In this document: in pieces, positions 1 to 42,166 of the stretch
Layout of the letters: each line of letters begins with the position of its first letter
How positions within the stretch are numbered: position 1 is the first letter of the stretch
Sequence record: SRR2962707_624
Length of the DNA: 42,166 bases
Direction: 5' to 3' (one strand)
Translations under genes and position numbers: made by a program
Notes under the pieces: model-generated
Told to the model about the DNA's origin: nothing
Database searches by the model: none
The model's input: the letters and a program-made list of their open reading frames with translations, nothing else

Positions 1-26
1 ATGACCCGGACAAGCCGGGTCATGAC
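1..26. repeat. Palindromic intergenic repeat (REP-like), probably truncated by the window edge
   Basis: ATGACCCGG-ACAAG-CCGGGTCAT is a perfect 9-bp stem followed by GAC. It resembles the CCGGG-ATGAC end of the element at 11687-11792 and lies just past the LuxR stop codon. Confidence 0.65.
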
Positions 27-44
27 GAGTTTGGGGGGAGGCGT

Positions 45-857
45 TTAATCCCTCGTACCCACCAATCCGAGTTGCGCCGCGATGGCAACCGCGTGCGGCC
101 GCGTGCGCGCGCCGAGCTTCGCGACCACATTGTCGAGATGATAGCGGACCGTGGTCGGACGGATGCCGTTGCGCGCTGCAATCTCGGCTTCTCGCAGGCC
201 TTGCGCCGCAAGCATCAGGCAATCGCGTTCGCGCGGCGTGAGGGAGGCGCGGTCTCCCTCGCGGGCGGCGCTTCGTTTCGCGAGACGGTCCTGAAGCGCC
301 GTAAAGGCGTGCCCCGCATAGAGCAATTGGGGCGCGGCGGCCTCGATGATCGCTTCCACCTCCTCAAGCGATTGCGGCCCCGCAAAGCCGAGCATGGCGG
401 TGCGGGCATGGGGGAGCCGCACGGGCACGACGAGGACGGCGTTGAAGCCTTCCGCGCGCATCATGCCCGCGACCTGCTTCTGCTCGCCGCTATAGGGCCG
501 GCGGTGGCGGCGGTGATCGTCGTAGAGGCTGATCGCGAAGGGGAGATGCTCGAAGCGGCAGCGGATGTTGAGCGGCATGCGGAGCGCGATACCGCCCTCC
601 CAGAGCGCGGCGACGATTTCCGGCGGCCAACCCTGACGGCGGAGGAAGGCTTCGGCAGCAGGCTCATGCAGCGGCGAGGCGACATCGCCCGTCCAGATCG
701 CGCGGGGCATGGCGATGAGGGCGGAAAGCTCAGCCAGCGCCGCCTCTGCGGCGGGGAACGAAGCCGCCTGCGACAGCGCAAGGGCCGCCGATTGCAGCGC
801 CGCGGCATCGAGCGCCGCGCCGCCCTGCCGCCTGTTTTTCGCCTGTCTGACGGCCAT
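45..857 (-). CDS. LuxR-family transcriptional regulator with degenerate autoinducer-binding-like N-terminal domain
   Basis: C-terminal LTPRERDCLMLAAQG...EIA...TVRYHLDNVVAKLGARTRPHAVA is a LuxR HTH. The N-terminal region has GWP..PF..VPV spacing reminiscent of autoinducer-binding domains. Confidence 0.88.
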   Translation of the reverse strand: MAVRQAKNRRQGGAALDAAALQSAALALSQAASFPAAEAALAELSALIAMPRAIWTGDVASPLHEPAAEAFLRRQGWPPEIVAALWEGGIALRMPLNIRCRFEHLPFAISLYDDHRRHRRPYSGEQKQVAGMMRAEGFNAVLVVPVRLPHARTAMLGFAGPQSLEEVEAIIEAAAPQLLYAGHAFTALQDRLAKRSAAREGDRASLTPRERDCLMLAAQGLREAEIAARNGIRPTTVRYHLDNVVAKLGARTRPHAVAIAAQLGLVGTRD

Positions 858-1004
858 TTCCGGACCCTGCAGTTTTCGAGGGGACGCGGCTTCTTTTATA
901 TCCGATATTCCAGAACGGGAAAGCGAAGTTGGGCTGCTGGACCCTGAGTAAAGGGAGGGCTAGCCTCGCCTTCCCTGTCTGAGGCCAGAACGGACCCCCA
1001 AAGC

Positions 1005-2729
1005 ATGCAGCGCGACCTCGAAGCCATGAGCGCCACCGAGTACGACCTCGTGATCGTCGGAGGCGGCATCACCGGCGCGAGCACGGCCTGGGACGCGGCC
1101 TTGCGGGGCTTGAAGGTGGCGCTGCTCGAAAAGGACGACTTCGCGCATGCGACGACGTCGGGCTCGTCGAAGCTCGTGCATGGCGGCTTGCGCTACCTCG
1201 TCAACGGCGAGTTGAAGCTGGTGCGCGAGTCGCTCCGCGAGCGGCGCATCTGGGAGACCGTCGCGCCGCATATGGTGCATCCCCTGCCCTTCGTGCTGCC
1301 GACCTATGGCTGGGGCATGAAGGGGCCGTTCGTGCTTGGCATCGGGCTCGCGCTGTACGACCTGCTTGCCTTCGACCGCAACTGGCTCAGCGACGACGAC
1401 AAGAAGCTGCCGGGCTTTCGCCGCGTCTCGAAGGGCAAGGCGCTCGACCTGATGCCCTCGCTCCGCCGCGAGGGACTGACCGGCGCGATGATCTACTACG
1501 ACTGCCAGATGTTCGCGCCGGAACGGCTCTGCCTCGAATGTATCGAAGGCGCGGTGGAACAAGGCGCCGACGCCGCGAACTATGCCGAGGTGACGGGCTT
1601 CACGACCGAAGCCTCGATCAAGCGCGGCGTGAAGGTGACGGGCGTGACGGTCGTGGACGGGCAAACCGGCGCGACGCATACGATCAGCGGCAAGGTGGTC
1701 GTGAACGCCGCCGGGCCGTGGGCCGACAAGACCATGGCGCTGGCTGACGACACGCCCGCACGGCGGCTGATCCGCTCCAAGGGCATCCACATCATCACGC
1801 GCGATCTCTCGGGACATAATGCACTCGCCGTGCAGTCCAGCATCGGCGGGCATTTCTTCGTGATCCCGTGGCGCGGCCATACCATCATCGGCACGACCGA
1901 CACCGTGTTCGAGGAAGACCCCGACGAACTCGGCGTGACGGAAAAAGACATCGAGGATTTCCTGCGCGTCGTGAATGACGGACTGCCGGGGCTGAACCTC
2001 ACGCGCCAAGACGTGATCCACTTCTATGCCGGCATCCGCCCGCTGGTCGACACGACGCCGGAGGAAGTGCCCGGCGCGGAGACGAGCGGAGAAAGTGCGA
2101 AAGAGGCGGAGAAAAAGGACAGCTACAATGCGAGTCGCGCGGCGGAGGTCTATGACCACGCGCCGGAGGAGGCAATCGACGGGCTGATCTCGGCCATCGG
2201 CGGCAAGTGGACGACATCGCGCCACCTCGCCGAACAGGTGGTGGACCTGACGCTGAAGAAGCTCGGGCGCGAGGCGAAATGCGAAACGCAATGCACGCCG
2301 GTCTATGGCGGCGACATGGCGCGGCTGAAAACCTATGTCGAGCGCGCGCAAAAGCGGCACAAGCACCTGGCGCCGGACGTGGTGGAGAACCTCGTCAATT
2401 TCTACGGCAGCCGCATCGACGAAGTGCTGGCGACGGCGGATGAGCGGCAAGGCGAGCGCGAGGCGTTGCTGAAACGGCTGGCGCCAGAGAACCCGACTAT
2501 CGGCGCGCAGGTTGTGCACGCGGTGCGGCACGAAATGGCGCTGCATCTGGACGACGTGATTTTCCGGCGCACGGGACTCGGCACGCTTGGCCATCCGGGC
2601 GTGCCCGCGATCAAGCAGGCGGCCGAATTGATGCGCGCCGAGCTCGGCTGGGACGAGACGGAACTTGCGAACGAGATTTCCGGCACGGTGCGCCTCTTCG
2701 AGACAATACCGGGGAAACAGGGGGGATAG
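1005..2729 (+). CDS. glpD: FAD-dependent glycerol-3-phosphate dehydrogenase/oxidase family protein
   Basis: Motifs IVGGGITG, TTSGSSKLVHGGLRYL, VVNAAGPWAD, SKGIHI, GIRPL, GGKWTTSR and RRTGLG. Confidence 0.92.
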   Translation: MQRDLEAMSATEYDLVIVGGGITGASTAWDAALRGLKVALLEKDDFAHATTSGSSKLVHGGLRYLVNGELKLVRESLRERRIWETVAPHMVHPLPFVLPTYGWGMKGPFVLGIGLALYDLLAFDRNWLSDDDKKLPGFRRVSKGKALDLMPSLRREGLTGAMIYYDCQMFAPERLCLECIEGAVEQGADAANYAEVTGFTTEASIKRGVKVTGVTVVDGQTGATHTISGKVVVNAAGPWADKTMALADDTPARRLIRSKGIHIITRDLSGHNALAVQSSIGGHFFVIPWRGHTIIGTTDTVFEEDPDELGVTEKDIEDFLRVVNDGLPGLNLTRQDVIHFYAGIRPLVDTTPEEVPGAETSGESAKEAEKKDSYNASRAAEVYDHAPEEAIDGLISAIGGKWTTSRHLAEQVVDLTLKKLGREAKCETQCTPVYGGDMARLKTYVERAQKRHKHLAPDVVENLVNFYGSRIDEVLATADERQGEREALLKRLAPENPTIGAQVVHAVRHEMALHLDDVIFRRTGLGTLGHPGVPAIKQAAELMRAELGWDETELANEISGTVRLFETIPGKQGG

Positions 2730-2732
2730 GCC

Positions 2733-3695
2733 ATGAGCGGGAGAGGAATGCCGCATATCGCTGCGGTGGTGAACCCGCGTTCGGGCGGCGGCCGCACGGG
2801 TCGCGCCTGGCGCGTGATTTCCGAAACACTGGAGAAGCAGCTCGGGCCGGTGCGTGCGCATTTCACGAACGCGCCCTCGACCCCGCATTTCCTGCCCGCC
2901 ACCGAACTGACGCGCAACGCGCTGAAGGACGGCGCGCAACTCGTGATCGCGGTCGGCGGCGACGGCACCATCGACGAAGTGGTGAACGGTTTCTTTGAGC
3001 ATGGGCTGGCCATCAACCCGGAAGCGCATCTCGCGATCCTGAACGCAGGCACCGGCGGCGACTTCCGCCGGACCTTCGATCTGCCGGAAGACGCAATCGA
3101 AGGCGTGAAGCGGATCGCGAGCGGCAATGCGCGCAAGATCGATCTCGGCCGCCTCACCTTCATTGCCGGGGACGGGCAGGAGACGGACCGCTACTTCAAC
3201 AACATTGCGAGCTTCGGCCTGTCGGGCGAAACGGTGCGCGCGGTGAACAACGCGACATGGCAGAAGAGCTTCGGCGGCAACTTCACCTTCACCTGGGCGA
3301 CGCTGATGACAGCGTGGCACCACAAGCCGCGCGCCGTGCGCATCGAAACCGACATGGGCTTCGACAAGACAGTGAATATCGGTCTTGCGGCCGTCGCGAA
3401 CGGACGCTTCTTCGGCAGCGGCCTCAAGGTGGCGCCGGACGCGGAACCCGATGACGGGCTTTTCGATCTCGTCGTGATGCGCGATCTCGGTTTCATGGAT
3501 CTGCTGAAGGGCGGCGGCGACCTCCGCGAAGGCACGCATATCAACGGCCCGAAGGTGGAAGTGGTGCGCGCGCGCAGCGTGACGGCGACGCCGATGGGGC
3601 CGGAGCCGGTGCTGATCGACGTCGATGGCGAGGGGCCGGGACGGCTGCCCGCACGGTTTGAAATCCTGCCCGGCGCGCTGACGCTCCGGTGCTGA
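2733..3695 (+). CDS. Diacylglycerol/lipid kinase (YegS/DgkB family)
   Basis: Motifs NPRSGGG, GGDGTIDEVVNG, GTGGDF, NGRFFGSG, DDGLFD and DVDGE. Starts 3 nt after the glpD stop. Confidence 0.92.
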   Translation: MSGRGMPHIAAVVNPRSGGGRTGRAWRVISETLEKQLGPVRAHFTNAPSTPHFLPATELTRNALKDGAQLVIAVGGDGTIDEVVNGFFEHGLAINPEAHLAILNAGTGGDFRRTFDLPEDAIEGVKRIASGNARKIDLGRLTFIAGDGQETDRYFNNIASFGLSGETVRAVNNATWQKSFGGNFTFTWATLMTAWHHKPRAVRIETDMGFDKTVNIGLAAVANGRFFGSGLKVAPDAEPDDGLFDLVVMRDLGFMDLLKGGGDLREGTHINGPKVEVVRARSVTATPMGPEPVLIDVDGEGPGRLPARFEILPGALTLRC

Positions 3696-3724
3696 CAAAA
3701 AGATAAAGAACGGGAGAAACGAGC

Positions 3725-5395
3725 ATGACCATCGACCGCGGCACGCTGCGCTGGAACGGCTGGGGCCCCGTACGCCAGGAAAACCCGCTGCCGGGCGATG
3801 CACCGCAATGGGGCTGGATCGAGGAGACGCTCGGGATGTCGCGCCTGCCCGCGACACCCGCCGTGATGCTACATGACATCCGCCTGCCGCATTGCCGGCT
3901 GAGCGACGCGCAACTCGGCAAGCTGCGCGAGATCGTCGGCGAGAACCAGCTTCGCACCGACGATTACGAACGCGCCTTCCATGCGCGCGGCAAGAGCTAC
4001 CACGATCTTCTCTATGTGCGCGCGGGCAAGCTCGACATGGCGCCGGACGCCGTTGTCTATCCGCGCAGCGCCGACGAAGTGCTGGCGGTCGTGACGCATT
4101 GCGCGGAGGAAGACATCGCGCTCATTCCCTTCGGCGGCGGCTCGTCCGTCGTCGGCGGCATCAACGCCGTTTCGAAATCGCTCGGCGGCGCGATCCTGAC
4201 CCTCGACACAACGCTGCTGACGCGCATCATCCAGATCGACAAGGTGTCGATGACGGCGCGGATCGAGGCGGGCATCTACGGGCCGCAACTCGAAGAGCAG
4301 TTGCAGGGCCACGGCGTGACGCTCGGCCACTATCCGCAGAGCTTCAACTATTCGACGCTCGGTGGCTGGATCGCGGCGCGCGGCGCAGGCCAGCAGTCGA
4401 ACCGTTACGGCAAGGCGGAGAAGTGGCTCGTCTCGGCGAAGCTCGCAACGCCCAAGGGCTTCTGGACGACGGAGGCAACGCCCGCTTCGGCGGCGGGACC
4501 GAATTTGAACCAGCTCGTCGCGGGTTCGGAAGGTACGCTTGGCGTTATCGTGGAAGCGACGGTTAAAATCCACGACCTGCCGGAGCGCAAGGATTATCGC
4601 GGCTACCTGTTCAAGAGTTTCGCGGCCGGAATCGAAACCGCGCGGCGCATCAACCATGCGGAAGTTCCCGTGGCGATGGTGCGCCTGTCGGACGCGCCCG
4701 AAACCTATTTCTTCCAGACGTTCTCCTCGTCTTCTTCGGGCGGCCTCAAATCGAAATTGCAGCGCGCCTATCTGAAAATGAAGGGCTTTGATGAAGCGCC
4801 CTGCCTGATGCTGGTCGGCCATGAGGGACCGAAGGACACCGTGATCTGGGCGCAGGAGCAGACGGAAGAAATCTGCAAGCGGCAGGGCGCGCTCGCGCTC
4901 GGCACGGGGCCCGGCAAGCGCTGGTATCACGGCCGCTTCGACAGTCCCGCCGTGCGCGACCCGATGATGGACCGGGGCGTCGGCATCGACACGCTCGAAA
5001 CCTCGACGCGCTGGTCGAACATCGCGAAGCTGCACGACAAGGTTGTGGACGCGATCGACTCTGCGATGGCGGCGAACATGCCGGAGCAGCACGCGCGCGG
5101 CATCGTGATGGCGCATGTGAGCCATTCCTACCCGGACGGCGCGAGCCTCTATTTCACTTTCATCTTCCCGCGCCAGCTCGACCGCGAGGTGGAGCAATGG
5201 CAGGCGATCAAGCGCGCCGCCTCCGACGCAATCCTGATGAACGGCGGCACGATCAGCCATCACCACGGCGTCGGCGCGGACCATGTACCATGGCTCGCCG
5301 AGGAAAAGGGCGCGATCGGCATGTCGATCCTGAAGGCGACAAAGCGCGAGATGGATCCGAAGGGCGTGATGAACCCGGGGAAGCTGCTGGGGTAG
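3725..5395 (+). CDS. FAD-binding oxidoreductase, alkyldihydroxyacetonephosphate synthase (ADPS/AgpS)-like
   Basis: Motifs WNGWG, PFGGGSSVVGG, LGHYPQSFNYSTLGGWIAARGAGQQSNRYG, GSEGTLG, HVSHSYPDGASLYF and the ADPS-type ISHHHGVG triple-His motif. GGAG RBS upstream. Confidence 0.9.
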   Translation: MTIDRGTLRWNGWGPVRQENPLPGDAPQWGWIEETLGMSRLPATPAVMLHDIRLPHCRLSDAQLGKLREIVGENQLRTDDYERAFHARGKSYHDLLYVRAGKLDMAPDAVVYPRSADEVLAVVTHCAEEDIALIPFGGGSSVVGGINAVSKSLGGAILTLDTTLLTRIIQIDKVSMTARIEAGIYGPQLEEQLQGHGVTLGHYPQSFNYSTLGGWIAARGAGQQSNRYGKAEKWLVSAKLATPKGFWTTEATPASAAGPNLNQLVAGSEGTLGVIVEATVKIHDLPERKDYRGYLFKSFAAGIETARRINHAEVPVAMVRLSDAPETYFFQTFSSSSSGGLKSKLQRAYLKMKGFDEAPCLMLVGHEGPKDTVIWAQEQTEEICKRQGALALGTGPGKRWYHGRFDSPAVRDPMMDRGVGIDTLETSTRWSNIAKLHDKVVDAIDSAMAANMPEQHARGIVMAHVSHSYPDGASLYFTFIFPRQLDREVEQWQAIKRAASDAILMNGGTISHHHGVGADHVPWLAEEKGAIGMSILKATKREMDPKGVMNPGKLLG

Positions 5396-5437
5396 CACGC
5401 GCTCACTTCAAAACAAGATTGTTTGAGAAGCGGCGCC

Positions 5438-7123
5438 TCACCCCGCCCTCACCATCTCCTTCGCCATCTCGATGGCGGACGCGAAATCAGGCGCGCGGGT
5501 GACGCGGGACAGCACGCCCATGTCGCCGAGAACCTTGGCGGGCTGCGGCTGGAGCGCGGTGACGATGACTTTGGTGCCGTTGCGCTCGCAACGCTCAAGC
5601 ATGGTTTCGAGGGCGGAGACGCCTGTGGCGTCGATGATGGGCACAGCGCGCAGCCGCACGATCAGCACTTTCGGCGTTGCGCCTATCCGGTCGAGCGTTT
5701 CGCCGAGGCGCATGGCGACGCCGAAGAAAAACGGCCCGCGAATGAGGCTTGCCGCAACGCCCGGCGGCAACTCGTATTCCCGCATGGGCACGAACTCGCG
5801 AGGGCTCGTGTCGCTGACATCCTCCTCGACCAGATGCAGATCGGCCTGCACTTCCACCGCTTCCGACATCCGGTGCATGAAGAGGACGGCGGCGAGCACG
5901 ACGCCGACCTCGATGGCAACCGTCAGATCGACCAGCACGGTGAGCGCGAAGGTGATGAGGAGGACGGCCCGGTCGCCGAGCGGCGCGCGCATCATGTGAC
6001 GGAACTTGTCGATCTCCGACATGTTCCAGGCAACGACGAGCAGCACGGCGGCGAGCGTGGCAAGCGGGATATAGGCCGTGATCGGCCAGGCAAACGCCAT
6101 GAAGCCGAGCAGGAAGACGGCATGCAGCATGCCCGCGACGGGCCCGCGCGCGCCTGCGCGAATATTCGTTGCCGTGCGCGCGATGGCGCCGGTGGCAGGG
6201 AGCCCGCCGACAGCGGCGGATGCGCAATTCGCGACGCCCTGCGCCACAAGCTCGCAATTCGAGCGGTGACGGCGGCCCGTCATGCTGTCGGCGACCATGG
6301 CCGACAGCAGCGACTCGACGCCCGCGAGAAAGGCGATGGTGAAGGCGCTCGGGAAAAGCGTGACGATCCGCTCCATGGACAGTTCGGGAAACGCAGGCAA
6401 CGCGAAGGAGGGTTCGAGCCCGGCGAAGCGCGAGCCGATCGTGTCCGTCGGCAGGGCGAAGAGCCAGACGAAGAAGGAGGCCGCGACAACCGCGATCAGG
6501 AAGCCCGGCCAGTTGGGGCGCTTGCCGCGCAACCAGACGATGAGCGCAAGCGAGGCGAGCCCGACGACGAGTGTCTCCGGCGTGAGACCGGGAACGGCGC
6601 TCGCGAGCGCGCCAACCTTCTCGATGAATTCCGCCGGTTCATTCGCAAGCGAGAGGCCGAGGAAATCCTTGATCTGGCTCGTCGCGATGATGACCGCGAT
6701 GCCGGCGGTGAACCCCGTGACCACGGGCTCGGGGATATATTTGATGAAGGTGCCGACACGAAGCAGGCCCGCGCCGATCAGCAAGAGCCCCGCCATCGCA
6801 CTTGCGATCACGAGGCCGTCATAGCCATGAACCGCGATGACGTTGAAGACGACAACGACGAAAGCGCCGGTCGGCCCGCCGATCTGGAAACGGCTGCCGC
6901 CCAGCGCGGAAATGAGAAAGCCTGCGATGACGGCGGTGATGAGGCCCTTGTCGGGCGTGGCGCCGCTTGCGATGGCGAGCGCCATGGAAAGCGGCAGCGC
7001 GACGATGGCGACGGTGAGGCCGGCGATGAAATCGCTGCGGAAATCGGCGAACCTGTAGCCTTCCCGAAGCACGGTGACGAGCTTCGGGATGAAAAGCTGC
7101 GACGGTGATGTTTTCCCGCTCGT
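5438..7123 (-). CDS. SulP/SLC26-family anion transporter with C-terminal STAS domain (start codon uncertain)
   Basis: Motifs AGLTVAIVALPLSMALAIASG, QIGGPTGA, ELVAQGVAN, ATGAIARTATN and STAS GPFFFG...IDATG. Candidate in-frame starts are ACG 7123, GTG 7072 or ATG 7216. Confidence 0.9.
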   Translation of the reverse strand, partial: TSGKTSPSQLFIPKLVTVLREGYRFADFRSDFIAGLTVAIVALPLSMALAIASGATPDKGLITAVIAGFLISALGGSRFQIGGPTGAFVVVVFNVIAVHGYDGLVIASAMAGLLLIGAGLLRVGTFIKYIPEPVVTGFTAGIAVIIATSQIKDFLGLSLANEPAEFIEKVGALASAVPGLTPETLVVGLASLALIVWLRGKRPNWPGFLIAVVAASFFVWLFALPTDTIGSRFAGLEPSFALPAFPELSMERIVTLFPSAFTIAFLAGVESLLSAMVADSMTGRRHRSNCELVAQGVANCASAAVGGLPATGAIARTATNIRAGARGPVAGMLHAVFLLGFMAFAWPITAYIPLATLAAVLLVVAWNMSEIDKFRHMMRAPLGDRAVLLITFALTVLVDLTVAIEVGVVLAAVLFMHRMSEAVEVQADLHLVEEDVSDTSPREFVPMREYELPPGVAASLIRGPFFFGVAMRLGETLDRIGATPKVLIVRLRAVPIIDATGVSALETMLERCERNGTKVIVTALQPQPAKVLGDMGVLSRVTRAPDFASAIEMAKEMVRAG

Positions 7124-7145
7124 GGCCCCGGCCCCTTCTTGCGCC

Positions 7146-8732
7146 TTATTCCCCTTCGACGAGTCTGCGAAGCTCCGCCTTCGCGATCTTTTCGAGCGTC
7201 GAGCGCGGCAACGCATCGACAATCCGAATGTCGCGCGGACGCTTGAAGTCCGCAAGGCCCTTGGTGCAGGCTGCGTCGATCTGCGCAGCGAGATCCTTTG
7301 GCGCTGACGCCTCACCGCCCGGCACGAGAACAAAGACGACAGGCACTTCGTCGAGCATCGGATCGCTTTTAGCGACAACCGCGCATTCCTGAATGCCGGG
7401 CACCGTCATCACCACACGCTCGATCTCGGAGGCGGCGACATTCTCACCGCCGACTTTCAGCATGTCCTTGTCGCGGTCGGCAAAGGAGATGAAGCCGTCC
7501 TCGCCCAGCGTCACACGATCGCCGGTGATGAAGTAGCCCTGATCGTCATAGGTCTTCGCGGTCGCTTCCGGGTTGTTCAGATATTCAAGGAAGAGCGAGA
7601 GGCCGGGCACGCCGCGCACGAGGAGGTTTCCCGTCTCGCCGGGATCGACCGGCACGCCGTCATCGTTGAGGATCGCGATTTCGTAGGAGGTCGCAGGCTT
7701 GCCGATGGACATGGGCCGGTTCGGCAGATGAATGTCGCCCACGATGCCATGCGTGATGGTTTCGGTCATGCCCCACCAGCCGATGGTCTTGACGCCGAAA
7801 TATTCATCCGTCGGCGGCGCGGAAATGCCGTTGCCCCAATAACGGTAGGAATGCGACTGCGGCTTCTCCTGCCCCATCAGCGCGCGGACGCAGAACGGCA
7901 CCATCGATGTCCATGTGCAGCCATGGCGTTGCGACACGTCCCAGAAGCGCGAAGCGGAAAAGCGCGGCTGGAGAACGACCGTCGCGCCGACCCAGAGCGC
8001 GGCGAGAATGGAATAGGACTGCGCGTTGGTGTGAAAGAGCGGCAGATAGGTGAGATGAACATCGCTGCCACGCAGGTCTTCATGCATGGCGCAGAGCTTC
8101 GCGCCCCAGAGCGCGTTTGCATGCGTCCAGACGACGCCTTTGGGCCGCGAGGTCGTGCCCGATGTGTATTGAACGCCGACGGGCAGCATCGGATCGGCGG
8201 GCCGCATCGGCACGTCGGCGATGTCGCCGTAAAGCGCGGTGAAGCTTTCGGATTTGGGCGGACGGTTTTTCTCTTCCGGTTCGGCGCCGTTATCCGTTTC
8301 GGTGACCGCGAGCCATTTGATGTTCTTGCAGGACAGTGCCACGAGCGTGGCGAAGCGCGGCTGCGTAATCGCGCCGACAACTTCCGCATGTTCGCTGAAA
8401 TAAACGAGGTCGTCCTCGACGGAGCGCGCATTGGTGGTGACCGCGACGGCCCCGAGATGGGCGCAGGCATACCAGGCGATGAGGCTTTCGGGACAATTGT
8501 CGAGATGGATGAGAACGCGGTCTCCGACTTTCACGCCGCGCTTCTTCAGCCCCGCCGCGACCTGTTTCGTCTCATGCTCGAACCGCGCATAGCTCCAGGT
8601 TTGCGGCGTGCCTTCGAACGGCTCCCAGATCAGGAACGGATGATCCGGCCGCGCGGTGGCGTGGACACCGAGAAGATGCGGCACGTCGAAATTCGAGAAC
8701 GGATGAATGAGCGGCGAACGCAGCGCGGGCAT
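7146..8732 (-). CDS. AMP-binding acyl-CoA ligase (CaiC-like)
   Basis: Motifs YTSGTTSRPKG, LPLFHTNA, WGMTE, TGD, GGENV and PRSTLEKI. GGAGAGAG RBS before ATG at 8732. Confidence 0.92.
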   Translation of the reverse strand: MPALRSPLIHPFSNFDVPHLLGVHATARPDHPFLIWEPFEGTPQTWSYARFEHETKQVAAGLKKRGVKVGDRVLIHLDNCPESLIAWYACAHLGAVAVTTNARSVEDDLVYFSEHAEVVGAITQPRFATLVALSCKNIKWLAVTETDNGAEPEEKNRPPKSESFTALYGDIADVPMRPADPMLPVGVQYTSGTTSRPKGVVWTHANALWGAKLCAMHEDLRGSDVHLTYLPLFHTNAQSYSILAALWVGATVVLQPRFSASRFWDVSQRHGCTWTSMVPFCVRALMGQEKPQSHSYRYWGNGISAPPTDEYFGVKTIGWWGMTETITHGIVGDIHLPNRPMSIGKPATSYEIAILNDDGVPVDPGETGNLLVRGVPGLSLFLEYLNNPEATAKTYDDQGYFITGDRVTLGEDGFISFADRDKDMLKVGGENVAASEIERVVMTVPGIQECAVVAKSDPMLDEVPVVFVLVPGGEASAPKDLAAQIDAACTKGLADFKRPRDIRIVDALPRSTLEKIAKAELRRLVEGE

Positions 8733-8848
8733 GTCTCTCTCCCCGGAATGTTTTCTGGCTTTCCCGTCATATATCCCATGCGCGCCGCGCATTCCATTGC
8801 TGCCCCGGGACTTCTGACCATGGGTCAGCGGCGGGACGCCGCGCGCAC

Positions 8849-8875
8849 AAAAAAGGCGGCGCACATGCCGCCGCC
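8849..8875 (-). terminator. Rho-independent terminator downstream of the esterase gene
   Basis: The minus strand reads a GGCGGC/GCCGCC stem followed by TTTTTT, about 30 nt past the esterase stop at 8905. Confidence 0.7.
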
Positions 8876-8904
8876 TCTCTTGCCGGTTTCGTGGAAGACC
8901 TGAT

Positions 8905-9846
8905 CTATGCGAGCGCTTCCTTGAGGGCCTTTGCCGCCGCCTTCACCGCATCGCGCGACACGTCGAGGGCGCCCTGCAGGTTGAAGAAGCCGTGGATCAT
9001 GCCTTCGTAGTTCACATATTCGGCTTCGACGCCCGCCTTCTTGAGCGCTTCGGCGTAGGCCTTACCCTCGTCGCGCAACACGTCGAAACCGGCGGTGACG
9101 ACATAGGCAGGCGGCAGGCCCGCAAGCGACTCCGCCCTGAGCGGCGCAGCGTAGGGGTCTGCCGGATCGGCGCCCCCGGCGAGCACGTAGTGATTCCAGA
9201 ACCAGTCCATGCCCTCGGCTTCTAGGAAATGACCTTCTCCGAAATCCTTGTAGGACTGGGTGTTGCGCGGCGCGTCCGTCACCGGATAGATCAGAAGCTG
9301 GAAGGCGATCTCCGGCCCCTTCTCGGCTTTCGCCTTGAGGCAGACGGCGGCGGCGAGATTGCCGCCCGCGCTGTCGCCCGCGACGGCGATGCCGTTCGGA
9401 TCGATACCGATTTCCGACGAGTTCGCCTCGACCCATTTGACGGCGGCATAGGCGTCGTCGATGGCGGCGGGAAAGGGGTGCTCGGGTGCCAGCCGGTAAT
9501 CGACGGCGATCACCTTGCAGCCGGCCTCGTTGGCGAGCGTGCGGCAGAGCGCGTCATGCGTTTCGAGGTCGCCGATGACCCAGCCGCCGCCATGGAAATA
9601 GACGAGCGCGGGGCCGGTGCCGCCGCCCGCGACCGGGGTGTAGATGCGAACGGGAATATCGCTCGCGGGACCGGGAATCGCCCGGTCCTCGGTCTTGCCG
9701 ATGGGCACGCCCTGCAGATCGAGCATGCCGGCCATGGCGCGGTACATTTCGCGCCCGCCTTCCGGCGGCAGATCGATCAGACGCGGTGCGTCGGGATCGG
9801 CCGCAAGCTGGTCGAGCAGCGCCTTCGCCTGTGGATCGAGTGACAT
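8905..9846 (-). CDS. Alpha/beta hydrolase, hormone-sensitive-lipase (family IV) esterase
   Basis: Motifs YFHGGGW, DYRLAPEHPFPA, GDSAGGNL, DVLRDEG and HGF. GGAGG RBS before ATG 9846. Confidence 0.95.
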   Translation of the reverse strand: MSLDPQAKALLDQLAADPDAPRLIDLPPEGGREMYRAMAGMLDLQGVPIGKTEDRAIPGPASDIPVRIYTPVAGGGTGPALVYFHGGGWVIGDLETHDALCRTLANEAGCKVIAVDYRLAPEHPFPAAIDDAYAAVKWVEANSSEIGIDPNGIAVAGDSAGGNLAAAVCLKAKAEKGPEIAFQLLIYPVTDAPRNTQSYKDFGEGHFLEAEGMDWFWNHYVLAGGADPADPYAAPLRAESLAGLPPAYVVTAGFDVLRDEGKAYAEALKKAGVEAEYVNYEGMIHGFFNLQGALDVSRDAVKAAAKALKEALA

Positions 9847-9937
9847 ATAGGTGGTCCTCCCCGCCTTCTTATTTTCGCGAAGGACCCTTTTATCCGCCGG
9901 GCGCGGCAAGCGCCAAGCGGCAAATTCGGGAAGAAAC

Positions 9938-10144
9938 CTAGTGGAGAACGTGTCCGTCGCGGCTGCGGCGGCCTTCCACCATGTCTTCGACGACGACGCG
10001 GAGCGCCCGCCAGGCATCGGCGCGCATTTTCTCGCCGATTTCCTCGAGCTCGCAGACCGCCGTGTCGGCGTAGCAAAGCGCCTTGCGGCCATGCGTATCG
10101 ACCATATAGGCCGCGAGAAGGTTGATTTCCCTGTCCGTTATCAT
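9938..10144 (-). CDS. Small hypothetical protein (68 aa)
   Basis: MITDREINLLAAYMVDTHG...HVLH has a GGAG RBS and fills the gap between co-oriented genes. Confidence 0.7.
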   Translation of the reverse strand: MITDREINLLAAYMVDTHGRKALCYADTAVCELEEIGEKMRADAWRALRVVVEDMVEGRRSRDGHVLH

Positions 10145-10319
10145 TTTCGGCTCTCCGGTTGGCTTGCGTTTGCAGAACCTTTTGCAACCGGCGGACCAGA
10201 CAGAGAAGTTAAAGAAAATCATAGAGTTAGACGGATTTCCGGCGAGGGAGGCCGGGCCACCGGCAAGCTTTGCCGGAATGAATCGGACGGCAGGCGGCCA
10301 ATTTTGCCGCCGCCAGCCG

Positions 10320-11048
10320 CTACCAGGGCTCGGCGCTGGTGCGCACATCCGCCTCGAAGGTCCAGGCGGCGCGGGGCTGGCCGTGCATCTGGAGATAGAT
10401 TTCGGCGATGCCGGAAAGGTCGATCAGGCGGCCCTCGCCGGAGCGCTGGGCGGCATATTGGGGGAGCAGCGTGTGGATTTTCTCGCCATCGATGGCGCCG
10501 TCGATCACGACATGACCGACATGGATGCCAAGCGGCCCGAATTCCTTGGCGGCGCTCTGCGCGAAATTGCGCAAGCCCCCCTTGGCAGCGGTGAAGGCGG
10601 CGAAGCCTTCCTTGCCCCGCATGCTGGCGGAAGCGCCTGTGAAGAGGAGCGTGCCCTGCCCCCGCGGGCTCATATGGTCCGATGCCTCGCGCGCGAAGAC
10701 GAAGGCGCCGAAGGTGCAGACGCGCCAGCAGCGCTCGAAGAAGTCGGAGGTCATGCCGGAAATCTTGCCCGGCATGTTGTTGCCCGCATTGTAGACGGCG
10801 AGCGAGACCGGACCCGTCTCTTCCGCGCAGTTCCAGAGATCGATCACCTGGCCCTCGTCCGTGACATCGCAGATGAGCGCCGTGGCGGCGCCGCCTTCCG
10901 CCCGGATCGCCTCGGCAACCGCTTCGAGCTTTTCGAGCGTGCGGCCTGCGACGAAGACATGGAGGCCGTCCTTCGCGATCCGCCGCGCAAGCACCGCGCC
11001 AAGCCCGTTCGCCGGGCCGACGCCCGCCACGATTGCCGTTTCGACCAT
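10320..11048 (-). CDS. Short-chain dehydrogenase/reductase (atypical, FxxxK active site)
   Basis: Motifs GVGPANGLG, YNAG, TGASASMRG, FTAAKGGLR and HVVIDGAIDG. GGAGGG RBS. Confidence 0.9.
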   Translation of the reverse strand: MVETAIVAGVGPANGLGAVLARRIAKDGLHVFVAGRTLEKLEAVAEAIRAEGGAATALICDVTDEGQVIDLWNCAEETGPVSLAVYNAGNNMPGKISGMTSDFFERCWRVCTFGAFVFAREASDHMSPRGQGTLLFTGASASMRGKEGFAAFTAAKGGLRNFAQSAAKEFGPLGIHVGHVVIDGAIDGEKIHTLLPQYAAQRSGEGRLIDLSGIAEIYLQMHGQPRAAWTFEADVRTSAEPW

Positions 11049-11122
11049 GGAATTGCCCTCCGCGTCACATCCAAGCTGAGGGACATATAGTCAGTTCGGA
11101 AAGAGAACCAAGGGAAAATGTG

Positions 11123-11665
11123 TCAGCCGGCGAAGCCGCCCTCATCGAGGAAGCTTTGTTCCTCCGGCGTCGTTTCGCGGCCGAGAACGGCATTGCGATG
11201 GGGGAAGCGGCCGAAACGGCGGATAATGTCCGCGTGGTCGACGGCGAATTCCATCGTCTCCGGATCATCGAGACGCTGCGCGAAATAGACGAGACCGCGC
11301 TCCTGCGCGGCAAGGTCTTCCGAATGCATGTAGGGCATGTAGAACCACTTGCGCGCGGTCACCGGCGTCTCGACATCGTAGCGGCGGCGCACGCTTTCAT
11401 CGGCAAGCGCGAGCGCCTTTGCATCCTGCGCGAAGGCGCGGTGGTCGTTCCGCCAAAGATTGCGGGAGAACTGGTCGAGCACGAGGATGAGCGCGAGCGA
11501 GCCTTGCGCGTCCGCCCCCCATTCGTCGAGCTTGCCCGAAGAGGCTTGCGCATGCGTTTCGCCGAAGCGGCGGCGGATTTCGGCATCGAAAGCGTCGCTC
11601 TTCTTGAACCATTTTTCAGGTCCGGCTGCGAACCAGAAATCGAGCACATCGCGCGGGCGGATCAT
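11123..11665 (-). CDS. DUF924 family protein
   Basis: Motifs VLDFWF, LDQFSRN, YMPYMHSE and RFGRFPHRNAVLGR. GGAG RBS before ATG 11665. Confidence 0.92.
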   Translation of the reverse strand: MIRPRDVLDFWFAAGPEKWFKKSDAFDAEIRRRFGETHAQASSGKLDEWGADAQGSLALILVLDQFSRNLWRNDHRAFAQDAKALALADESVRRRYDVETPVTARKWFYMPYMHSEDLAAQERGLVYFAQRLDDPETMEFAVDHADIIRRFGRFPHRNAVLGRETTPEEQSFLDEGGFAG

Positions 11666-11686
11666 GGTTGCTCCAAAAACAAAATT

Positions 11687-11792
11687 GTCATCCCGGCACC
11701 CTCCTTTGGAAACAAAAAGGGGGGCCGGGATCCAATCCACATTTCAACAATCCGGGATGCCAATGAGTCCCGGGAATAAATCCCGGGATGAC
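11687..11792. repeat. Nested palindromic intergenic repeat (REPIN/MITE-like)
   Basis: Terminal inverted repeats GTCATCCCGG...CCGGGATGAC enclose two internal hairpins (ATCCCGGC..GCCGGGAT and TCCCGGGA..TCCCGGGA). Confidence 0.75.
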
Positions 11793-11831
11793 ACCTCATT
11801 TTTGGCAACGGCAGCGACTGATCGCAACACA

Positions 11832-12030
11832 TCAAACCACAATCACATCCGCAGGCACGGGCTCTTCGTAGAGACGTTCCACAAGATGCGCACGGCGGGA
11901 CGCGGTCGCCTCCTGGTTCACATAGCCCTCGGGCAGCGGATGGTCCGATGAAATATAGATCGCGCCGCCCTCGTCGCGCTGCACGGTGATCTTCGGCGGC
12001 TTCTGCTTCAGCGGCTTGAATGACGCGGGC
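11832..12030 (-). pseudogene. Internally deleted feruloyl-CoA synthase-like acyl-CoA ligase remnant
   Basis: Reads SFKPLKQKPPKITVQRDEGGAIYISSDHPLPE (Fcs-like N-terminus) fused in frame to GYVNQEATASRRAHLVERLYEEPVPADVIVV-stop (Fcs-like C-terminus). No start codon lies between it and the upstream gene. Confidence 0.75.
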
Positions 12031-12090
12031 CCGCGCGTTCCGATGCGCGCGGTGACCCGGGTTTCGATCTTGAATGCGCCGTATCGCCGG

Positions 12091-13656
12091 TCAGTTGACC
12101 ATACGTTCCCGGCCTTCCCAGTAAGGCGCGCGCAACTCGCGGCGGAGAATCTTGCCCGACGGATTGCGCGGCAGCGCCTCAATGAAGTCGACCGATTTCG
12201 GCACCTTGTAGGCGGCGATGCGCGTTTTCGAGAAGGCGATGATCTCGTCGGGCGTCGCGTGTTCGCCGGGCTTGAGGACGACGATGGCCTTCACCGCCTC
12301 GCCCCACTTCTCGTGCGGTACGCCGACGACGGCAGCATCCGCAATCGCCGGATGCCCGAACAGCGCGTTCTCGACTTCTGCCGGATAGATGTTCTCGCCG
12401 CCCGAAACGATCATGTCCTTCACCCGGTCATGGATGAAAAGATAGCCGTCTTTGTCGAAGAAACCGGCATCGCCCGAATAGAACCAGCCGTCGCGAATCG
12501 AATCCGTCGTTGCGTCGGGTCTGTTCCAGTAGCCTTTCATGACCGAACCGCCCTTGATGACGATCTCGCCGACCTCGCCGGTGGATACATCGTCGCCTTT
12601 GTCGTCGACGACGCGGATATCCATATCGGGGTTTGGAATGCCGCAGGAGCGAAGTTTGCCCTTGGCCGGATCATGCGCTTCCGGCGGCAAATGGGTCGCA
12701 CCGCCACTGGTTTCGGTGAGGCCGTAAAGCTGCACGAAGCCGGCACCCTTGAACGTTTCCTGCGCGCGAAGCAGGACGTCTTCAGCTATCGGCGAAGCGC
12801 CGTAGAGAATCTGGCGCAGGCTCGACACATCGGTGGAAGCAAGATTCGGCTGCTGCAGCAGAAAGAGAATGACGGCCGGTACCATGAAGGCCACGGTGAG
12901 CTTCTCGCTCTCGATCAGCTTCAGGATCAACTGCGGGTCGACATCCTTGAGGATCACGTTCCGGCAGCCATGCAGATTGCCGAGGATGCCGATATTGACG
13001 CCTGCGACATGAAAGAGCGGCATGCAGACAAGGACAACATCGTCCAGACCCCAGTTCGCCCAGTCCGTGCCCTGCTTGAAGACCGAGATGTAATTTGCGT
13101 TGGTGAGCTGCACGCCTTTCGGGTGGCCGGTCGTGCCGCTCGTATAGAGCTGGATCACGTCATCGTCGGGCGCGGCGGGCAGCATCGGGTCTTCCGCCTT
13201 CGCCGCGTCGCGCCAATCGTCGAAGGACTGCCAGTCGTTGCGCCCGCCATCGAGCGCTATCACCTTGCGGACCGTGGGGCACTCCGGCAGCACCTTCTCG
13301 ACGAGTTCATAGAACTCGGCGCCGATGAAGAGGATTTCGGTCCTGGAGTCGTTCAGCACATAGGCGACTTCGGGGGCGGCGAGACGCCAGTTGACGCCGA
13401 CAACGACCGCCTTCGCCTTGAAGGCGCCATAGAGCATTTCGAAATAGCGGTCGGAACCCTTGCCCATGAAACCGATGCGCGCATCGGGCTTGCAGCCGTC
13501 GCCGATCAGCGCCTGCGCGACCTGGCTGGCGCGCTTGTCGAGCTCGCCATAGGTCGTCTCCCGGCCTTCGAAAACCTGCGCCACCGCATCCGGCTGAGTC
13601 GCGGCCTGGGCGCGCGTGATGTCGGCCACGCATTTTACTCGTTCGGCGTCGAACAT
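12091..13656 (-). CDS. Long-chain fatty-acid--CoA ligase
   Basis: Motifs YTSGTTGHPKG, MPLFHVAG, YGLTET, SGD, DRVKDMIVSGGENIYPAEVE and PRNPSGK. GGAGG RBS before ATG 13656. Confidence 0.95.
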   Translation of the reverse strand: MFDAERVKCVADITRAQAATQPDAVAQVFEGRETTYGELDKRASQVAQALIGDGCKPDARIGFMGKGSDRYFEMLYGAFKAKAVVVGVNWRLAAPEVAYVLNDSRTEILFIGAEFYELVEKVLPECPTVRKVIALDGGRNDWQSFDDWRDAAKAEDPMLPAAPDDDVIQLYTSGTTGHPKGVQLTNANYISVFKQGTDWANWGLDDVVLVCMPLFHVAGVNIGILGNLHGCRNVILKDVDPQLILKLIESEKLTVAFMVPAVILFLLQQPNLASTDVSSLRQILYGASPIAEDVLLRAQETFKGAGFVQLYGLTETSGGATHLPPEAHDPAKGKLRSCGIPNPDMDIRVVDDKGDDVSTGEVGEIVIKGGSVMKGYWNRPDATTDSIRDGWFYSGDAGFFDKDGYLFIHDRVKDMIVSGGENIYPAEVENALFGHPAIADAAVVGVPHEKWGEAVKAIVVLKPGEHATPDEIIAFSKTRIAAYKVPKSVDFIEALPRNPSGKILRRELRAPYWEGRERMVN

Positions 13657-13904
13657 GACGGTATTCCTCCCCGTGCTGGCATATTGCCGATCTCGCGCGG
13701 GCATCCTCTTGCTCCGGCGCGGGCGGCCTTTTCGGCCCCTCTTGCGCGCCAGTGTAGCCGTCCGCGCGGGCGGGGCAAGCGAAGCCGGAAGCGGACACGG
13801 ACTGTTGAAGAGGCCTCCGGCGGACGCGAGCGGCTGGACGCAGCGTCGGCGCGGGGTAGACTGCCCCCAACCAGAAATCACGTTCAGGGAAGGAACTCAC
13901 GCAT

Positions 13905-14456
13905 ATGGCCCGCATCCCCTATTTCGACCGAGAGAAAGCCACCGGCCGCGCGGCGAAGGTTTACGAGACGCTGCCGAACCTCAACATCTTCCGCATGCTC
14001 GGCCATTCAGGCGACATGATCGAGGGCTTCATCAAGCTCGGCAATGCGATCCTCGTCTACAGCGAGATCGATGCGGTGCTGCGCGAAATCGCCATCGTCC
14101 GTGTCGGCGTGCTGAAAGGCGCTTCCTACGAGGTCTACCAGCATGAGGAAATCTCGCGGAAGCTCGGCATGTCGGAAGAGCTGATCAAGGCAATTCACGA
14201 AGGACCCGACGCAAAGGCTTTTGACGAGTTGCAGCGCATGGTGATGCGCTTCACCGACGATGTGGTGGCCAACACGCGCGCCTCCGATGCGACGTTCAAT
14301 CCGCTCGCCGAGAAGCTCGGCTACAAGCAGCTTCAGGAGCTCGTCATCACCATCGGCTTCTACACAACCGCCTGTTATTTCCTCGAAACCTTCGACGTCG
14401 ACATCGAGGAAGCGGGTCACAAGTCGGGTGTAAACCTGCCCGGCATGCAGGGCTGA
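13905..14456 (+). CDS. Carboxymuconolactone decarboxylase/AhpD-like family protein
   Basis: Motifs LNIFRMLGH, LREIAIVRVG..YEVYQH and ELVITIGFY. AAGGAA RBS. Confidence 0.85.
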   Translation: MARIPYFDREKATGRAAKVYETLPNLNIFRMLGHSGDMIEGFIKLGNAILVYSEIDAVLREIAIVRVGVLKGASYEVYQHEEISRKLGMSEELIKAIHEGPDAKAFDELQRMVMRFTDDVVANTRASDATFNPLAEKLGYKQLQELVITIGFYTTACYFLETFDVDIEEAGHKSGVNLPGMQG

Positions 14457-14458
14457 CC

Positions 14459-15025
14459 ATGGCGCGCCTTCCTTATCCCGATCCGGCGGACCTGCCGGAT
14501 GCGAGCCGCGAACTGCTCGAAGGCCTGCCGCAGCTCAACATCTTCCGCATGCTGGCGGGCAGCGGCCCTTCCTTCGTACCCTTCATGGCGCTCATCAACG
14601 CCTATCTGAACGAAGGGCTGCTCGACACGGAACTGCGTGAACTCGTGATCCTCCGCGTCGGCCATCTCTGCGGCTCGACCTATGAGTTGCACCAGCACCG
14701 CCGCGTGTCGCGAATGATCGGCATGAGCGCGGAACGGATCGAGGCGGCCGAAGGCGCGCTCCCCTCGCCTCTCCTCAGTGAGGCGGAGAACGCGGTTCTC
14801 GCCTTTACCGACGACCAGGTGGCGAACGTGAAGGCGGACGGCGCGCTGTTCGCCGCCGCGCGCAAGCACCTCGGCGATGCCGGCATGCAGGAACTCGTCA
14901 TCATCGTCGGCATCTATCTTCTCGTCTGCCGCTATCTGGAGACGCTGGAGATAGATATCGAGGAGACGGACATTGCGACGAGCGGCCTCGACGAAATCAG
15001 GCGGAGCATGAAGAGGCATGACTGA
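14459..15025 (+). CDS. Carboxymuconolactone decarboxylase/AhpD-like family protein (tandem paralogue)
   Basis: Motifs LNIFRMLA, LRELVILRVG..YELHQH and ELVIIVGIY. Collinear similarity to the preceding gene. Confidence 0.85.
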   Translation: MARLPYPDPADLPDASRELLEGLPQLNIFRMLAGSGPSFVPFMALINAYLNEGLLDTELRELVILRVGHLCGSTYELHQHRRVSRMIGMSAERIEAAEGALPSPLLSEAENAVLAFTDDQVANVKADGALFAAARKHLGDAGMQELVIIVGIYLLVCRYLETLEIDIEETDIATSGLDEIRRSMKRHD

Positions 15026-15857
15026 GAAAGAGCCCTATGTGAAGCCGCTGCCGCCGGAATCGGAAGGCACGGCGCCGGGACGCGGGCGGCTCAAGGGCCG
15101 TCGCATCCTTGTCGTCGGCGGCGGCCAGCGCGTCCTCGACGCGGCGAGCGATCCGGTCGGCAATGGCCGCGCCATGTCGCTGCTCTTTGCGCGCGAAGGC
15201 GCGGAGGTGGCCGTCGCCGACATGAACCTGAAATCGGCGGAAGAAACAGTCGCGCAGATCGTGAAGGTGGGTGGCAAGGCCCATGCCATCGAGACAGACA
15301 TCTCGAAGCCGGACGACATCGCCGCGATGATCGGAGAAGCTGAGACGGCGCTCGGCACGCTGGACGGGCTCGTCCTCAATGTCGGCATCGGCGTCGGCGG
15401 GCTCGGCCTCCAGGGCGCGGAGCCGGACGACTGGGACAAGGTGCTGGCCGTGAACCTGCGCGGGCCGATGCTCTGCTGCAAGGCGGCGCTGCCGAGGCTG
15501 GCCGACGGCTCGCCTATCGTTTTCATTTCGTCGATTGCGGGGCTCATCGCGGGCTCGCGCCTGCCGGCCTATGACGCATCCAAGGCCGCGCTTGGCGGGC
15601 TGATGCGGCATGTCGCGCTTGAAGGATCGCGGCGCGGCATCCGCGCGAACATCGTCGCGCCGGGCCTCGTCGACACGCCGCTCGGCCGCGTGGCGACGCA
15701 AGGGCGGCCCTCGCGCGGGCGCACGCCCGTTCCCTTCGGGCGGCAGGCGACGGGATGGGAGATCGCCTATGCGGCGCTCTTTCTCGTCTCCGACGAAAGC
15801 GTTTACGTCACCGCGCAGACGCTCGCCGTCGACAGCGGCATGACGGGCATTTCCTGA
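15018..15857 (+). CDS. SDR-family oxidoreductase
   Basis: Motifs GNGRA, NVGI, ISS, YDASK, IRANIVAPGLVDT and LAVDSG. Overlaps the upstream stop. Confidence 0.92.
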   Translation: MTEKEPYVKPLPPESEGTAPGRGRLKGRRILVVGGGQRVLDAASDPVGNGRAMSLLFAREGAEVAVADMNLKSAEETVAQIVKVGGKAHAIETDISKPDDIAAMIGEAETALGTLDGLVLNVGIGVGGLGLQGAEPDDWDKVLAVNLRGPMLCCKAALPRLADGSPIVFISSIAGLIAGSRLPAYDASKAALGGLMRHVALEGSRRGIRANIVAPGLVDTPLGRVATQGRPSRGRTPVPFGRQATGWEIAYAALFLVSDESVYVTAQTLAVDSGMTGIS

Positions 15858-15860
15858 GCT

Positions 15861-17000
15861 TCAGGTCGCGGGACCATAACCGAAGTAATGCGCGATGGGC
15901 GCCGTGCGGTCGCGGATCGCATGGAGCTCGTCGGGCAAGAAATGCGGCTCGTAATAGCCCGGTGGATGAAGGCGCGAGCGCGCCCGCTCGACGATCTCGT
16001 CCGATACGTCCAGACGGCAATGATCGAGGATGCGGCGCATCTTTTCCGCAGGCCGCTCGCAGACGTCTTCGTAGCGGACGAACAAGACGGCGTCCGATAG
16101 TGCGGGGTTCATGTCGCAACGCTCGGCGACATAGCCATAAACCTCCGCCCATTGCAGCGCCCAGCCCTCCGCCTCGCGGCCTTCCGACCAGAGTTCGGCG
16201 ACCGTTGCTGCCACAGACTCGCTGCCGCAATTGATCGGCACGCGGTCGAGACCGAATTCGAAATGGCCTGTATGCGCGAGATGCGCGCGGGCTTCGGGAT
16301 GCTCCACCTCGCCCTGCACGAACAGCCGGTGTTGCTTCATCAGCGAGGCGACGTGCCAGACCGGTCCGCGAATGGGCACGACGAAGCGGGCATCGGGAAA
16401 GAGCTTCAGGAGATACTCGAGCCGCGTCACATTGTAGTTCGCCTTGGCGAGATAGCGCATGCCGTCGCGCAGGAAGAGAAGTTTGCGGATATGCGCGCTG
16501 AGGAAGGCCTCGAACTCGGGATGCGATGCTTCCTGCGTAAAGGTCTCGTCCCAGAGGCGCTTGTGGAGATGAGGAAAGAAATTCATCCAGACCGGCTCCT
16601 CGAAAGCCTCGGGACTTTCGGACGTCACATAGATCCCGTCCTTGTGCGCGCGCTCGGCGGGCGCTTCCTGCTTGCCCGGTATGTAGTCGACGAGCTTGTT
16701 CCACAGGATCGGCGTGAACACCGGCGGGAAATCGCGGTAGCGCTGCGTGACGACCTGCGGATGATCCGCGAGAAGTTCGAGAAGAACGGTGCTGCCGCTG
16801 CGCGCAAGACCGCTGATCCAGACCGGCGACGTGACCGGAATATCGTCGAAGCGATCCTCGAACAGGCGTGTCTCCATTTTTGCGAGCGACTGCATCAGCT
16901 TCGGCCGCTCGTAGAGGATACGGCCGAGCCGGTCCATCCAGGGCGTGACGGCGAATTTATCCGCAGGCGAGGAGGCGGGAGAGGAGGCCGCGTTGCTCAT
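15861..17000 (-). CDS. PAPS-dependent sulfotransferase family protein (cytoplasmic)
   Basis: 5'-PSB loop ISGLARSGSTVLLELLADHP, YLAKAN, LFPDARFVVPIRGP..VASL (3'-PB) and FVRYEDVC. No signal peptide. ATGA overlap with the upstream gene. Confidence 0.9.
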   Translation of the reverse strand: MSNAASSPASSPADKFAVTPWMDRLGRILYERPKLMQSLAKMETRLFEDRFDDIPVTSPVWISGLARSGSTVLLELLADHPQVVTQRYRDFPPVFTPILWNKLVDYIPGKQEAPAERAHKDGIYVTSESPEAFEEPVWMNFFPHLHKRLWDETFTQEASHPEFEAFLSAHIRKLLFLRDGMRYLAKANYNVTRLEYLLKLFPDARFVVPIRGPVWHVASLMKQHRLFVQGEVEHPEARAHLAHTGHFEFGLDRVPINCGSESVAATVAELWSEGREAEGWALQWAEVYGYVAERCDMNPALSDAVLFVRYEDVCERPAEKMRRILDHCRLDVSDEIVERARSRLHPPGYYEPHFLPDELHAIRDRTAPIAHYFGYGPAT

Positions 17001-17722
17001 GCGATCTTTCCGACTTTCTTGATGATGAGGGAGAAGGCGAGAAAGAGCGCGAAGAAGAGCGCTTCCCAACCGCGCATCCAGGAGGGCCCGAAAGGCACGA
17101 CCTCGAACGCCGGGAGACGGACTTCAACACGCTCCACCGGCACACCATCGGGCAGATACCCTGCCGGATTGGCGATGAACCAGTTCCACCAGCGGTATTT
17201 CTCGATGACGGGCACGGGCGCCTTCATCGGCACATCGGAAACGACAACGCCTTCCGGCTCGCGCACCACGACGCGGCGATCCGCAGCGCCATTTCCGATG
17301 ATCGCAGCGTGAAATCCCTCAGGCGCGGCTTGCGCGGGCGCATGGGCATTTTCCGGTGGAAAGCGATAGCCGTAATCGTTCGAGAGCCAGACGATGAGCG
17401 CGATGATGGGAAGCGAGGCGGCAAGCGCCGGCGGCAGGGCAAGCCAGAGGCGCGATCCCGCCGCGCGAAACATGCGGGCGATCATCGGCCACGCCTCGTC
17501 CATCTCGCCGTCGAATGCGTTGAGTTCGCGCCGCGCGGCGAGAGCCTCGGCTTCCGATGCGGCAAGCCTCTTCTGCGGTGAGAGCAGCTTGTAGAGCCAC
17601 ATCGAAAGCCCGGCGGCGGCAAGCGCCCAGAGAAGAAGCCGCGCCGCAGGCGGAAGCGGCTGCAGCAACGTTTCCACCGCACGGAACAGCGGCGCCGGGA
17701 GATCGAAGAGGCCCATCGTCAT
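16997..17722 (-). CDS. Membrane protein, DUF106/EMC3/TMCO1 (Oxa1 superfamily)-like topology
   Basis: Amphipathic N-terminal helix, TM1 (LLLWALAAAGLSMWLY), charged helical segment, TM2 (LPPALAASLPIIALIVWL), large loop, TM3 ending GWEALFFALFLAFSLIIKKVGKIA. The CDS is well supported; the family call is by architecture only. Confidence 0.6.
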   Translation of the reverse strand: MTMGLFDLPAPLFRAVETLLQPLPPAARLLLWALAAAGLSMWLYKLLSPQKRLAASEAEALAARRELNAFDGEMDEAWPMIARMFRAAGSRLWLALPPALAASLPIIALIVWLSNDYGYRFPPENAHAPAQAAPEGFHAAIIGNGAADRRVVVREPEGVVVSDVPMKAPVPVIEKYRWWNWFIANPAGYLPDGVPVERVEVRLPAFEVVPFGPSWMRGWEALFFALFLAFSLIIKKVGKIA

Positions 17723-17731
17723 GACGCTCTC

Positions 17732-17989
17732 CTATCGCGCGGGCGAGGAATTCGCGTCTTCATGCGAGGCATGCCGTGCATTCGCAGCCTGCTTGCGGCG
17801 ACGCATCATGCGGCGGACCGGCCAGCCGACGATGAAAACGAGCGCGGCGCCAACTGCCATGACGACGCCGATGAGCGCGCCTACAACGCTGAGCCCGGCG
17901 CCCGGACCGACATAAGCCATGGCGGGACTGGCAAGGGCGAACACCGCTGCGAAGCTCGCGAGGAACAAGGTCTTGTGTTTCGCAATCAT
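17732..17989 (-). CDS. Small membrane protein with signal peptide and YxGPG motif (85 aa)
   Basis: Sec signal ending PAMA, then YVGPGAG, one TM helix and a basic tail RRMMRRRK. AGGAG RBS and ATGA overlap with the upstream gene. Confidence 0.85.
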   Translation of the reverse strand: MIAKHKTLFLASFAAVFALASPAMAYVGPGAGLSVVGALIGVVMAVGAALVFIVGWPVRRMMRRRKQAANARHASHEDANSSPAR

Positions 17990-19401
17990 CTTCTTCGTAC
18001 TCCTTCTTGCATGTCGCCCGAGGCGTATTCCGGTTTCGGCTCGAACGAGGGATCGAGTTCAGCGGGCACGTAGCGGCGGCCCCATGCGACGATCGGAATT
18101 TTCTTGTCGCCTTCGCCCCCGCGCACCGGGTTCACATATTCCCAGGCGATCTCGCCCTCGGGCGTGACTTCGAGAAGACGGCCTGCCTGAGATTCCGTTA
18201 TCAGCGTGTTGCCGTTCGACAGGCGCATCGCCTCCGAGCGCAGAACGCTCTTCAACGGATCTTCCTTCGTCCCTTCGTAGGCCCACACGATTTCCATCGT
18301 CTCGGGATTGAACTCGATGACCCGCGATCCGCCGGGACCGTTGTAGTTTCCGTTGTTGTCGAACAGGAGAACATTGCCGTTCGCGAGCGGTTCCGCATCG
18401 TGCTGCCCGACCCAGGGACCGAGCGTGCCCCAGACGATCTCTTCCGTTTTCGGGTCGAACACGGCAACGAGCTTCAGATTGCGAATGCTGAGCATGAGAT
18501 CGCCCTCACGCGCCATGGACATTGCCTGTCCCGCTTCCGCGCCGACTTGCTTCACCGAATTCGTGTGAAGCGGGTCCTGCGCGGTGCGCCGCGAAAGGCC
18601 GCCGAGAAGCCACTTGAAGGGAGAGTTCGCGACGGCCTCAAGAAGCGAGACGCGCTTCTCGACTTCACCATCGGGCGACAGGATGACGAGGAAGTCCTCG
18701 ATGAGCGGCGTTTCGAGCCCTTGTCCCTCGACCGGCTCGTGGCGCATCTCGTGCGTGAGCGCGTAGATCGTGCCGTCCGCGCCGACCTCGACATCGTGAT
18801 GCGCGCGTTCGTCGAGATAGCTCCAGATGACGTTTGAATTCTTGTCGAGCTTGACGAGCCCAAGGCCCCAGGGCGTGTCGCCGGAGCCCTCATAGACGGC
18901 GAGCAGATCGCCATTCGGATACATGTAGCTTTTGCGGATATAGATATGAGGGCCGAGCGTGCCTGCCGCTTCAGTCTCCTCTGTCCATATCTTTTCCGGC
19001 GGCGTGAACCAGCGGTGAACTTCGCGGCCTTTCATGTCGACGAGAAAGGCGCTCGGCTCGTGCGACGAGGTGTAAAGCGTGTAGCCTTCAAGCGCGGTGT
19101 CGGGGTCGTGCGCGACGACACCCTTGTCTTCACCGCGCGCGTCGTACCAGAGATCTGTCTGGTACCGGTCGCCGAATTGCGTCGCCTGCGCATATAGCGC
19201 ACCCGCGGCATCATGCGCATTCGTCAGCAGCTTGTAAGGCGGCACGCGCGCAAGCACGACCCATGCGCCGATGAGGAAGGCGATCAGAGCTATGGAAAAC
19301 ACGAAGAAGGCAGGAGCGACCCACCCGCCATTCGGGTCTTCGCTCGTTTCATCGCGGGACTGGCTTTGAAAGGAATCCGACTCGGCGTGCCGATAGGTCA
19401 T
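17986..19401 (-). CDS. Arylsulfotransferase (ASST)-family beta-propeller, N-terminal membrane anchor
   Basis: One N-terminal TM. His motifs AHHDV, LHTNSV and QHDA, plus NGNVLLFDN and RLSNGNTLITES propeller repeats. Confidence 0.88.
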   Translation of the reverse strand: MTYRHAESDSFQSQSRDETSEDPNGGWVAPAFFVFSIALIAFLIGAWVVLARVPPYKLLTNAHDAAGALYAQATQFGDRYQTDLWYDARGEDKGVVAHDPDTALEGYTLYTSSHEPSAFLVDMKGREVHRWFTPPEKIWTEETEAAGTLGPHIYIRKSYMYPNGDLLAVYEGSGDTPWGLGLVKLDKNSNVIWSYLDERAHHDVEVGADGTIYALTHEMRHEPVEGQGLETPLIEDFLVILSPDGEVEKRVSLLEAVANSPFKWLLGGLSRRTAQDPLHTNSVKQVGAEAGQAMSMAREGDLMLSIRNLKLVAVFDPKTEEIVWGTLGPWVGQHDAEPLANGNVLLFDNNGNYNGPGGSRVIEFNPETMEIVWAYEGTKEDPLKSVLRSEAMRLSNGNTLITESQAGRLLEVTPEGEIAWEYVNPVRGGEGDKKIPIVAWGRRYVPAELDPSFEPKPEYASGDMQEGVRRR

Positions 19402-19619
19402 TGTTTTTCTGCCTACTGCGATCCGCCCAAGGGGATCGAAGCGCCCGGGCATGGCGAGAAAAAGACCGAAGCGGGGCATTAACGGGGCGGGCCTGCATTT
19501 TCAGGACTGTGCTCTTCGCATCTGCACGCAAGCACATGCACGCCAAATCCGCCGTTAAGAACTTGATACAAACGCCGCCGCATTCGACACTCGGAAAACC
19601 AAACACCTGGGGGGAAATC

Positions 19620-20600
19620 ATGGGTCTCGGTCTCAGCCGCTTTCAATACACGAAGGGCCTGCACGATCTCGGCAATGGCGGCTACGCCTGGCTGCAGCCG
19701 GATGGCGGCTGGGGCTGGTCGAATGCGGGTCTCGTCGTCGATCAAGGCGAGAGCTTCCTGATCGACACGCTGTTCGACGTACCGCTGACGAAGGAAATGC
19801 TCGACGCGATGCGCAAGGCCGAGCCGAAAGCGGCGGCGAAGATCGGCACCCTCGTCAACACGCATCACAATGGCGACCATTGCAACGGCAACGAATGCTG
19901 CCATGGCGCCGAAATCATCGCGCACAAGCTCGCAGTCGAAGGTATGCGTCACGAACCGCCGGCGCTGCTCGCGGGCTTCCTCGACATGGCGCCGGAGCTC
20001 GGCGACCTCGGAAGATATGTGACGCAATGTTTTGGGCCCTTCGACTTCAAGGGCGTGACGCAGACGCTGCCGACCACGACTTTCGAGACTGAACTGACAC
20101 GGCATGTCGGGTCCAAGGAAATCCGCATCATGCATGTCGGTCCCGCGCATACGCCGGGCGATGCGCTCGTGTATGTCCCCGCCGACAAGACCGTCTTCAC
20201 CGGCGACATTCTTTTCATCGAAGGCCATCCCATCATGTGGGAGGGACCGGTTTCAAACTGGATCGATGCCTGCGACCGGATCATCGCGATGGACGTGGAA
20301 ACAGTGGTGCCGGGCCACGGGCCGATTACGGGCAAGAACGGTGTGAAGGCGGTGCGCGACTATCTCGTCTATATCCGCGATGAGGCGAGGAAGCGCCACG
20401 ATGCCGGCCTCACCGCTTTCGACGCCGCCCTCGATATCGACATGACGGATTACGACAGCTGGGGCGACGGCGAGCGGATCGTCGTCAATGTCTCGACGCT
20501 CTACAAGGAGTTTTCGGGCGACGACACGCCGAACGATGTGCCGACGATCTTCGGTCAGATGGCGGAACTCACAAAACGGCAGGGCCGCCTGAGAAGCTGA
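19620..20600 (+). CDS. MBL-fold metallo-hydrolase (cyclase-like)
   Basis: Motifs GWSNAG, IDT, NTHHNGDHCNGN, AHTPGD, FTGD and VPGHGP. Confidence 0.92.
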   Translation: MGLGLSRFQYTKGLHDLGNGGYAWLQPDGGWGWSNAGLVVDQGESFLIDTLFDVPLTKEMLDAMRKAEPKAAAKIGTLVNTHHNGDHCNGNECCHGAEIIAHKLAVEGMRHEPPALLAGFLDMAPELGDLGRYVTQCFGPFDFKGVTQTLPTTTFETELTRHVGSKEIRIMHVGPAHTPGDALVYVPADKTVFTGDILFIEGHPIMWEGPVSNWIDACDRIIAMDVETVVPGHGPITGKNGVKAVRDYLVYIRDEARKRHDAGLTAFDAALDIDMTDYDSWGDGERIVVNVSTLYKEFSGDDTPNDVPTIFGQMAELTKRQGRLRS

Positions 20601-20713
20601 CGCCGCGTCTTCCCCGCAATTGGAAGGCGTCACGCTTCCGTGATCGCGGGAACGGTGGACAGCCAACCACCGACACCCGATGATCCCCGCCAATGGACCA
20701 AGGGGAGGCCGTC

Positions 20714-21499
20714 ATGATCACGCTCTATGAACACCCGCTTTCGCCCTATGCGCAGAAGGTGAAGATCAGCGCCCGCGAAAAGGGCATTGAACTCGACCTG
20801 AAGACACCGGACGGCGTGGGGGTCGGAAATGCGCGAGGAGAGTTTGTCGACGCCAATCCGCGCGCCGAAGTGCCGGCGCTGATCGACGGAAACACGCGCA
20901 TCTTCGATTCGACCATCATCCTCGAATATCTGGAAGACAAGTTCCCCACGCCAGCCATGCTGCCCTCCACGCCCGCGGAACGCGCCCGCGTCCGCATAAT
21001 CGAGGAAGTGTGCGACACGCATTATGAAGCGATCAACTGGGGCCTCGGCGAACTCGCCTGGTTCGGTCGGGCGAAAGGCGCGAAGGCGGACGACATCCGG
21101 GCACGCGCTGCGACGCAAACGGCGAAAATCCAGAACTGGCTGACGAAGCAGCTTGGGGCCGCCGACTGGTTCAACGGCAAGACACTCGGCTGGGGCGACC
21201 TTTCGGTCGTTCCTTACGTGAACGGCTCCGTGGGCCTCGGCAACGCACCGGAAGAAGGCTCGGCGCTCGGCAAGTGGCTCGCGCGCGCGAACGCCCGCCC
21301 GAGCGTTGCGCAGACAGCAAAGGAATCCGTGGACAGCATGGCCGGCGTGAAGATGCTTGGCGAACTCCTGGAACAGGGACTCTTCACGCGGGAGTACCGC
21401 GACCATCGCCTTGAATGGATGATGAAGACAGGCGGACCCGAGATCGTTCTCGACGGGTTGAAGAAGAACAACATCCGCTACAGCTACGAATTCGAATAG
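20714..21499 (+). CDS. Glutathione S-transferase family protein
   Basis: Motifs LYEHPLSPYAQKV, NPRAEVPAL and DSTIILEYLEDKFP. GGAGG RBS before ATG 20714. Confidence 0.93.
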   Translation: MITLYEHPLSPYAQKVKISAREKGIELDLKTPDGVGVGNARGEFVDANPRAEVPALIDGNTRIFDSTIILEYLEDKFPTPAMLPSTPAERARVRIIEEVCDTHYEAINWGLGELAWFGRAKGAKADDIRARAATQTAKIQNWLTKQLGAADWFNGKTLGWGDLSVVPYVNGSVGLGNAPEEGSALGKWLARANARPSVAQTAKESVDSMAGVKMLGELLEQGLFTREYRDHRLEWMMKTGGPEIVLDGLKKNNIRYSYEFE

Positions 21500-21508
21500 G
21501 AAATGCTC

Positions 21509-22441
21509 ATGTCTGCGAATGCTCAATCGATCATCCTCCACCAATACGACATCTCGCCTTTCTCGGAGAAGGTGCGCGTGGTGCTCGGCATCAAGGGGCT
21601 CGACTGGTTCGCCTGCGATGAGCCCGTCATCATGCCGAAGCCGGAACTTGTGGCGCTGACCGGCGGCTATCGCAAGATTCCGGTGATGCAGATCGGCGCC
21701 GACATTTATTGCGACACACAGATCATCATCCGGGAACTGGAGAAGCGTTTTCCGGCGCCCTCCATTTTTACCGGTGGCGACAACGGGCTCGGCTGGGGCG
21801 TTGGCATGTGGACCGATCGCACCTTCTTCAACGCGGCGGTCGCGGTTATCTTCGGCGGCGCGCCGGATGTGATGGGAGATGATTTCAAGGAAGACCGCTC
21901 GAAACTGATGGGCCGGTCCTTCGACACAGACGCCATGAAGGCGGCGGCGCCCCTGATGGCCGAACAGCTTCGCGCCAATTTCGGCTGGCTTGAGGAGCAA
22001 CTTGACGACGGCCGCGCCTTCCTGATGGGGGCGGAGCCCGGCATCGCCGACGCCAATGCTTATTACAATATCGCCTTTATTCGCTGGATTTATCCCGACG
22101 GCGCAAGGAGCGCCGACGCCATGCCGAAACTCGCCGCATGGGAAAAGCGCGTTGCCGAAATCGGCCATGGAAACCGGCAGGAGATTTCCCGGGACGGTGC
22201 ACTCGACATTGCGAAGGCCGCAACGAGCACCGAAGAAACGAAAGCCGATCCCGGCGAGCCGAACGGATTGAAACCCGGCGACACCGTGACCGTCATGGCG
22301 GACGATTATGGGCGCGATCCGATTTCGGGCGAACTCGTCTCCTCATCGGCGCAGCACATCGCGCTGAAGCGGAACGATCCGCGCGTGGGTGACGTGGTGA
22401 TGCACTTTCCGAGGGCGGGCTTCTTCGTGATGAAGTCGTGA
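21509..22441 (+). CDS. Glutathione S-transferase family protein with C-terminal extension (alternative start 21503)
   Basis: Motifs SPFSEKVR, GYRKIPVMQIGADIYCDT, DYGRDP and VMHFPRAGF. Confidence 0.92.
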   Translation: MSANAQSIILHQYDISPFSEKVRVVLGIKGLDWFACDEPVIMPKPELVALTGGYRKIPVMQIGADIYCDTQIIIRELEKRFPAPSIFTGGDNGLGWGVGMWTDRTFFNAAVAVIFGGAPDVMGDDFKEDRSKLMGRSFDTDAMKAAAPLMAEQLRANFGWLEEQLDDGRAFLMGAEPGIADANAYYNIAFIRWIYPDGARSADAMPKLAAWEKRVAEIGHGNRQEISRDGALDIAKAATSTEETKADPGEPNGLKPGDTVTVMADDYGRDPISGELVSSSAQHIALKRNDPRVGDVVMHFPRAGFFVMKS

Positions 22442-22454
22442 TTGTCGCGCACGC

Positions 22455-23522
22455 ATGACGCCCGAGCTCGGCACCATTGAAGGTTTTTACGGACAGCCAT
22501 GGAGTTGGGAGGCGCGCGCCGCCCATGCAAGCGCGCTCGCGCCGCATGGCTATCGCTTCTATCTCTACGCGCCGAAGGCCGACGCCTTCCTGCGGCGGCG
22601 CTGGGCCGAGCCTCACCCGGACGGCGAGATCGAACGTCTCGCGAGCCTTGCCGCGCATTGCCGGGCGGAAGGTGTGCGCTTCGGCGTTGGCCTCAGCCCT
22701 TACGAACTCTATCTCGGTTTCGACGAGGCGGCGCGCGAGGCGCTCGCCCTAAAGCTCCATGAACTCGATGACATCGGCATCGACGATCTCGCCATCCTGT
22801 TCGACGACATGCGCGGCGACCTGCCCGGCCTTGCGGAGAAACAGATCGAGATTGTGGACTTCGCCGCTGAACGCTCGAAAGCCGGACGGCTGATCGTCTG
22901 CCCGAGCTACTACACCGACGATCCGATCCTCGACCGCGTCTTCGGCGAGCGGCCGGCGGGGTATCTTGAAACGCTGGGGGCGGCGCTCGATCCCGCCATC
23001 GAGGTTTTCTGGACGGGCCCGCGCGTCTGCTCGAAGGAAATCGGCGTCGAACATCTCGCCCGCACTGGCGAAACGCTGGGACGCAAACCCTTTATCTGGG
23101 ACAACTACCCGGTGAATGACGGGCAGCGCATGTCGCCCTTCCTGCATCTGCGCGGCTTCACCGGTCGCGACGCGGAAATCGGCGACAGCATTGCGGCGCA
23201 TGGTGTGAACCCGGCGTCGCAACCGTGCCTGAGCCGCATTCCGATGCTGACGCTCGAAACGGTTTATGCTGATGCCGGAACTTATGACGCAGACGCTGCC
23301 TTCCGCGCAGCGGCGGAAGCAGTCGCGGGACCGGAGCTTGCCCGCCTGATCGAGGCCGACCTCGACCTCCTGCAGGACAAGGGGCTCGACTGCCTGAGCG
23401 AAAAGGAAACGGCGGCGCTGCGAAACCGCTACACCGCCGTCGACAATCCTTGCGCCCGCGAAATCGTCCAGTGGCTTGACGGCCACTGGCGCATCACGAA
23501 CGAAACGGTGCTGACGCAGTAA
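22455..23522 (+). CDS. GH84 beta-N-acetylglucosaminidase (O-GlcNAcase/hyaluronidase-like) catalytic domain protein
   Basis: Motifs GTIEGFYGQPWS, YLYAPKAD, LFDDM (catalytic Asp-Asp), FWTGP and WDNYPVND. Confidence 0.92.
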   Translation: MTPELGTIEGFYGQPWSWEARAAHASALAPHGYRFYLYAPKADAFLRRRWAEPHPDGEIERLASLAAHCRAEGVRFGVGLSPYELYLGFDEAAREALALKLHELDDIGIDDLAILFDDMRGDLPGLAEKQIEIVDFAAERSKAGRLIVCPSYYTDDPILDRVFGERPAGYLETLGAALDPAIEVFWTGPRVCSKEIGVEHLARTGETLGRKPFIWDNYPVNDGQRMSPFLHLRGFTGRDAEIGDSIAAHGVNPASQPCLSRIPMLTLETVYADAGTYDADAAFRAAAEAVAGPELARLIEADLDLLQDKGLDCLSEKETAALRNRYTAVDNPCAREIVQWLDGHWRITNETVLTQ

Positions 23523-23528
23523 CGTGCG

Positions 23529-24347
23529 TCAGCGGGCCGTCATGCCGCCATCAATGACAAGCTCCGTGCCCGTCATGTAGCGAGACTCATCGGAGGCCAG
23601 AAACACGATGCCCGCCGCAATATCCGCGGGAAGACCCGCATAGCCGAGCGGGGCGCCGGTCGCGGCGATCGCATTCGGATCGATCGTGTTGGCGCCGTCT
23701 GCGAGTTTCAGCACGCTGGACGCGAGCGCACCGACACCGCCTCCACTCTGCGGGATCTTCTGCCAGATCGCCGTGTCGATGATGCCGGGATGAACCGAGT
23801 TCACACGAACATTCATCTCCGCCTGCGCACATTCAAGCGCGACAGCCTTGGTGAAGAGGCGGACCGCACCCTTGGTCGCGCAGTACGCGGCAAGCCCCGG
23901 CGCGCCCTGCAGACCCGCGACGGACGAGATATTGATCACCGATCCGCCGCCCGAGGCTGCGATGAGCGGGATACCATGTTTCACGCCGAAGAAAACGCCA
24001 TCGACGTTGATCGCCTGTTGACGGGTCCAGTCCTCGTAGGACATCTCGAAGATCGAAGCGCCGATGCCGATACCCGCATTGTTGACGAGGATGTGGAGAC
24101 CCGCGAACTCGTCCTTCACGGCCGCGACGATCTCACGCCACCGCTCCTCGCTCGTCACATCCTGCTTGTGCGAACTGGCTGTGCCGCCCGCCTTGCGGAT
24201 AATCTCAACCGTTTCCTTGAGCCCTGCCTCATCCACATCCGTGACGACGACTTTCGCCCCCTCGGCTGCGAGGGCGATAGCCGCGCCGCGCCCGATGCCG
24301 CTTGCCGCGCCCGTAATCAGCGCCACCTTGCCGCTTACCCGTCCCAT
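23529..24347 (-). CDS. SDR-family oxidoreductase (hydroxysteroid/cyclic alcohol dehydrogenase-like)
   Basis: Motifs TGAASGIG, NNAGI, NISS, YCATKGAVR, RVNSVHPG and IDGG. GGAG RBS before ATG 24347. Confidence 0.94.
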   Translation of the reverse strand: MGRVSGKVALITGAASGIGRGAAIALAAEGAKVVVTDVDEAGLKETVEIIRKAGGTASSHKQDVTSEERWREIVAAVKDEFAGLHILVNNAGIGIGASIFEMSYEDWTRQQAINVDGVFFGVKHGIPLIAASGGGSVINISSVAGLQGAPGLAAYCATKGAVRLFTKAVALECAQAEMNVRVNSVHPGIIDTAIWQKIPQSGGGVGALASSVLKLADGANTIDPNAIAATGAPLGYAGLPADIAAGIVFLASDESRYMTGTELVIDGGMTAR

Positions 24348-24453
24348 GCTTTTCTCCCGGAATCTTCTTATGGTTTGCAGTCCAAGTCTTAGGGTATGTG
24401 CCCTAGGCCCGCAACGTCCCAGCCCATCCCGGAGCGCAGGCTGAAATGCGGGC

Positions 24454-24483
24454 TTGAGAAAAAATATACCAAAGTCTATTTTT
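24454..24483 (+). promoter_or_regulatory. Putative sigma70 promoter with overlapping palindromic TetR operator
   Basis: TTGAGA(24454-24459)-N17-TATTTT(24477-24482). Inverted repeat AAAAATATAC-caaa-GTCTATTTTT matches 9/10. Confidence 0.6.
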
Positions 24484-24506
24484 GGAAGAACAAACCAAGG
24501 GCTGGC

Positions 24507-25142
24507 ATGACCAAACTTCTGAAAACGACCCGCAACACGCAATCCAGAGAGGATGCCAAGCCGCAACGCGCCGGCAAGAAGGAGCGCACGCGGCAGGAAA
24601 TCTACCGGGCCGCAATGGAGCTTTTCGCCGAGCGCGACTACGACAAGGTGACCATTGAGGACATCTGCGCGTCCGCCGGGATTGCCAAGGCAACATTTTT
24701 TCTTCACTTCGCCGGCAAGTCCGCCCTCATCACCGCCTTCAACGAAGAGATTACGCGCTCGCTGACTGAACGGCTTGCCGGACATTCGGGCAGCGCGGAA
24801 GAAGAGCTGATGCTGCTTGTTTCAGTGCTTCGCGAGGCATGGGAGGCGAATGCTGCCGTCATGCAGAAGATGCTGAGCGAGTTTCTCGACCAGCCCGCGC
24901 TTCTTGCCAAGGCGGCGGCAGCGAACGAAAGCGTACTCGATCTCGTGACGAGGATCGTCGCGCGGGGACAGAAGCGCGGCGAGTTCACGGATGCCTGCCC
25001 GCCGCAAGTCGCGGCGGTCGCACTCGTTTCCGCTTGGAGCGCCTTCACCGCTTGGTGGACGCAAAACCCCGACGTCGACAACGACGACATCAATCTGGGT
25101 CTTATCGAATTTCAGCTCAACGGTCTCAAGAAGAAGGTCTGA
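24507..25142 (+). CDS. TetR/AcrR-family transcriptional regulator
   Basis: TRQEIYRAAMELFAERDYDKVTIEDICASAGIAKATFFLHFAGK HTH. Confidence 0.93.
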   Translation: MTKLLKTTRNTQSREDAKPQRAGKKERTRQEIYRAAMELFAERDYDKVTIEDICASAGIAKATFFLHFAGKSALITAFNEEITRSLTERLAGHSGSAEEELMLLVSVLREAWEANAAVMQKMLSEFLDQPALLAKAAAANESVLDLVTRIVARGQKRGEFTDACPPQVAAVALVSAWSAFTAWWTQNPDVDNDDINLGLIEFQLNGLKKKV

Positions 25143-25168
25143 GCAACCGGCACTTCAGGGAGAAAAAC

Positions 25169-26344
25169 ATGAGCAAGCTGCGCAGCGGTATTTTCCTCGC
25201 CCCTTTCCATCCTGTGGACGAAGACCCGACACGGGCGATCCGCCGCGACATCGAACTGATCGAGTGGCTCGACAAGCTCGGCTTCGAGGAAGCCTGGATC
25301 GGCGAACATCACTCGGCGGGCTACGAGATCATCGCGAGCCCGGAACTCTTTATCGCCGCCGCCGCCGAACGCACGAACCGCATCAAGCTCGGCACCGGCG
25401 TCGTTTCGCTGCCCTATCACAACCCGCTGATGGCCGCGAACCGCATCATCCAGCTCGACCACATGACGCAAGGCCGCGTGATGTTCGGCGTCGGTCCCGG
25501 CCTCTTGCCGTCCGACGCCTACATGCTCGGCATCGAAGTGGCAAAGCAGCGCGAGCGCATGGTTGAGTCGCTCGAAGTAATCCTGCGTCTCTTCAAGGGC
25601 GAGACGGTCACTGCCGAGACCGAGTGGTTCAAGCTCAACAAGGCGAAGCTCCAGCTCCGTCCCTTCAGCGATCCCTATCCCGAAGTTGCCGTTGCAAGCT
25701 CCGTGACGCCTTCCGGCGGCAAGCTTGCAGGCACGCACGGTCTCGGGATGCTCTGCGTCGCGGCGACCAATACGGCGGGCTATGACGCACTCGGCATCAA
25801 CTGGGAAGTGGCGAACAAGGTTGCCGCCGAGAACGGCACGACGATGAACCCGTCGAAACTCCGCCTTGTCGGCCCGATGCATCTCGCCGAAACTCGCGAG
25901 GAGGCGCGCGAACAAGTGAAATATGGTTTCCACAAATGGCGCCACTATTTCGGGTCCATCAATCCGATGGGGCTCGACACCGCGGATGGCAAGGACCCTG
26001 TCGACGCCATGATCGAAAGCGGCCAGGGCATCATCGGCACGCCCGATGACGCCATTGCCCAGATCGAGCGGCTGCAGGAAAAGATTCCGGGCTTCGGCGC
26101 CTATCTGATGCTCGCCCACAACTGGGCGAACTTCGAAAACACCAAACGCTCCTATGAACTCTTCGCCCGCCACGTGAAGCCGAAATTCCACGGCGCGAAT
26201 ACCGCCCGCGAGGAAAGCCTCGCATGGGCGACCGAAAACTCCGTCGAGTTCATCGGTGCGGCCATGAACGCCGCGATGCAGACCATCCAGAAGCATCAGG
26301 CCGAGGAAGAAGCCAAGACCAGATCGCGCGGCGCCGCGGACTAA
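25169..26344 (+). CDS. LLM-class flavin-dependent monooxygenase (limonene 1,2-monooxygenase-like)
   Basis: Motifs GIFLAPFH, AWIGEHHSAG, GTGVVSLPYHNP, LDHMTQGR and GTPDD. GGAG RBS before ATG 25169. Confidence 0.93.
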   Translation: MSKLRSGIFLAPFHPVDEDPTRAIRRDIELIEWLDKLGFEEAWIGEHHSAGYEIIASPELFIAAAAERTNRIKLGTGVVSLPYHNPLMAANRIIQLDHMTQGRVMFGVGPGLLPSDAYMLGIEVAKQRERMVESLEVILRLFKGETVTAETEWFKLNKAKLQLRPFSDPYPEVAVASSVTPSGGKLAGTHGLGMLCVAATNTAGYDALGINWEVANKVAAENGTTMNPSKLRLVGPMHLAETREEAREQVKYGFHKWRHYFGSINPMGLDTADGKDPVDAMIESGQGIIGTPDDAIAQIERLQEKIPGFGAYLMLAHNWANFENTKRSYELFARHVKPKFHGANTAREESLAWATENSVEFIGAAMNAAMQTIQKHQAEEEAKTRSRGAAD

Positions 26345-26433
26345 CCGCCACCGGCCACGTGAAATATTGGGACAAGTGGCCTTGCGGAAAGTCGGATAGA
26401 GCCAACAGAATTTGAAACCAAGGAAACGGAACC

Positions 26434-27651
26434 ATGCCAGGAACAAAAGTGCGCTTCGGCGCCTTTATCGCGCCCTTTCACCCGCTCGATGAAAATCCGA
26501 CACTTGCAATCGAACGCGATTTCGAACTTGTCGAATGGATGGACAAGCTCGGCTACGACGAAGCCTGGATCGGCGAGCATCACTCCGCCGGTTACGAGCT
26601 GATCGCAAGCCCTGAGCTGTTCATCGCCGCTGCCGCGCAACGCACGAAGCATATTCGCCTCGGCACGGGCGTCTCATCTCTTCCCTATCACCAGCCCCTG
26701 ATGCTGGCGGATCGCATCAACCAGCTCGACCATCTGACGCGCGGCCGCGTCATGTTCGGCGTCGGCCCGGGCGCGCTGCCATCGGATGCTTTCATGATGG
26801 GCATCAAGGTTGCAAAGCAGCGCGACATGATGGACGAAGCACTCGACGTGCTTGTGCCGCTGCTGCGCGGCGAAACGGTGACGGCGAAGACGGACTGGTT
26901 CGAACTCAACGAAGCGCGGCTGCAGATGACGCCGTTCTCACGTCCGGGTGTCGAAATTTCCGTGGCGAGCCAGGTATCGCCGACAGGCGCGACGGCGGCC
27001 GGTCGCAACGGCCTTGGCCTCCTGTCGATCGGCGCAACTTCGGCTGGAGGCTTCAACGCGCTCTCCACCAACTGGGCGATGGCCGAAGAAACCGCGAAGG
27101 ACAACGGCAAGACGATGGACCGCAACCAGTGGCGGCTTGTCGGTCCGGTCCACATCGCCGAGACCCGCGAGAAGGCGCGAGAGAATGTGCGCTTCGGTCT
27201 TGAGAAGTGGCTCTACTATTTCCGCGAAGTCGCAGCGCTGCCGCTTGCGCCGACCGATGGTTCCGATCCCGTGGACGCACTCATCGCTTCGGGCATGGCC
27301 GTGATCGGCACGCCCGACGATGCCGTCGCGCAGATCGAGCGCCTGCAGGAGCAGTCGGGCGGCTTCGGCGCCTTCCTGCAGATGGCGCATAACTGGGCCG
27401 ACTTCGAACAGACGAAGCGCTCCTATGAATTGATGGCGCGTTACGTCTTCCCGAAGTTCCAGCAATTGAACGACAACCGCGAAGCCTCGCTCGCATGGGC
27501 GCGCGACAATCGTCCGACTTTCATGGGCGAAGCCATGATGGCAGTAGGAAGCCGCGTGGCGCAGCATGTGGAGAAGAAGGGCACGGAGAATATCCGCCCC
27601 GAAATCCTCGAAGCCATGGGCCTCGGCAAGAAGCCCGACGCTGCACAATAA
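26434..27651 (+). CDS. LLM-class flavin-dependent monooxygenase (tandem paralogue)
   Basis: Motifs GAFIAPFH, AWIGEHHSAG, GTGVSSLPYHQP and LDHLTRGR. Strongly similar to the upstream gene. Confidence 0.93.
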   Translation: MPGTKVRFGAFIAPFHPLDENPTLAIERDFELVEWMDKLGYDEAWIGEHHSAGYELIASPELFIAAAAQRTKHIRLGTGVSSLPYHQPLMLADRINQLDHLTRGRVMFGVGPGALPSDAFMMGIKVAKQRDMMDEALDVLVPLLRGETVTAKTDWFELNEARLQMTPFSRPGVEISVASQVSPTGATAAGRNGLGLLSIGATSAGGFNALSTNWAMAEETAKDNGKTMDRNQWRLVGPVHIAETREKARENVRFGLEKWLYYFREVAALPLAPTDGSDPVDALIASGMAVIGTPDDAVAQIERLQEQSGGFGAFLQMAHNWADFEQTKRSYELMARYVFPKFQQLNDNREASLAWARDNRPTFMGEAMMAVGSRVAQHVEKKGTENIRPEILEAMGLGKKPDAAQ

Positions 27652-27667
27652 ATCGAGAGACGAAACG

Positions 27668-27698
27668 AAAAGGGCGGCCTTTGAGGCCGCCCTTTTTT
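27668..27698. terminator. Bidirectional rho-independent terminator
   Basis: AAAA-GGGCGGCCT-ttg-AGGCCGCCC-TTTTTT between convergent genes. Confidence 0.9.
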
Positions 27699-27717
27699 GT
27701 TGTCCGCCGAATACCGC

Positions 27718-29520
27718 TCAGAGCCGCAGCTCGCCGGAGCAGATCTTTCCATAGAGACGCTGATCGACGGGCATATATTTCTTTTGCACCGGGCAATTGA
27801 AGAAGATGGGCTCGGGGATCGCCGAGGGATCAAAGCCTTCCTTCACGAGCTCCACCTTGCGGTGCTTGAAGGTGCCGGTCACTTCCATTTCCGGCTGGAT
27901 GCGCAGGAAGACCGGCACGGCGTAGTCCGGCAGTTCCTTCTGCATCTGTACACGGAACCGGTCGAGATCGAGCACGCCATTTTCCGCAACGATGGACGCC
28001 ATGCCGGCGCGCCCATCCGTCCCCGGCACATGCACGCCATAGACGTTGGCTTCCTTGACGCCGGGGAAAACGGAGATCGCCTCAGCGACTTCGGAGGTCG
28101 CGACGTTCTCGCCCTTCCAGCGGAACGTGTCGCCGATGCGGTCGACGAAATAGTAGTACCCAAGCTTGTCCTGACGCAGCAGGTCGCCGGTGCGGAACCA
28201 GGCATCCCCTTTCTCAAACACATCGCGCAGGATTTTCTTCTCGGTCTCTTCCTTCTTGGCATAGCCGTCGAAGCGTCCCGTCGGCTGGTCCGGATCGTCC
28301 GAAATCTTGCCGAGCGCCTCACCCGCTTCGCCCGGCTCCGCGATAACGCAGAACCCGTCCGCGCCGCGCACGGGTTGTTCGTTCTCGATGTCGAACTTCA
28401 CGATCTCGACATTGAACTTCTTCTTCGCCCATCCCGGAACGCGCCCGATGGCGCCCGGCGTGCCATCGAAATTCATCAGCGCGACATTGCCTTCCGTTGC
28501 GCCGTAAAATTCCAGCACGCGCGGAATACGGAACCGTTTCTGGAAGGCCGGCCAGATTTCCGGGCGCAGACCGTTGCCGACGGCGAGACGAATCTTGTGC
28601 TTGCGCTCCTTCGGGTGCTTTTCGGTATTGAGCAGGTAGCGGCAGAGTTCGCCGATATACTGGAAGAGCGTCGCCTGATATTTGACCGCATCGTCCCAGA
28701 AATGTGCCGCAGAAAACCTGCGCCGAAGAATGACAGAGCCACCGACAGTCAGCGTTGTGCCAACGGCGCAAACGCCGCCCGCCGAATGATAGAGCGGCAG
28801 AACGAGATACATGCGATCTTTTTCGGTCGCATTCGCGCCGGCCGCGAAGGCACCCATCATACTGCTCAGACGTATATGCGGAATACGCGCGGCCTTCGGA
28901 TTACCCGTCGTGCCGCTCGTATAGATGAAGAGGGCGTCATCGTCCTGCGTCACGTCCTTGCGGATATCTGCGGGCAATGCATCTCCCGAAAGTTGCGCAA
29001 GCGCCGTGTCAAGATCGTTCGCGCCGTCCATCCGGCCGCCTGTCGTCCAGGCGGTCATCGGGCGCTCGAGCTGGTCGGCGGCTGTCGAATATTGTTCGGT
29101 GAGTTCAGCGCCAAGCACGATATGGTTCGCGTTTGAAATGTTGAGGCAATGCGCAAGCGGCGCCTTGGTGAGATTGGTATTGATCAGCGCCGCCGTGGCG
29201 CCTGCCTTCACGATACCGAGCCAGGCGATGAGGTATTCCGGCCTATTCTCCATCATCAGCGCGATGACGTCGCCGCGCCCGAGCCCCTGCTTCTGCACCC
29301 ACCGCGCATAGCGGTTGGCGGCCTCGTTATATTCGCGGTATGTGAGAGTCCGGTCCTCGAAATAGATCGCAATATTGTCCGGTTTCGCCGCTGCCAGCTC
29401 CTCAATCGTGTCGGAGAAGGTATGTGAGGCATCTTCCCGGATTTGCTTGAGCTTCTTCAGCGAACGGAGGGCCGCCCGCACGAATATGATTTCGTTGCCG
29501 ACCCGCTTGAAGAAGCCCAT
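27718..29520 (-). CDS. Long-chain acyl-CoA synthetase (FATP/FadD6-like)
   Basis: Motifs IYTSGTTGNPKAA, LPLYHS, QYIGELCRYL, EFYGATEGN and the FATP motif FVDRIGDTFRWKGENV. GGAGG RBS. Confidence 0.94.
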   Translation of the reverse strand: MGFFKRVGNEIIFVRAALRSLKKLKQIREDASHTFSDTIEELAAAKPDNIAIYFEDRTLTYREYNEAANRYARWVQKQGLGRGDVIALMMENRPEYLIAWLGIVKAGATAALINTNLTKAPLAHCLNISNANHIVLGAELTEQYSTAADQLERPMTAWTTGGRMDGANDLDTALAQLSGDALPADIRKDVTQDDDALFIYTSGTTGNPKAARIPHIRLSSMMGAFAAGANATEKDRMYLVLPLYHSAGGVCAVGTTLTVGGSVILRRRFSAAHFWDDAVKYQATLFQYIGELCRYLLNTEKHPKERKHKIRLAVGNGLRPEIWPAFQKRFRIPRVLEFYGATEGNVALMNFDGTPGAIGRVPGWAKKKFNVEIVKFDIENEQPVRGADGFCVIAEPGEAGEALGKISDDPDQPTGRFDGYAKKEETEKKILRDVFEKGDAWFRTGDLLRQDKLGYYYFVDRIGDTFRWKGENVATSEVAEAISVFPGVKEANVYGVHVPGTDGRAGMASIVAENGVLDLDRFRVQMQKELPDYAVPVFLRIQPEMEVTGTFKHRKVELVKEGFDPSAIPEPIFFNCPVQKKYMPVDQRLYGKICSGELRL

Positions 29521-29718
29521 TTTTGCCGATCCTCCCGAGTTGTCGTCACGTGAACGATATTTTCTTAAGTTATGCCCGCCACGCGGCGGGACCGTCAAGA
29601 AAACCCGGATTCCGATACGTAAAATCATCCACAGGGTTACACGTGACAGAGGCGAGCGGCACCTGCATTATCCGCTACCCTCGTAGGGCTTTTCGAGACG
29701 GAACGAACCGGAAGCGGC

Positions 29719-30021
29719 GTGAACAGCGACAGCAGTCAGGAAACAGGGGAGATCCTGCTCGACGTGATCGGGCAGCAATGCCCTTTGCCCGTGCTGCGGG
29801 CGCGAAAGCGCTTGCTCAGGCTCGATCCCGGTCAGTTGCTCAGGGTCTTTGCGAGCGACCCCGTCGCACGGATCGACATGCCGCATTTCTGCGCCGAGGC
29901 CGGGCATGAACTTGTCGACGTCCGGGACCGGGGAACGTGGATTGAATTCCTGATACGCCGAGGCGCAAACATCCGCGAGCCGGAAGACGATCTGCTCTCG
30001 AAACCCGTGAAAGACCTTTAG
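29719..30021 (+). CDS. TusA/SirA-family sulfurtransferase
   Basis: Motifs LDVIGQQCPLPVL and ASDP..DMPHFC..GH. GTG start. Confidence 0.88.
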   Translation: MNSDSSQETGEILLDVIGQQCPLPVLRARKRLLRLDPGQLLRVFASDPVARIDMPHFCAEAGHELVDVRDRGTWIEFLIRRGANIREPEDDLLSKPVKDL

Positions 30022-30620
30022 CCCGGAAGATCGAATTCGGCGGCGAGCACGGCATAAAGGAATTCATCCCGCCATTCGCCCTGAATGAACTTGCTCTGCC
30101 GGAACGCGCCTTCGCGCCGCATGCCGAGCTTCTCCATCACCCGGGCGGACGCCTTGTTGCGCTGGTCGCAGGTGGCGACGATGCGCTGCAATCCGAGATC
30201 GCGAAATCCCACATGGGCAAGCGCCTGCGCCCCCTCCACCGCATATCCCTGTCCCCAGAAATCGGGGTGCAGGACATAGCCGATATCGGCCGTGCGGTTT
30301 TCCCAGTCGGTGAGCTTCAGGCCGACCCCGCCGATGAGGCGCGGCTGGCTCCCCCGGCGGCCCGTTCCCTTGAGCACAATGGCGAAGTCGAAGCTCGTGC
30401 GCGGCTTTTCCTTCTGGTCATCCAGAAAGGCGCGGATCGTCTGCTTGCTCTGCAGCAGCGTATTCGGCCCCCAGACGAGAAACTGTGTCGCCTCGTCGAG
30501 CGATGAATAGGCATGGACCGCGTCGAGATCGCGCGAGACGAACTCCCTGAGCAACAGGCGCGGTGTCTCTATGGGGAGAGGAAGCGAAAGATTTGGCTCG
30601 CTGCGCCGCCGCATTCTCAT
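30018..30620 (-). CDS. GNAT N-acetyltransferase, RimJ/RimL family
   Basis: Motifs IETPRLLLR, DIGYVLHPDFWGQGYA and NKASARVMEKLGMRREG. ATGA overlap with the upstream gene. Confidence 0.92.
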   Translation of the reverse strand: MRMRRRSEPNLSLPLPIETPRLLLREFVSRDLDAVHAYSSLDEATQFLVWGPNTLLQSKQTIRAFLDDQKEKPRTSFDFAIVLKGTGRRGSQPRLIGGVGLKLTDWENRTADIGYVLHPDFWGQGYAVEGAQALAHVGFRDLGLQRIVATCDQRNKASARVMEKLGMRREGAFRQSKFIQGEWRDEFLYAVLAAEFDLPG

Positions 30621-30985
30621 TTGCGGCCTGCCTTTTTCAGCAGCGCCTTTTGCGGATCGCGAAAGCCGACGGCAATGCCGCCAGACCCCATGTCGAATAC
30701 CGGCCGCTTGATGAGCGCGGGATGCGCCGTCATGAGTTTTATGGCTTTCGGCCCGGATATCCCCTCCTTGTCGCTGTCGGGGAGACCGCGCCAGGTGGTG
30801 CTCGCCTTGTTGAGGAGCGTTTCCCAGCCCGCCTCATCGGCAAACCGCTTCACATCGGCCAGCGCGATGCCATCCGCCCTGACATCGTGAAAGCGATGGG
30901 CAATCCCCTCCGCTTCGAGCCATTTCAGTGCCTTGCGGCACGTATCGCAATTCTTCAGTCCATAAACGACAAGCACCGGCCCCAT
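30617..30985 (-). CDS. ArsC/Spx-family (YffB-like) reductase (alternative start GTG 30976)
   Basis: Motifs YGLKNCDTCRKA, LLNKASTTWR and HPALIKRPV. Confidence 0.92.
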   Translation of the reverse strand: MGPVLVVYGLKNCDTCRKALKWLEAEGIAHRFHDVRADGIALADVKRFADEAGWETLLNKASTTWRGLPDSDKEGISGPKAIKLMTAHPALIKRPVFDMGSGGIAVGFRDPQKALLKKAGRK

Positions 30986-31071
30986 CCCAGCTTCGCCTTC
31001 TCTGGAGAAAGCATAGCGGGGATGAGGCCGGTGCCAAGACCTATAGAATTTCGTCGGGAGGTTTTAAGGCC

Positions 31072-31866
31072 TCAGGCTGCCTGCCGGAGCGCTTCCTGTT
31101 CGCGGTAGGCGATCTCGGATGCGGTCGTGAGCGGCTCCACCTCGCGATAGGTGGCGGGCGGCGCAATACCAAGCAGCGCACGCACCTCGGAAAGCGGCTT
31201 CGGCAGCATCGCCTCCCAGTCCGTGGCCGGCAGCCATGCCGCCTGTTTGCCGTGGCGGAAGCCCTCCCGCACGACGCTCCAGACAGCCGCTTCGGGCACG
31301 TTCTTGCGCGTCACGCGCGCGCCGACGAGCACGATGAAGCCGATGCCGCGATTGCGCGTCTGCGCATAGGTGAAGGAAAGGAGCGCGAGCTCGCCGAGCC
31401 CGTCACGGCCATAGCCGGTCGTCACGTGCCAGAGATCGTGCTGGTCGCGCAGACGGTCGCCGAAAAGCCGCTCATCCGCCGTGCGGTCGTCGCGGCGCCG
31501 CACTTCCTCGCTCGCCGCCACAAGCCCGTCCGCCGTCAGGTTCTCGCCTGCCATGAAATCGTAATAGGTGCGCCCCAGAGATCCTTCCGGCAGGCTTCCG
31601 AGATAGGCGCGGTCGCTGAGCGTGGCGATGAGGTCGCGCTTCTCGGCAGTGATCCGCTGGCCGGTTTCCGTCGCCACGAAGCGCTTGTACTGCCGGTCCA
31701 CGACGCCGCCGGACAGCGCGTCGATGATCTTGAAGACCTGACCGGTATCTTCCTTGTCGGCCACAAGGGCACGGATCGCGCGCAGAGCCTTGATGGGCTC
31801 GATACGCTTGCGCTTCCGCTTTGCCACAACCTTGCCGTCAAACTCTGTTGGGCTTGCAATCGTCAT
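31072..31866 (-). CDS. Coq4-family protein
   Basis: Motifs LPEGSLGRTY, HDLWHVTTGY..GE (HDxxH-x11-E metal motif) and WE..L..PLSEVRALLGI. Confidence 0.88.
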   Translation of the reverse strand: MTIASPTEFDGKVVAKRKRKRIEPIKALRAIRALVADKEDTGQVFKIIDALSGGVVDRQYKRFVATETGQRITAEKRDLIATLSDRAYLGSLPEGSLGRTYYDFMAGENLTADGLVAASEEVRRRDDRTADERLFGDRLRDQHDLWHVTTGYGRDGLGELALLSFTYAQTRNRGIGFIVLVGARVTRKNVPEAAVWSVVREGFRHGKQAAWLPATDWEAMLPKPLSEVRALLGIAPPATYREVEPLTTASEIAYREQEALRQAA

Positions 31867-31915
31867 CGGTTATGTCCCGTTGTTATAGTGGTGTATCGCT
31901 ACCAGCCTTGGCTGG

Positions 31916-31944
31916 AAGATAGGTATTACTGACATTCCTGTCAA
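31916..31944 (-). promoter_or_regulatory. Sigma70 promoter of the Coq4-family gene with overlapping palindromic operator
   Basis: Minus strand TTGACA(31944-31939)-N17-TATCTT(31921-31916). Palindrome TGACA-ttcc-TGTCA at 31930-31943 lies between the divergent coq4-like and tetR genes. Confidence 0.75.
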
Positions 31945-31972
31945 TACAAGATTTCCCGAAGTGGAGGCCCGT

Positions 31973-32671
31973 GTGTCCAGCGTTGCAAAAAATCCGGCCC
32001 TGAAGGCCGCTCCAGCCGCCAAACCCGTGGAAAAACCGGCGGCGAAGCGGGTGCGCCGGACGGCGGAAGAAGCGCGGCGCCTGATCCTTGATGCGGCGGA
32101 AGAGCGCCTTGCCCGGCAAGGCCCTGAAGGGTTGCGGCTGCAGGATATCGCCCGTGACGTGGGCATTTCGCACCCCGCCATCCTCCATCACTTCGAGAGC
32201 CGCGAAGGCCTGGTGCGTGCTCTGATCGCGCGGGCCAACGCGCAGCTCAGGGATACCATGCTGACCGCGCTGGGCAGCGGGCATACAAGTACCGACGCCG
32301 CCGACCATATCGGCCACGTCTTCGAGGCGCTGAGCGACCGCGGCACGGCGCGGCTCCTCTCATGGATGCTGCTGACGGGACGCGCGACGGAAAGCACCGA
32401 GGCGCACAACATCATGGGCGAGATCGTCGAAGTGCTTCAGGCGCGCCGCGAGGAGTATGCGGAAATGAAAGCCGAAGCGCCGCCCGACAAGGAGGACACG
32501 CTTTTCATGGCGATGCTGACGGCGAATGCAGCCTTCGGCGAAGCCATCGTCGGCCGCCAGCTCGCGGAAGCGGCTGGGCTCGATCAGGATGGCATCAAAC
32601 GCTTTCGCGCCTGGTTCGCCCGGCTGCTGAACGAGCACTGGGACGGCAACACGGGAGAGGGCGAGAGGTGA
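31973..32671 (+). CDS. TetR/AcrR-family transcriptional regulator (alternative start 31961)
   Basis: ILDAAEERLARQGPEGLRLQDIARDVGISHPAILHHFESREGL HTH. GGAGG lies 5 nt before GTG 31973. Confidence 0.92.
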   Translation: MSSVAKNPALKAAPAAKPVEKPAAKRVRRTAEEARRLILDAAEERLARQGPEGLRLQDIARDVGISHPAILHHFESREGLVRALIARANAQLRDTMLTALGSGHTSTDAADHIGHVFEALSDRGTARLLSWMLLTGRATESTEAHNIMGEIVEVLQARREEYAEMKAEAPPDKEDTLFMAMLTANAAFGEAIVGRQLAEAAGLDQDGIKRFRAWFARLLNEHWDGNTGEGER

Positions 32672-32751
32672 CGGCGGGGTCGCTGGCCACGCCAACGTCA
32701 GCGGAGTAAATGGAAGCTATTTCGCACCTACTCGACATGAAGCAGGTTAAT

Positions 32752-32837
32752 TGGTGCCCCTGGCCGGACTCGAACCAGCACGTTGTTGCCAACAACAGAT
32801 TTTGAGTCTGCCGCGTCTACCATTCCGCCACAGGGGC
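32752..32837 (-). tRNA. tRNA-Leu (anticodon CAA)
   Basis: GCCCCTG/CAGGGGC acceptor stem, anticodon loop CTCAAAA, long variable arm, GGTTCGAGTCC T-loop and encoded CCA. Confidence 0.97.
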
Positions 32838-32957
32838 CCTGAGCGTCGGGCGCGCATCATAATGGGCTCGGGCGTGCCTTCAATGGAAAAGAACAGCCCC
32901 CACGATGCGGCGTCAAGGCGCGGGACAAGGGCGAAAACACATGCTTGAATGCACGCC

Positions 32958-33479
32958 ATGCTGGACCGCCTGCCATCGAACGCCATCCCCTGGATACTGA
33001 TCGCCGCGAGCGCCGCGACAATCGGCGGCGCACTCTTTTTCGAGTATGTCCTCGGCTATATCCCGTGCTCGCTTTGCCTCGACGGCCGCCAGCCCCACTA
33101 TTTCGCGATGGGCGCGGCACTGATCGCGGGCATCCTCTCGCGTGAAGCGAATATCGGCATCGGCGTGCTCATCTTTCTCGGCCTCTGCGTCGTCGCCTAT
33201 CTCGCGGGCGCGGGCGTCTCTTTCTACCATGCAGGCGTCGAATACCACTGGTGGGAAGGCCCGGAGACCTGCGGCGGCGGCGGCCTCGTCGCGAACTCGC
33301 TCGCGGAACTCCAGTCGGCGCTCGAAGGCGGCGTGAAGGCGCCGCGCTGCGACGAGGCGGCATGGAGGCTCTTTGGCGTCTCGCTCGCAGGCTTCAATTT
33401 CGTCATTACGCTTGTTCTCGCCGCCCTGGCCGCCCTGCCTCTGCTCCGCTACTTCCGTGAGAGCCGGGGGAAAATCTGA
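32958..33479 (+). CDS. Disulfide bond formation protein B family (alternative start 32949)
   Basis: PCSLC after TM1, YHAGVE..WW.GP..C and a second Cys in PRCD; four TM helices. Confidence 0.88.
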   Translation: MLDRLPSNAIPWILIAASAATIGGALFFEYVLGYIPCSLCLDGRQPHYFAMGAALIAGILSREANIGIGVLIFLGLCVVAYLAGAGVSFYHAGVEYHWWEGPETCGGGGLVANSLAELQSALEGGVKAPRCDEAAWRLFGVSLAGFNFVITLVLAALAALPLLRYFRESRGKI

Positions 33480-34075
33480 TGGCGACCCGCAACGACAAAG
33501 CTCAGCCGAAATCGCCGCGCGTCTCCGCGCAGCCGGGCCGCGCGCGCGACGCCGCCATCGAGGAAATGATCCGCGTCGATCACGCGGGCGAGTATGGCGC
33601 GGTGCGCATCTATGAGGGCCAGCGCGCCGTCTTCCGCGCATTGCCGCACAAGCAGGAAATTGCCGATGCCCTTGAGCGCATGGCGAAGGACGAGGAAGTG
33701 CATCTCGCGCGCTTCAACGACATCGTCAACGAGCGCGGCGTGCGCCCGACCGCCTTTGCGCCCGTCTGGCATGTCGCGGGCTTCGCCCTCGGCGCGGCGA
33801 CCGCGCTTCTCGGCGAGAAGGCCGCGCATGCCTGCACCGCCGCCGTCGAGGAAGTGATCGACGAGCACTACAAATCGCAGGTGAACCGCCTCGACCAGAT
33901 GGGCGAGGAAGAAAAGCCGCTGCGCGACACGATCGAGAAGTTCCGGCTGGAAGAAGTCGAACATCGCGACGAAGCGATAGCCTCGGGCGCCAGGGAAGCG
34001 CCGGCTTATCCGCTCCTCTCGGGCGCGATCAAGGCGGCCTGCCGCCTCGCGATCAAGGTCTCCGAAAAAGCCTGA
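33479..34075 (+). CDS. coq7: Demethoxyubiquinone hydroxylase (Coq7/CLK-1 di-iron family)
   Basis: Motifs IRVDHAGEYGAVRIYEGQ, EEVH, ACTAAVEEVIDEHY and EEVEH. Confidence 0.93.
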   Translation: MATRNDKAQPKSPRVSAQPGRARDAAIEEMIRVDHAGEYGAVRIYEGQRAVFRALPHKQEIADALERMAKDEEVHLARFNDIVNERGVRPTAFAPVWHVAGFALGAATALLGEKAAHACTAAVEEVIDEHYKSQVNRLDQMGEEEKPLRDTIEKFRLEEVEHRDEAIASGAREAPAYPLLSGAIKAACRLAIKVSEKA

Positions 34076-34080
34076 CGCCC

Positions 34081-34641
34081 TTACGGCTCCAGCTCGCTGT
34101 CCCAGTAGAGATAGTCCTGCCAGCTTTCATGCAGGTAGTTCGGCGGGAAGGCACGGCCGTTCTTGTGCAGGTCGCCGACCGAGGGACGGAACGGCGGCTG
34201 CATCGGGAACATCTCCGCCTGCGCCGGCATCTTGCCGCCCTTCTTCAAGTTGCAGGGCGCGCAGGCCGTTATGACATTGTCCCAGGTCGTCTGACCGCCG
34301 CGCGAACGCGGGACCACATGATCGAAAGTAAGCTCGTGCCGCGCGCCGCAATACTGGCAGGTGAAGCGGTCGCGCAGGAACAGGTTGAACCGTGTGAAGG
34401 CGGGAAACCGCGCTGGCTTCACATAAGATTTCAGCGACACGACGCTCGGCAACTGCATTTCGAAATTGGGAGACCGCACCAGCGTCTCGTAGGACGACAC
34501 GATGTTCACGCGATCGAGAAAGACCGCCTTGATCGCGTCCTGCCATGACCAGAGCGAGAGAGGGTAATAGCTGAGCGGCCTGTAATCCGCATTCAACACA
34601 AGAGCCGGACATCCATCCGGCGTGGCAAACGATCCGTGCAC
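34081..34641 (-). CDS. HNH endonuclease (McrA-like)
   Basis: Motifs ALVLNADY, RDRFTCQYCG, TFDHVVPRSRGG and CAPCNLKKG. GGAGG RBS before GTG. Confidence 0.93.
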   Translation of the reverse strand: MHGSFATPDGCPALVLNADYRPLSYYPLSLWSWQDAIKAVFLDRVNIVSSYETLVRSPNFEMQLPSVVSLKSYVKPARFPAFTRFNLFLRDRFTCQYCGARHELTFDHVVPRSRGGQTTWDNVITACAPCNLKKGGKMPAQAEMFPMQPPFRPSVGDLHKNGRAFPPNYLHESWQDYLYWDSELEP

Positions 34642-34751
34642 GCCACCCTCCTGAGGCCGAAGGCCGCCACATGCGGCTGACCCGTCTGTGACCTGATATT
34701 ACTATATATGGTGCGACGGCTTTGTGAAGCTGCCAGTGCTGGCCCGGTGCT

Positions 34752-35423
34752 TCATCCCGCCGCAACGGCGCCCTGCAGCCTGCCCGCAAAGGCATCCGCG
34801 ATGAAGCGTCCGCCGAGTTCCAGCCCGGTCGGATCGATGCCGTGACCGAGCCCTTCCGAGACATGCCACTGCACGGGAAGCCCGGCTTCGCCGAGCGCCT
34901 GCACCGCCTGATGCATGCGCGAAACCGGCAGCATGTCGTCGGCATCGCCATGGATCATCAGGATGGGCGGACGGCATGTAACTTCCGCGCCAAGGCGCTC
35001 CGGTACGGCAAGCGCGCCCGAATAACCGATGATACAGGCCGGCGCGACCGTCCGGCGAAGCCCCGCATGCAGCGCCATCATGGTGCCCTGACTGAAGCCC
35101 ACCAGGGCGAGCTGCGAACCGTCGAGGCCCCGCAGCTTTAGCTGTTCGTCAATGAACCGGTCGAGCAGCGGCGCCGCCGCCGTCACACCGCGCGCGATTT
35201 CCGACGGATCAAGGCGTGTGATTGGAAACCACTGATAGCCCATTGGATTGCCGTCGCAGCGCTCCGGCGCATTGGGCGCGATGAAGGCCGCATCGGGCAG
35301 CAACCGTTGCCAGTGGGGCGCGAGCGAAATCAGGTCGTTGCCGTCGGATCCGTAGCCATGACACAGGATCACAAGCTGCTTCGCCGTGCCGCCCGCCGCC
35401 ACGCTCGGTCCCGTAAGTGTCAT
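34752..35423 (-). CDS. Phospholipase/carboxylesterase (alpha/beta hydrolase)
   Basis: Motifs HGYGSDG, GFSQG, HGDADD and GHGI. GAGGAG RBS before ATG 35423. Confidence 0.92.
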   Translation of the reverse strand: MTLTGPSVAAGGTAKQLVILCHGYGSDGNDLISLAPHWQRLLPDAAFIAPNAPERCDGNPMGYQWFPITRLDPSEIARGVTAAAPLLDRFIDEQLKLRGLDGSQLALVGFSQGTMMALHAGLRRTVAPACIIGYSGALAVPERLGAEVTCRPPILMIHGDADDMLPVSRMHQAVQALGEAGLPVQWHVSEGLGHGIDPTGLELGGRFIADAFAGRLQGAVAAG

Positions 35424-35501
35424 GTCCGTCTCCTCTTTCATCCCGCACCCTCGCGGGCTAACAATGCGTCTCACACTAGGCCGCCCGGAGTTGCCGTTTC
35501 A

Positions 35502-36404
35502 ATGCAGGATGAACAAAACGGACGGCACGTACTCCGCTTCGCCCCGAGCCCGAACGGCTGGCTCCATCTCGGCCATGCCTATTCCGCGCTTTTCGCCTTC
35601 GAAATGGCAAAGCGCATCGGCGGCCGGTTCCTGCTGCGGATTGAGGACATCGACACGGGCCGCTGCCGCCCCGAATACGAGAGCGCGATCCATGAAGACC
35701 TTGCATGGCTCGGCATCGGCTGGGAAGAGCCGGTGCGCCGCCAGTCTGAGCATTTCGCCAGCTACGAGGCGGGCCTGAAGCGTCTGCGGGAGATGGACCT
35801 CGTCTATCCCTGCTTCGCGACGCGAAAGGAAATCCACGACGCCATCGTCGCAAGCGGCATCCCGCTTCAGAACTGGCCGACCGATCCCGACGGTGCGCCG
35901 CTTTATCCCGGTATTTGCAAGGACATGCCGAAGGAACGGCTGAACGAGTTGATGTGGGACGGCCGGACCTATGCCTGGCGGCTCGACACCGAGAAGGCAA
36001 AGCGCGAGGCCGAACGCATCAATGGCGGCCCCGTCACGTTCACCGAGGAAGGCGAGAGCCCGCGCGGGGACCGCGGTCTGCTCCCGATCGAGCCCGAGCT
36101 CTTCGGCGATGTCGTCATCGCCAGGAAGGATGTGCCAACGAGTTACCATCTCGCAGTCACGACGGACGATGCCCTGCAGGGTGTGACGCTCGTCACGCGC
36201 GGACAGGACCTCTTTTCCGCAACCTATATCCACCGCCTCCTGCAGGTGCTGCTCGGCCTTCCCGAACCGCGCTACCACCATCACGGGCTCGTTCGCGACG
36301 AAACCGGGCGACGGCTGTCGAAAAGCGCGAAGGACATGGGGCTGAAGGAACTCCGCCACGCCGGAAAGACGCCCGCCGACATCAGGCGGATGGCCGGGCT
36401 TTAA
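35502..36404 (+). CDS. gluQ: tRNA glutamyl-Q(34) synthetase GluQRS
   Basis: Motifs RFAPSPNGWLHLGH, RIEDID, YHLAVTTDD, VTRGQDL and RLSKS. No anticodon-binding domain (300 aa). Confidence 0.92.
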   Translation: MQDEQNGRHVLRFAPSPNGWLHLGHAYSALFAFEMAKRIGGRFLLRIEDIDTGRCRPEYESAIHEDLAWLGIGWEEPVRRQSEHFASYEAGLKRLREMDLVYPCFATRKEIHDAIVASGIPLQNWPTDPDGAPLYPGICKDMPKERLNELMWDGRTYAWRLDTEKAKREAERINGGPVTFTEEGESPRGDRGLLPIEPELFGDVVIARKDVPTSYHLAVTTDDALQGVTLVTRGQDLFSATYIHRLLQVLLGLPEPRYHHHGLVRDETGRRLSKSAKDMGLKELRHAGKTPADIRRMAGL

Positions 36405-36518
36405 CCATAGCGGCGGTGAGCCCCGCATGGCGCGGAACCTGCTTCGTAAGTGTTGAACAAACGGTTTGCTCCCGAAAAGGGACGAAACCGTGCCTTTTCG
36501 ACCCTGAGGAGCCCCCCA

Positions 36519-37574
36519 ATGGCCGTCACTGAAACACCTTCTGTTTCGAAATCGCGCATCGACTGGATCGACGCCGCGAAGGGCCTGACCATCATTCTGG
36601 TCGTCATGGAACACACGACATTTGGCGTCCAGGGCGCGATAGGCCATCTGCCGCCCATCTTCGGGGCCATTGCCGAATTCGCGAAACCGTTCCGCATGCC
36701 GCTCTTCTTTCTGGTTGCGGGCCTCTTTGCCTGGAAGGCGCTCTATGGCGACCTCCGCAAATTCGTAGACGGCAAGATTGTCCACTTCGCCTATTTCTAC
36801 GTCCTCTGGTCCGCCATCCAGATCGGCATCAAGATCGCCGTGCCGCATGATGGCGGCTGGCAGGTGACCTATGTCGACCTGCTCATGATCCCGATCCAGC
36901 CCTTCGCTGTGCTCTGGTTCATCTATTCGCTGGCGATGTTCTTCGCCGCCATACGTCTCATGCGCAGTGCGCGGCCCGCCTTCGTTCTCTTCTTCGCCAT
37001 CGCGCTCTATTTCATGCGCCTCGACACCGGCTGGATGTTGATCGACGAATTCGCCTGGCGCTTCGTCTGGTTCGTCGCCGGCGTCTACGGCGCAAAGCAG
37101 GTCTTCGAGATCGCGGACTGGGCGCGCGCCCGGCCTGCACATGGCATTGCCCTCGCAGCAGTTCTGCTCGCGAGTGTCGGCACCGTCGTCTTCTCGCACC
37201 TGATCGATATTCGCGGGCTGGAGCTTCTTATGGGCTTTGCGGGCGGCGGAGCTGCCGTGATGCTTGTCAGCATCGCCGCGTCACAGGGTTTTGCGGGACC
37301 ACTGGCTTATGTCGGCAAGCACTCGCTCTATATCTTTCTCTCTTTCTTCCTGCCCATGGCCGCCATGCGTGTTCTCATGGTGAAGCTCGGCTTCGAGAAT
37401 GGAGACCTGATAACGCTCGTCGCACTCGTCGTCGCGGTCATCACGCCGATCATCGGCTTCAGGATACTGGAGAAGACGCCGCTCAACTTCCTCTATATCC
37501 GCCCGGACATGTTCCGCCTCACGGCGCCACGCAACTTCAAGCCGAACATCGTCATGGCTGCGGGCGGCGACTGA
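36519..37574 (+). CDS. Acyltransferase family 3 membrane protein (YcfT-like)
   Basis: Motifs RIDWIDAAKG..IILVV.EH, FRMPLFF, LWFIY and GKHSLYIF; about ten TM helices. GAGGAG RBS. Confidence 0.9.
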   Translation: MAVTETPSVSKSRIDWIDAAKGLTIILVVMEHTTFGVQGAIGHLPPIFGAIAEFAKPFRMPLFFLVAGLFAWKALYGDLRKFVDGKIVHFAYFYVLWSAIQIGIKIAVPHDGGWQVTYVDLLMIPIQPFAVLWFIYSLAMFFAAIRLMRSARPAFVLFFAIALYFMRLDTGWMLIDEFAWRFVWFVAGVYGAKQVFEIADWARARPAHGIALAAVLLASVGTVVFSHLIDIRGLELLMGFAGGGAAVMLVSIAASQGFAGPLAYVGKHSLYIFLSFFLPMAAMRVLMVKLGFENGDLITLVALVVAVITPIIGFRILEKTPLNFLYIRPDMFRLTAPRNFKPNIVMAAGGD

Positions 37575-37577
37575 CCC

Positions 37578-38522
37578 TCAGAGGAACCAGCCGATAAGGA
37601 CCGTCAGCGTCAAAAGGCTGACGCCGGTGGAAAGCACCACCGTACTCGACGCGGCGCCGGGCGCGGCACGGTAACGGTTCGCAAGGATCGAGGAATAGAC
37701 GCCTGTCGGCATGGCCGCGAGCAGCGTCGCTGCGGTGACCCAGAGCGGCTCCAGTTCAAACACATACTGCGTCATGACAAAGACGAGCGCCGGGTGCGCG
37801 ACCAGCTTGAAAAAGGTCGTGATCGACGCCGCGCCCACGGAACGGCGGATGCTGTGGCGCGTCAGCATGGCGCCGAGCACGAAGAGCGCGCAGGGAATGG
37901 CCGAACGCGCCACCATCTCCAGCGCCGCATCGATAACCGCGGGAAGCGGCACACCGAGCTGGCCATAGATGACACCGGCGGCGATGCCGATGATGATGGG
38001 GTTTTTCGCCGTGTTGAGAAGCCCCTCTTTCAGGATCACCGCGAAACGCGGACGCTCCTCATCTTCCCTCGCCCGCGTAAGCTCCAAAAGGAAAGTCGCG
38101 ATGGTGAAGAGAATAATCCCGTGGAAAGCGAGGATCAGAAAGACGGGCGTGCCCGCCTCCTGCCCGAAGCCTGTCAGGATGATCGGCAGCCCCAGCATGA
38201 TTGTGTTGCCCTGCCCGCAGCCGAAACCGAGCATGACGGCATCAGCAGCCGGGCGGCGTAGAATGAAGAGCGCGATCAGCGAGCCCGCCGCCCAGACGGC
38301 AAGCATGGCGCCGTAATAGGAAATCCATAAGCCCCAGGGCAGCGCCGCCGGAAACTCGGTATGCGCGAGGTTCCTGAACAGCAGCAGCGGCATCGCGAAA
38401 GTGAAAACATAAGTGTCGAGCCCATCGACGCCCGCATGGCTGATGAGCTTCGAGCGCGCACCGGCATAGCCGAGAGCGATCACACCGAAGATCGGCAGAA
38501 CAAGGGAAAGAGCGACGGGCAT
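37578..38522 (-). CDS. AEC (auxin efflux carrier) family transporter
   Basis: Motifs VLPIFGVIALGY, FAMPLLLF, GNTIMLGLP, KNPIIIG, KLVAHP and AAMPTG. Confidence 0.92.
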   Translation of the reverse strand: MPVALSLVLPIFGVIALGYAGARSKLISHAGVDGLDTYVFTFAMPLLLFRNLAHTEFPAALPWGLWISYYGAMLAVWAAGSLIALFILRRPAADAVMLGFGCGQGNTIMLGLPIILTGFGQEAGTPVFLILAFHGIILFTIATFLLELTRAREDEERPRFAVILKEGLLNTAKNPIIIGIAAGVIYGQLGVPLPAVIDAALEMVARSAIPCALFVLGAMLTRHSIRRSVGAASITTFFKLVAHPALVFVMTQYVFELEPLWVTAATLLAAMPTGVYSSILANRYRAAPGAASSTVVLSTGVSLLTLTVLIGWFL

Positions 38523-38593
38523 GGGACGTCCGGCGGCAGGAGAAAGGCGCGGCGGACACTAGCCCTGCGCGGCCACCTCGTCAAAAGCGTGAC

Positions 38594-39280
38594 CTACCAG
38601 TCGTAGAGCCCGGTATATTTCTGGAACCCGGCGGCTTTCGCCCAGCCTGCCCATTGCTCACGCACGCGCTTGGTGACGCTCGGACTTCCACCGCCCTGCC
38701 CCACGCCGAGCATCACAAGCTCCGCGCAGCCGGGATAGAGCAAGGCCGGATGCGGCAGCGAGCCGCCTCGCGTGAGCTTCGCATATTCCGAATCCTCGAA
38801 GCCGTCCGTCAGGAGAATGACCGTCACCTCGGAAGCATCGCAGTCGATCAGTTGCGAAGTGTTTTCGAGGAAGGAGATGACATTCGTGTAGCCTTGCGCC
38901 TGCAGCTTTCCCTGCGCGACGAGTTCCGGCACAGCCGAGATCAGCGCGCTTATGCCATCGGCAACCGCCTTCGGCTTTGCGCGCGTCGAGATCACTTCGT
39001 CAATCTTGAGCGCATTGGCGCTCGTGTCGTAGGAACCGAAGGTTCTGAGCATCACATGCGAGCGTAGCGGCAGCGTGTCGAGCTCGGAAGCCGTGCGCTG
39101 GCCGACGCGGGCCGCATAAGCGGCATCCTCCACCAGCGGGTTGCTCTTCGACATGTCGAGCCCGATGACAACCGTGCGCACGCGGGCGGGCGCATCGACG
39201 GCGCCTGCGCTTGCGCCGGACATGACGGCCGCACAAACGAGAGCGAAGGACAAGAGACGCCGCACCTGCGTGATCCTCAT
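38594..39280 (-). CDS. Exported hypothetical protein with vWA/MIDAS-like motifs
   Basis: Signal peptide, VIGLDMSKS (DxSxS), YTNV and VILLTDG. ATGA overlap with the upstream gene. Confidence 0.7.
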   Translation of the reverse strand: MRITQVRRLLSFALVCAAVMSGASAGAVDAPARVRTVVIGLDMSKSNPLVEDAAYAARVGQRTASELDTLPLRSHVMLRTFGSYDTSANALKIDEVISTRAKPKAVADGISALISAVPELVAQGKLQAQGYTNVISFLENTSQLIDCDASEVTVILLTDGFEDSEYAKLTRGGSLPHPALLYPGCAELVMLGVGQGGGSPSVTKRVREQWAGWAKAAGFQKYTGLYDW

Positions 39281-40398
39281 TCGCCGGCCGAGCCGATGGG
39301 GATACGGCGGGATTGACGCGGCGGCAGAACTTCGCCGATGGGTTCGCGGATCGCTTCGAGACGCGCCGGGCCCGCCTTCATCGCATTGCGCGAGCGGCGC
39401 TCCCACCATTCGTCGAAAATCTTTTCATAACGGCCAAGCTGGCGCGAATTCTCGCAGGCCTTCAGCCGGTCGCCAAAGGAGTACCCGGAACCGTTGACGA
39501 GTGCCGGCGTCTCCTTGCGGCGTCCGAGCAGCCCGCGGCCGCCGGATGCCTGGAGCGGCTTCACCGTGTCGCCCTTGCGGCGGGCTTCATCGAGACCCTG
39601 CTCGTAGGAACGGCATTCCCGCATGAGACCGGTCCAGAGAAGGTGACGCCGGTTTTCCGGTCCTTCCATCTCCGAAAGCGAGTGCCGGTTGCTGTCGTAC
39701 TCCGCTTCGAGCGAAGCGAGACGCTCCATCGCGGTGCGGCGATGCTTGAAGTCGCGCGCGAGAAAGACCTTTCGCAACGACTCGACCGCATAGTGAATGC
39801 AGAGCGCCGCAACGCCCGTCACCACGAGGAAGACGATACCGAGCGAGGCGAGCCATGCCAGCGGCTGCCAGCCACGCATCTGGTCGATCTCCGTTGCGGT
39901 TCGCCTCGTTTCCTGCGTCGCCTCGGTCGAGATGCCGAGACCCGCAAGCGCATTGCCGAGCGAGGAGCCGACGCTGCCATCGCTCGAAGCGGCGATCCCG
40001 TTCGGCAGAGACATCAGCGCCAGAAGAAGACCGACGCCCAGCAGCATCGTCAGCGCGAGAACGAAGACGATGCGGACGAAGACCGCCTTGCCGAACGGCC
40101 CAAGCTGCTCATAAAGAATATGCGCGGCAACGGTCGCGAACAGCACTTGCATCGACTTGAAGGCGACGGAGGAACCAAGTGCGCCCGGCAGCTCGAGGAA
40201 CTCGTTGGCAAGCGCGCGTGTCCAGAACTCGCTGACGATCATGTAGTCGACGACGAGCGCGCCGAAGGCTATGAGACCGACCAGGATGAATGTCATGAAG
40301 TAGAAGCTCGCGAAGCGCGCCTGCCGCTCGCTCGCCACGTAATTGCGCGTCATTTCTGCGCGCATGTCGTCGGAAATCAGGGAGACACCGTTGCTCAT
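39277..40398 (-). CDS. Hypothetical membrane protein (about 4 TM, C-terminal coiled-coil-like domain)
   Basis: Four hydrophobic segments then a charged helical tail. ATGA overlaps at both ends. Confidence 0.8.
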   Translation of the reverse strand: MSNGVSLISDDMRAEMTRNYVASERQARFASFYFMTFILVGLIAFGALVVDYMIVSEFWTRALANEFLELPGALGSSVAFKSMQVLFATVAAHILYEQLGPFGKAVFVRIVFVLALTMLLGVGLLLALMSLPNGIAASSDGSVGSSLGNALAGLGISTEATQETRRTATEIDQMRGWQPLAWLASLGIVFLVVTGVAALCIHYAVESLRKVFLARDFKHRRTAMERLASLEAEYDSNRHSLSEMEGPENRRHLLWTGLMRECRSYEQGLDEARRKGDTVKPLQASGGRGLLGRRKETPALVNGSGYSFGDRLKACENSRQLGRYEKIFDEWWERRSRNAMKAGPARLEAIREPIGEVLPPRQSRRIPIGSAGE

Positions 40399-40682
40399 GA
40401 CTTCGCCCCCCGGCTGAAGAAACCTTTTTTCTTCGGCTTCTCTTCTTTGGCGCCCTCAAGCGGCGCAGCCACGCGTTTCGCGAGTTCGCTTATTTCGCGC
40501 TCAAGCGTTTCCTGCCGCGCGCGGCGCCGCGCGAGTTCGGCGGCATAGGCCGCATCAAGCTCCGAGAGCCTCGAAAAAACATGAAGTTCGGGAAGGGGTT
40601 CAGCATTTCTGCCGTAGTGCCAGGCCGTCTGGCCCTTGTCCTGTCCGCCCTGCCCGCCAGTGGTGTCGAAACCGTCGCTCAT
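40395..40682 (-). CDS. Small hypothetical coiled-coil protein (95 aa)
   Basis: GAAAGGA RBS, heptad-like LSELDAAYAAELARRRARQETLEREISELAKR segment and KKKGFFSR tail. Confidence 0.75.
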   Translation of the reverse strand: MSDGFDTTGGQGGQDKGQTAWHYGRNAEPLPELHVFSRLSELDAAYAAELARRRARQETLEREISELAKRVAAPLEGAKEEKPKKKGFFSRGAKS

Positions 40683-40711
40683 CAGCCGGTCCTTTCCTCA
40701 CGCACCCCGCT

Positions 40712-40727
40712 TTAACACTCTTTTAAC
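40712..40727. promoter_or_regulatory. Putative CtrA-binding site
   Basis: TTAA-cactctt-TTAAC is an exact match to TTAA-N7-TTAAC, about 30 nt upstream of ATG 40682. Confidence 0.7.
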
Positions 40728-40890
40728 TGTAACATTCTGGGCGGCCGGCGCGGAGTCCTGAAAAGTCGAAAGAGATCGAAATAGATGCTGCCCCAAGGAC
40801 TTCATGAGCCCAAACTTGATTGTCCCATTGAAGGACTTCAATGCGGCAGAAACATTATGGGAATAAGGCGAGAATGTGATCACCCCGAGT

Positions 40891-40913
40891 GCATGCCGCT
40901 TTATGCGGCATGC
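40891..40913 (-). terminator. Stem-loop directly after the ecm stop (terminator or stabilising hairpin)
   Basis: GCATGCCGC-tttat-GCGGCATGC is a perfect 9-bp stem with no clear U tract. Confidence 0.45.
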
Positions 40914-40914
40914 C

Positions 40915-42165
40915 TCACGCCGCCTCTTCCGTGTTGTAGTCCACGAGGCGGACGACATCGGCCATGATGTCGTTGATCTGGAAATCCTTCGGCGTGTAGA
41001 TCGCGGAGACGCCTGCGGCGCGGAGCTTCTCTTCATCATCCGCCGGAATGATGCCGCCGACGACGACGGGGATCGCGTCGAGGCCCGCTTCGCGAAGCCG
41101 CGTCATCACATCCTCCACCAGCAGGATATGGCTGCCCGAAAGTATCGAGAGGCCGATGACATGGACCTCGCCATCCTGCGCCGCCTTGACGATCTGCTCC
41201 GGGGTCAGGCGGATGCCCTCATAGACGACGTCCATGCCGCTGTCGCGCGCGCGGACCGCGATCTGCTCGGCACCGTTCGAATGACCATCAAGGCCCGGCT
41301 TGCCGACAAGGAACTTGAGCTTGCGGCCGAGCTTCGAGGACACGACGTTGACCATCTCGCGCACACGGTCGAGATCGCCGGGGGCGTTGCGTGCGGCGCG
41401 AGAGACGCCCGTCGGCGCGCGGTATTCGCCGAAGGTTTCGCGAAGCGCCGTGCCCCATTCACCGGTGGTGACACCTACCTTCGCGCAGGCAATGGACGGC
41501 TCCATGATGTTGCGGCCTTCCTTGGCCGCAGCGCGCAGCTCGGCAAGCGCCGCCGCGACAGCATCGTTGTCGCGCGTCTCGCGCCACTTCTTCAGCGCCG
41601 CGACCTGCTCCGCCTCGACGCCTTCCTCGATCACATGGATCGAACCTGCGCCCGTCGACAACGGTGAGGGTGAACTCTCTTCGTACTTGTTGACGCCGAC
41701 AACAACCTGCCGCCCCGCCTCGATTTCCTCAAGCCGCGCAGAATTGGATTCGACGAGGCGTTCCTTCATATAGGCGCTCTCGACTGCGGCGACCGCGCCA
41801 CCCATCTGCTCGATGCGCGCAAGCTCTTCCCGCGCTTCCACCTTCAGCGCCTCGACCTTCGCATCCATCACCTTCGAGCCATCGAAGATGTCGGCATATT
41901 CGAGAAGGTCACTTTCATAGGCAAGAATCTGCTGCGCGCGGAGTGACCACTGCTGGTCCCATGGGCGCGGCAGGCCAAGCGCCTCGTTCCACGCTGGCAA
42001 CTGCACGGCGCGAGCCCGCGCATTTTTCGACAGCGTCACCGCCAGCATTTCGAGCAGGATGCGATAGACATTGTTTTCAGGCTGCTGCTCGGTGAGCCCG
42101 AGCGAGTTCACCTGCACGCCATAGCGGAAGCGGCGAAGCTTCGCATCCTCGACGCCGTAGCGTTC
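40915..42165 (-). CDS. ecm: Ethylmalonyl-CoA mutase / protein MeaA, B12-dependent (5' part beyond the window)
   Basis: Motifs RYGVQVNSLGLTEQQPENN, QLPAWNEALGLPRPWDQQWSLR and B12-binding KPGLDGHSNG..SILSGSH..VGG. The frame is open to the window edge. Confidence 0.92.
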   Translation of the reverse strand, partial: ERYGVEDAKLRRFRYGVQVNSLGLTEQQPENNVYRILLEMLAVTLSKNARARAVQLPAWNEALGLPRPWDQQWSLRAQQILAYESDLLEYADIFDGSKVMDAKVEALKVEAREELARIEQMGGAVAAVESAYMKERLVESNSARLEEIEAGRQVVVGVNKYEESSPSPLSTGAGSIHVIEEGVEAEQVAALKKWRETRDNDAVAAALAELRAAAKEGRNIMEPSIACAKVGVTTGEWGTALRETFGEYRAPTGVSRAARNAPGDLDRVREMVNVVSSKLGRKLKFLVGKPGLDGHSNGAEQIAVRARDSGMDVVYEGIRLTPEQIVKAAQDGEVHVIGLSILSGSHILLVEDVMTRLREAGLDAIPVVVGGIIPADDEEKLRAAGVSAIYTPKDFQINDIMADVVRLVDYNTEEAA

Positions 42166-42166
42166 G

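Follow-up and report, generated by a model that had tools for sequence, protein, structure and literature searches.

A Four-Gene Proteobacterial Cassette as a Probable Trans-Membrane Sulfation Module

Gene Arrangement

The window analyzed here is the whole stretch of 42,166 nucleotides from sequence record SRR2962707_624. Its minus strand carries, at 15861..19401, the four open reading frames of a cassette, coding for an ASST-like protein of 471 aa (17986-19401), a peptide of 85 aa, pep (17732-17989), a membrane protein of 241 aa, mem (16997-17722), and a sulfotransferase of 379 aa, ST (15861-17000). ATGA overlaps at 17986-17989 and 16997-17000 were both read in the sequence, and a 9-nt gap lies between the stop codon of pep (TAG, 17732-17734) and the ATG of mem (17722). 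The four genes are translationally coupled, and to judge from the ATGA overlaps their products would be made in roughly equal amounts. The co-oriented operon described in an earlier sequence-only reading, with its overlaps and gap, was borne out in every point; the start of the ASST-like gene at 19401 is also correct, since the orthologue in L003 allows only that start after an in-frame stop. Among the four, pep has the strongest Shine-Dalgarno sequence (AGGAG). GC3 is 0.74-0.76 across the four frames, similar to the neighboring genes.

The Two Enzymes

In the ASST-like protein (17986..19401, minus strand) a short N-terminal tail is followed by one transmembrane (TM) helix (residues ~28-50) and a beta-propeller predicted to be periplasmic. 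Family searches agreed with the earlier naming of both enzymes: the ASST-like protein matched the Pfam families PF14269 (E 5.7e-31) and PF05935 (E 2.8e-8), and ST matched PF13469 (E 4.6e-21) and PF00685 (E 2.9e-7). With the AF2 model of the ASST-like protein (pLDDT 90), the best Foldseek matches were to Cpz4 (9kf4/9kf6; E ~8e-16, 20% identity, ~400 columns), followed by the E. coli ASST (3elq, 4p04; E ~1e-10). Residues H201, H202, H279, N281, R307 and H334 were invariant in an alignment of 78 sequences, and this H...H-x-N...R...H series has the order of His252, His356, Asn358, Arg374 and the sulfo-His436 of EcAST, the enzyme of E. coli CFT073 (3ELQ). The candidate sulfo-histidine is His334 (codon 18400..18402, minus strand; 78/78), which stands in an invariant Q-H-D motif and is placed by the profile match opposite WQHD of 9kf6; going by motif order only, it would be the counterpart of EcAST His436. 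Both proteins are extracytoplasmic beta-propellers, but their identity is only 12-14%. Unlike EcAST, which has a cleaved signal peptide and is accompanied by DsbL/DsbI, the ASST-like protein is closer to PF14269 than to PF05935, carries a TM anchor, is encoded in an operon without Dsb partner genes and is linked to a PAPS-type ST. Bacterial ASTs are described as accepting tyrosine and Tyr-containing peptides and as transferring sulfate to acceptors instead of hydrolyzing the ester (PMC13426309); the reactions are presented as ping-pong exchanges between phenols (PMC12297285, PMC13426309).

ST (15861..17000, minus strand) is a PAPS-type sulfotransferase predicted to be cytoplasmic, and as judged from its sequence the PAPS-binding motifs are retained. 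The 5'-phosphosulfate-binding loop G64-T71 (G-L-A-R-S-G-S-T; codons at 16788..16811, minus strand) aligns with G-V-P-R-S-G-T-T of TPST1, and G64, R67, G69 and T71 were invariant in 12 sequences, as were R211 and S219, which we take to be the 3'-phosphate-binding motif. A PDB profile search with ST returned protein-tyrosine sulfotransferases as all of its top 7 matches (E 3.8e-12 to 1e-9). A signal sequence is absent from ST and a single N-terminal TM helix is present in the ASST-like protein, and the two are predicted to work in opposite compartments, as the first reading supposed. In some genomes a PF01663 protein replaces the ASST-like one (see below); since these substitutes carry lipoprotein signals with lipoboxes, the outer enzyme would be extracytoplasmic in both variants.

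The Membrane Components

The peptide pep (17732..17989, minus strand) consists of a leader-like hydrophobic segment ending in P-A-x-A, the sequence Y-V-G-P-G-A-G, a 24-residue TM helix, W-P-V-R-R with an Arg/Lys cluster, and a variable tail; no Pfam family matched it above threshold. Its only tyrosine, Tyr26 (codon 17912..17914, minus strand), is the first residue (+1) beyond the A-x-A site of predicted cleavage. Conservation of this residue, on which the first reading depended, is strict: Tyr26 was kept in 49/49 aligned peptides (alignment A5), in which A23, G28, P29, G30, P57 and R59 were invariant as well, and in all 24 distinct peptides read from loci with a search pattern that permitted any residue at this position, and it was never replaced by Phe or Trp. 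As Tyr26 follows a conserved signal-peptidase-type A-x-A site, it should face the periplasm; for an ST in the cytoplasm, the only time to load it would thus be before pep enters the membrane. Of the mature peptide, only ~7 residues would protrude from the membrane. With its A-x-A leader, Y-x-G-P-G, TM helix and basic tail, pep looks like a procoat protein. A like plan is seen in the classical clients of YidC (M13 procoat and Pf3 coat), where a leader and a short translocated segment precede a TM helix and a basic tail in the cytoplasm; unlike these phage coats, pep belongs to a cellular operon and has the invariant Y-x-G-P-G.

In the protein mem (16997..17722, minus strand) a cytoplasmic helical hairpin connects TM1 to TM2, and a periplasmic beta domain (~118-215) lies between TM2 and TM3. 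Its AF2 model (pLDDT 96.6) gave 7tut_8 as top match in VIA-align (rmsd 3.8, 134 aligned) with a Z of 10.8, a value short of the level up to which the aligner itself urges caution with helical proteins; the whole model was likewise covered by Get1 (Z 7.5) and YidC (Z 7.3). The mem of the window matched no Pfam family above threshold, and the top family among its relatives was PF01956 (6/122, best E 1.9e-5). At E<=1e-3 the mem family contains 1350 representative clusters. From its predicted fold, mem would be a divergent, EMC3/TMCO1-like protein of the Oxa1 superfamily, an assignment which is not conclusive; an insertase-like protein fits the earlier proposal of a 3-TM protein that helps to move the carrier across. 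Like members of that superfamily (YidC, archaeal Ylp1/DUF106, Get1, EMC3, TMCO1), mem has a core of three TM segments, the first two of them joined by a cytoplasmic helical hairpin, and the fusions described below are consistent with their N-out/C-in topology. Unlike them, it has a beta domain of ~100 residues inserted between TM2 and TM3, is dedicated to a sulfotransferase operon, and has an insertase activity that is putative; a short form in L022 is without the beta domain. The mem family is bacterial, whereas the DUF106 group is given as archaeal and eukaryotic in PMC5868721. The same source characterizes clients of the superfamily as small membrane proteins in which TM helices are few and the translocated regions small, a description which pep matches.

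Occurrence in Other Genomes

All of the 24 mem-bearing genomes surveyed, from alpha- and gammaproteobacteria, carry pep and ST, and the expectation that the genes co-occur elsewhere was confirmed. The ASST-like gene is present in 20 of them, and a PF01663 lipoprotein takes its place in 4. The order of pep, mem, ST and the ASST-like gene is the same in L001-L005, L007-L009 and L020-L021, and also in 6 of 7 further alphaproteobacterial genomes; in the seventh (G621), where the locus borders on a contig end, only pep, mem and ST are present. One genome has the set divided between an ASST-mem locus and a pep-ST locus. The recurrence of the cassette exceeds chance, the genes being together in every related locus examined. 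The flanks of 14 compared loci contained no further recurring gene family, and the proximity to polysaccharide genes that the earlier reading had proposed to look for was not found at any locus.

Natural fusions of three kinds tie the parts of the cassette together. ST is joined to the cytoplasmic C-terminus of mem in some genomes (a mem-ST fusion occurs in P0155), and in three more a minimal 3-TM module is N-terminal to ST, next to pep and with a distant ASST-like gene. PF01663 is fused to mem in P0077, and in P0040 pep precedes a PF01663 domain within one protein. The latter domain follows the basic cluster and would be cytoplasmic by the positive-inside rule, which clashes with the lipoprotein forms.

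Comparison with Known Systems

The cassette resembles the DltX/DltB system of D-alanylation, the parallel drawn in the sequence-only reading, in which a very small membrane peptide with a conserved Tyr on the outer side adjoins donor machinery in the cytoplasm and a transferase outside it. The cassette differs in having no MBOAT protein, in that sulfate and not an acyl group would be moved, and in the place of the Tyr, which in pep is the N-terminal residue after maturation. Typical TPST sites are acidic, unlike the surroundings of Tyr26 (A-Y-V-G-P-G). The animal enzymes TPST1/2 are the best solved relatives of ST. These and RaxST of Xanthomonas are PAPS-dependent enzymes of the same Pfam family as ST which act on tyrosines of small peptides. 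According to the abstracts, RaxST is a bacterial cytoplasmic tyrosine sulfotransferase whose substrate is the small precursor peptide RaxX, and RaxX is exported by type I secretion with sulfate as the final product, unlike the proposed carrier pep.

The two-step sulfation of caprazamycin employs the PAPS-dependent ST Cpz8, the type III PKS Cpz6 and the ASST-type enzyme Cpz4 (Tang et al. 2013, as cited in PMC4257720 and PMC12297285). It resembles the cassette in pairing a PAPS-dependent ST with a PAPS-independent ASST-type enzyme, and it includes the best structural match of the ASST-like protein. In the cassette, however, a membrane anchor holds the ASST-like enzyme, whose predicted site is the periplasm, two obligatory membrane proteins (pep and mem) are added, a PKS or other carrier-making gene is missing, and the setting is proteobacterial, outside any antibiotic cluster. 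The sequence-only reading knew of no description of the system. The principle of PAPS-ST, aryl sulfate and ASST is already known from Cpz8 to Cpz4, as reported in PMC4257720; the literature searched yielded no two-step sulfation that spans the membrane by means of an insertase-like protein and a Tyr-bearing peptide.

Proposed Mechanism and Alternatives

The four proteins very probably form one coupled trans-membrane sulfation module. In our analysis the best explanation would be a self-contained two-step sulfation of the Cpz8-to-Cpz4 kind which spans the inner membrane and is split between cytoplasm and periplasm. As to the carrier, the single most likely reading, which we put forward tentatively, is that it is the tyrosine of pep. 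ST docked on mem would sulfate Tyr26 of nascent pep in the cytoplasm; mem, as a dedicated insertase, would insert the hairpin and carry the short sulfo-Tyr loop across, in analogy to YidC and small proteins with short acidic translocated segments. Leader peptidase would then bare a sulfotyrosine, an aryl sulfate, at the new N-terminus, and the propeller would pass the sulfuryl group via its catalytic histidine to a periplasmic or envelope acceptor. This is supported by the resemblance of pep to Oxa1 clients, by the protein-tyrosine sulfotransferases as relatives of ST, by the RaxST/RaxX precedent and by Cpz4, the closest structure, which uses a phenolic sulfate from a PAPS-dependent ST. Several points weigh against it: a carrier that is sulfated and then inserted is single-use and costly, the similarity of ST to TPSTs is mostly within PAPS-binding segments, and the chemistry of PF01663, of the alkaline-phosphatase superfamily, on sulfotyrosine is not obvious. 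Conservation of pep well beyond Tyr (G-P-G, S34, W56-P57-x-R59) would equally suit a purely structural subunit. A multi-turnover version is possible, in which the flexible Y-x-G-P-G-x-G end would act as a swinging arm and dip into the groove of mem for reloading.

The cost of one peptide per sulfate would be spared by a reusable catalytic carrier. ST could sulfate a housekeeping phenol or a membrane lipid (e.g., a quinol or other amphiphile) at the cytoplasmic face, and mem and pep could be an obligate heterodimer which exports or scrambles the aryl sulfate for the periplasmic ASST-like or PF01663 enzyme, with the Tyr structural or gating at the periplasmic mouth. The conserved residues of mem gather at the periplasmic interface (W179, N185-P-x-G-Y189, P213, W215, W219) and could hold the Y-x-G-P-G end of pep. 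YidC is described as insertase and lipid scramblase (PMC11997395), the eukaryotic Oxa1-type insertase TMCO1 as having an obligate small partner, OPTI (10.1101/2023.11.28.569136), and the only characterized PAPS-ST/ASST pair, by the account in PMC4257720, employs a small phenolic carrier; moreover, ST adjoins the ASST-like gene in L045, L050 and L056, where no pep was detected. We nevertheless consider a small carrier somewhat unlikely: no carrier-making gene (PKS or other) recurred across the 14 compared loci, an aromatic residue with no more than an interfacial role would not usually be kept as strictly as this Tyr, which is never exchanged for Phe or Trp, and the nearest solved relatives of ST modify peptide tyrosines. 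It is improbable that sulfated pep is itself an end product or switch, in the manner of RaxX, from which the periplasmic enzyme removes or edits the mark in signalling or regulation instead of bulk envelope sulfation. The RaxST precedent, the TPST-like ST and the stoichiometric amounts suggested by translational coupling would agree with this, and the interchange of two unrelated periplasmic enzymes is easier if both merely remove or hydrolyze a sulfate ester; but ASST-type enzymes transfer, the exposed part of pep is very short, and the cassette contains no receptor or regulator gene.

Quite improbable, too, is a reverse, scavenging direction, in which the periplasmic enzyme would take sulfuryl groups from environmental aryl sulfates and pass them inward, and ST would run backwards (aryl sulfate + PAP to PAPS), saving ATP. 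PAPS-dependent aryl sulfotransferases are reversible, ASST reactions are exchanges, and no PAPS-synthesis genes were found near the cassette in any locus. A membrane crossing would still be needed, however, this time opposite to the direction of insertion; a peptide once cleaved and inserted cannot go back to the cytoplasm, and no sulfatase or transporter gene is linked to the cassette. ASST-like enzymes also work alone, as in 16 of 31 alphaproteobacterial genomes with ASST-like matches the other three genes were absent within ~1.5 kb. That the two enzymes merely have an operon, and perhaps a membrane scaffold, in common and act on unrelated substrates is nevertheless very unlikely, given the complete co-occurrence in 24 genomes, the gene order kept across two classes and the fusions.

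The relay of sulfate through Tyr came through all three computational tests of the sequence-only reading (co-occurrence, conservation of Tyr, opposite compartments), and the natural fusions, the TPST-like ST and the Cpz4-like ASST lend it further support, although the periplasmic position of Tyr26 confines loading to the time before insertion. That interpretation is partly supported, and carriers other than the peptide are possible. The cassette may show how bacteria pass sulfate across a membrane.

Arrangement of the Operon and Its Surroundings

The four genes of the cassette follow one another in the same orientation on the minus strand of the window, in the order ASST-like gene (17986–19401), pep, encoding an 85-aa peptide (17732–17989), mem, encoding a 241-aa three-TM protein (16997–17722), and ST, encoding a PAPS-type sulfotransferase (15861–17000). 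As described in the sequence-only reading, neighbouring genes overlap twice by ATGA, and 9 nt separate pep from mem. An ATG at 19479, which would open a longer ORF, was ruled out as the start of the ASST-like gene; the orthologue at the homologous locus L003 lacks an equivalent of it and has only a start equivalent to 19401, which was therefore adopted. Pfam families were assigned to the ASST-like protein (PF14269 and PF05935) and to ST (PF13469); for pep and mem of the window no significant Pfam match was obtained, and NCBIfam brought nothing further.

According to a Pfam scan of the window, the cassette is flanked by unrelated metabolic genes and thus appears to be a self-contained unit. A short-chain dehydrogenase gene (15018–15857) is convergent with the operon, and upstream a metallo-beta-lactamase-fold gene (19401–20600) is divergent on the plus strand; its listed TTG start falls on the start-codon region of the ASST-like gene, and since its Pfam match starts at residue 103, translation probably begins considerably further downstream. 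A location near polysaccharide loci, as considered in the sequence-only reading, was not found: neither polysaccharide nor PAPS-synthesis genes adjoin the operon. A promoter and terminator scan of 15600–19900 gave nothing exceeding shuffled expectation.

Some other genes of the window may be mentioned. At 5438–7378 (minus strand), some 8.5 kb away from the cassette, a sulfate permease of the SulP family is encoded which includes a STAS domain. No recurrence of it was seen in the compared loci, but that comparison took from the window only the ORFs of 9000–26000, a range outside which the permease gene lies. DsbB, COQ7 and Coq4-family genes are clustered at 32949–34075 (plus strand) and 31072–31866 (minus strand). 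They are of passing interest on two counts: the ASST of E. coli depends on a Dsb pair of its own, and quinols might act as phenolic carriers. Nothing ties this cluster to the cassette. A stand-alone HNH endonuclease ORF of 186 aa (34081–34641, minus strand) is located amid housekeeping genes.

Distribution of the Cassette

A search of the genome collection with mem yielded 13 loci, from Parvibaculum, Rhodobiaceae, Methyloligella, Rhodospirillaceae, Woeseiaceae, Wenzhouxiangellaceae, Dokdonella and other gammaproteobacteria; P. lavamentivorans and P. indicum are among the named sources of homologues. The distribution is sporadic: of 401 Alphaproteobacteria sampled, 9 carry mem (seven of them new), as do 4 of 401 genomes sampled across the phylum (three of them new). 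Together with the window, the 13 loci and the three plus seven new genomes formed a set of 24 mem-bearing genomes. In this set pep adjoins mem in 23 cases and ST shares the mem locus likewise in 23 (ST of locus L011 is on the same contig, just beyond the stored range), and an ASST-like gene is found within or near the mem locus in 19. In genome G621 the locus is at a contig edge and ASST-like matches are on other contigs; loci L010–L013 contain, between pep and mem, a gene for a PF01663 protein of 645–680 aa with a lipoprotein signal, and their ST is divergent. The sole exception is the genome of locus L006, with ASST-like gene and mem at one locus and pep and ST at another. The co-occurrence of the genes, on which the sequence-only reading had staked its proposal, thus holds across genomes, as all 24 retain pep and ST (at separate loci in the genome of L006). 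An all-against-all ORF comparison of 14 loci revealed no further recurrent gene family. The composition of the cassette and the genetic coupling of its members are considered firm.

ASST-like genes outnumber the cassette. Matches at E ≤ 1e-20 were obtained in 31 of the 401 Alphaproteobacteria; nine of these 31 carry mem, three possess a distant ASST-like gene together with pep and an ST with an N-terminal three-TM extension, in three ST adjoins the ASST-like gene but pep was not detected, and in 16 none of the partners is within about 1.5 kb of the ASST-like gene.

Several loci showed variations. Two tandem ASST-like paralogues, with 38% and 33% identity to the window protein, precede pep, mem and ST at L021:8921–11645 (minus strand). 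In genome G773 (L029/L030; G773:C12:37526–38241) an in-frame TGA splits mem into matches at profile positions 1–146 and 153–252. Here mem may be a pseudogene, or the split may stem from a frameshift or from an error in sequencing; the other three genes of the cassette appear intact. Extra PF01663-family paralogues are found near the cassette at L011:1976–3595 and L006:8–1507, in the latter locus mem adjoins an ASST-like gene, and a PF01663-like ORF is located some 3 kb upstream.

The Two Putative Sulfate-Transferring Enzymes

The ST protein scored 76.5 bits against PF13469 (Sulfotransfer_3; cut-off 27). No variation was seen among 12 sequences at G64, R67, G69, T71, R211 and S219; the 5'-phosphosulfate loop is retained, and R211 and S219 are taken by us to be the 3'-phosphate motif. 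In a profile search of PDB sequences, the top seven matches were TPST1, TPST2 or a TPST fragment (E 3.8e-12 to 1e-9), followed by the entries 2zq5 and 2z6v, designated "putative uncharacterized protein" (E 6.5e-6 and 3.2e-5). Judging by this search, the sulfotransferases of known structure that ST resembles most are TPSTs, the aligned stretches being mainly PAPS-binding.

The ASST-like protein reached 108.5 bits for PF14269 (cut-off 27) and 33.6 bits for PF05935 (cut-off 24.2). Its AF2 model (pLDDT 90) is a beta-propeller behind one TM helix, for which Foldseek ranked Cpz4, the ASST-type enzyme of caprazamycin biosynthesis, first (9kf4/9kf6, E about 8e-16) and EcASST entries next (about 1e-10). 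Invariant in 78 of 78 sequences are H201, H202, H279, N281, R307 and H334. The catalytic residues of EcAST are given as His252, His356, Asn358, Arg374 and His436 (PMC13426309), and H201/H202, H279-x-N281, R307 and H334 follow their order, with H334 as the only one aligned residue by residue to a solved ASST. A phmmer search with the protein alone against PDB sequences gave no match, and a sub-profile of its N-terminal half (alignment A6) produced only chance-level matches and no ASST alignment of H201/H202 or H279. Families and folds of the enzymes, as well as the invariant residues, are regarded as firm, and so is their predicted separation: in agreement with the sequence-only reading, ST and the ASST-like protein are predicted to be on opposite sides of the membrane.

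The Three-TM Protein Resembles the Oxa1 Superfamily

At E ≤ 1e-3 the mem family comprises 1350 representative clusters, and at E ≤ 1e-30 it comprises 328. The AF2 model, built with 122 sequences, had a pLDDT of 96.6 and contains TM1 (25–47), a hairpin of helices 50–69 and 74–94, the latter continuing as TM2 (to 117), a beta domain at 129–201 (about residues 118–215) between TM2 and TM3, and TM3 (219–238). The model has the three-TM core of the Oxa1 superfamily, in which TM1 and TM2 are joined by a helical hairpin on the cytoplasmic side. With Foldseek, nothing in the PDB matched the model at E ≤ 0.001; the Oxa1-type structural match was obtained in an exhaustive VIA-align search only, with 7tut_8 at the top (Z 10.8, rmsd 3.8, 134 residues; next row Z 7.9) and Get1 (Z 7.5) and YidC (Z 7.3) as the other matches covering the whole model. 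Structure 7TUT is a multipass translocon which includes TMCO1 (10.1101/2023.11.28.569136), a protein of 188 aa (PMC5868721); from its length (177 modelled residues) and the composition of the complex, chain 8 is probably TMCO1. The most frequent Pfam family among the 122 relatives of mem was PF01956 (EMC3_TMCO1), present in 6 (best E 1.9e-5); mem of the window itself matches none. The Atlas provided a weak lead (0.77) from mem to a cluster with PF01956 in 17% of its members.

A short mem of 145 aa at L022:7884–8318 (minus strand) lacks the periplasmic beta domain, and therefore the three-TM core appears to be the conserved unit. The adjacent ST at this locus is C-terminally shortened, and an ASST-like gene is about 3 kb away.

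These findings lead us to regard mem as a bacterial representative, though a divergent one, of the Oxa1 superfamily, or at the least as a protein that mimics its structure closely. Proteins of this superfamily are described as having an N-out/C-in three-TM core with a cytosolic coiled coil, and as handling small membrane proteins whose translocated regions are small; the EMC3/TMCO1-like branch is described as archaeal and eukaryotic (PMC5868721). The sequence-only reading had drawn a parallel to the tyrosine-peptide relays of the DltX type. These rely on an MBOAT membrane acyltransferase. No such partner is found in the cassette, where mem matches no MBOAT family and adopts an Oxa1-like fold in its model.

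Gene fusions of mem, C-terminally to ST and N-terminally to PF01663, are compatible with an N-out/C-in topology. In database protein P0155, mem is followed by a linker and ST, and the ST genes of loci L048, L051 and L055 open with a minimal three-TM module; both types are predicted to place ST at the cytoplasmic C-terminus of mem, and fusions of this kind recur in independent genomes. P0077 consists of PF01663 followed by mem, and P0040 of pep followed by PF01663, each being known from one database sequence. In P0040 (726 aa) a pep-like N-terminus with leader, A-M-A-Y-V-G-P-G-A-G, TM helix and basic cluster is fused directly to the PF01663 domain, which by the positive-inside rule would be cytoplasmic; this contrasts with the orthologous stand-alone PF01663 proteins of L010–L013, which are lipoproteins.

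The Peptide and Its Single Tyrosine

All members of the pep family have a basic N-terminus, a hydrophobic leader ending in P-x(0–2)-A-x-A, the motif Y-[VIL]-G-P-G, a TM helix of about 24 residues, [WY]-P-x-[RK], an Arg/Lys cluster and a variable tail. Residues A23, Y26, G28, P29, G30, P57 and R59 are invariant in 49 aligned sequences. Conservation of Tyr26, the sole Tyr of pep and the sulfate-carrying residue of the sequence-only reading, was upheld, since it is invariant in 49 of 49 aligned sequences, and the residue preceding [VILM]-G-P-G is Tyr in 24 of 24 distinct locus-derived peptides, which were retrieved with a pattern that left this position free for any residue.

The end of the leader, with Ala at -3 and -1 and an upstream Pro, has the pattern that signal peptidase I requires. 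The predicted cleavage would leave Tyr as the first residue of the mature peptide, exposed on the periplasmic face; with an uncleaved leader, Tyr would be within a very short periplasmic loop. In a membrane-inserted pep it is thus predicted to be beyond the reach of the cytoplasmic enzyme, whether the leader is cleaved or not. An inverted hairpin with the Tyr loop in the cytoplasm, which would reconcile P0040 with the lipoprotein forms of PF01663, was judged unlikely in view of the strongly basic residues on either side and the conservation of the A-x-A site. A complex prediction for mem and pep (alignments A3 and A5) gave a score of 0.00 and a mark of 0.34 with the alignments unused, and is neutral on binding.

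Possible Routes of Sulfate

The chemical logic of the sequence-only reading has a direct precedent, since Cpz4 receives sulfate from a phenolic sulfate which is made by the PAPS-dependent Cpz8 (PMC4257720); the principle of two-step sulfation is already known. The cassette likewise pairs a PAPS-dependent ST with an ASST-type enzyme. In the Cpz system a type III PKS makes the phenolic carrier, whereas the cassette is without a dedicated carrier-making enzyme; no PKS was detected in the Pfam scan of the window and no further family in the flanks of the 14 loci. No description of a trans-membrane arrangement with an Oxa1-like component and a Tyr peptide was found in the open-access literature searched.

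As to the flow of sulfate through the cassette, which we infer in its entirety, a route with Tyr as carrier and sulfation prior to insertion is tentatively favoured, at somewhat less than an even chance. ST, residing on mem, would sulfate Tyr26 of newly made pep; mem would insert the peptide hairpin; leader peptidase would then expose the sulfotyrosine, and the ASST-like propeller would collect the sulfate. Such a route could account for a trivial peptide having its own insertase-like protein, for this protein being tied to ST, for the Tyr of pep never being Phe, and for the outer enzyme being of an aryl-sulfate-dependent type. Its weak points are that each carrier would be used only once, that PF01663 substitutes for the ASST-like gene in some lineages, that the topology of P0040 clashes with the lipoprotein forms, and that pairs of ST and ASST-like genes occur without pep. 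A small or lipid aryl carrier, with mem and pep acting as its exporter, is the main rival; it retains the logic of the Cpz system and is rated as somewhat less likely. Other explanations are that pep itself is the sulfated end product, that sulfate flows in reverse for scavenging, or that there is no relay at all.

The Tyr-carrier route can be put in more specific terms, and then becomes rather doubtful: a ribosomally made mini-protein would serve as sulfate shuttle, modified at its invariant Tyr by a TPST-like enzyme on a dedicated insertase of the Oxa1/EMC3/TMCO1 type. This insertase would bring the sulfotyrosine through the inner membrane, and the N-terminal aryl sulfate, once freed by leader peptidase, would feed a periplasmic Cpz4-like enzyme. 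If true, the shuttle would be the first protein-borne sulfate donor and a physiological donor for an ASST family, and mem would be the first bacterial case of a three-TM protein of the Oxa1 type that is dedicated to a defined client. The supply of extracytoplasmic sulfation is a puzzle, because PAPS is confined to the cytoplasm, and the cassette is a compact, genetically defined candidate answer. With mem, a sizeable family of three-TM proteins resembling EMC3 and TMCO1 comes to light in bacteria, for which the neighbouring gene supplies a candidate dedicated client.

What the first reader, a model, noticed from the sequence alone, without database searches (positions are those of the whole stretch)
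17732..17989. Small membrane peptide whose predicted mature N-terminus is its only tyrosine (AMA|YVGPGAG)
Seen: a signal peptide ending in an A-x-A site, then Tyr26 (the only Tyr in 85 aa), a GPGAG flexible linker, one Gly/Ala/Val-rich TM helix and a very basic stop-transfer tail. Inference: this presents a lone phenol on a short tether at the membrane surface, as expected of a group-transfer carrier or swinging arm rather than an enzyme. From memory (unverified), similar YxGPG/YxDPG peptides recur beside sulfatase-fold and other envelope-modifying enzymes, which would make this a general carrier family.
Basis: partly seen in the sequence, partly recalled or inferred. Interest (0 to 1): 0.75.

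Follow-up and report, generated by a model that had tools for sequence, protein, structure and literature searches.

The report
Tyrosine-tipped membrane peptide in sulfation cassette
A small, widely conserved membrane peptide that exposes one never-changing tyrosine at the outer face of the inner membrane sits in a four-gene sulfation operon and always travels with a YidC/TMCO1-like membrane protein, which suggests (not proves) a peptide-borne route for carrying sulfate across the membrane.

Summary
The 85-aa ORF (17732-17989, minus strand) is real and as described: Sec-type leader ending A-M-A, then Tyr26 (its only Tyr), GPGAG, one TM helix and a WPVRRMMRRRK stop-transfer. It belongs to a large unannotated family (3200 hits at E<=1e-3). 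Tyr is kept in every member seen, including ones found without using the motif. The gene is second in a self-contained, translationally coupled cassette: membrane-anchored ASST-type aryl-sulfotransferase, peptide, a 3-TM protein whose confident model best matches TMCO1/YidC/Get1, and a cytoplasmic PAPS-type sulfotransferase of the Stf1/Stf9/TPST clade (all four in order in 60 of 70 loci). The same Tyr module is fused in front of cytoplasmic AlkP-superfamily enzymes elsewhere, again beside the Oxa1-like protein (70 of 80 loci). That protein, not any one enzyme, is its constant partner. Favoured mechanism (about 0.4): the processed peptide packs against the Oxa1-like protein and offers its N-terminal phenol to the periplasmic ASST as a tethered sulfuryl acceptor/donor, possibly pre-loaded by the TPST-like enzyme. 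A purely structural role is nearly as likely. No modification of Tyr26 was shown.

The parts
17732..17989 (-). Gene of the 85-aa pre-peptide, the finding itself
   Evidence: ORF listing. 39 homologues. Profile search gave 3200 hits at E<=1e-3. pN/pS is 0.03-0.26.
17915..17989 (-). Sec-type leader, residues 1-25, ending P-A-M-A; predicted signal peptidase I site after Ala25
   Evidence: The sequence is variable but n/h/c features and A-x-A are conserved in 186 members. Cleavage was not measured.
17894..17914 (-). Y26-V-G-P-G-A-G32, the predicted mature N-terminal periplasmic tail. The Tyr codon TAT is at 17912-17914.
   Evidence: Y26, G28, P29 and G30 have zero entropy in 186 sequences. A31 and G32 are each kept in 184 of 186.
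17822..17893 (-). Transmembrane helix, residues 33-56, with a conserved small-residue face: S34, A38, G41, A45, A49, F52, W56
   Evidence: Per-position entropy shows a 3-4 residue periodicity. Hydropathy segment.
17792..17824 (-). W56-P57-V-R59-R-M-M-R-R-R-K66 stop-transfer at the cytoplasmic face
   Evidence: P57 is kept in 186 of 186, W56 in 183 of 186, R59 in 184 of 186. Positive-inside rule.
17986..19479 (-). ASST-type aryl-sulfotransferase beta-propeller with one N-terminal TM anchor (about residues 55-77). Its stop overlaps the peptide start (ATGA).
   Evidence: PF14269 at E 5.7e-31 and PF05935 at 2.8e-8. Its profile hits the Streptomyces ASST structure 9kf6 at E 3.5e-8. H155, H227, H228, H305, N307, R333 and H360 are invariant. 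Directly upstream of the peptide in 69 of 75 loci.
16997..17722 (-). 241-aa, 3-TM Oxa1/TMCO1/YidC-like membrane protein with a cytoplasmic helical hairpin and a roughly 100-aa beta-rich periplasmic insert. It starts 9 nt after the peptide stop.
   Evidence: AF2 model with pLDDT 95.1. Best structural match is TMCO1 7tut_8 at Z 10.8; YidC, Get1 and WRB are at Z 7.0-7.6. Directly downstream of the peptide in 73 of 78 loci. Homologous partner in the PF01663 systems: hhalign 98.9%.
15861..17069 (-). Cytoplasmic PAPS-type sulfotransferase. The longest ORF starts at TTG 17069. The likely start is the ATG at 16998-17000, which overlaps the upstream stop as ATGA.
   Evidence: PF13469 at E 5.4e-21. Best profile hits in the PDB are TPST1 at 3.9e-11, tick TPST, Stf1 and TPST2. 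Foldseek ranks Stf1, Stf9, then the TPSTs. ATGA overlap. Residues 1-36 have pLDDT below 50.

Best explanation
The gene encodes a pre-peptide that is inserted as a hairpin and cut by signal peptidase after Ala25. The product is a 60-aa single-pass peptide, N-terminus out and C-terminus in. Its periplasmic part is only Y-V-G-P-G-A-G.

Through a conserved small-residue face of its helix and the W-P-x-R collar, it is the fixed partner of the adjacent Oxa1/TMCO1-like 3-TM protein. That protein inserts it and/or holds it.

In this cassette the free phenol of the N-terminal Tyr serves as a membrane-tethered substrate of the membrane-anchored periplasmic ASST, an enzyme class that moves sulfuryl groups between phenols. 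The peptide would then be the phenolic relay of a two-step sulfation. The cytoplasmic TPST-related, PAPS-dependent sulfotransferase loads Tyr26 on the pre-peptide before insertion. The Oxa1-like protein takes the short sulfo-Tyr loop across the membrane. The ASST passes the sulfate to an unknown envelope acceptor.

Shown: the anatomy, the invariance, the cassette, the family assignments of the neighbours, and the module's co-occurrence with the Oxa1-like protein. Inferred: cleavage, topology, physical association, any sulfation of Tyr26, and the direction of transfer.
For: - **Tyr invariance.** Tyr26 and G-P-G are absolutely invariant in 186 of 186 members, whereas the other interfacial aromatic, W56, tolerates Y/F in 3 of 186. 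Tyr is also kept in 77 of 77 fused modules where the next residue varies A/V/I, and in 2 of 2 divergent systems found via the neighbour gene.
- **Canonical leader** with A-x-A in 186 members.
- **Cassette.** ASST, peptide, 3-TM protein and sulfotransferase lie in this order in 60 of 70 loci with room, across alpha- and gammaproteobacteria. Two of the ten exceptions carry a divergent 3-TM protein in the same slot. Start/stop overlaps are ATGA.
- **Self-contained.** No further gene family occurs in more than 13 of 80 loci, so no small-molecule phenol pathway or transporter is encoded.
- **ASST identity.** PF14269 at 5.7e-31; the profile hits 9kf6 at 3.5e-8; H...HxN...R...H is invariant and falls in the same order as the EcAST site residues His252, His356, Asn358, Arg374, His436 given in PMC13426309 (passage).
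- **Tyr peptides as AST substrates.** That review's table lists tyrosine-containing peptides among AST acceptors (passage).
- **Precedent.** A PAPS enzyme charges a phenolic shuttle for an ASST-type enzyme in the Cpz8/Cpz4 system (passage in PMC4257720).
- **Sulfotransferase relatives.** Its closest solved relatives by profile are protein-tyrosine sulfotransferases, TPST1 at 3.9e-11; TPSTs rank 3-13 by Foldseek.
- **PAPS supply.** APS kinase is present in 5 of 5 cassette genomes searched.
- **Partner.** The AF2 model has pLDDT 95.1; TMCO1 at Z 10.8 is the only chain of 48,161 with Z>=8, and YidC, Get1 and WRB follow; N-out/C-in charge pattern; 6 of 44 distant relatives touch PF01956; one member is named DUF106-containing by UniRef.
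- **Co-travel.** The module and the Oxa1-like gene travel together in a second system, 70 of 80 loci, and the two partner families are homologous at 98.9%.
- **Topology.** The natural fusion P0190 (module, basic loop, second TM, ASST domain) places the ASST domain on the same side as the Tyr.
Against: - **No chemistry observed.** No sulfation or any other modification of Tyr26 was seen. Everything about it is inference.
- **Module without ASST.** In the PF01663 systems there is no ASST, and a small sulfotransferase lies nearby in only 13 of 80 loci. So the invariant Tyr must serve something more general than this sulfation pair. There the fused enzyme lies across the membrane from the Tyr.
- **Cost.** If Tyr is loaded only before insertion, each peptide carries one sulfate, which is costly.
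- **Sequence context.** No acidic residues flank Tyr26, unlike the usual sites of eukaryotic TPSTs (recalled).
- **Sulfotransferase assignment is loose.** By structure the mycobacterial Stf1 and Stf9, whose substrates were not looked up here, rank above the TPSTs.
- **ASST orientation is not settled.** Flanking charge is 2.1 K/R before the TM against 1.5 after, n=34.
- **Short partner forms.** Six loci (Marinobacter, Kordiimonas and one unnamed isolate) have a 154-156-aa partner lacking the beta insert and TM3. A complete three-helix insertase core is therefore not always needed.
- **Fold match is modest.** Z of 10.8 for a helical protein is below the level the tool calls safe, and Foldseek found nothing at E<=0.001.
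Confidence: 0.4

Rival explanations
1. Purely structural small subunit or adaptor. The processed peptide, or the same module fused to an enzyme, is a transmembrane partner of the Oxa1-like scaffold. The Tyr hydroxyl, the G-P-G turn and the W-P-x-R collar are packing and recognition elements. No group is ever attached to Tyr. The sulfate carrier, if any, is a lipid or small phenol supplied from outside the cassette and moved by the Oxa1-like protein.
For: The module always travels with the Oxa1-like gene whatever the enzymes: 73 of 78 and 70 of 80 loci. One whole helical face is conserved. In 117 of the 120 longer proteins listed the module precedes a PF01663 enzyme domain, where it looks like an anchor. 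Eukaryotic Oxa1-superfamily members work with a second small membrane subunit (recalled). YidC is described as a lipid scramblase in the abstract of PMC11997395 (search listing).
Against: An interfacial aromatic or turn residue normally tolerates Phe or Trp, yet none was seen in 186 + 77 + 2 sequences. The A-x-A site is kept even when the module is internal, as in P0197 (AHA|Y). The cassette encodes an enzyme whose substrates are phenols, yet no other phenol source.
Confidence: 0.33
2. Client only. The Oxa1-like protein is a dedicated insertase needed once, to insert a leader-bearing hairpin with a very short loop, in the manner of M13 procoat with YidC. The mature peptide then acts elsewhere, for example as a regulator or anchor of the ASST or of the cytoplasmic sulfotransferase.
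For: The peptide has the procoat layout of leader, short loop, TM and basic tail. [quoted passage not shown] The partner's fold resembles these insertases.
Against: Bacteria already have YidC for such clients. A conserved helical face along the whole TM suggests a lasting contact. The short two-TM partner forms in six loci are unlikely to be insertases.
Confidence: 0.12
3. Sorting-signal-like tag. Motif, TM helix and Arg cluster mimic the tripartite signals cut by sortase- or exosortase-type enzymes. The peptide would be a minimal substrate or decoy of an unlinked processing enzyme.
For: The tripartite motif/TM/basic layout.
Against: The module lies directly after a leader or at the N-terminus of enzymes, not at a C-terminus. 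No protease-like gene is conserved nearby. Neither NCBIfam nor Pfam gave a match above cut-off for the peptide.
Confidence: 0.03

Closest known systems
Two-step sulfation in caprazamycin biosynthesis: Cpz8 (PAPS sulfotransferase), sulfated triketide pyrone, Cpz4 (ASST-type). Source: Tang et al. 2013 as cited and summarised in PMC4257720 (passage read). Cpz4 is also described in PMC13426309 (passages).
   Same: One gene cluster holds both a PAPS-dependent sulfotransferase and an ASST-type enzyme. That logic requires a phenol-like shuttle between them. The ASST here is nearest to the Streptomyces-type ASST structure 9kf6.
   Different: There the shuttle is a small molecule made by a type III polyketide synthase. 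Here no such gene is conserved, and the only phenol encoded is the invariant Tyr of a membrane peptide. The ASST is inferred to be periplasmic and the PAPS enzyme cytoplasmic, and a YidC/TMCO1-like protein is part of the set.
M13 procoat / Pf3 coat with YidC, and the Oxa1 superfamily (YidC, Get1, EMC3, TMCO1, archaeal DUF106 Ylp1). Source: PMC5868721 (passages read).
   Same: A small leader-bearing single-span protein with a very short translocated part and a basic tail, next to a protein with N-out/C-in topology, a three-TM core and a cytoplasmic helical hairpin between TM1 and TM2.
   Different: The partner is a dedicated extra gene beside its client. It carries a roughly 100-residue beta-rich insert between TM2 and TM3. 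It does not reach the Pfam PF01956 gathering score. PMC5868721 describes DUF106 proteins as archaeal and eukaryotic, whereas this one is bacterial.
Protein-tyrosine sulfotransferases (TPST1/2, tick TPST); bacterial RaxST with its peptide RaxX (recalled, no paper read)
   Same: A PF13469-type PAPS enzyme whose best profile matches among solved structures are TPSTs, encoded beside a small peptide with one critical Tyr.
   Different: Not a close TPST orthologue: Stf1 and Stf9 are as near or nearer by structure. Tyr26 has no acidic neighbours. The peptide is membrane-anchored rather than secreted. An ASST and an Oxa1-like protein accompany it.
Swinging-arm carrier proteins: acyl carrier protein, biotinyl and lipoyl domains (established knowledge)
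   Same: One reactive group on a flexible Gly/Pro-rich tether, offered to more than one enzyme.
   Different: Those carry a prosthetic group on Ser or Lys of a folded soluble domain and are recycled. Here it is a bare Tyr at a processed N-terminus on a TM helix. No modification is shown, and recycling across the membrane is hard to picture.
C-terminal sorting signals such as PEP-CTERM and LPXTG (established knowledge)
   Same: A short motif, then a TM helix, then an Arg/Lys cluster.
   Different: Its position is N-terminal or directly after a leader. No cognate sortase-type gene is present, and the TM helix has a conserved face.

Membership tests
Sec-type signal peptide cleaved by signal peptidase I | Positive n-region, hydrophobic h-region, helix breaker, small residues at -3 and -1 | tested here: met
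   Among 186 members, -1 is Ala in 184 and Gly in 2. Position -3 is A/V/S/G/L. A P/G/S breaker lies at -8..-4 in 184. The n-region is net positive in 172. Mean h-region hydropathy is 1.98. This is rule-based only; no predictor was run and no N-terminal sequencing exists.
   Only context is available: an invariant Tyr, a phenol-specific ASST and a TPST-related enzyme in the same operon. Mass spectrometry is needed.
Arylsulfate sulfotransferase (ASST), for the upstream gene | ASST beta-propeller domain | tested here: met
   PF14269 at E 5.7e-31, 108.5 bits against a cut-off of 27. The profile hits PDB 9kf6 at E 3.5e-8.
Arylsulfate sulfotransferase (ASST), for the upstream gene | Catalytic histidines and the sulfuryl-binding Asn/Arg | tested here: inconclusive
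   H228, H305-x-N307, R333 and H360 are invariant in 34 sequences. QHD aligns with QHD of 9kf6. Their order matches the EcAST residues listed in PMC13426309. No superposition was made.
Oxa1 superfamily (YidC/Get1/EMC3/TMCO1/DUF106), for the downstream 241-aa gene | [quoted passage not shown] | tested here: met
   AF2 helices at 25-47, 50-69, 74-117 and 219-238. The TM1-TM2 loop has 8.3 K/R, while the N-tail and the long loop are acidic, in the 19 of 36 sequences that gave three segments. TMCO1 matches at Z 10.8 over model residues 19-241.
Oxa1 superfamily (YidC/Get1/EMC3/TMCO1/DUF106), for the downstream 241-aa gene | Sequence match to PF01956 EMC3_TMCO1 above the gathering score | tested here: not met
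   The window protein has no Pfam match at E<=0.1. Among 44 distant relatives, 6 match at E<=0.1, best 1.4e-5; the one shown scores 17.6 bits against a cut-off of 27.1.
Oxa1 superfamily (YidC/Get1/EMC3/TMCO1/DUF106), for the downstream 241-aa gene | Lipid-exposed hydrophilic groove and insertase activity | not tested
Protein-tyrosine sulfotransferase, for the last gene | PAPS-binding sulfotransferase fold of the PF13469 type | tested here: met
   PF13469 at E 5.4e-21. GLARSGST loop. The profile hits TPST1 at 3.9e-11 and TPST2 at 1.6e-7. Foldseek gives probability 1.00 to Stf1, Stf9 and the TPSTs.
Protein-tyrosine sulfotransferase, for the last gene | Peptide-Tyr acceptor specificity | not testable with these tools
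   The nearest solved relatives include both TPSTs and the mycobacterial Stf1/Stf9. An assay is needed.
Sortase/exosortase-type sorting signal | C-terminal position and a cognate processing enzyme nearby | tested here: not met
   The module follows a leader or heads an enzyme. No conserved protease-like neighbour was found. NCBIfam gave no match above cut-off for the peptide.

The most novel reading that the evidence does not exclude
A ribosomally made, membrane-tethered tyrosine acts as a covalent sulfate carrier. A TPST-like enzyme loads it from PAPS in the cytoplasm. A dedicated bacterial TMCO1/YidC-like protein carries the sulfo-Tyr loop across the inner membrane. A periplasmic aryl-sulfotransferase unloads it onto envelope targets. 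This would be the first protein-borne sulfuryl carrier and a general answer to how bacteria could sulfate molecules outside the cytoplasm. The same Tyr module would serve AlkP-family enzyme pairs placed on both sides of the membrane.
Probability: 0.2. Interest if true: 0.9.

Novelty: new variant of a known kind. Interest (0 to 1): 0.72.

Why it matters
PAPS exists only in the cytoplasm. The review read here (PMC13426309) says the natural substrates and physiological roles of most bacterial aryl-sulfotransferases are unknown. This cassette pairs such an enzyme with a PAPS enzyme, a phenol on a membrane tether and a YidC/TMCO1-like protein. That makes one concrete answer testable in culturable, harmless marine bacteria such as Parvibaculum, Thalassospira, Marinobacter and Salinisphaera.

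Whatever the chemistry turns out to be, three things are useful in themselves:
- It defines an unannotated small-protein family with thousands of members.
- It identifies a bacterial relative of the EMC3/TMCO1/DUF106 branch of the Oxa1 superfamily. That branch is described as archaeal and eukaryotic in PMC5868721.
- It shows that the two always occur together, including in a second, soil-borne system built on AlkP-superfamily enzymes.

Tried and rejected
- **Complex prediction** of ASST 27-497, the 241-aa protein and peptide 26-85 gave no verdict (score 0.01). It is not evidence either way.
- **Sequencing runs:** no RNA holder is listed for the operon. Read laying was therefore not used, and expression remains untested.
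- **Pfam and NCBIfam on the peptide** gave only sub-threshold matches to membrane families (DUF3180, LapA_dom, MFS_1, CbiN and others). I read these as hydrophobic noise.
- **ESM Atlas** returned only 'hypothetical protein' clusters.
- **Foldseek against the PDB** for the 241-aa model had no match at E<=0.001. The TMCO1 match came from the VIA-align wide search.
- **phmmer against the PDB:** the ASST found nothing and the sulfotransferase found only E>=0.078. Profiles were needed.
- **Whole genome:** none is held for the window.
- **Earlier findings of this scan:** three look-ups returned nothing.
- **Literature:** no paper holds YVGPGAG, YIGPGAG or YAGPGAG. Searches on ASST + sulfotransferase + operon, Cpz4/two-step sulfation and DUF106/Oxa1 in bacteria listed nothing whose title or abstract describes this cassette. 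Supplements were closed and not seen.
- **Promoter/terminator scan** of 15500-20000 gave nothing above shuffles.
- **P0187**, a read-through ASST-peptide fusion, gives an impossible topology if the ASST is periplasmic. I treat it as a probable frameshift or gene-call artefact, not as evidence.
- **Limit of the profile search:** only the best 150 of its 3200 hits could be inspected, so a Tyr-to-Phe member among weaker hits is not excluded.
Full report
**The observation.** The minus strand carries an 85-codon ATG ORF at 17732-17989. Its product has a 25-residue leader (MIAKHKTLFLASFAAVFALASPAMA), then Tyr26, its only tyrosine, then VGPGAG, a 24-residue Gly/Ala/Val-rich helix, and WPVRRMMRRRK followed by a polar tail. 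An AAGGAG ribosome-binding site lies 10 nt upstream. The ATG overlaps the stop of the preceding gene as ATGA (sequence).

**The family.**
- A word-seeded search found 39 small homologues. They share invariant A23, Y26, G28, P29, G30, A31, G32, A38, W56, P57 and R59.
- A profile search that reads every protein of a library of 1.84 billion representatives found 3200 hits at E<=1e-3 and 1142 at E<=1e-10. The best 150 are all 71-145 aa long.
- In the pooled 186 sequences Tyr is present in 186. The motif is YVGPGAG in 152 and YIGPGAG in 29, with five single variants. Y26, G28, P29, G30 and P57 have zero entropy.
- The pre-Tyr segment varies in sequence but has signal-peptide features throughout: median 24 residues; -1 Ala in 184 and Gly in 2; -3 A/V/S/G/L; a helix breaker in 184; a positive n-region in 172.
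- In the helix, the low-entropy positions S34, A38, G41, A45, A49, F52 and W56 fall on one face.
- Against seven close relatives the 37-codon core has pN/pS of 0.03-0.26 with pS of 0.38-0.70. The frame is therefore under protein-level selection.
- No Pfam, NCBIfam or Atlas name exists for the family. No paper in the library holds the motif.

**The cassette.** A scan of one genome per species found 199 genomes with a relative. These are Parvibaculum, Salinisphaera, Thalassospira, Marinobacter, Alloalcanivorax, Litchfieldella, Woeseia, Chelativorans and others. The scan pattern contained the Tyr, so this set says nothing about Tyr itself. In the 80 loci kept, counting only loci with room on the relevant side:

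| Feature | Loci |
|---|---|
| ASST-type gene directly upstream | 69 of 75 |
| 241-aa membrane protein directly downstream | 73 of 78 |
| Sulfotransferase after that | 71 of 73 |
| All four in order | 60 of 70 |

- Two of the ten exceptions (L068, L076) have a divergent 229-239-aa three-TM protein in the same slot.
- No other gene family occurs in more than 13 of the 80 loci.
- In the window the genes are packed tightly. ASST and peptide overlap as ATGA. The next gene starts after a 9-nt gap. The sulfotransferase overlaps as ATGA if it starts at its 24th codon.

**The neighbours.**
- *Upstream gene.* It matches PF14269 at E 5.7e-31. Its profile hits 9kf6 at E 3.5e-8. A 2026 preprint describes 9kf6 as a Streptomyces ASST with the three histidines conserved (passage). 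H155, H227, H228, H305, N307, R333 and H360 are invariant in 34 orthologues. It has one N-terminal TM helix.
- *Last gene.* It matches PF13469 at E 5.4e-21 and has no hydrophobic segment. Its profile's best solved relatives are TPST1 (3.9e-11), tick TPST, Stf1 and TPST2. By Foldseek on a model of pLDDT 86.9 the order is Stf1, Stf9, then TPSTs at ranks 3-13.
- *PAPS supply.* APS kinase is present in 5 of 5 cassette genomes searched.
- *The 241-aa protein.* It has no Pfam or NCBIfam match but folds with pLDDT 95.1: helix 25-47, a helical hairpin at 50-117 whose end is TM2, a beta-rich stretch at 120-215, and helix 219-238.
  - Of 48,161 chains only TMCO1 (7tut_8) reaches Z>=8 (Z 10.8, rmsd 4.1, 138 residues). 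YidC (Z 7.6), Get1 (7.1) and WRB (7.0) also align over the whole length. The tool warns that such Z values are modest for helical proteins, and Foldseek gave nothing at E<=0.001.
  - Charge counts fit N-out/C-in with a cytoplasmic hairpin. That is the topology given for the Oxa1 superfamily in PMC5868721 (passages).
  - One family member is named 'DUF106 domain-containing' by UniRef.

**The module elsewhere.** A search among longer proteins listed 120 hits out of 406:

| Precomputed Pfam content | Proteins |
|---|---|
| PF01663 (AlkP superfamily) only, mostly about 700 aa | 100 |
| Sulfotransferase domains plus PF01663, mostly about 919 aa | 17 |
| ASST domains | 2 |
| TonB-receptor plug | 1 |

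- In the sequences read, the whole module (leader-like segment, A-x-A, YVGPGAG, helix, WPxR, Arg cluster) heads the PF01663 domain. In the 919-aa form it lies between the sulfotransferase and PF01663 domains.
- The enzyme domain follows the Arg cluster, so it should be cytoplasmic.
- In 80 metagenome loci of this type the module is YAGPGAG in 44, YVGPGAG in 23 and YIGPGAG in 10 ORFs: Tyr in 77 of 77. The 44 cannot have been seeded by the Tyr-motif pattern.
- In 70 of the 80 loci a gene homologous to the 241-aa protein lies alongside on the same strand. In the other ten the contig ends close to where the gene would be expected (coordinates).
- The two partner families align at 98.9% probability, E 1.3e-17. 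Six of 44 of the second family touch PF01956 EMC3_TMCO1 below threshold.
- A second PF01663 paralogue in these loci usually starts with a lipoprotein-type, Tat-type or other signal-like N-terminus: by my reading of the 15 printed, 8 lipobox-like, 2 Tat, 2 other. Sulfatase-type genes occur in 30 loci.
- A search with the partner profile in 401 sampled genomes found five hits. The four strong ones all have the module directly upstream. The two divergent ones read AQA|YIGPGPG and AFA|YVGPGPA.

**What this means.** The invariant unit is the Tyr module plus the Oxa1-like protein. The enzymes around them change. Both system types put one enzyme inside and a related or matching enzyme outside the membrane.
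- *Orientation of the ASST here.* It is inferred to face the periplasm for three reasons: it has a short N-terminal signal-anchor with no Arg cluster behind it; the natural fusion P0190 has the layout module, basic loop, second TM, ASST; and E. coli ASST is periplasmic (passage). The charge count alone is indecisive.
- *Consequence.* The processed N-terminal Tyr, the ASST active site and the beta-rich insert of the partner would then share one membrane surface.
- *Chemistry.* ASSTs move sulfuryl groups between phenols, and tyrosine peptides are listed among their acceptors (passage). The one understood case of a PAPS enzyme clustered with an ASST-type enzyme uses a phenolic shuttle between them (passage). 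The cassette encodes no other phenol.

I therefore favour the reading that Tyr26 is a tethered sulfuryl acceptor/donor of the ASST, docked to the Oxa1-like protein (about 0.4). Within that reading, the further step that the TPST-related enzyme loads it before insertion stands at about 0.2 overall.

**Against this reading.** Nothing shows a modification. The module also serves systems without an ASST. One sulfate per peptide is costly. Six loci have a shortened partner of 154-156 aa. A purely structural role for the module (about 0.33) explains the co-occurrence and the conserved helical face equally well. It is weaker only on the absolute ban on Phe or Trp at position 26 and on the kept A-x-A site.

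**Novelty.** The parts are of known kinds: signal peptide, ASST, PAPS sulfotransferase, Oxa1-like fold. The combination, the peptide family and a bacterial DUF106/TMCO1-like protein paired with it were not found in the libraries or papers searched. I rate it a new variant of a known kind, namely two-step sulfation and small-client/insertase pairs. There is a one-in-five chance that it is a new kind of protein-borne carrier.

Noticed in passing
window 16997-17722 (-): The 241-aa neighbour looks like a bacterial member of the EMC3/TMCO1/DUF106 branch of the Oxa1 superfamily, with a roughly 100-residue beta-rich insert between TM2 and TM3. PMC5868721 describes that branch as archaeal and eukaryotic. 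It has a conserved N-terminal MGLFDLPAPLF motif and a WWN...GNPAGYLP motif in the insert.
   Followed up: partly
L086-L165 (metagenome loci), e.g. L098:7004-12097: A second widespread system. The usual order is an exported PF01663 paralogue (lipobox-like or Tat start), an Oxa1-like gene, then the Tyr module fused to a cytoplasmic PF01663 enzyme. In L152-L165 the Oxa1-like gene lies downstream instead. Sulfatase+TPR genes occur in 30 of 80 loci, a small sulfotransferase in 13 of 80, and an inositol-monophosphatase/CysQ-type gene in 7.
   Followed up: partly
L035, L039, L055, L063 (three Marinobacter, one unnamed isolate); L037, L040 (Kordiimonas): The partner gene is only 154-156 aa (TM1, hairpin, TM2). 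It lacks the beta insert and third helix, and the sulfotransferase gene follows directly.
   Followed up: no
P0190 and P0187 (database proteins): P0190 is a natural fusion of the module, a basic loop, a second TM and an ASST domain. P0187 is an ASST read through into the peptide, whose topology would be inconsistent; it is probably a frameshift or gene-call artefact.
   Followed up: partly
P0188 (database protein, 582 aa): A TonB-receptor plug protein that ends in the Tyr module (AAYVGPGAGLS...WYPIKR). It is probably a truncated receptor gene run into a peptide gene.
   Followed up: no
window 19401-20600 (+) and 15018-15857 (+): The cassette is flanked by a metallo-beta-lactamase-fold gene (PF00753, E 3.9e-21) and a short-chain dehydrogenase (PF13561, E 8.8e-55). 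Close matches (86-96% identity) to these flanks occur only in the eight Parvibaculum/Rhodobiaceae-like loci, so they are not part of the system.
   Followed up: yes
window 15861-17069 (-): The longest ORF of the sulfotransferase starts at a TTG 73 nt inside the upstream gene. Residues 1-36 are modelled with pLDDT below 50. An ATG at 16998-17000 forms an ATGA overlap with the upstream stop and is the more likely start.
   Followed up: partly
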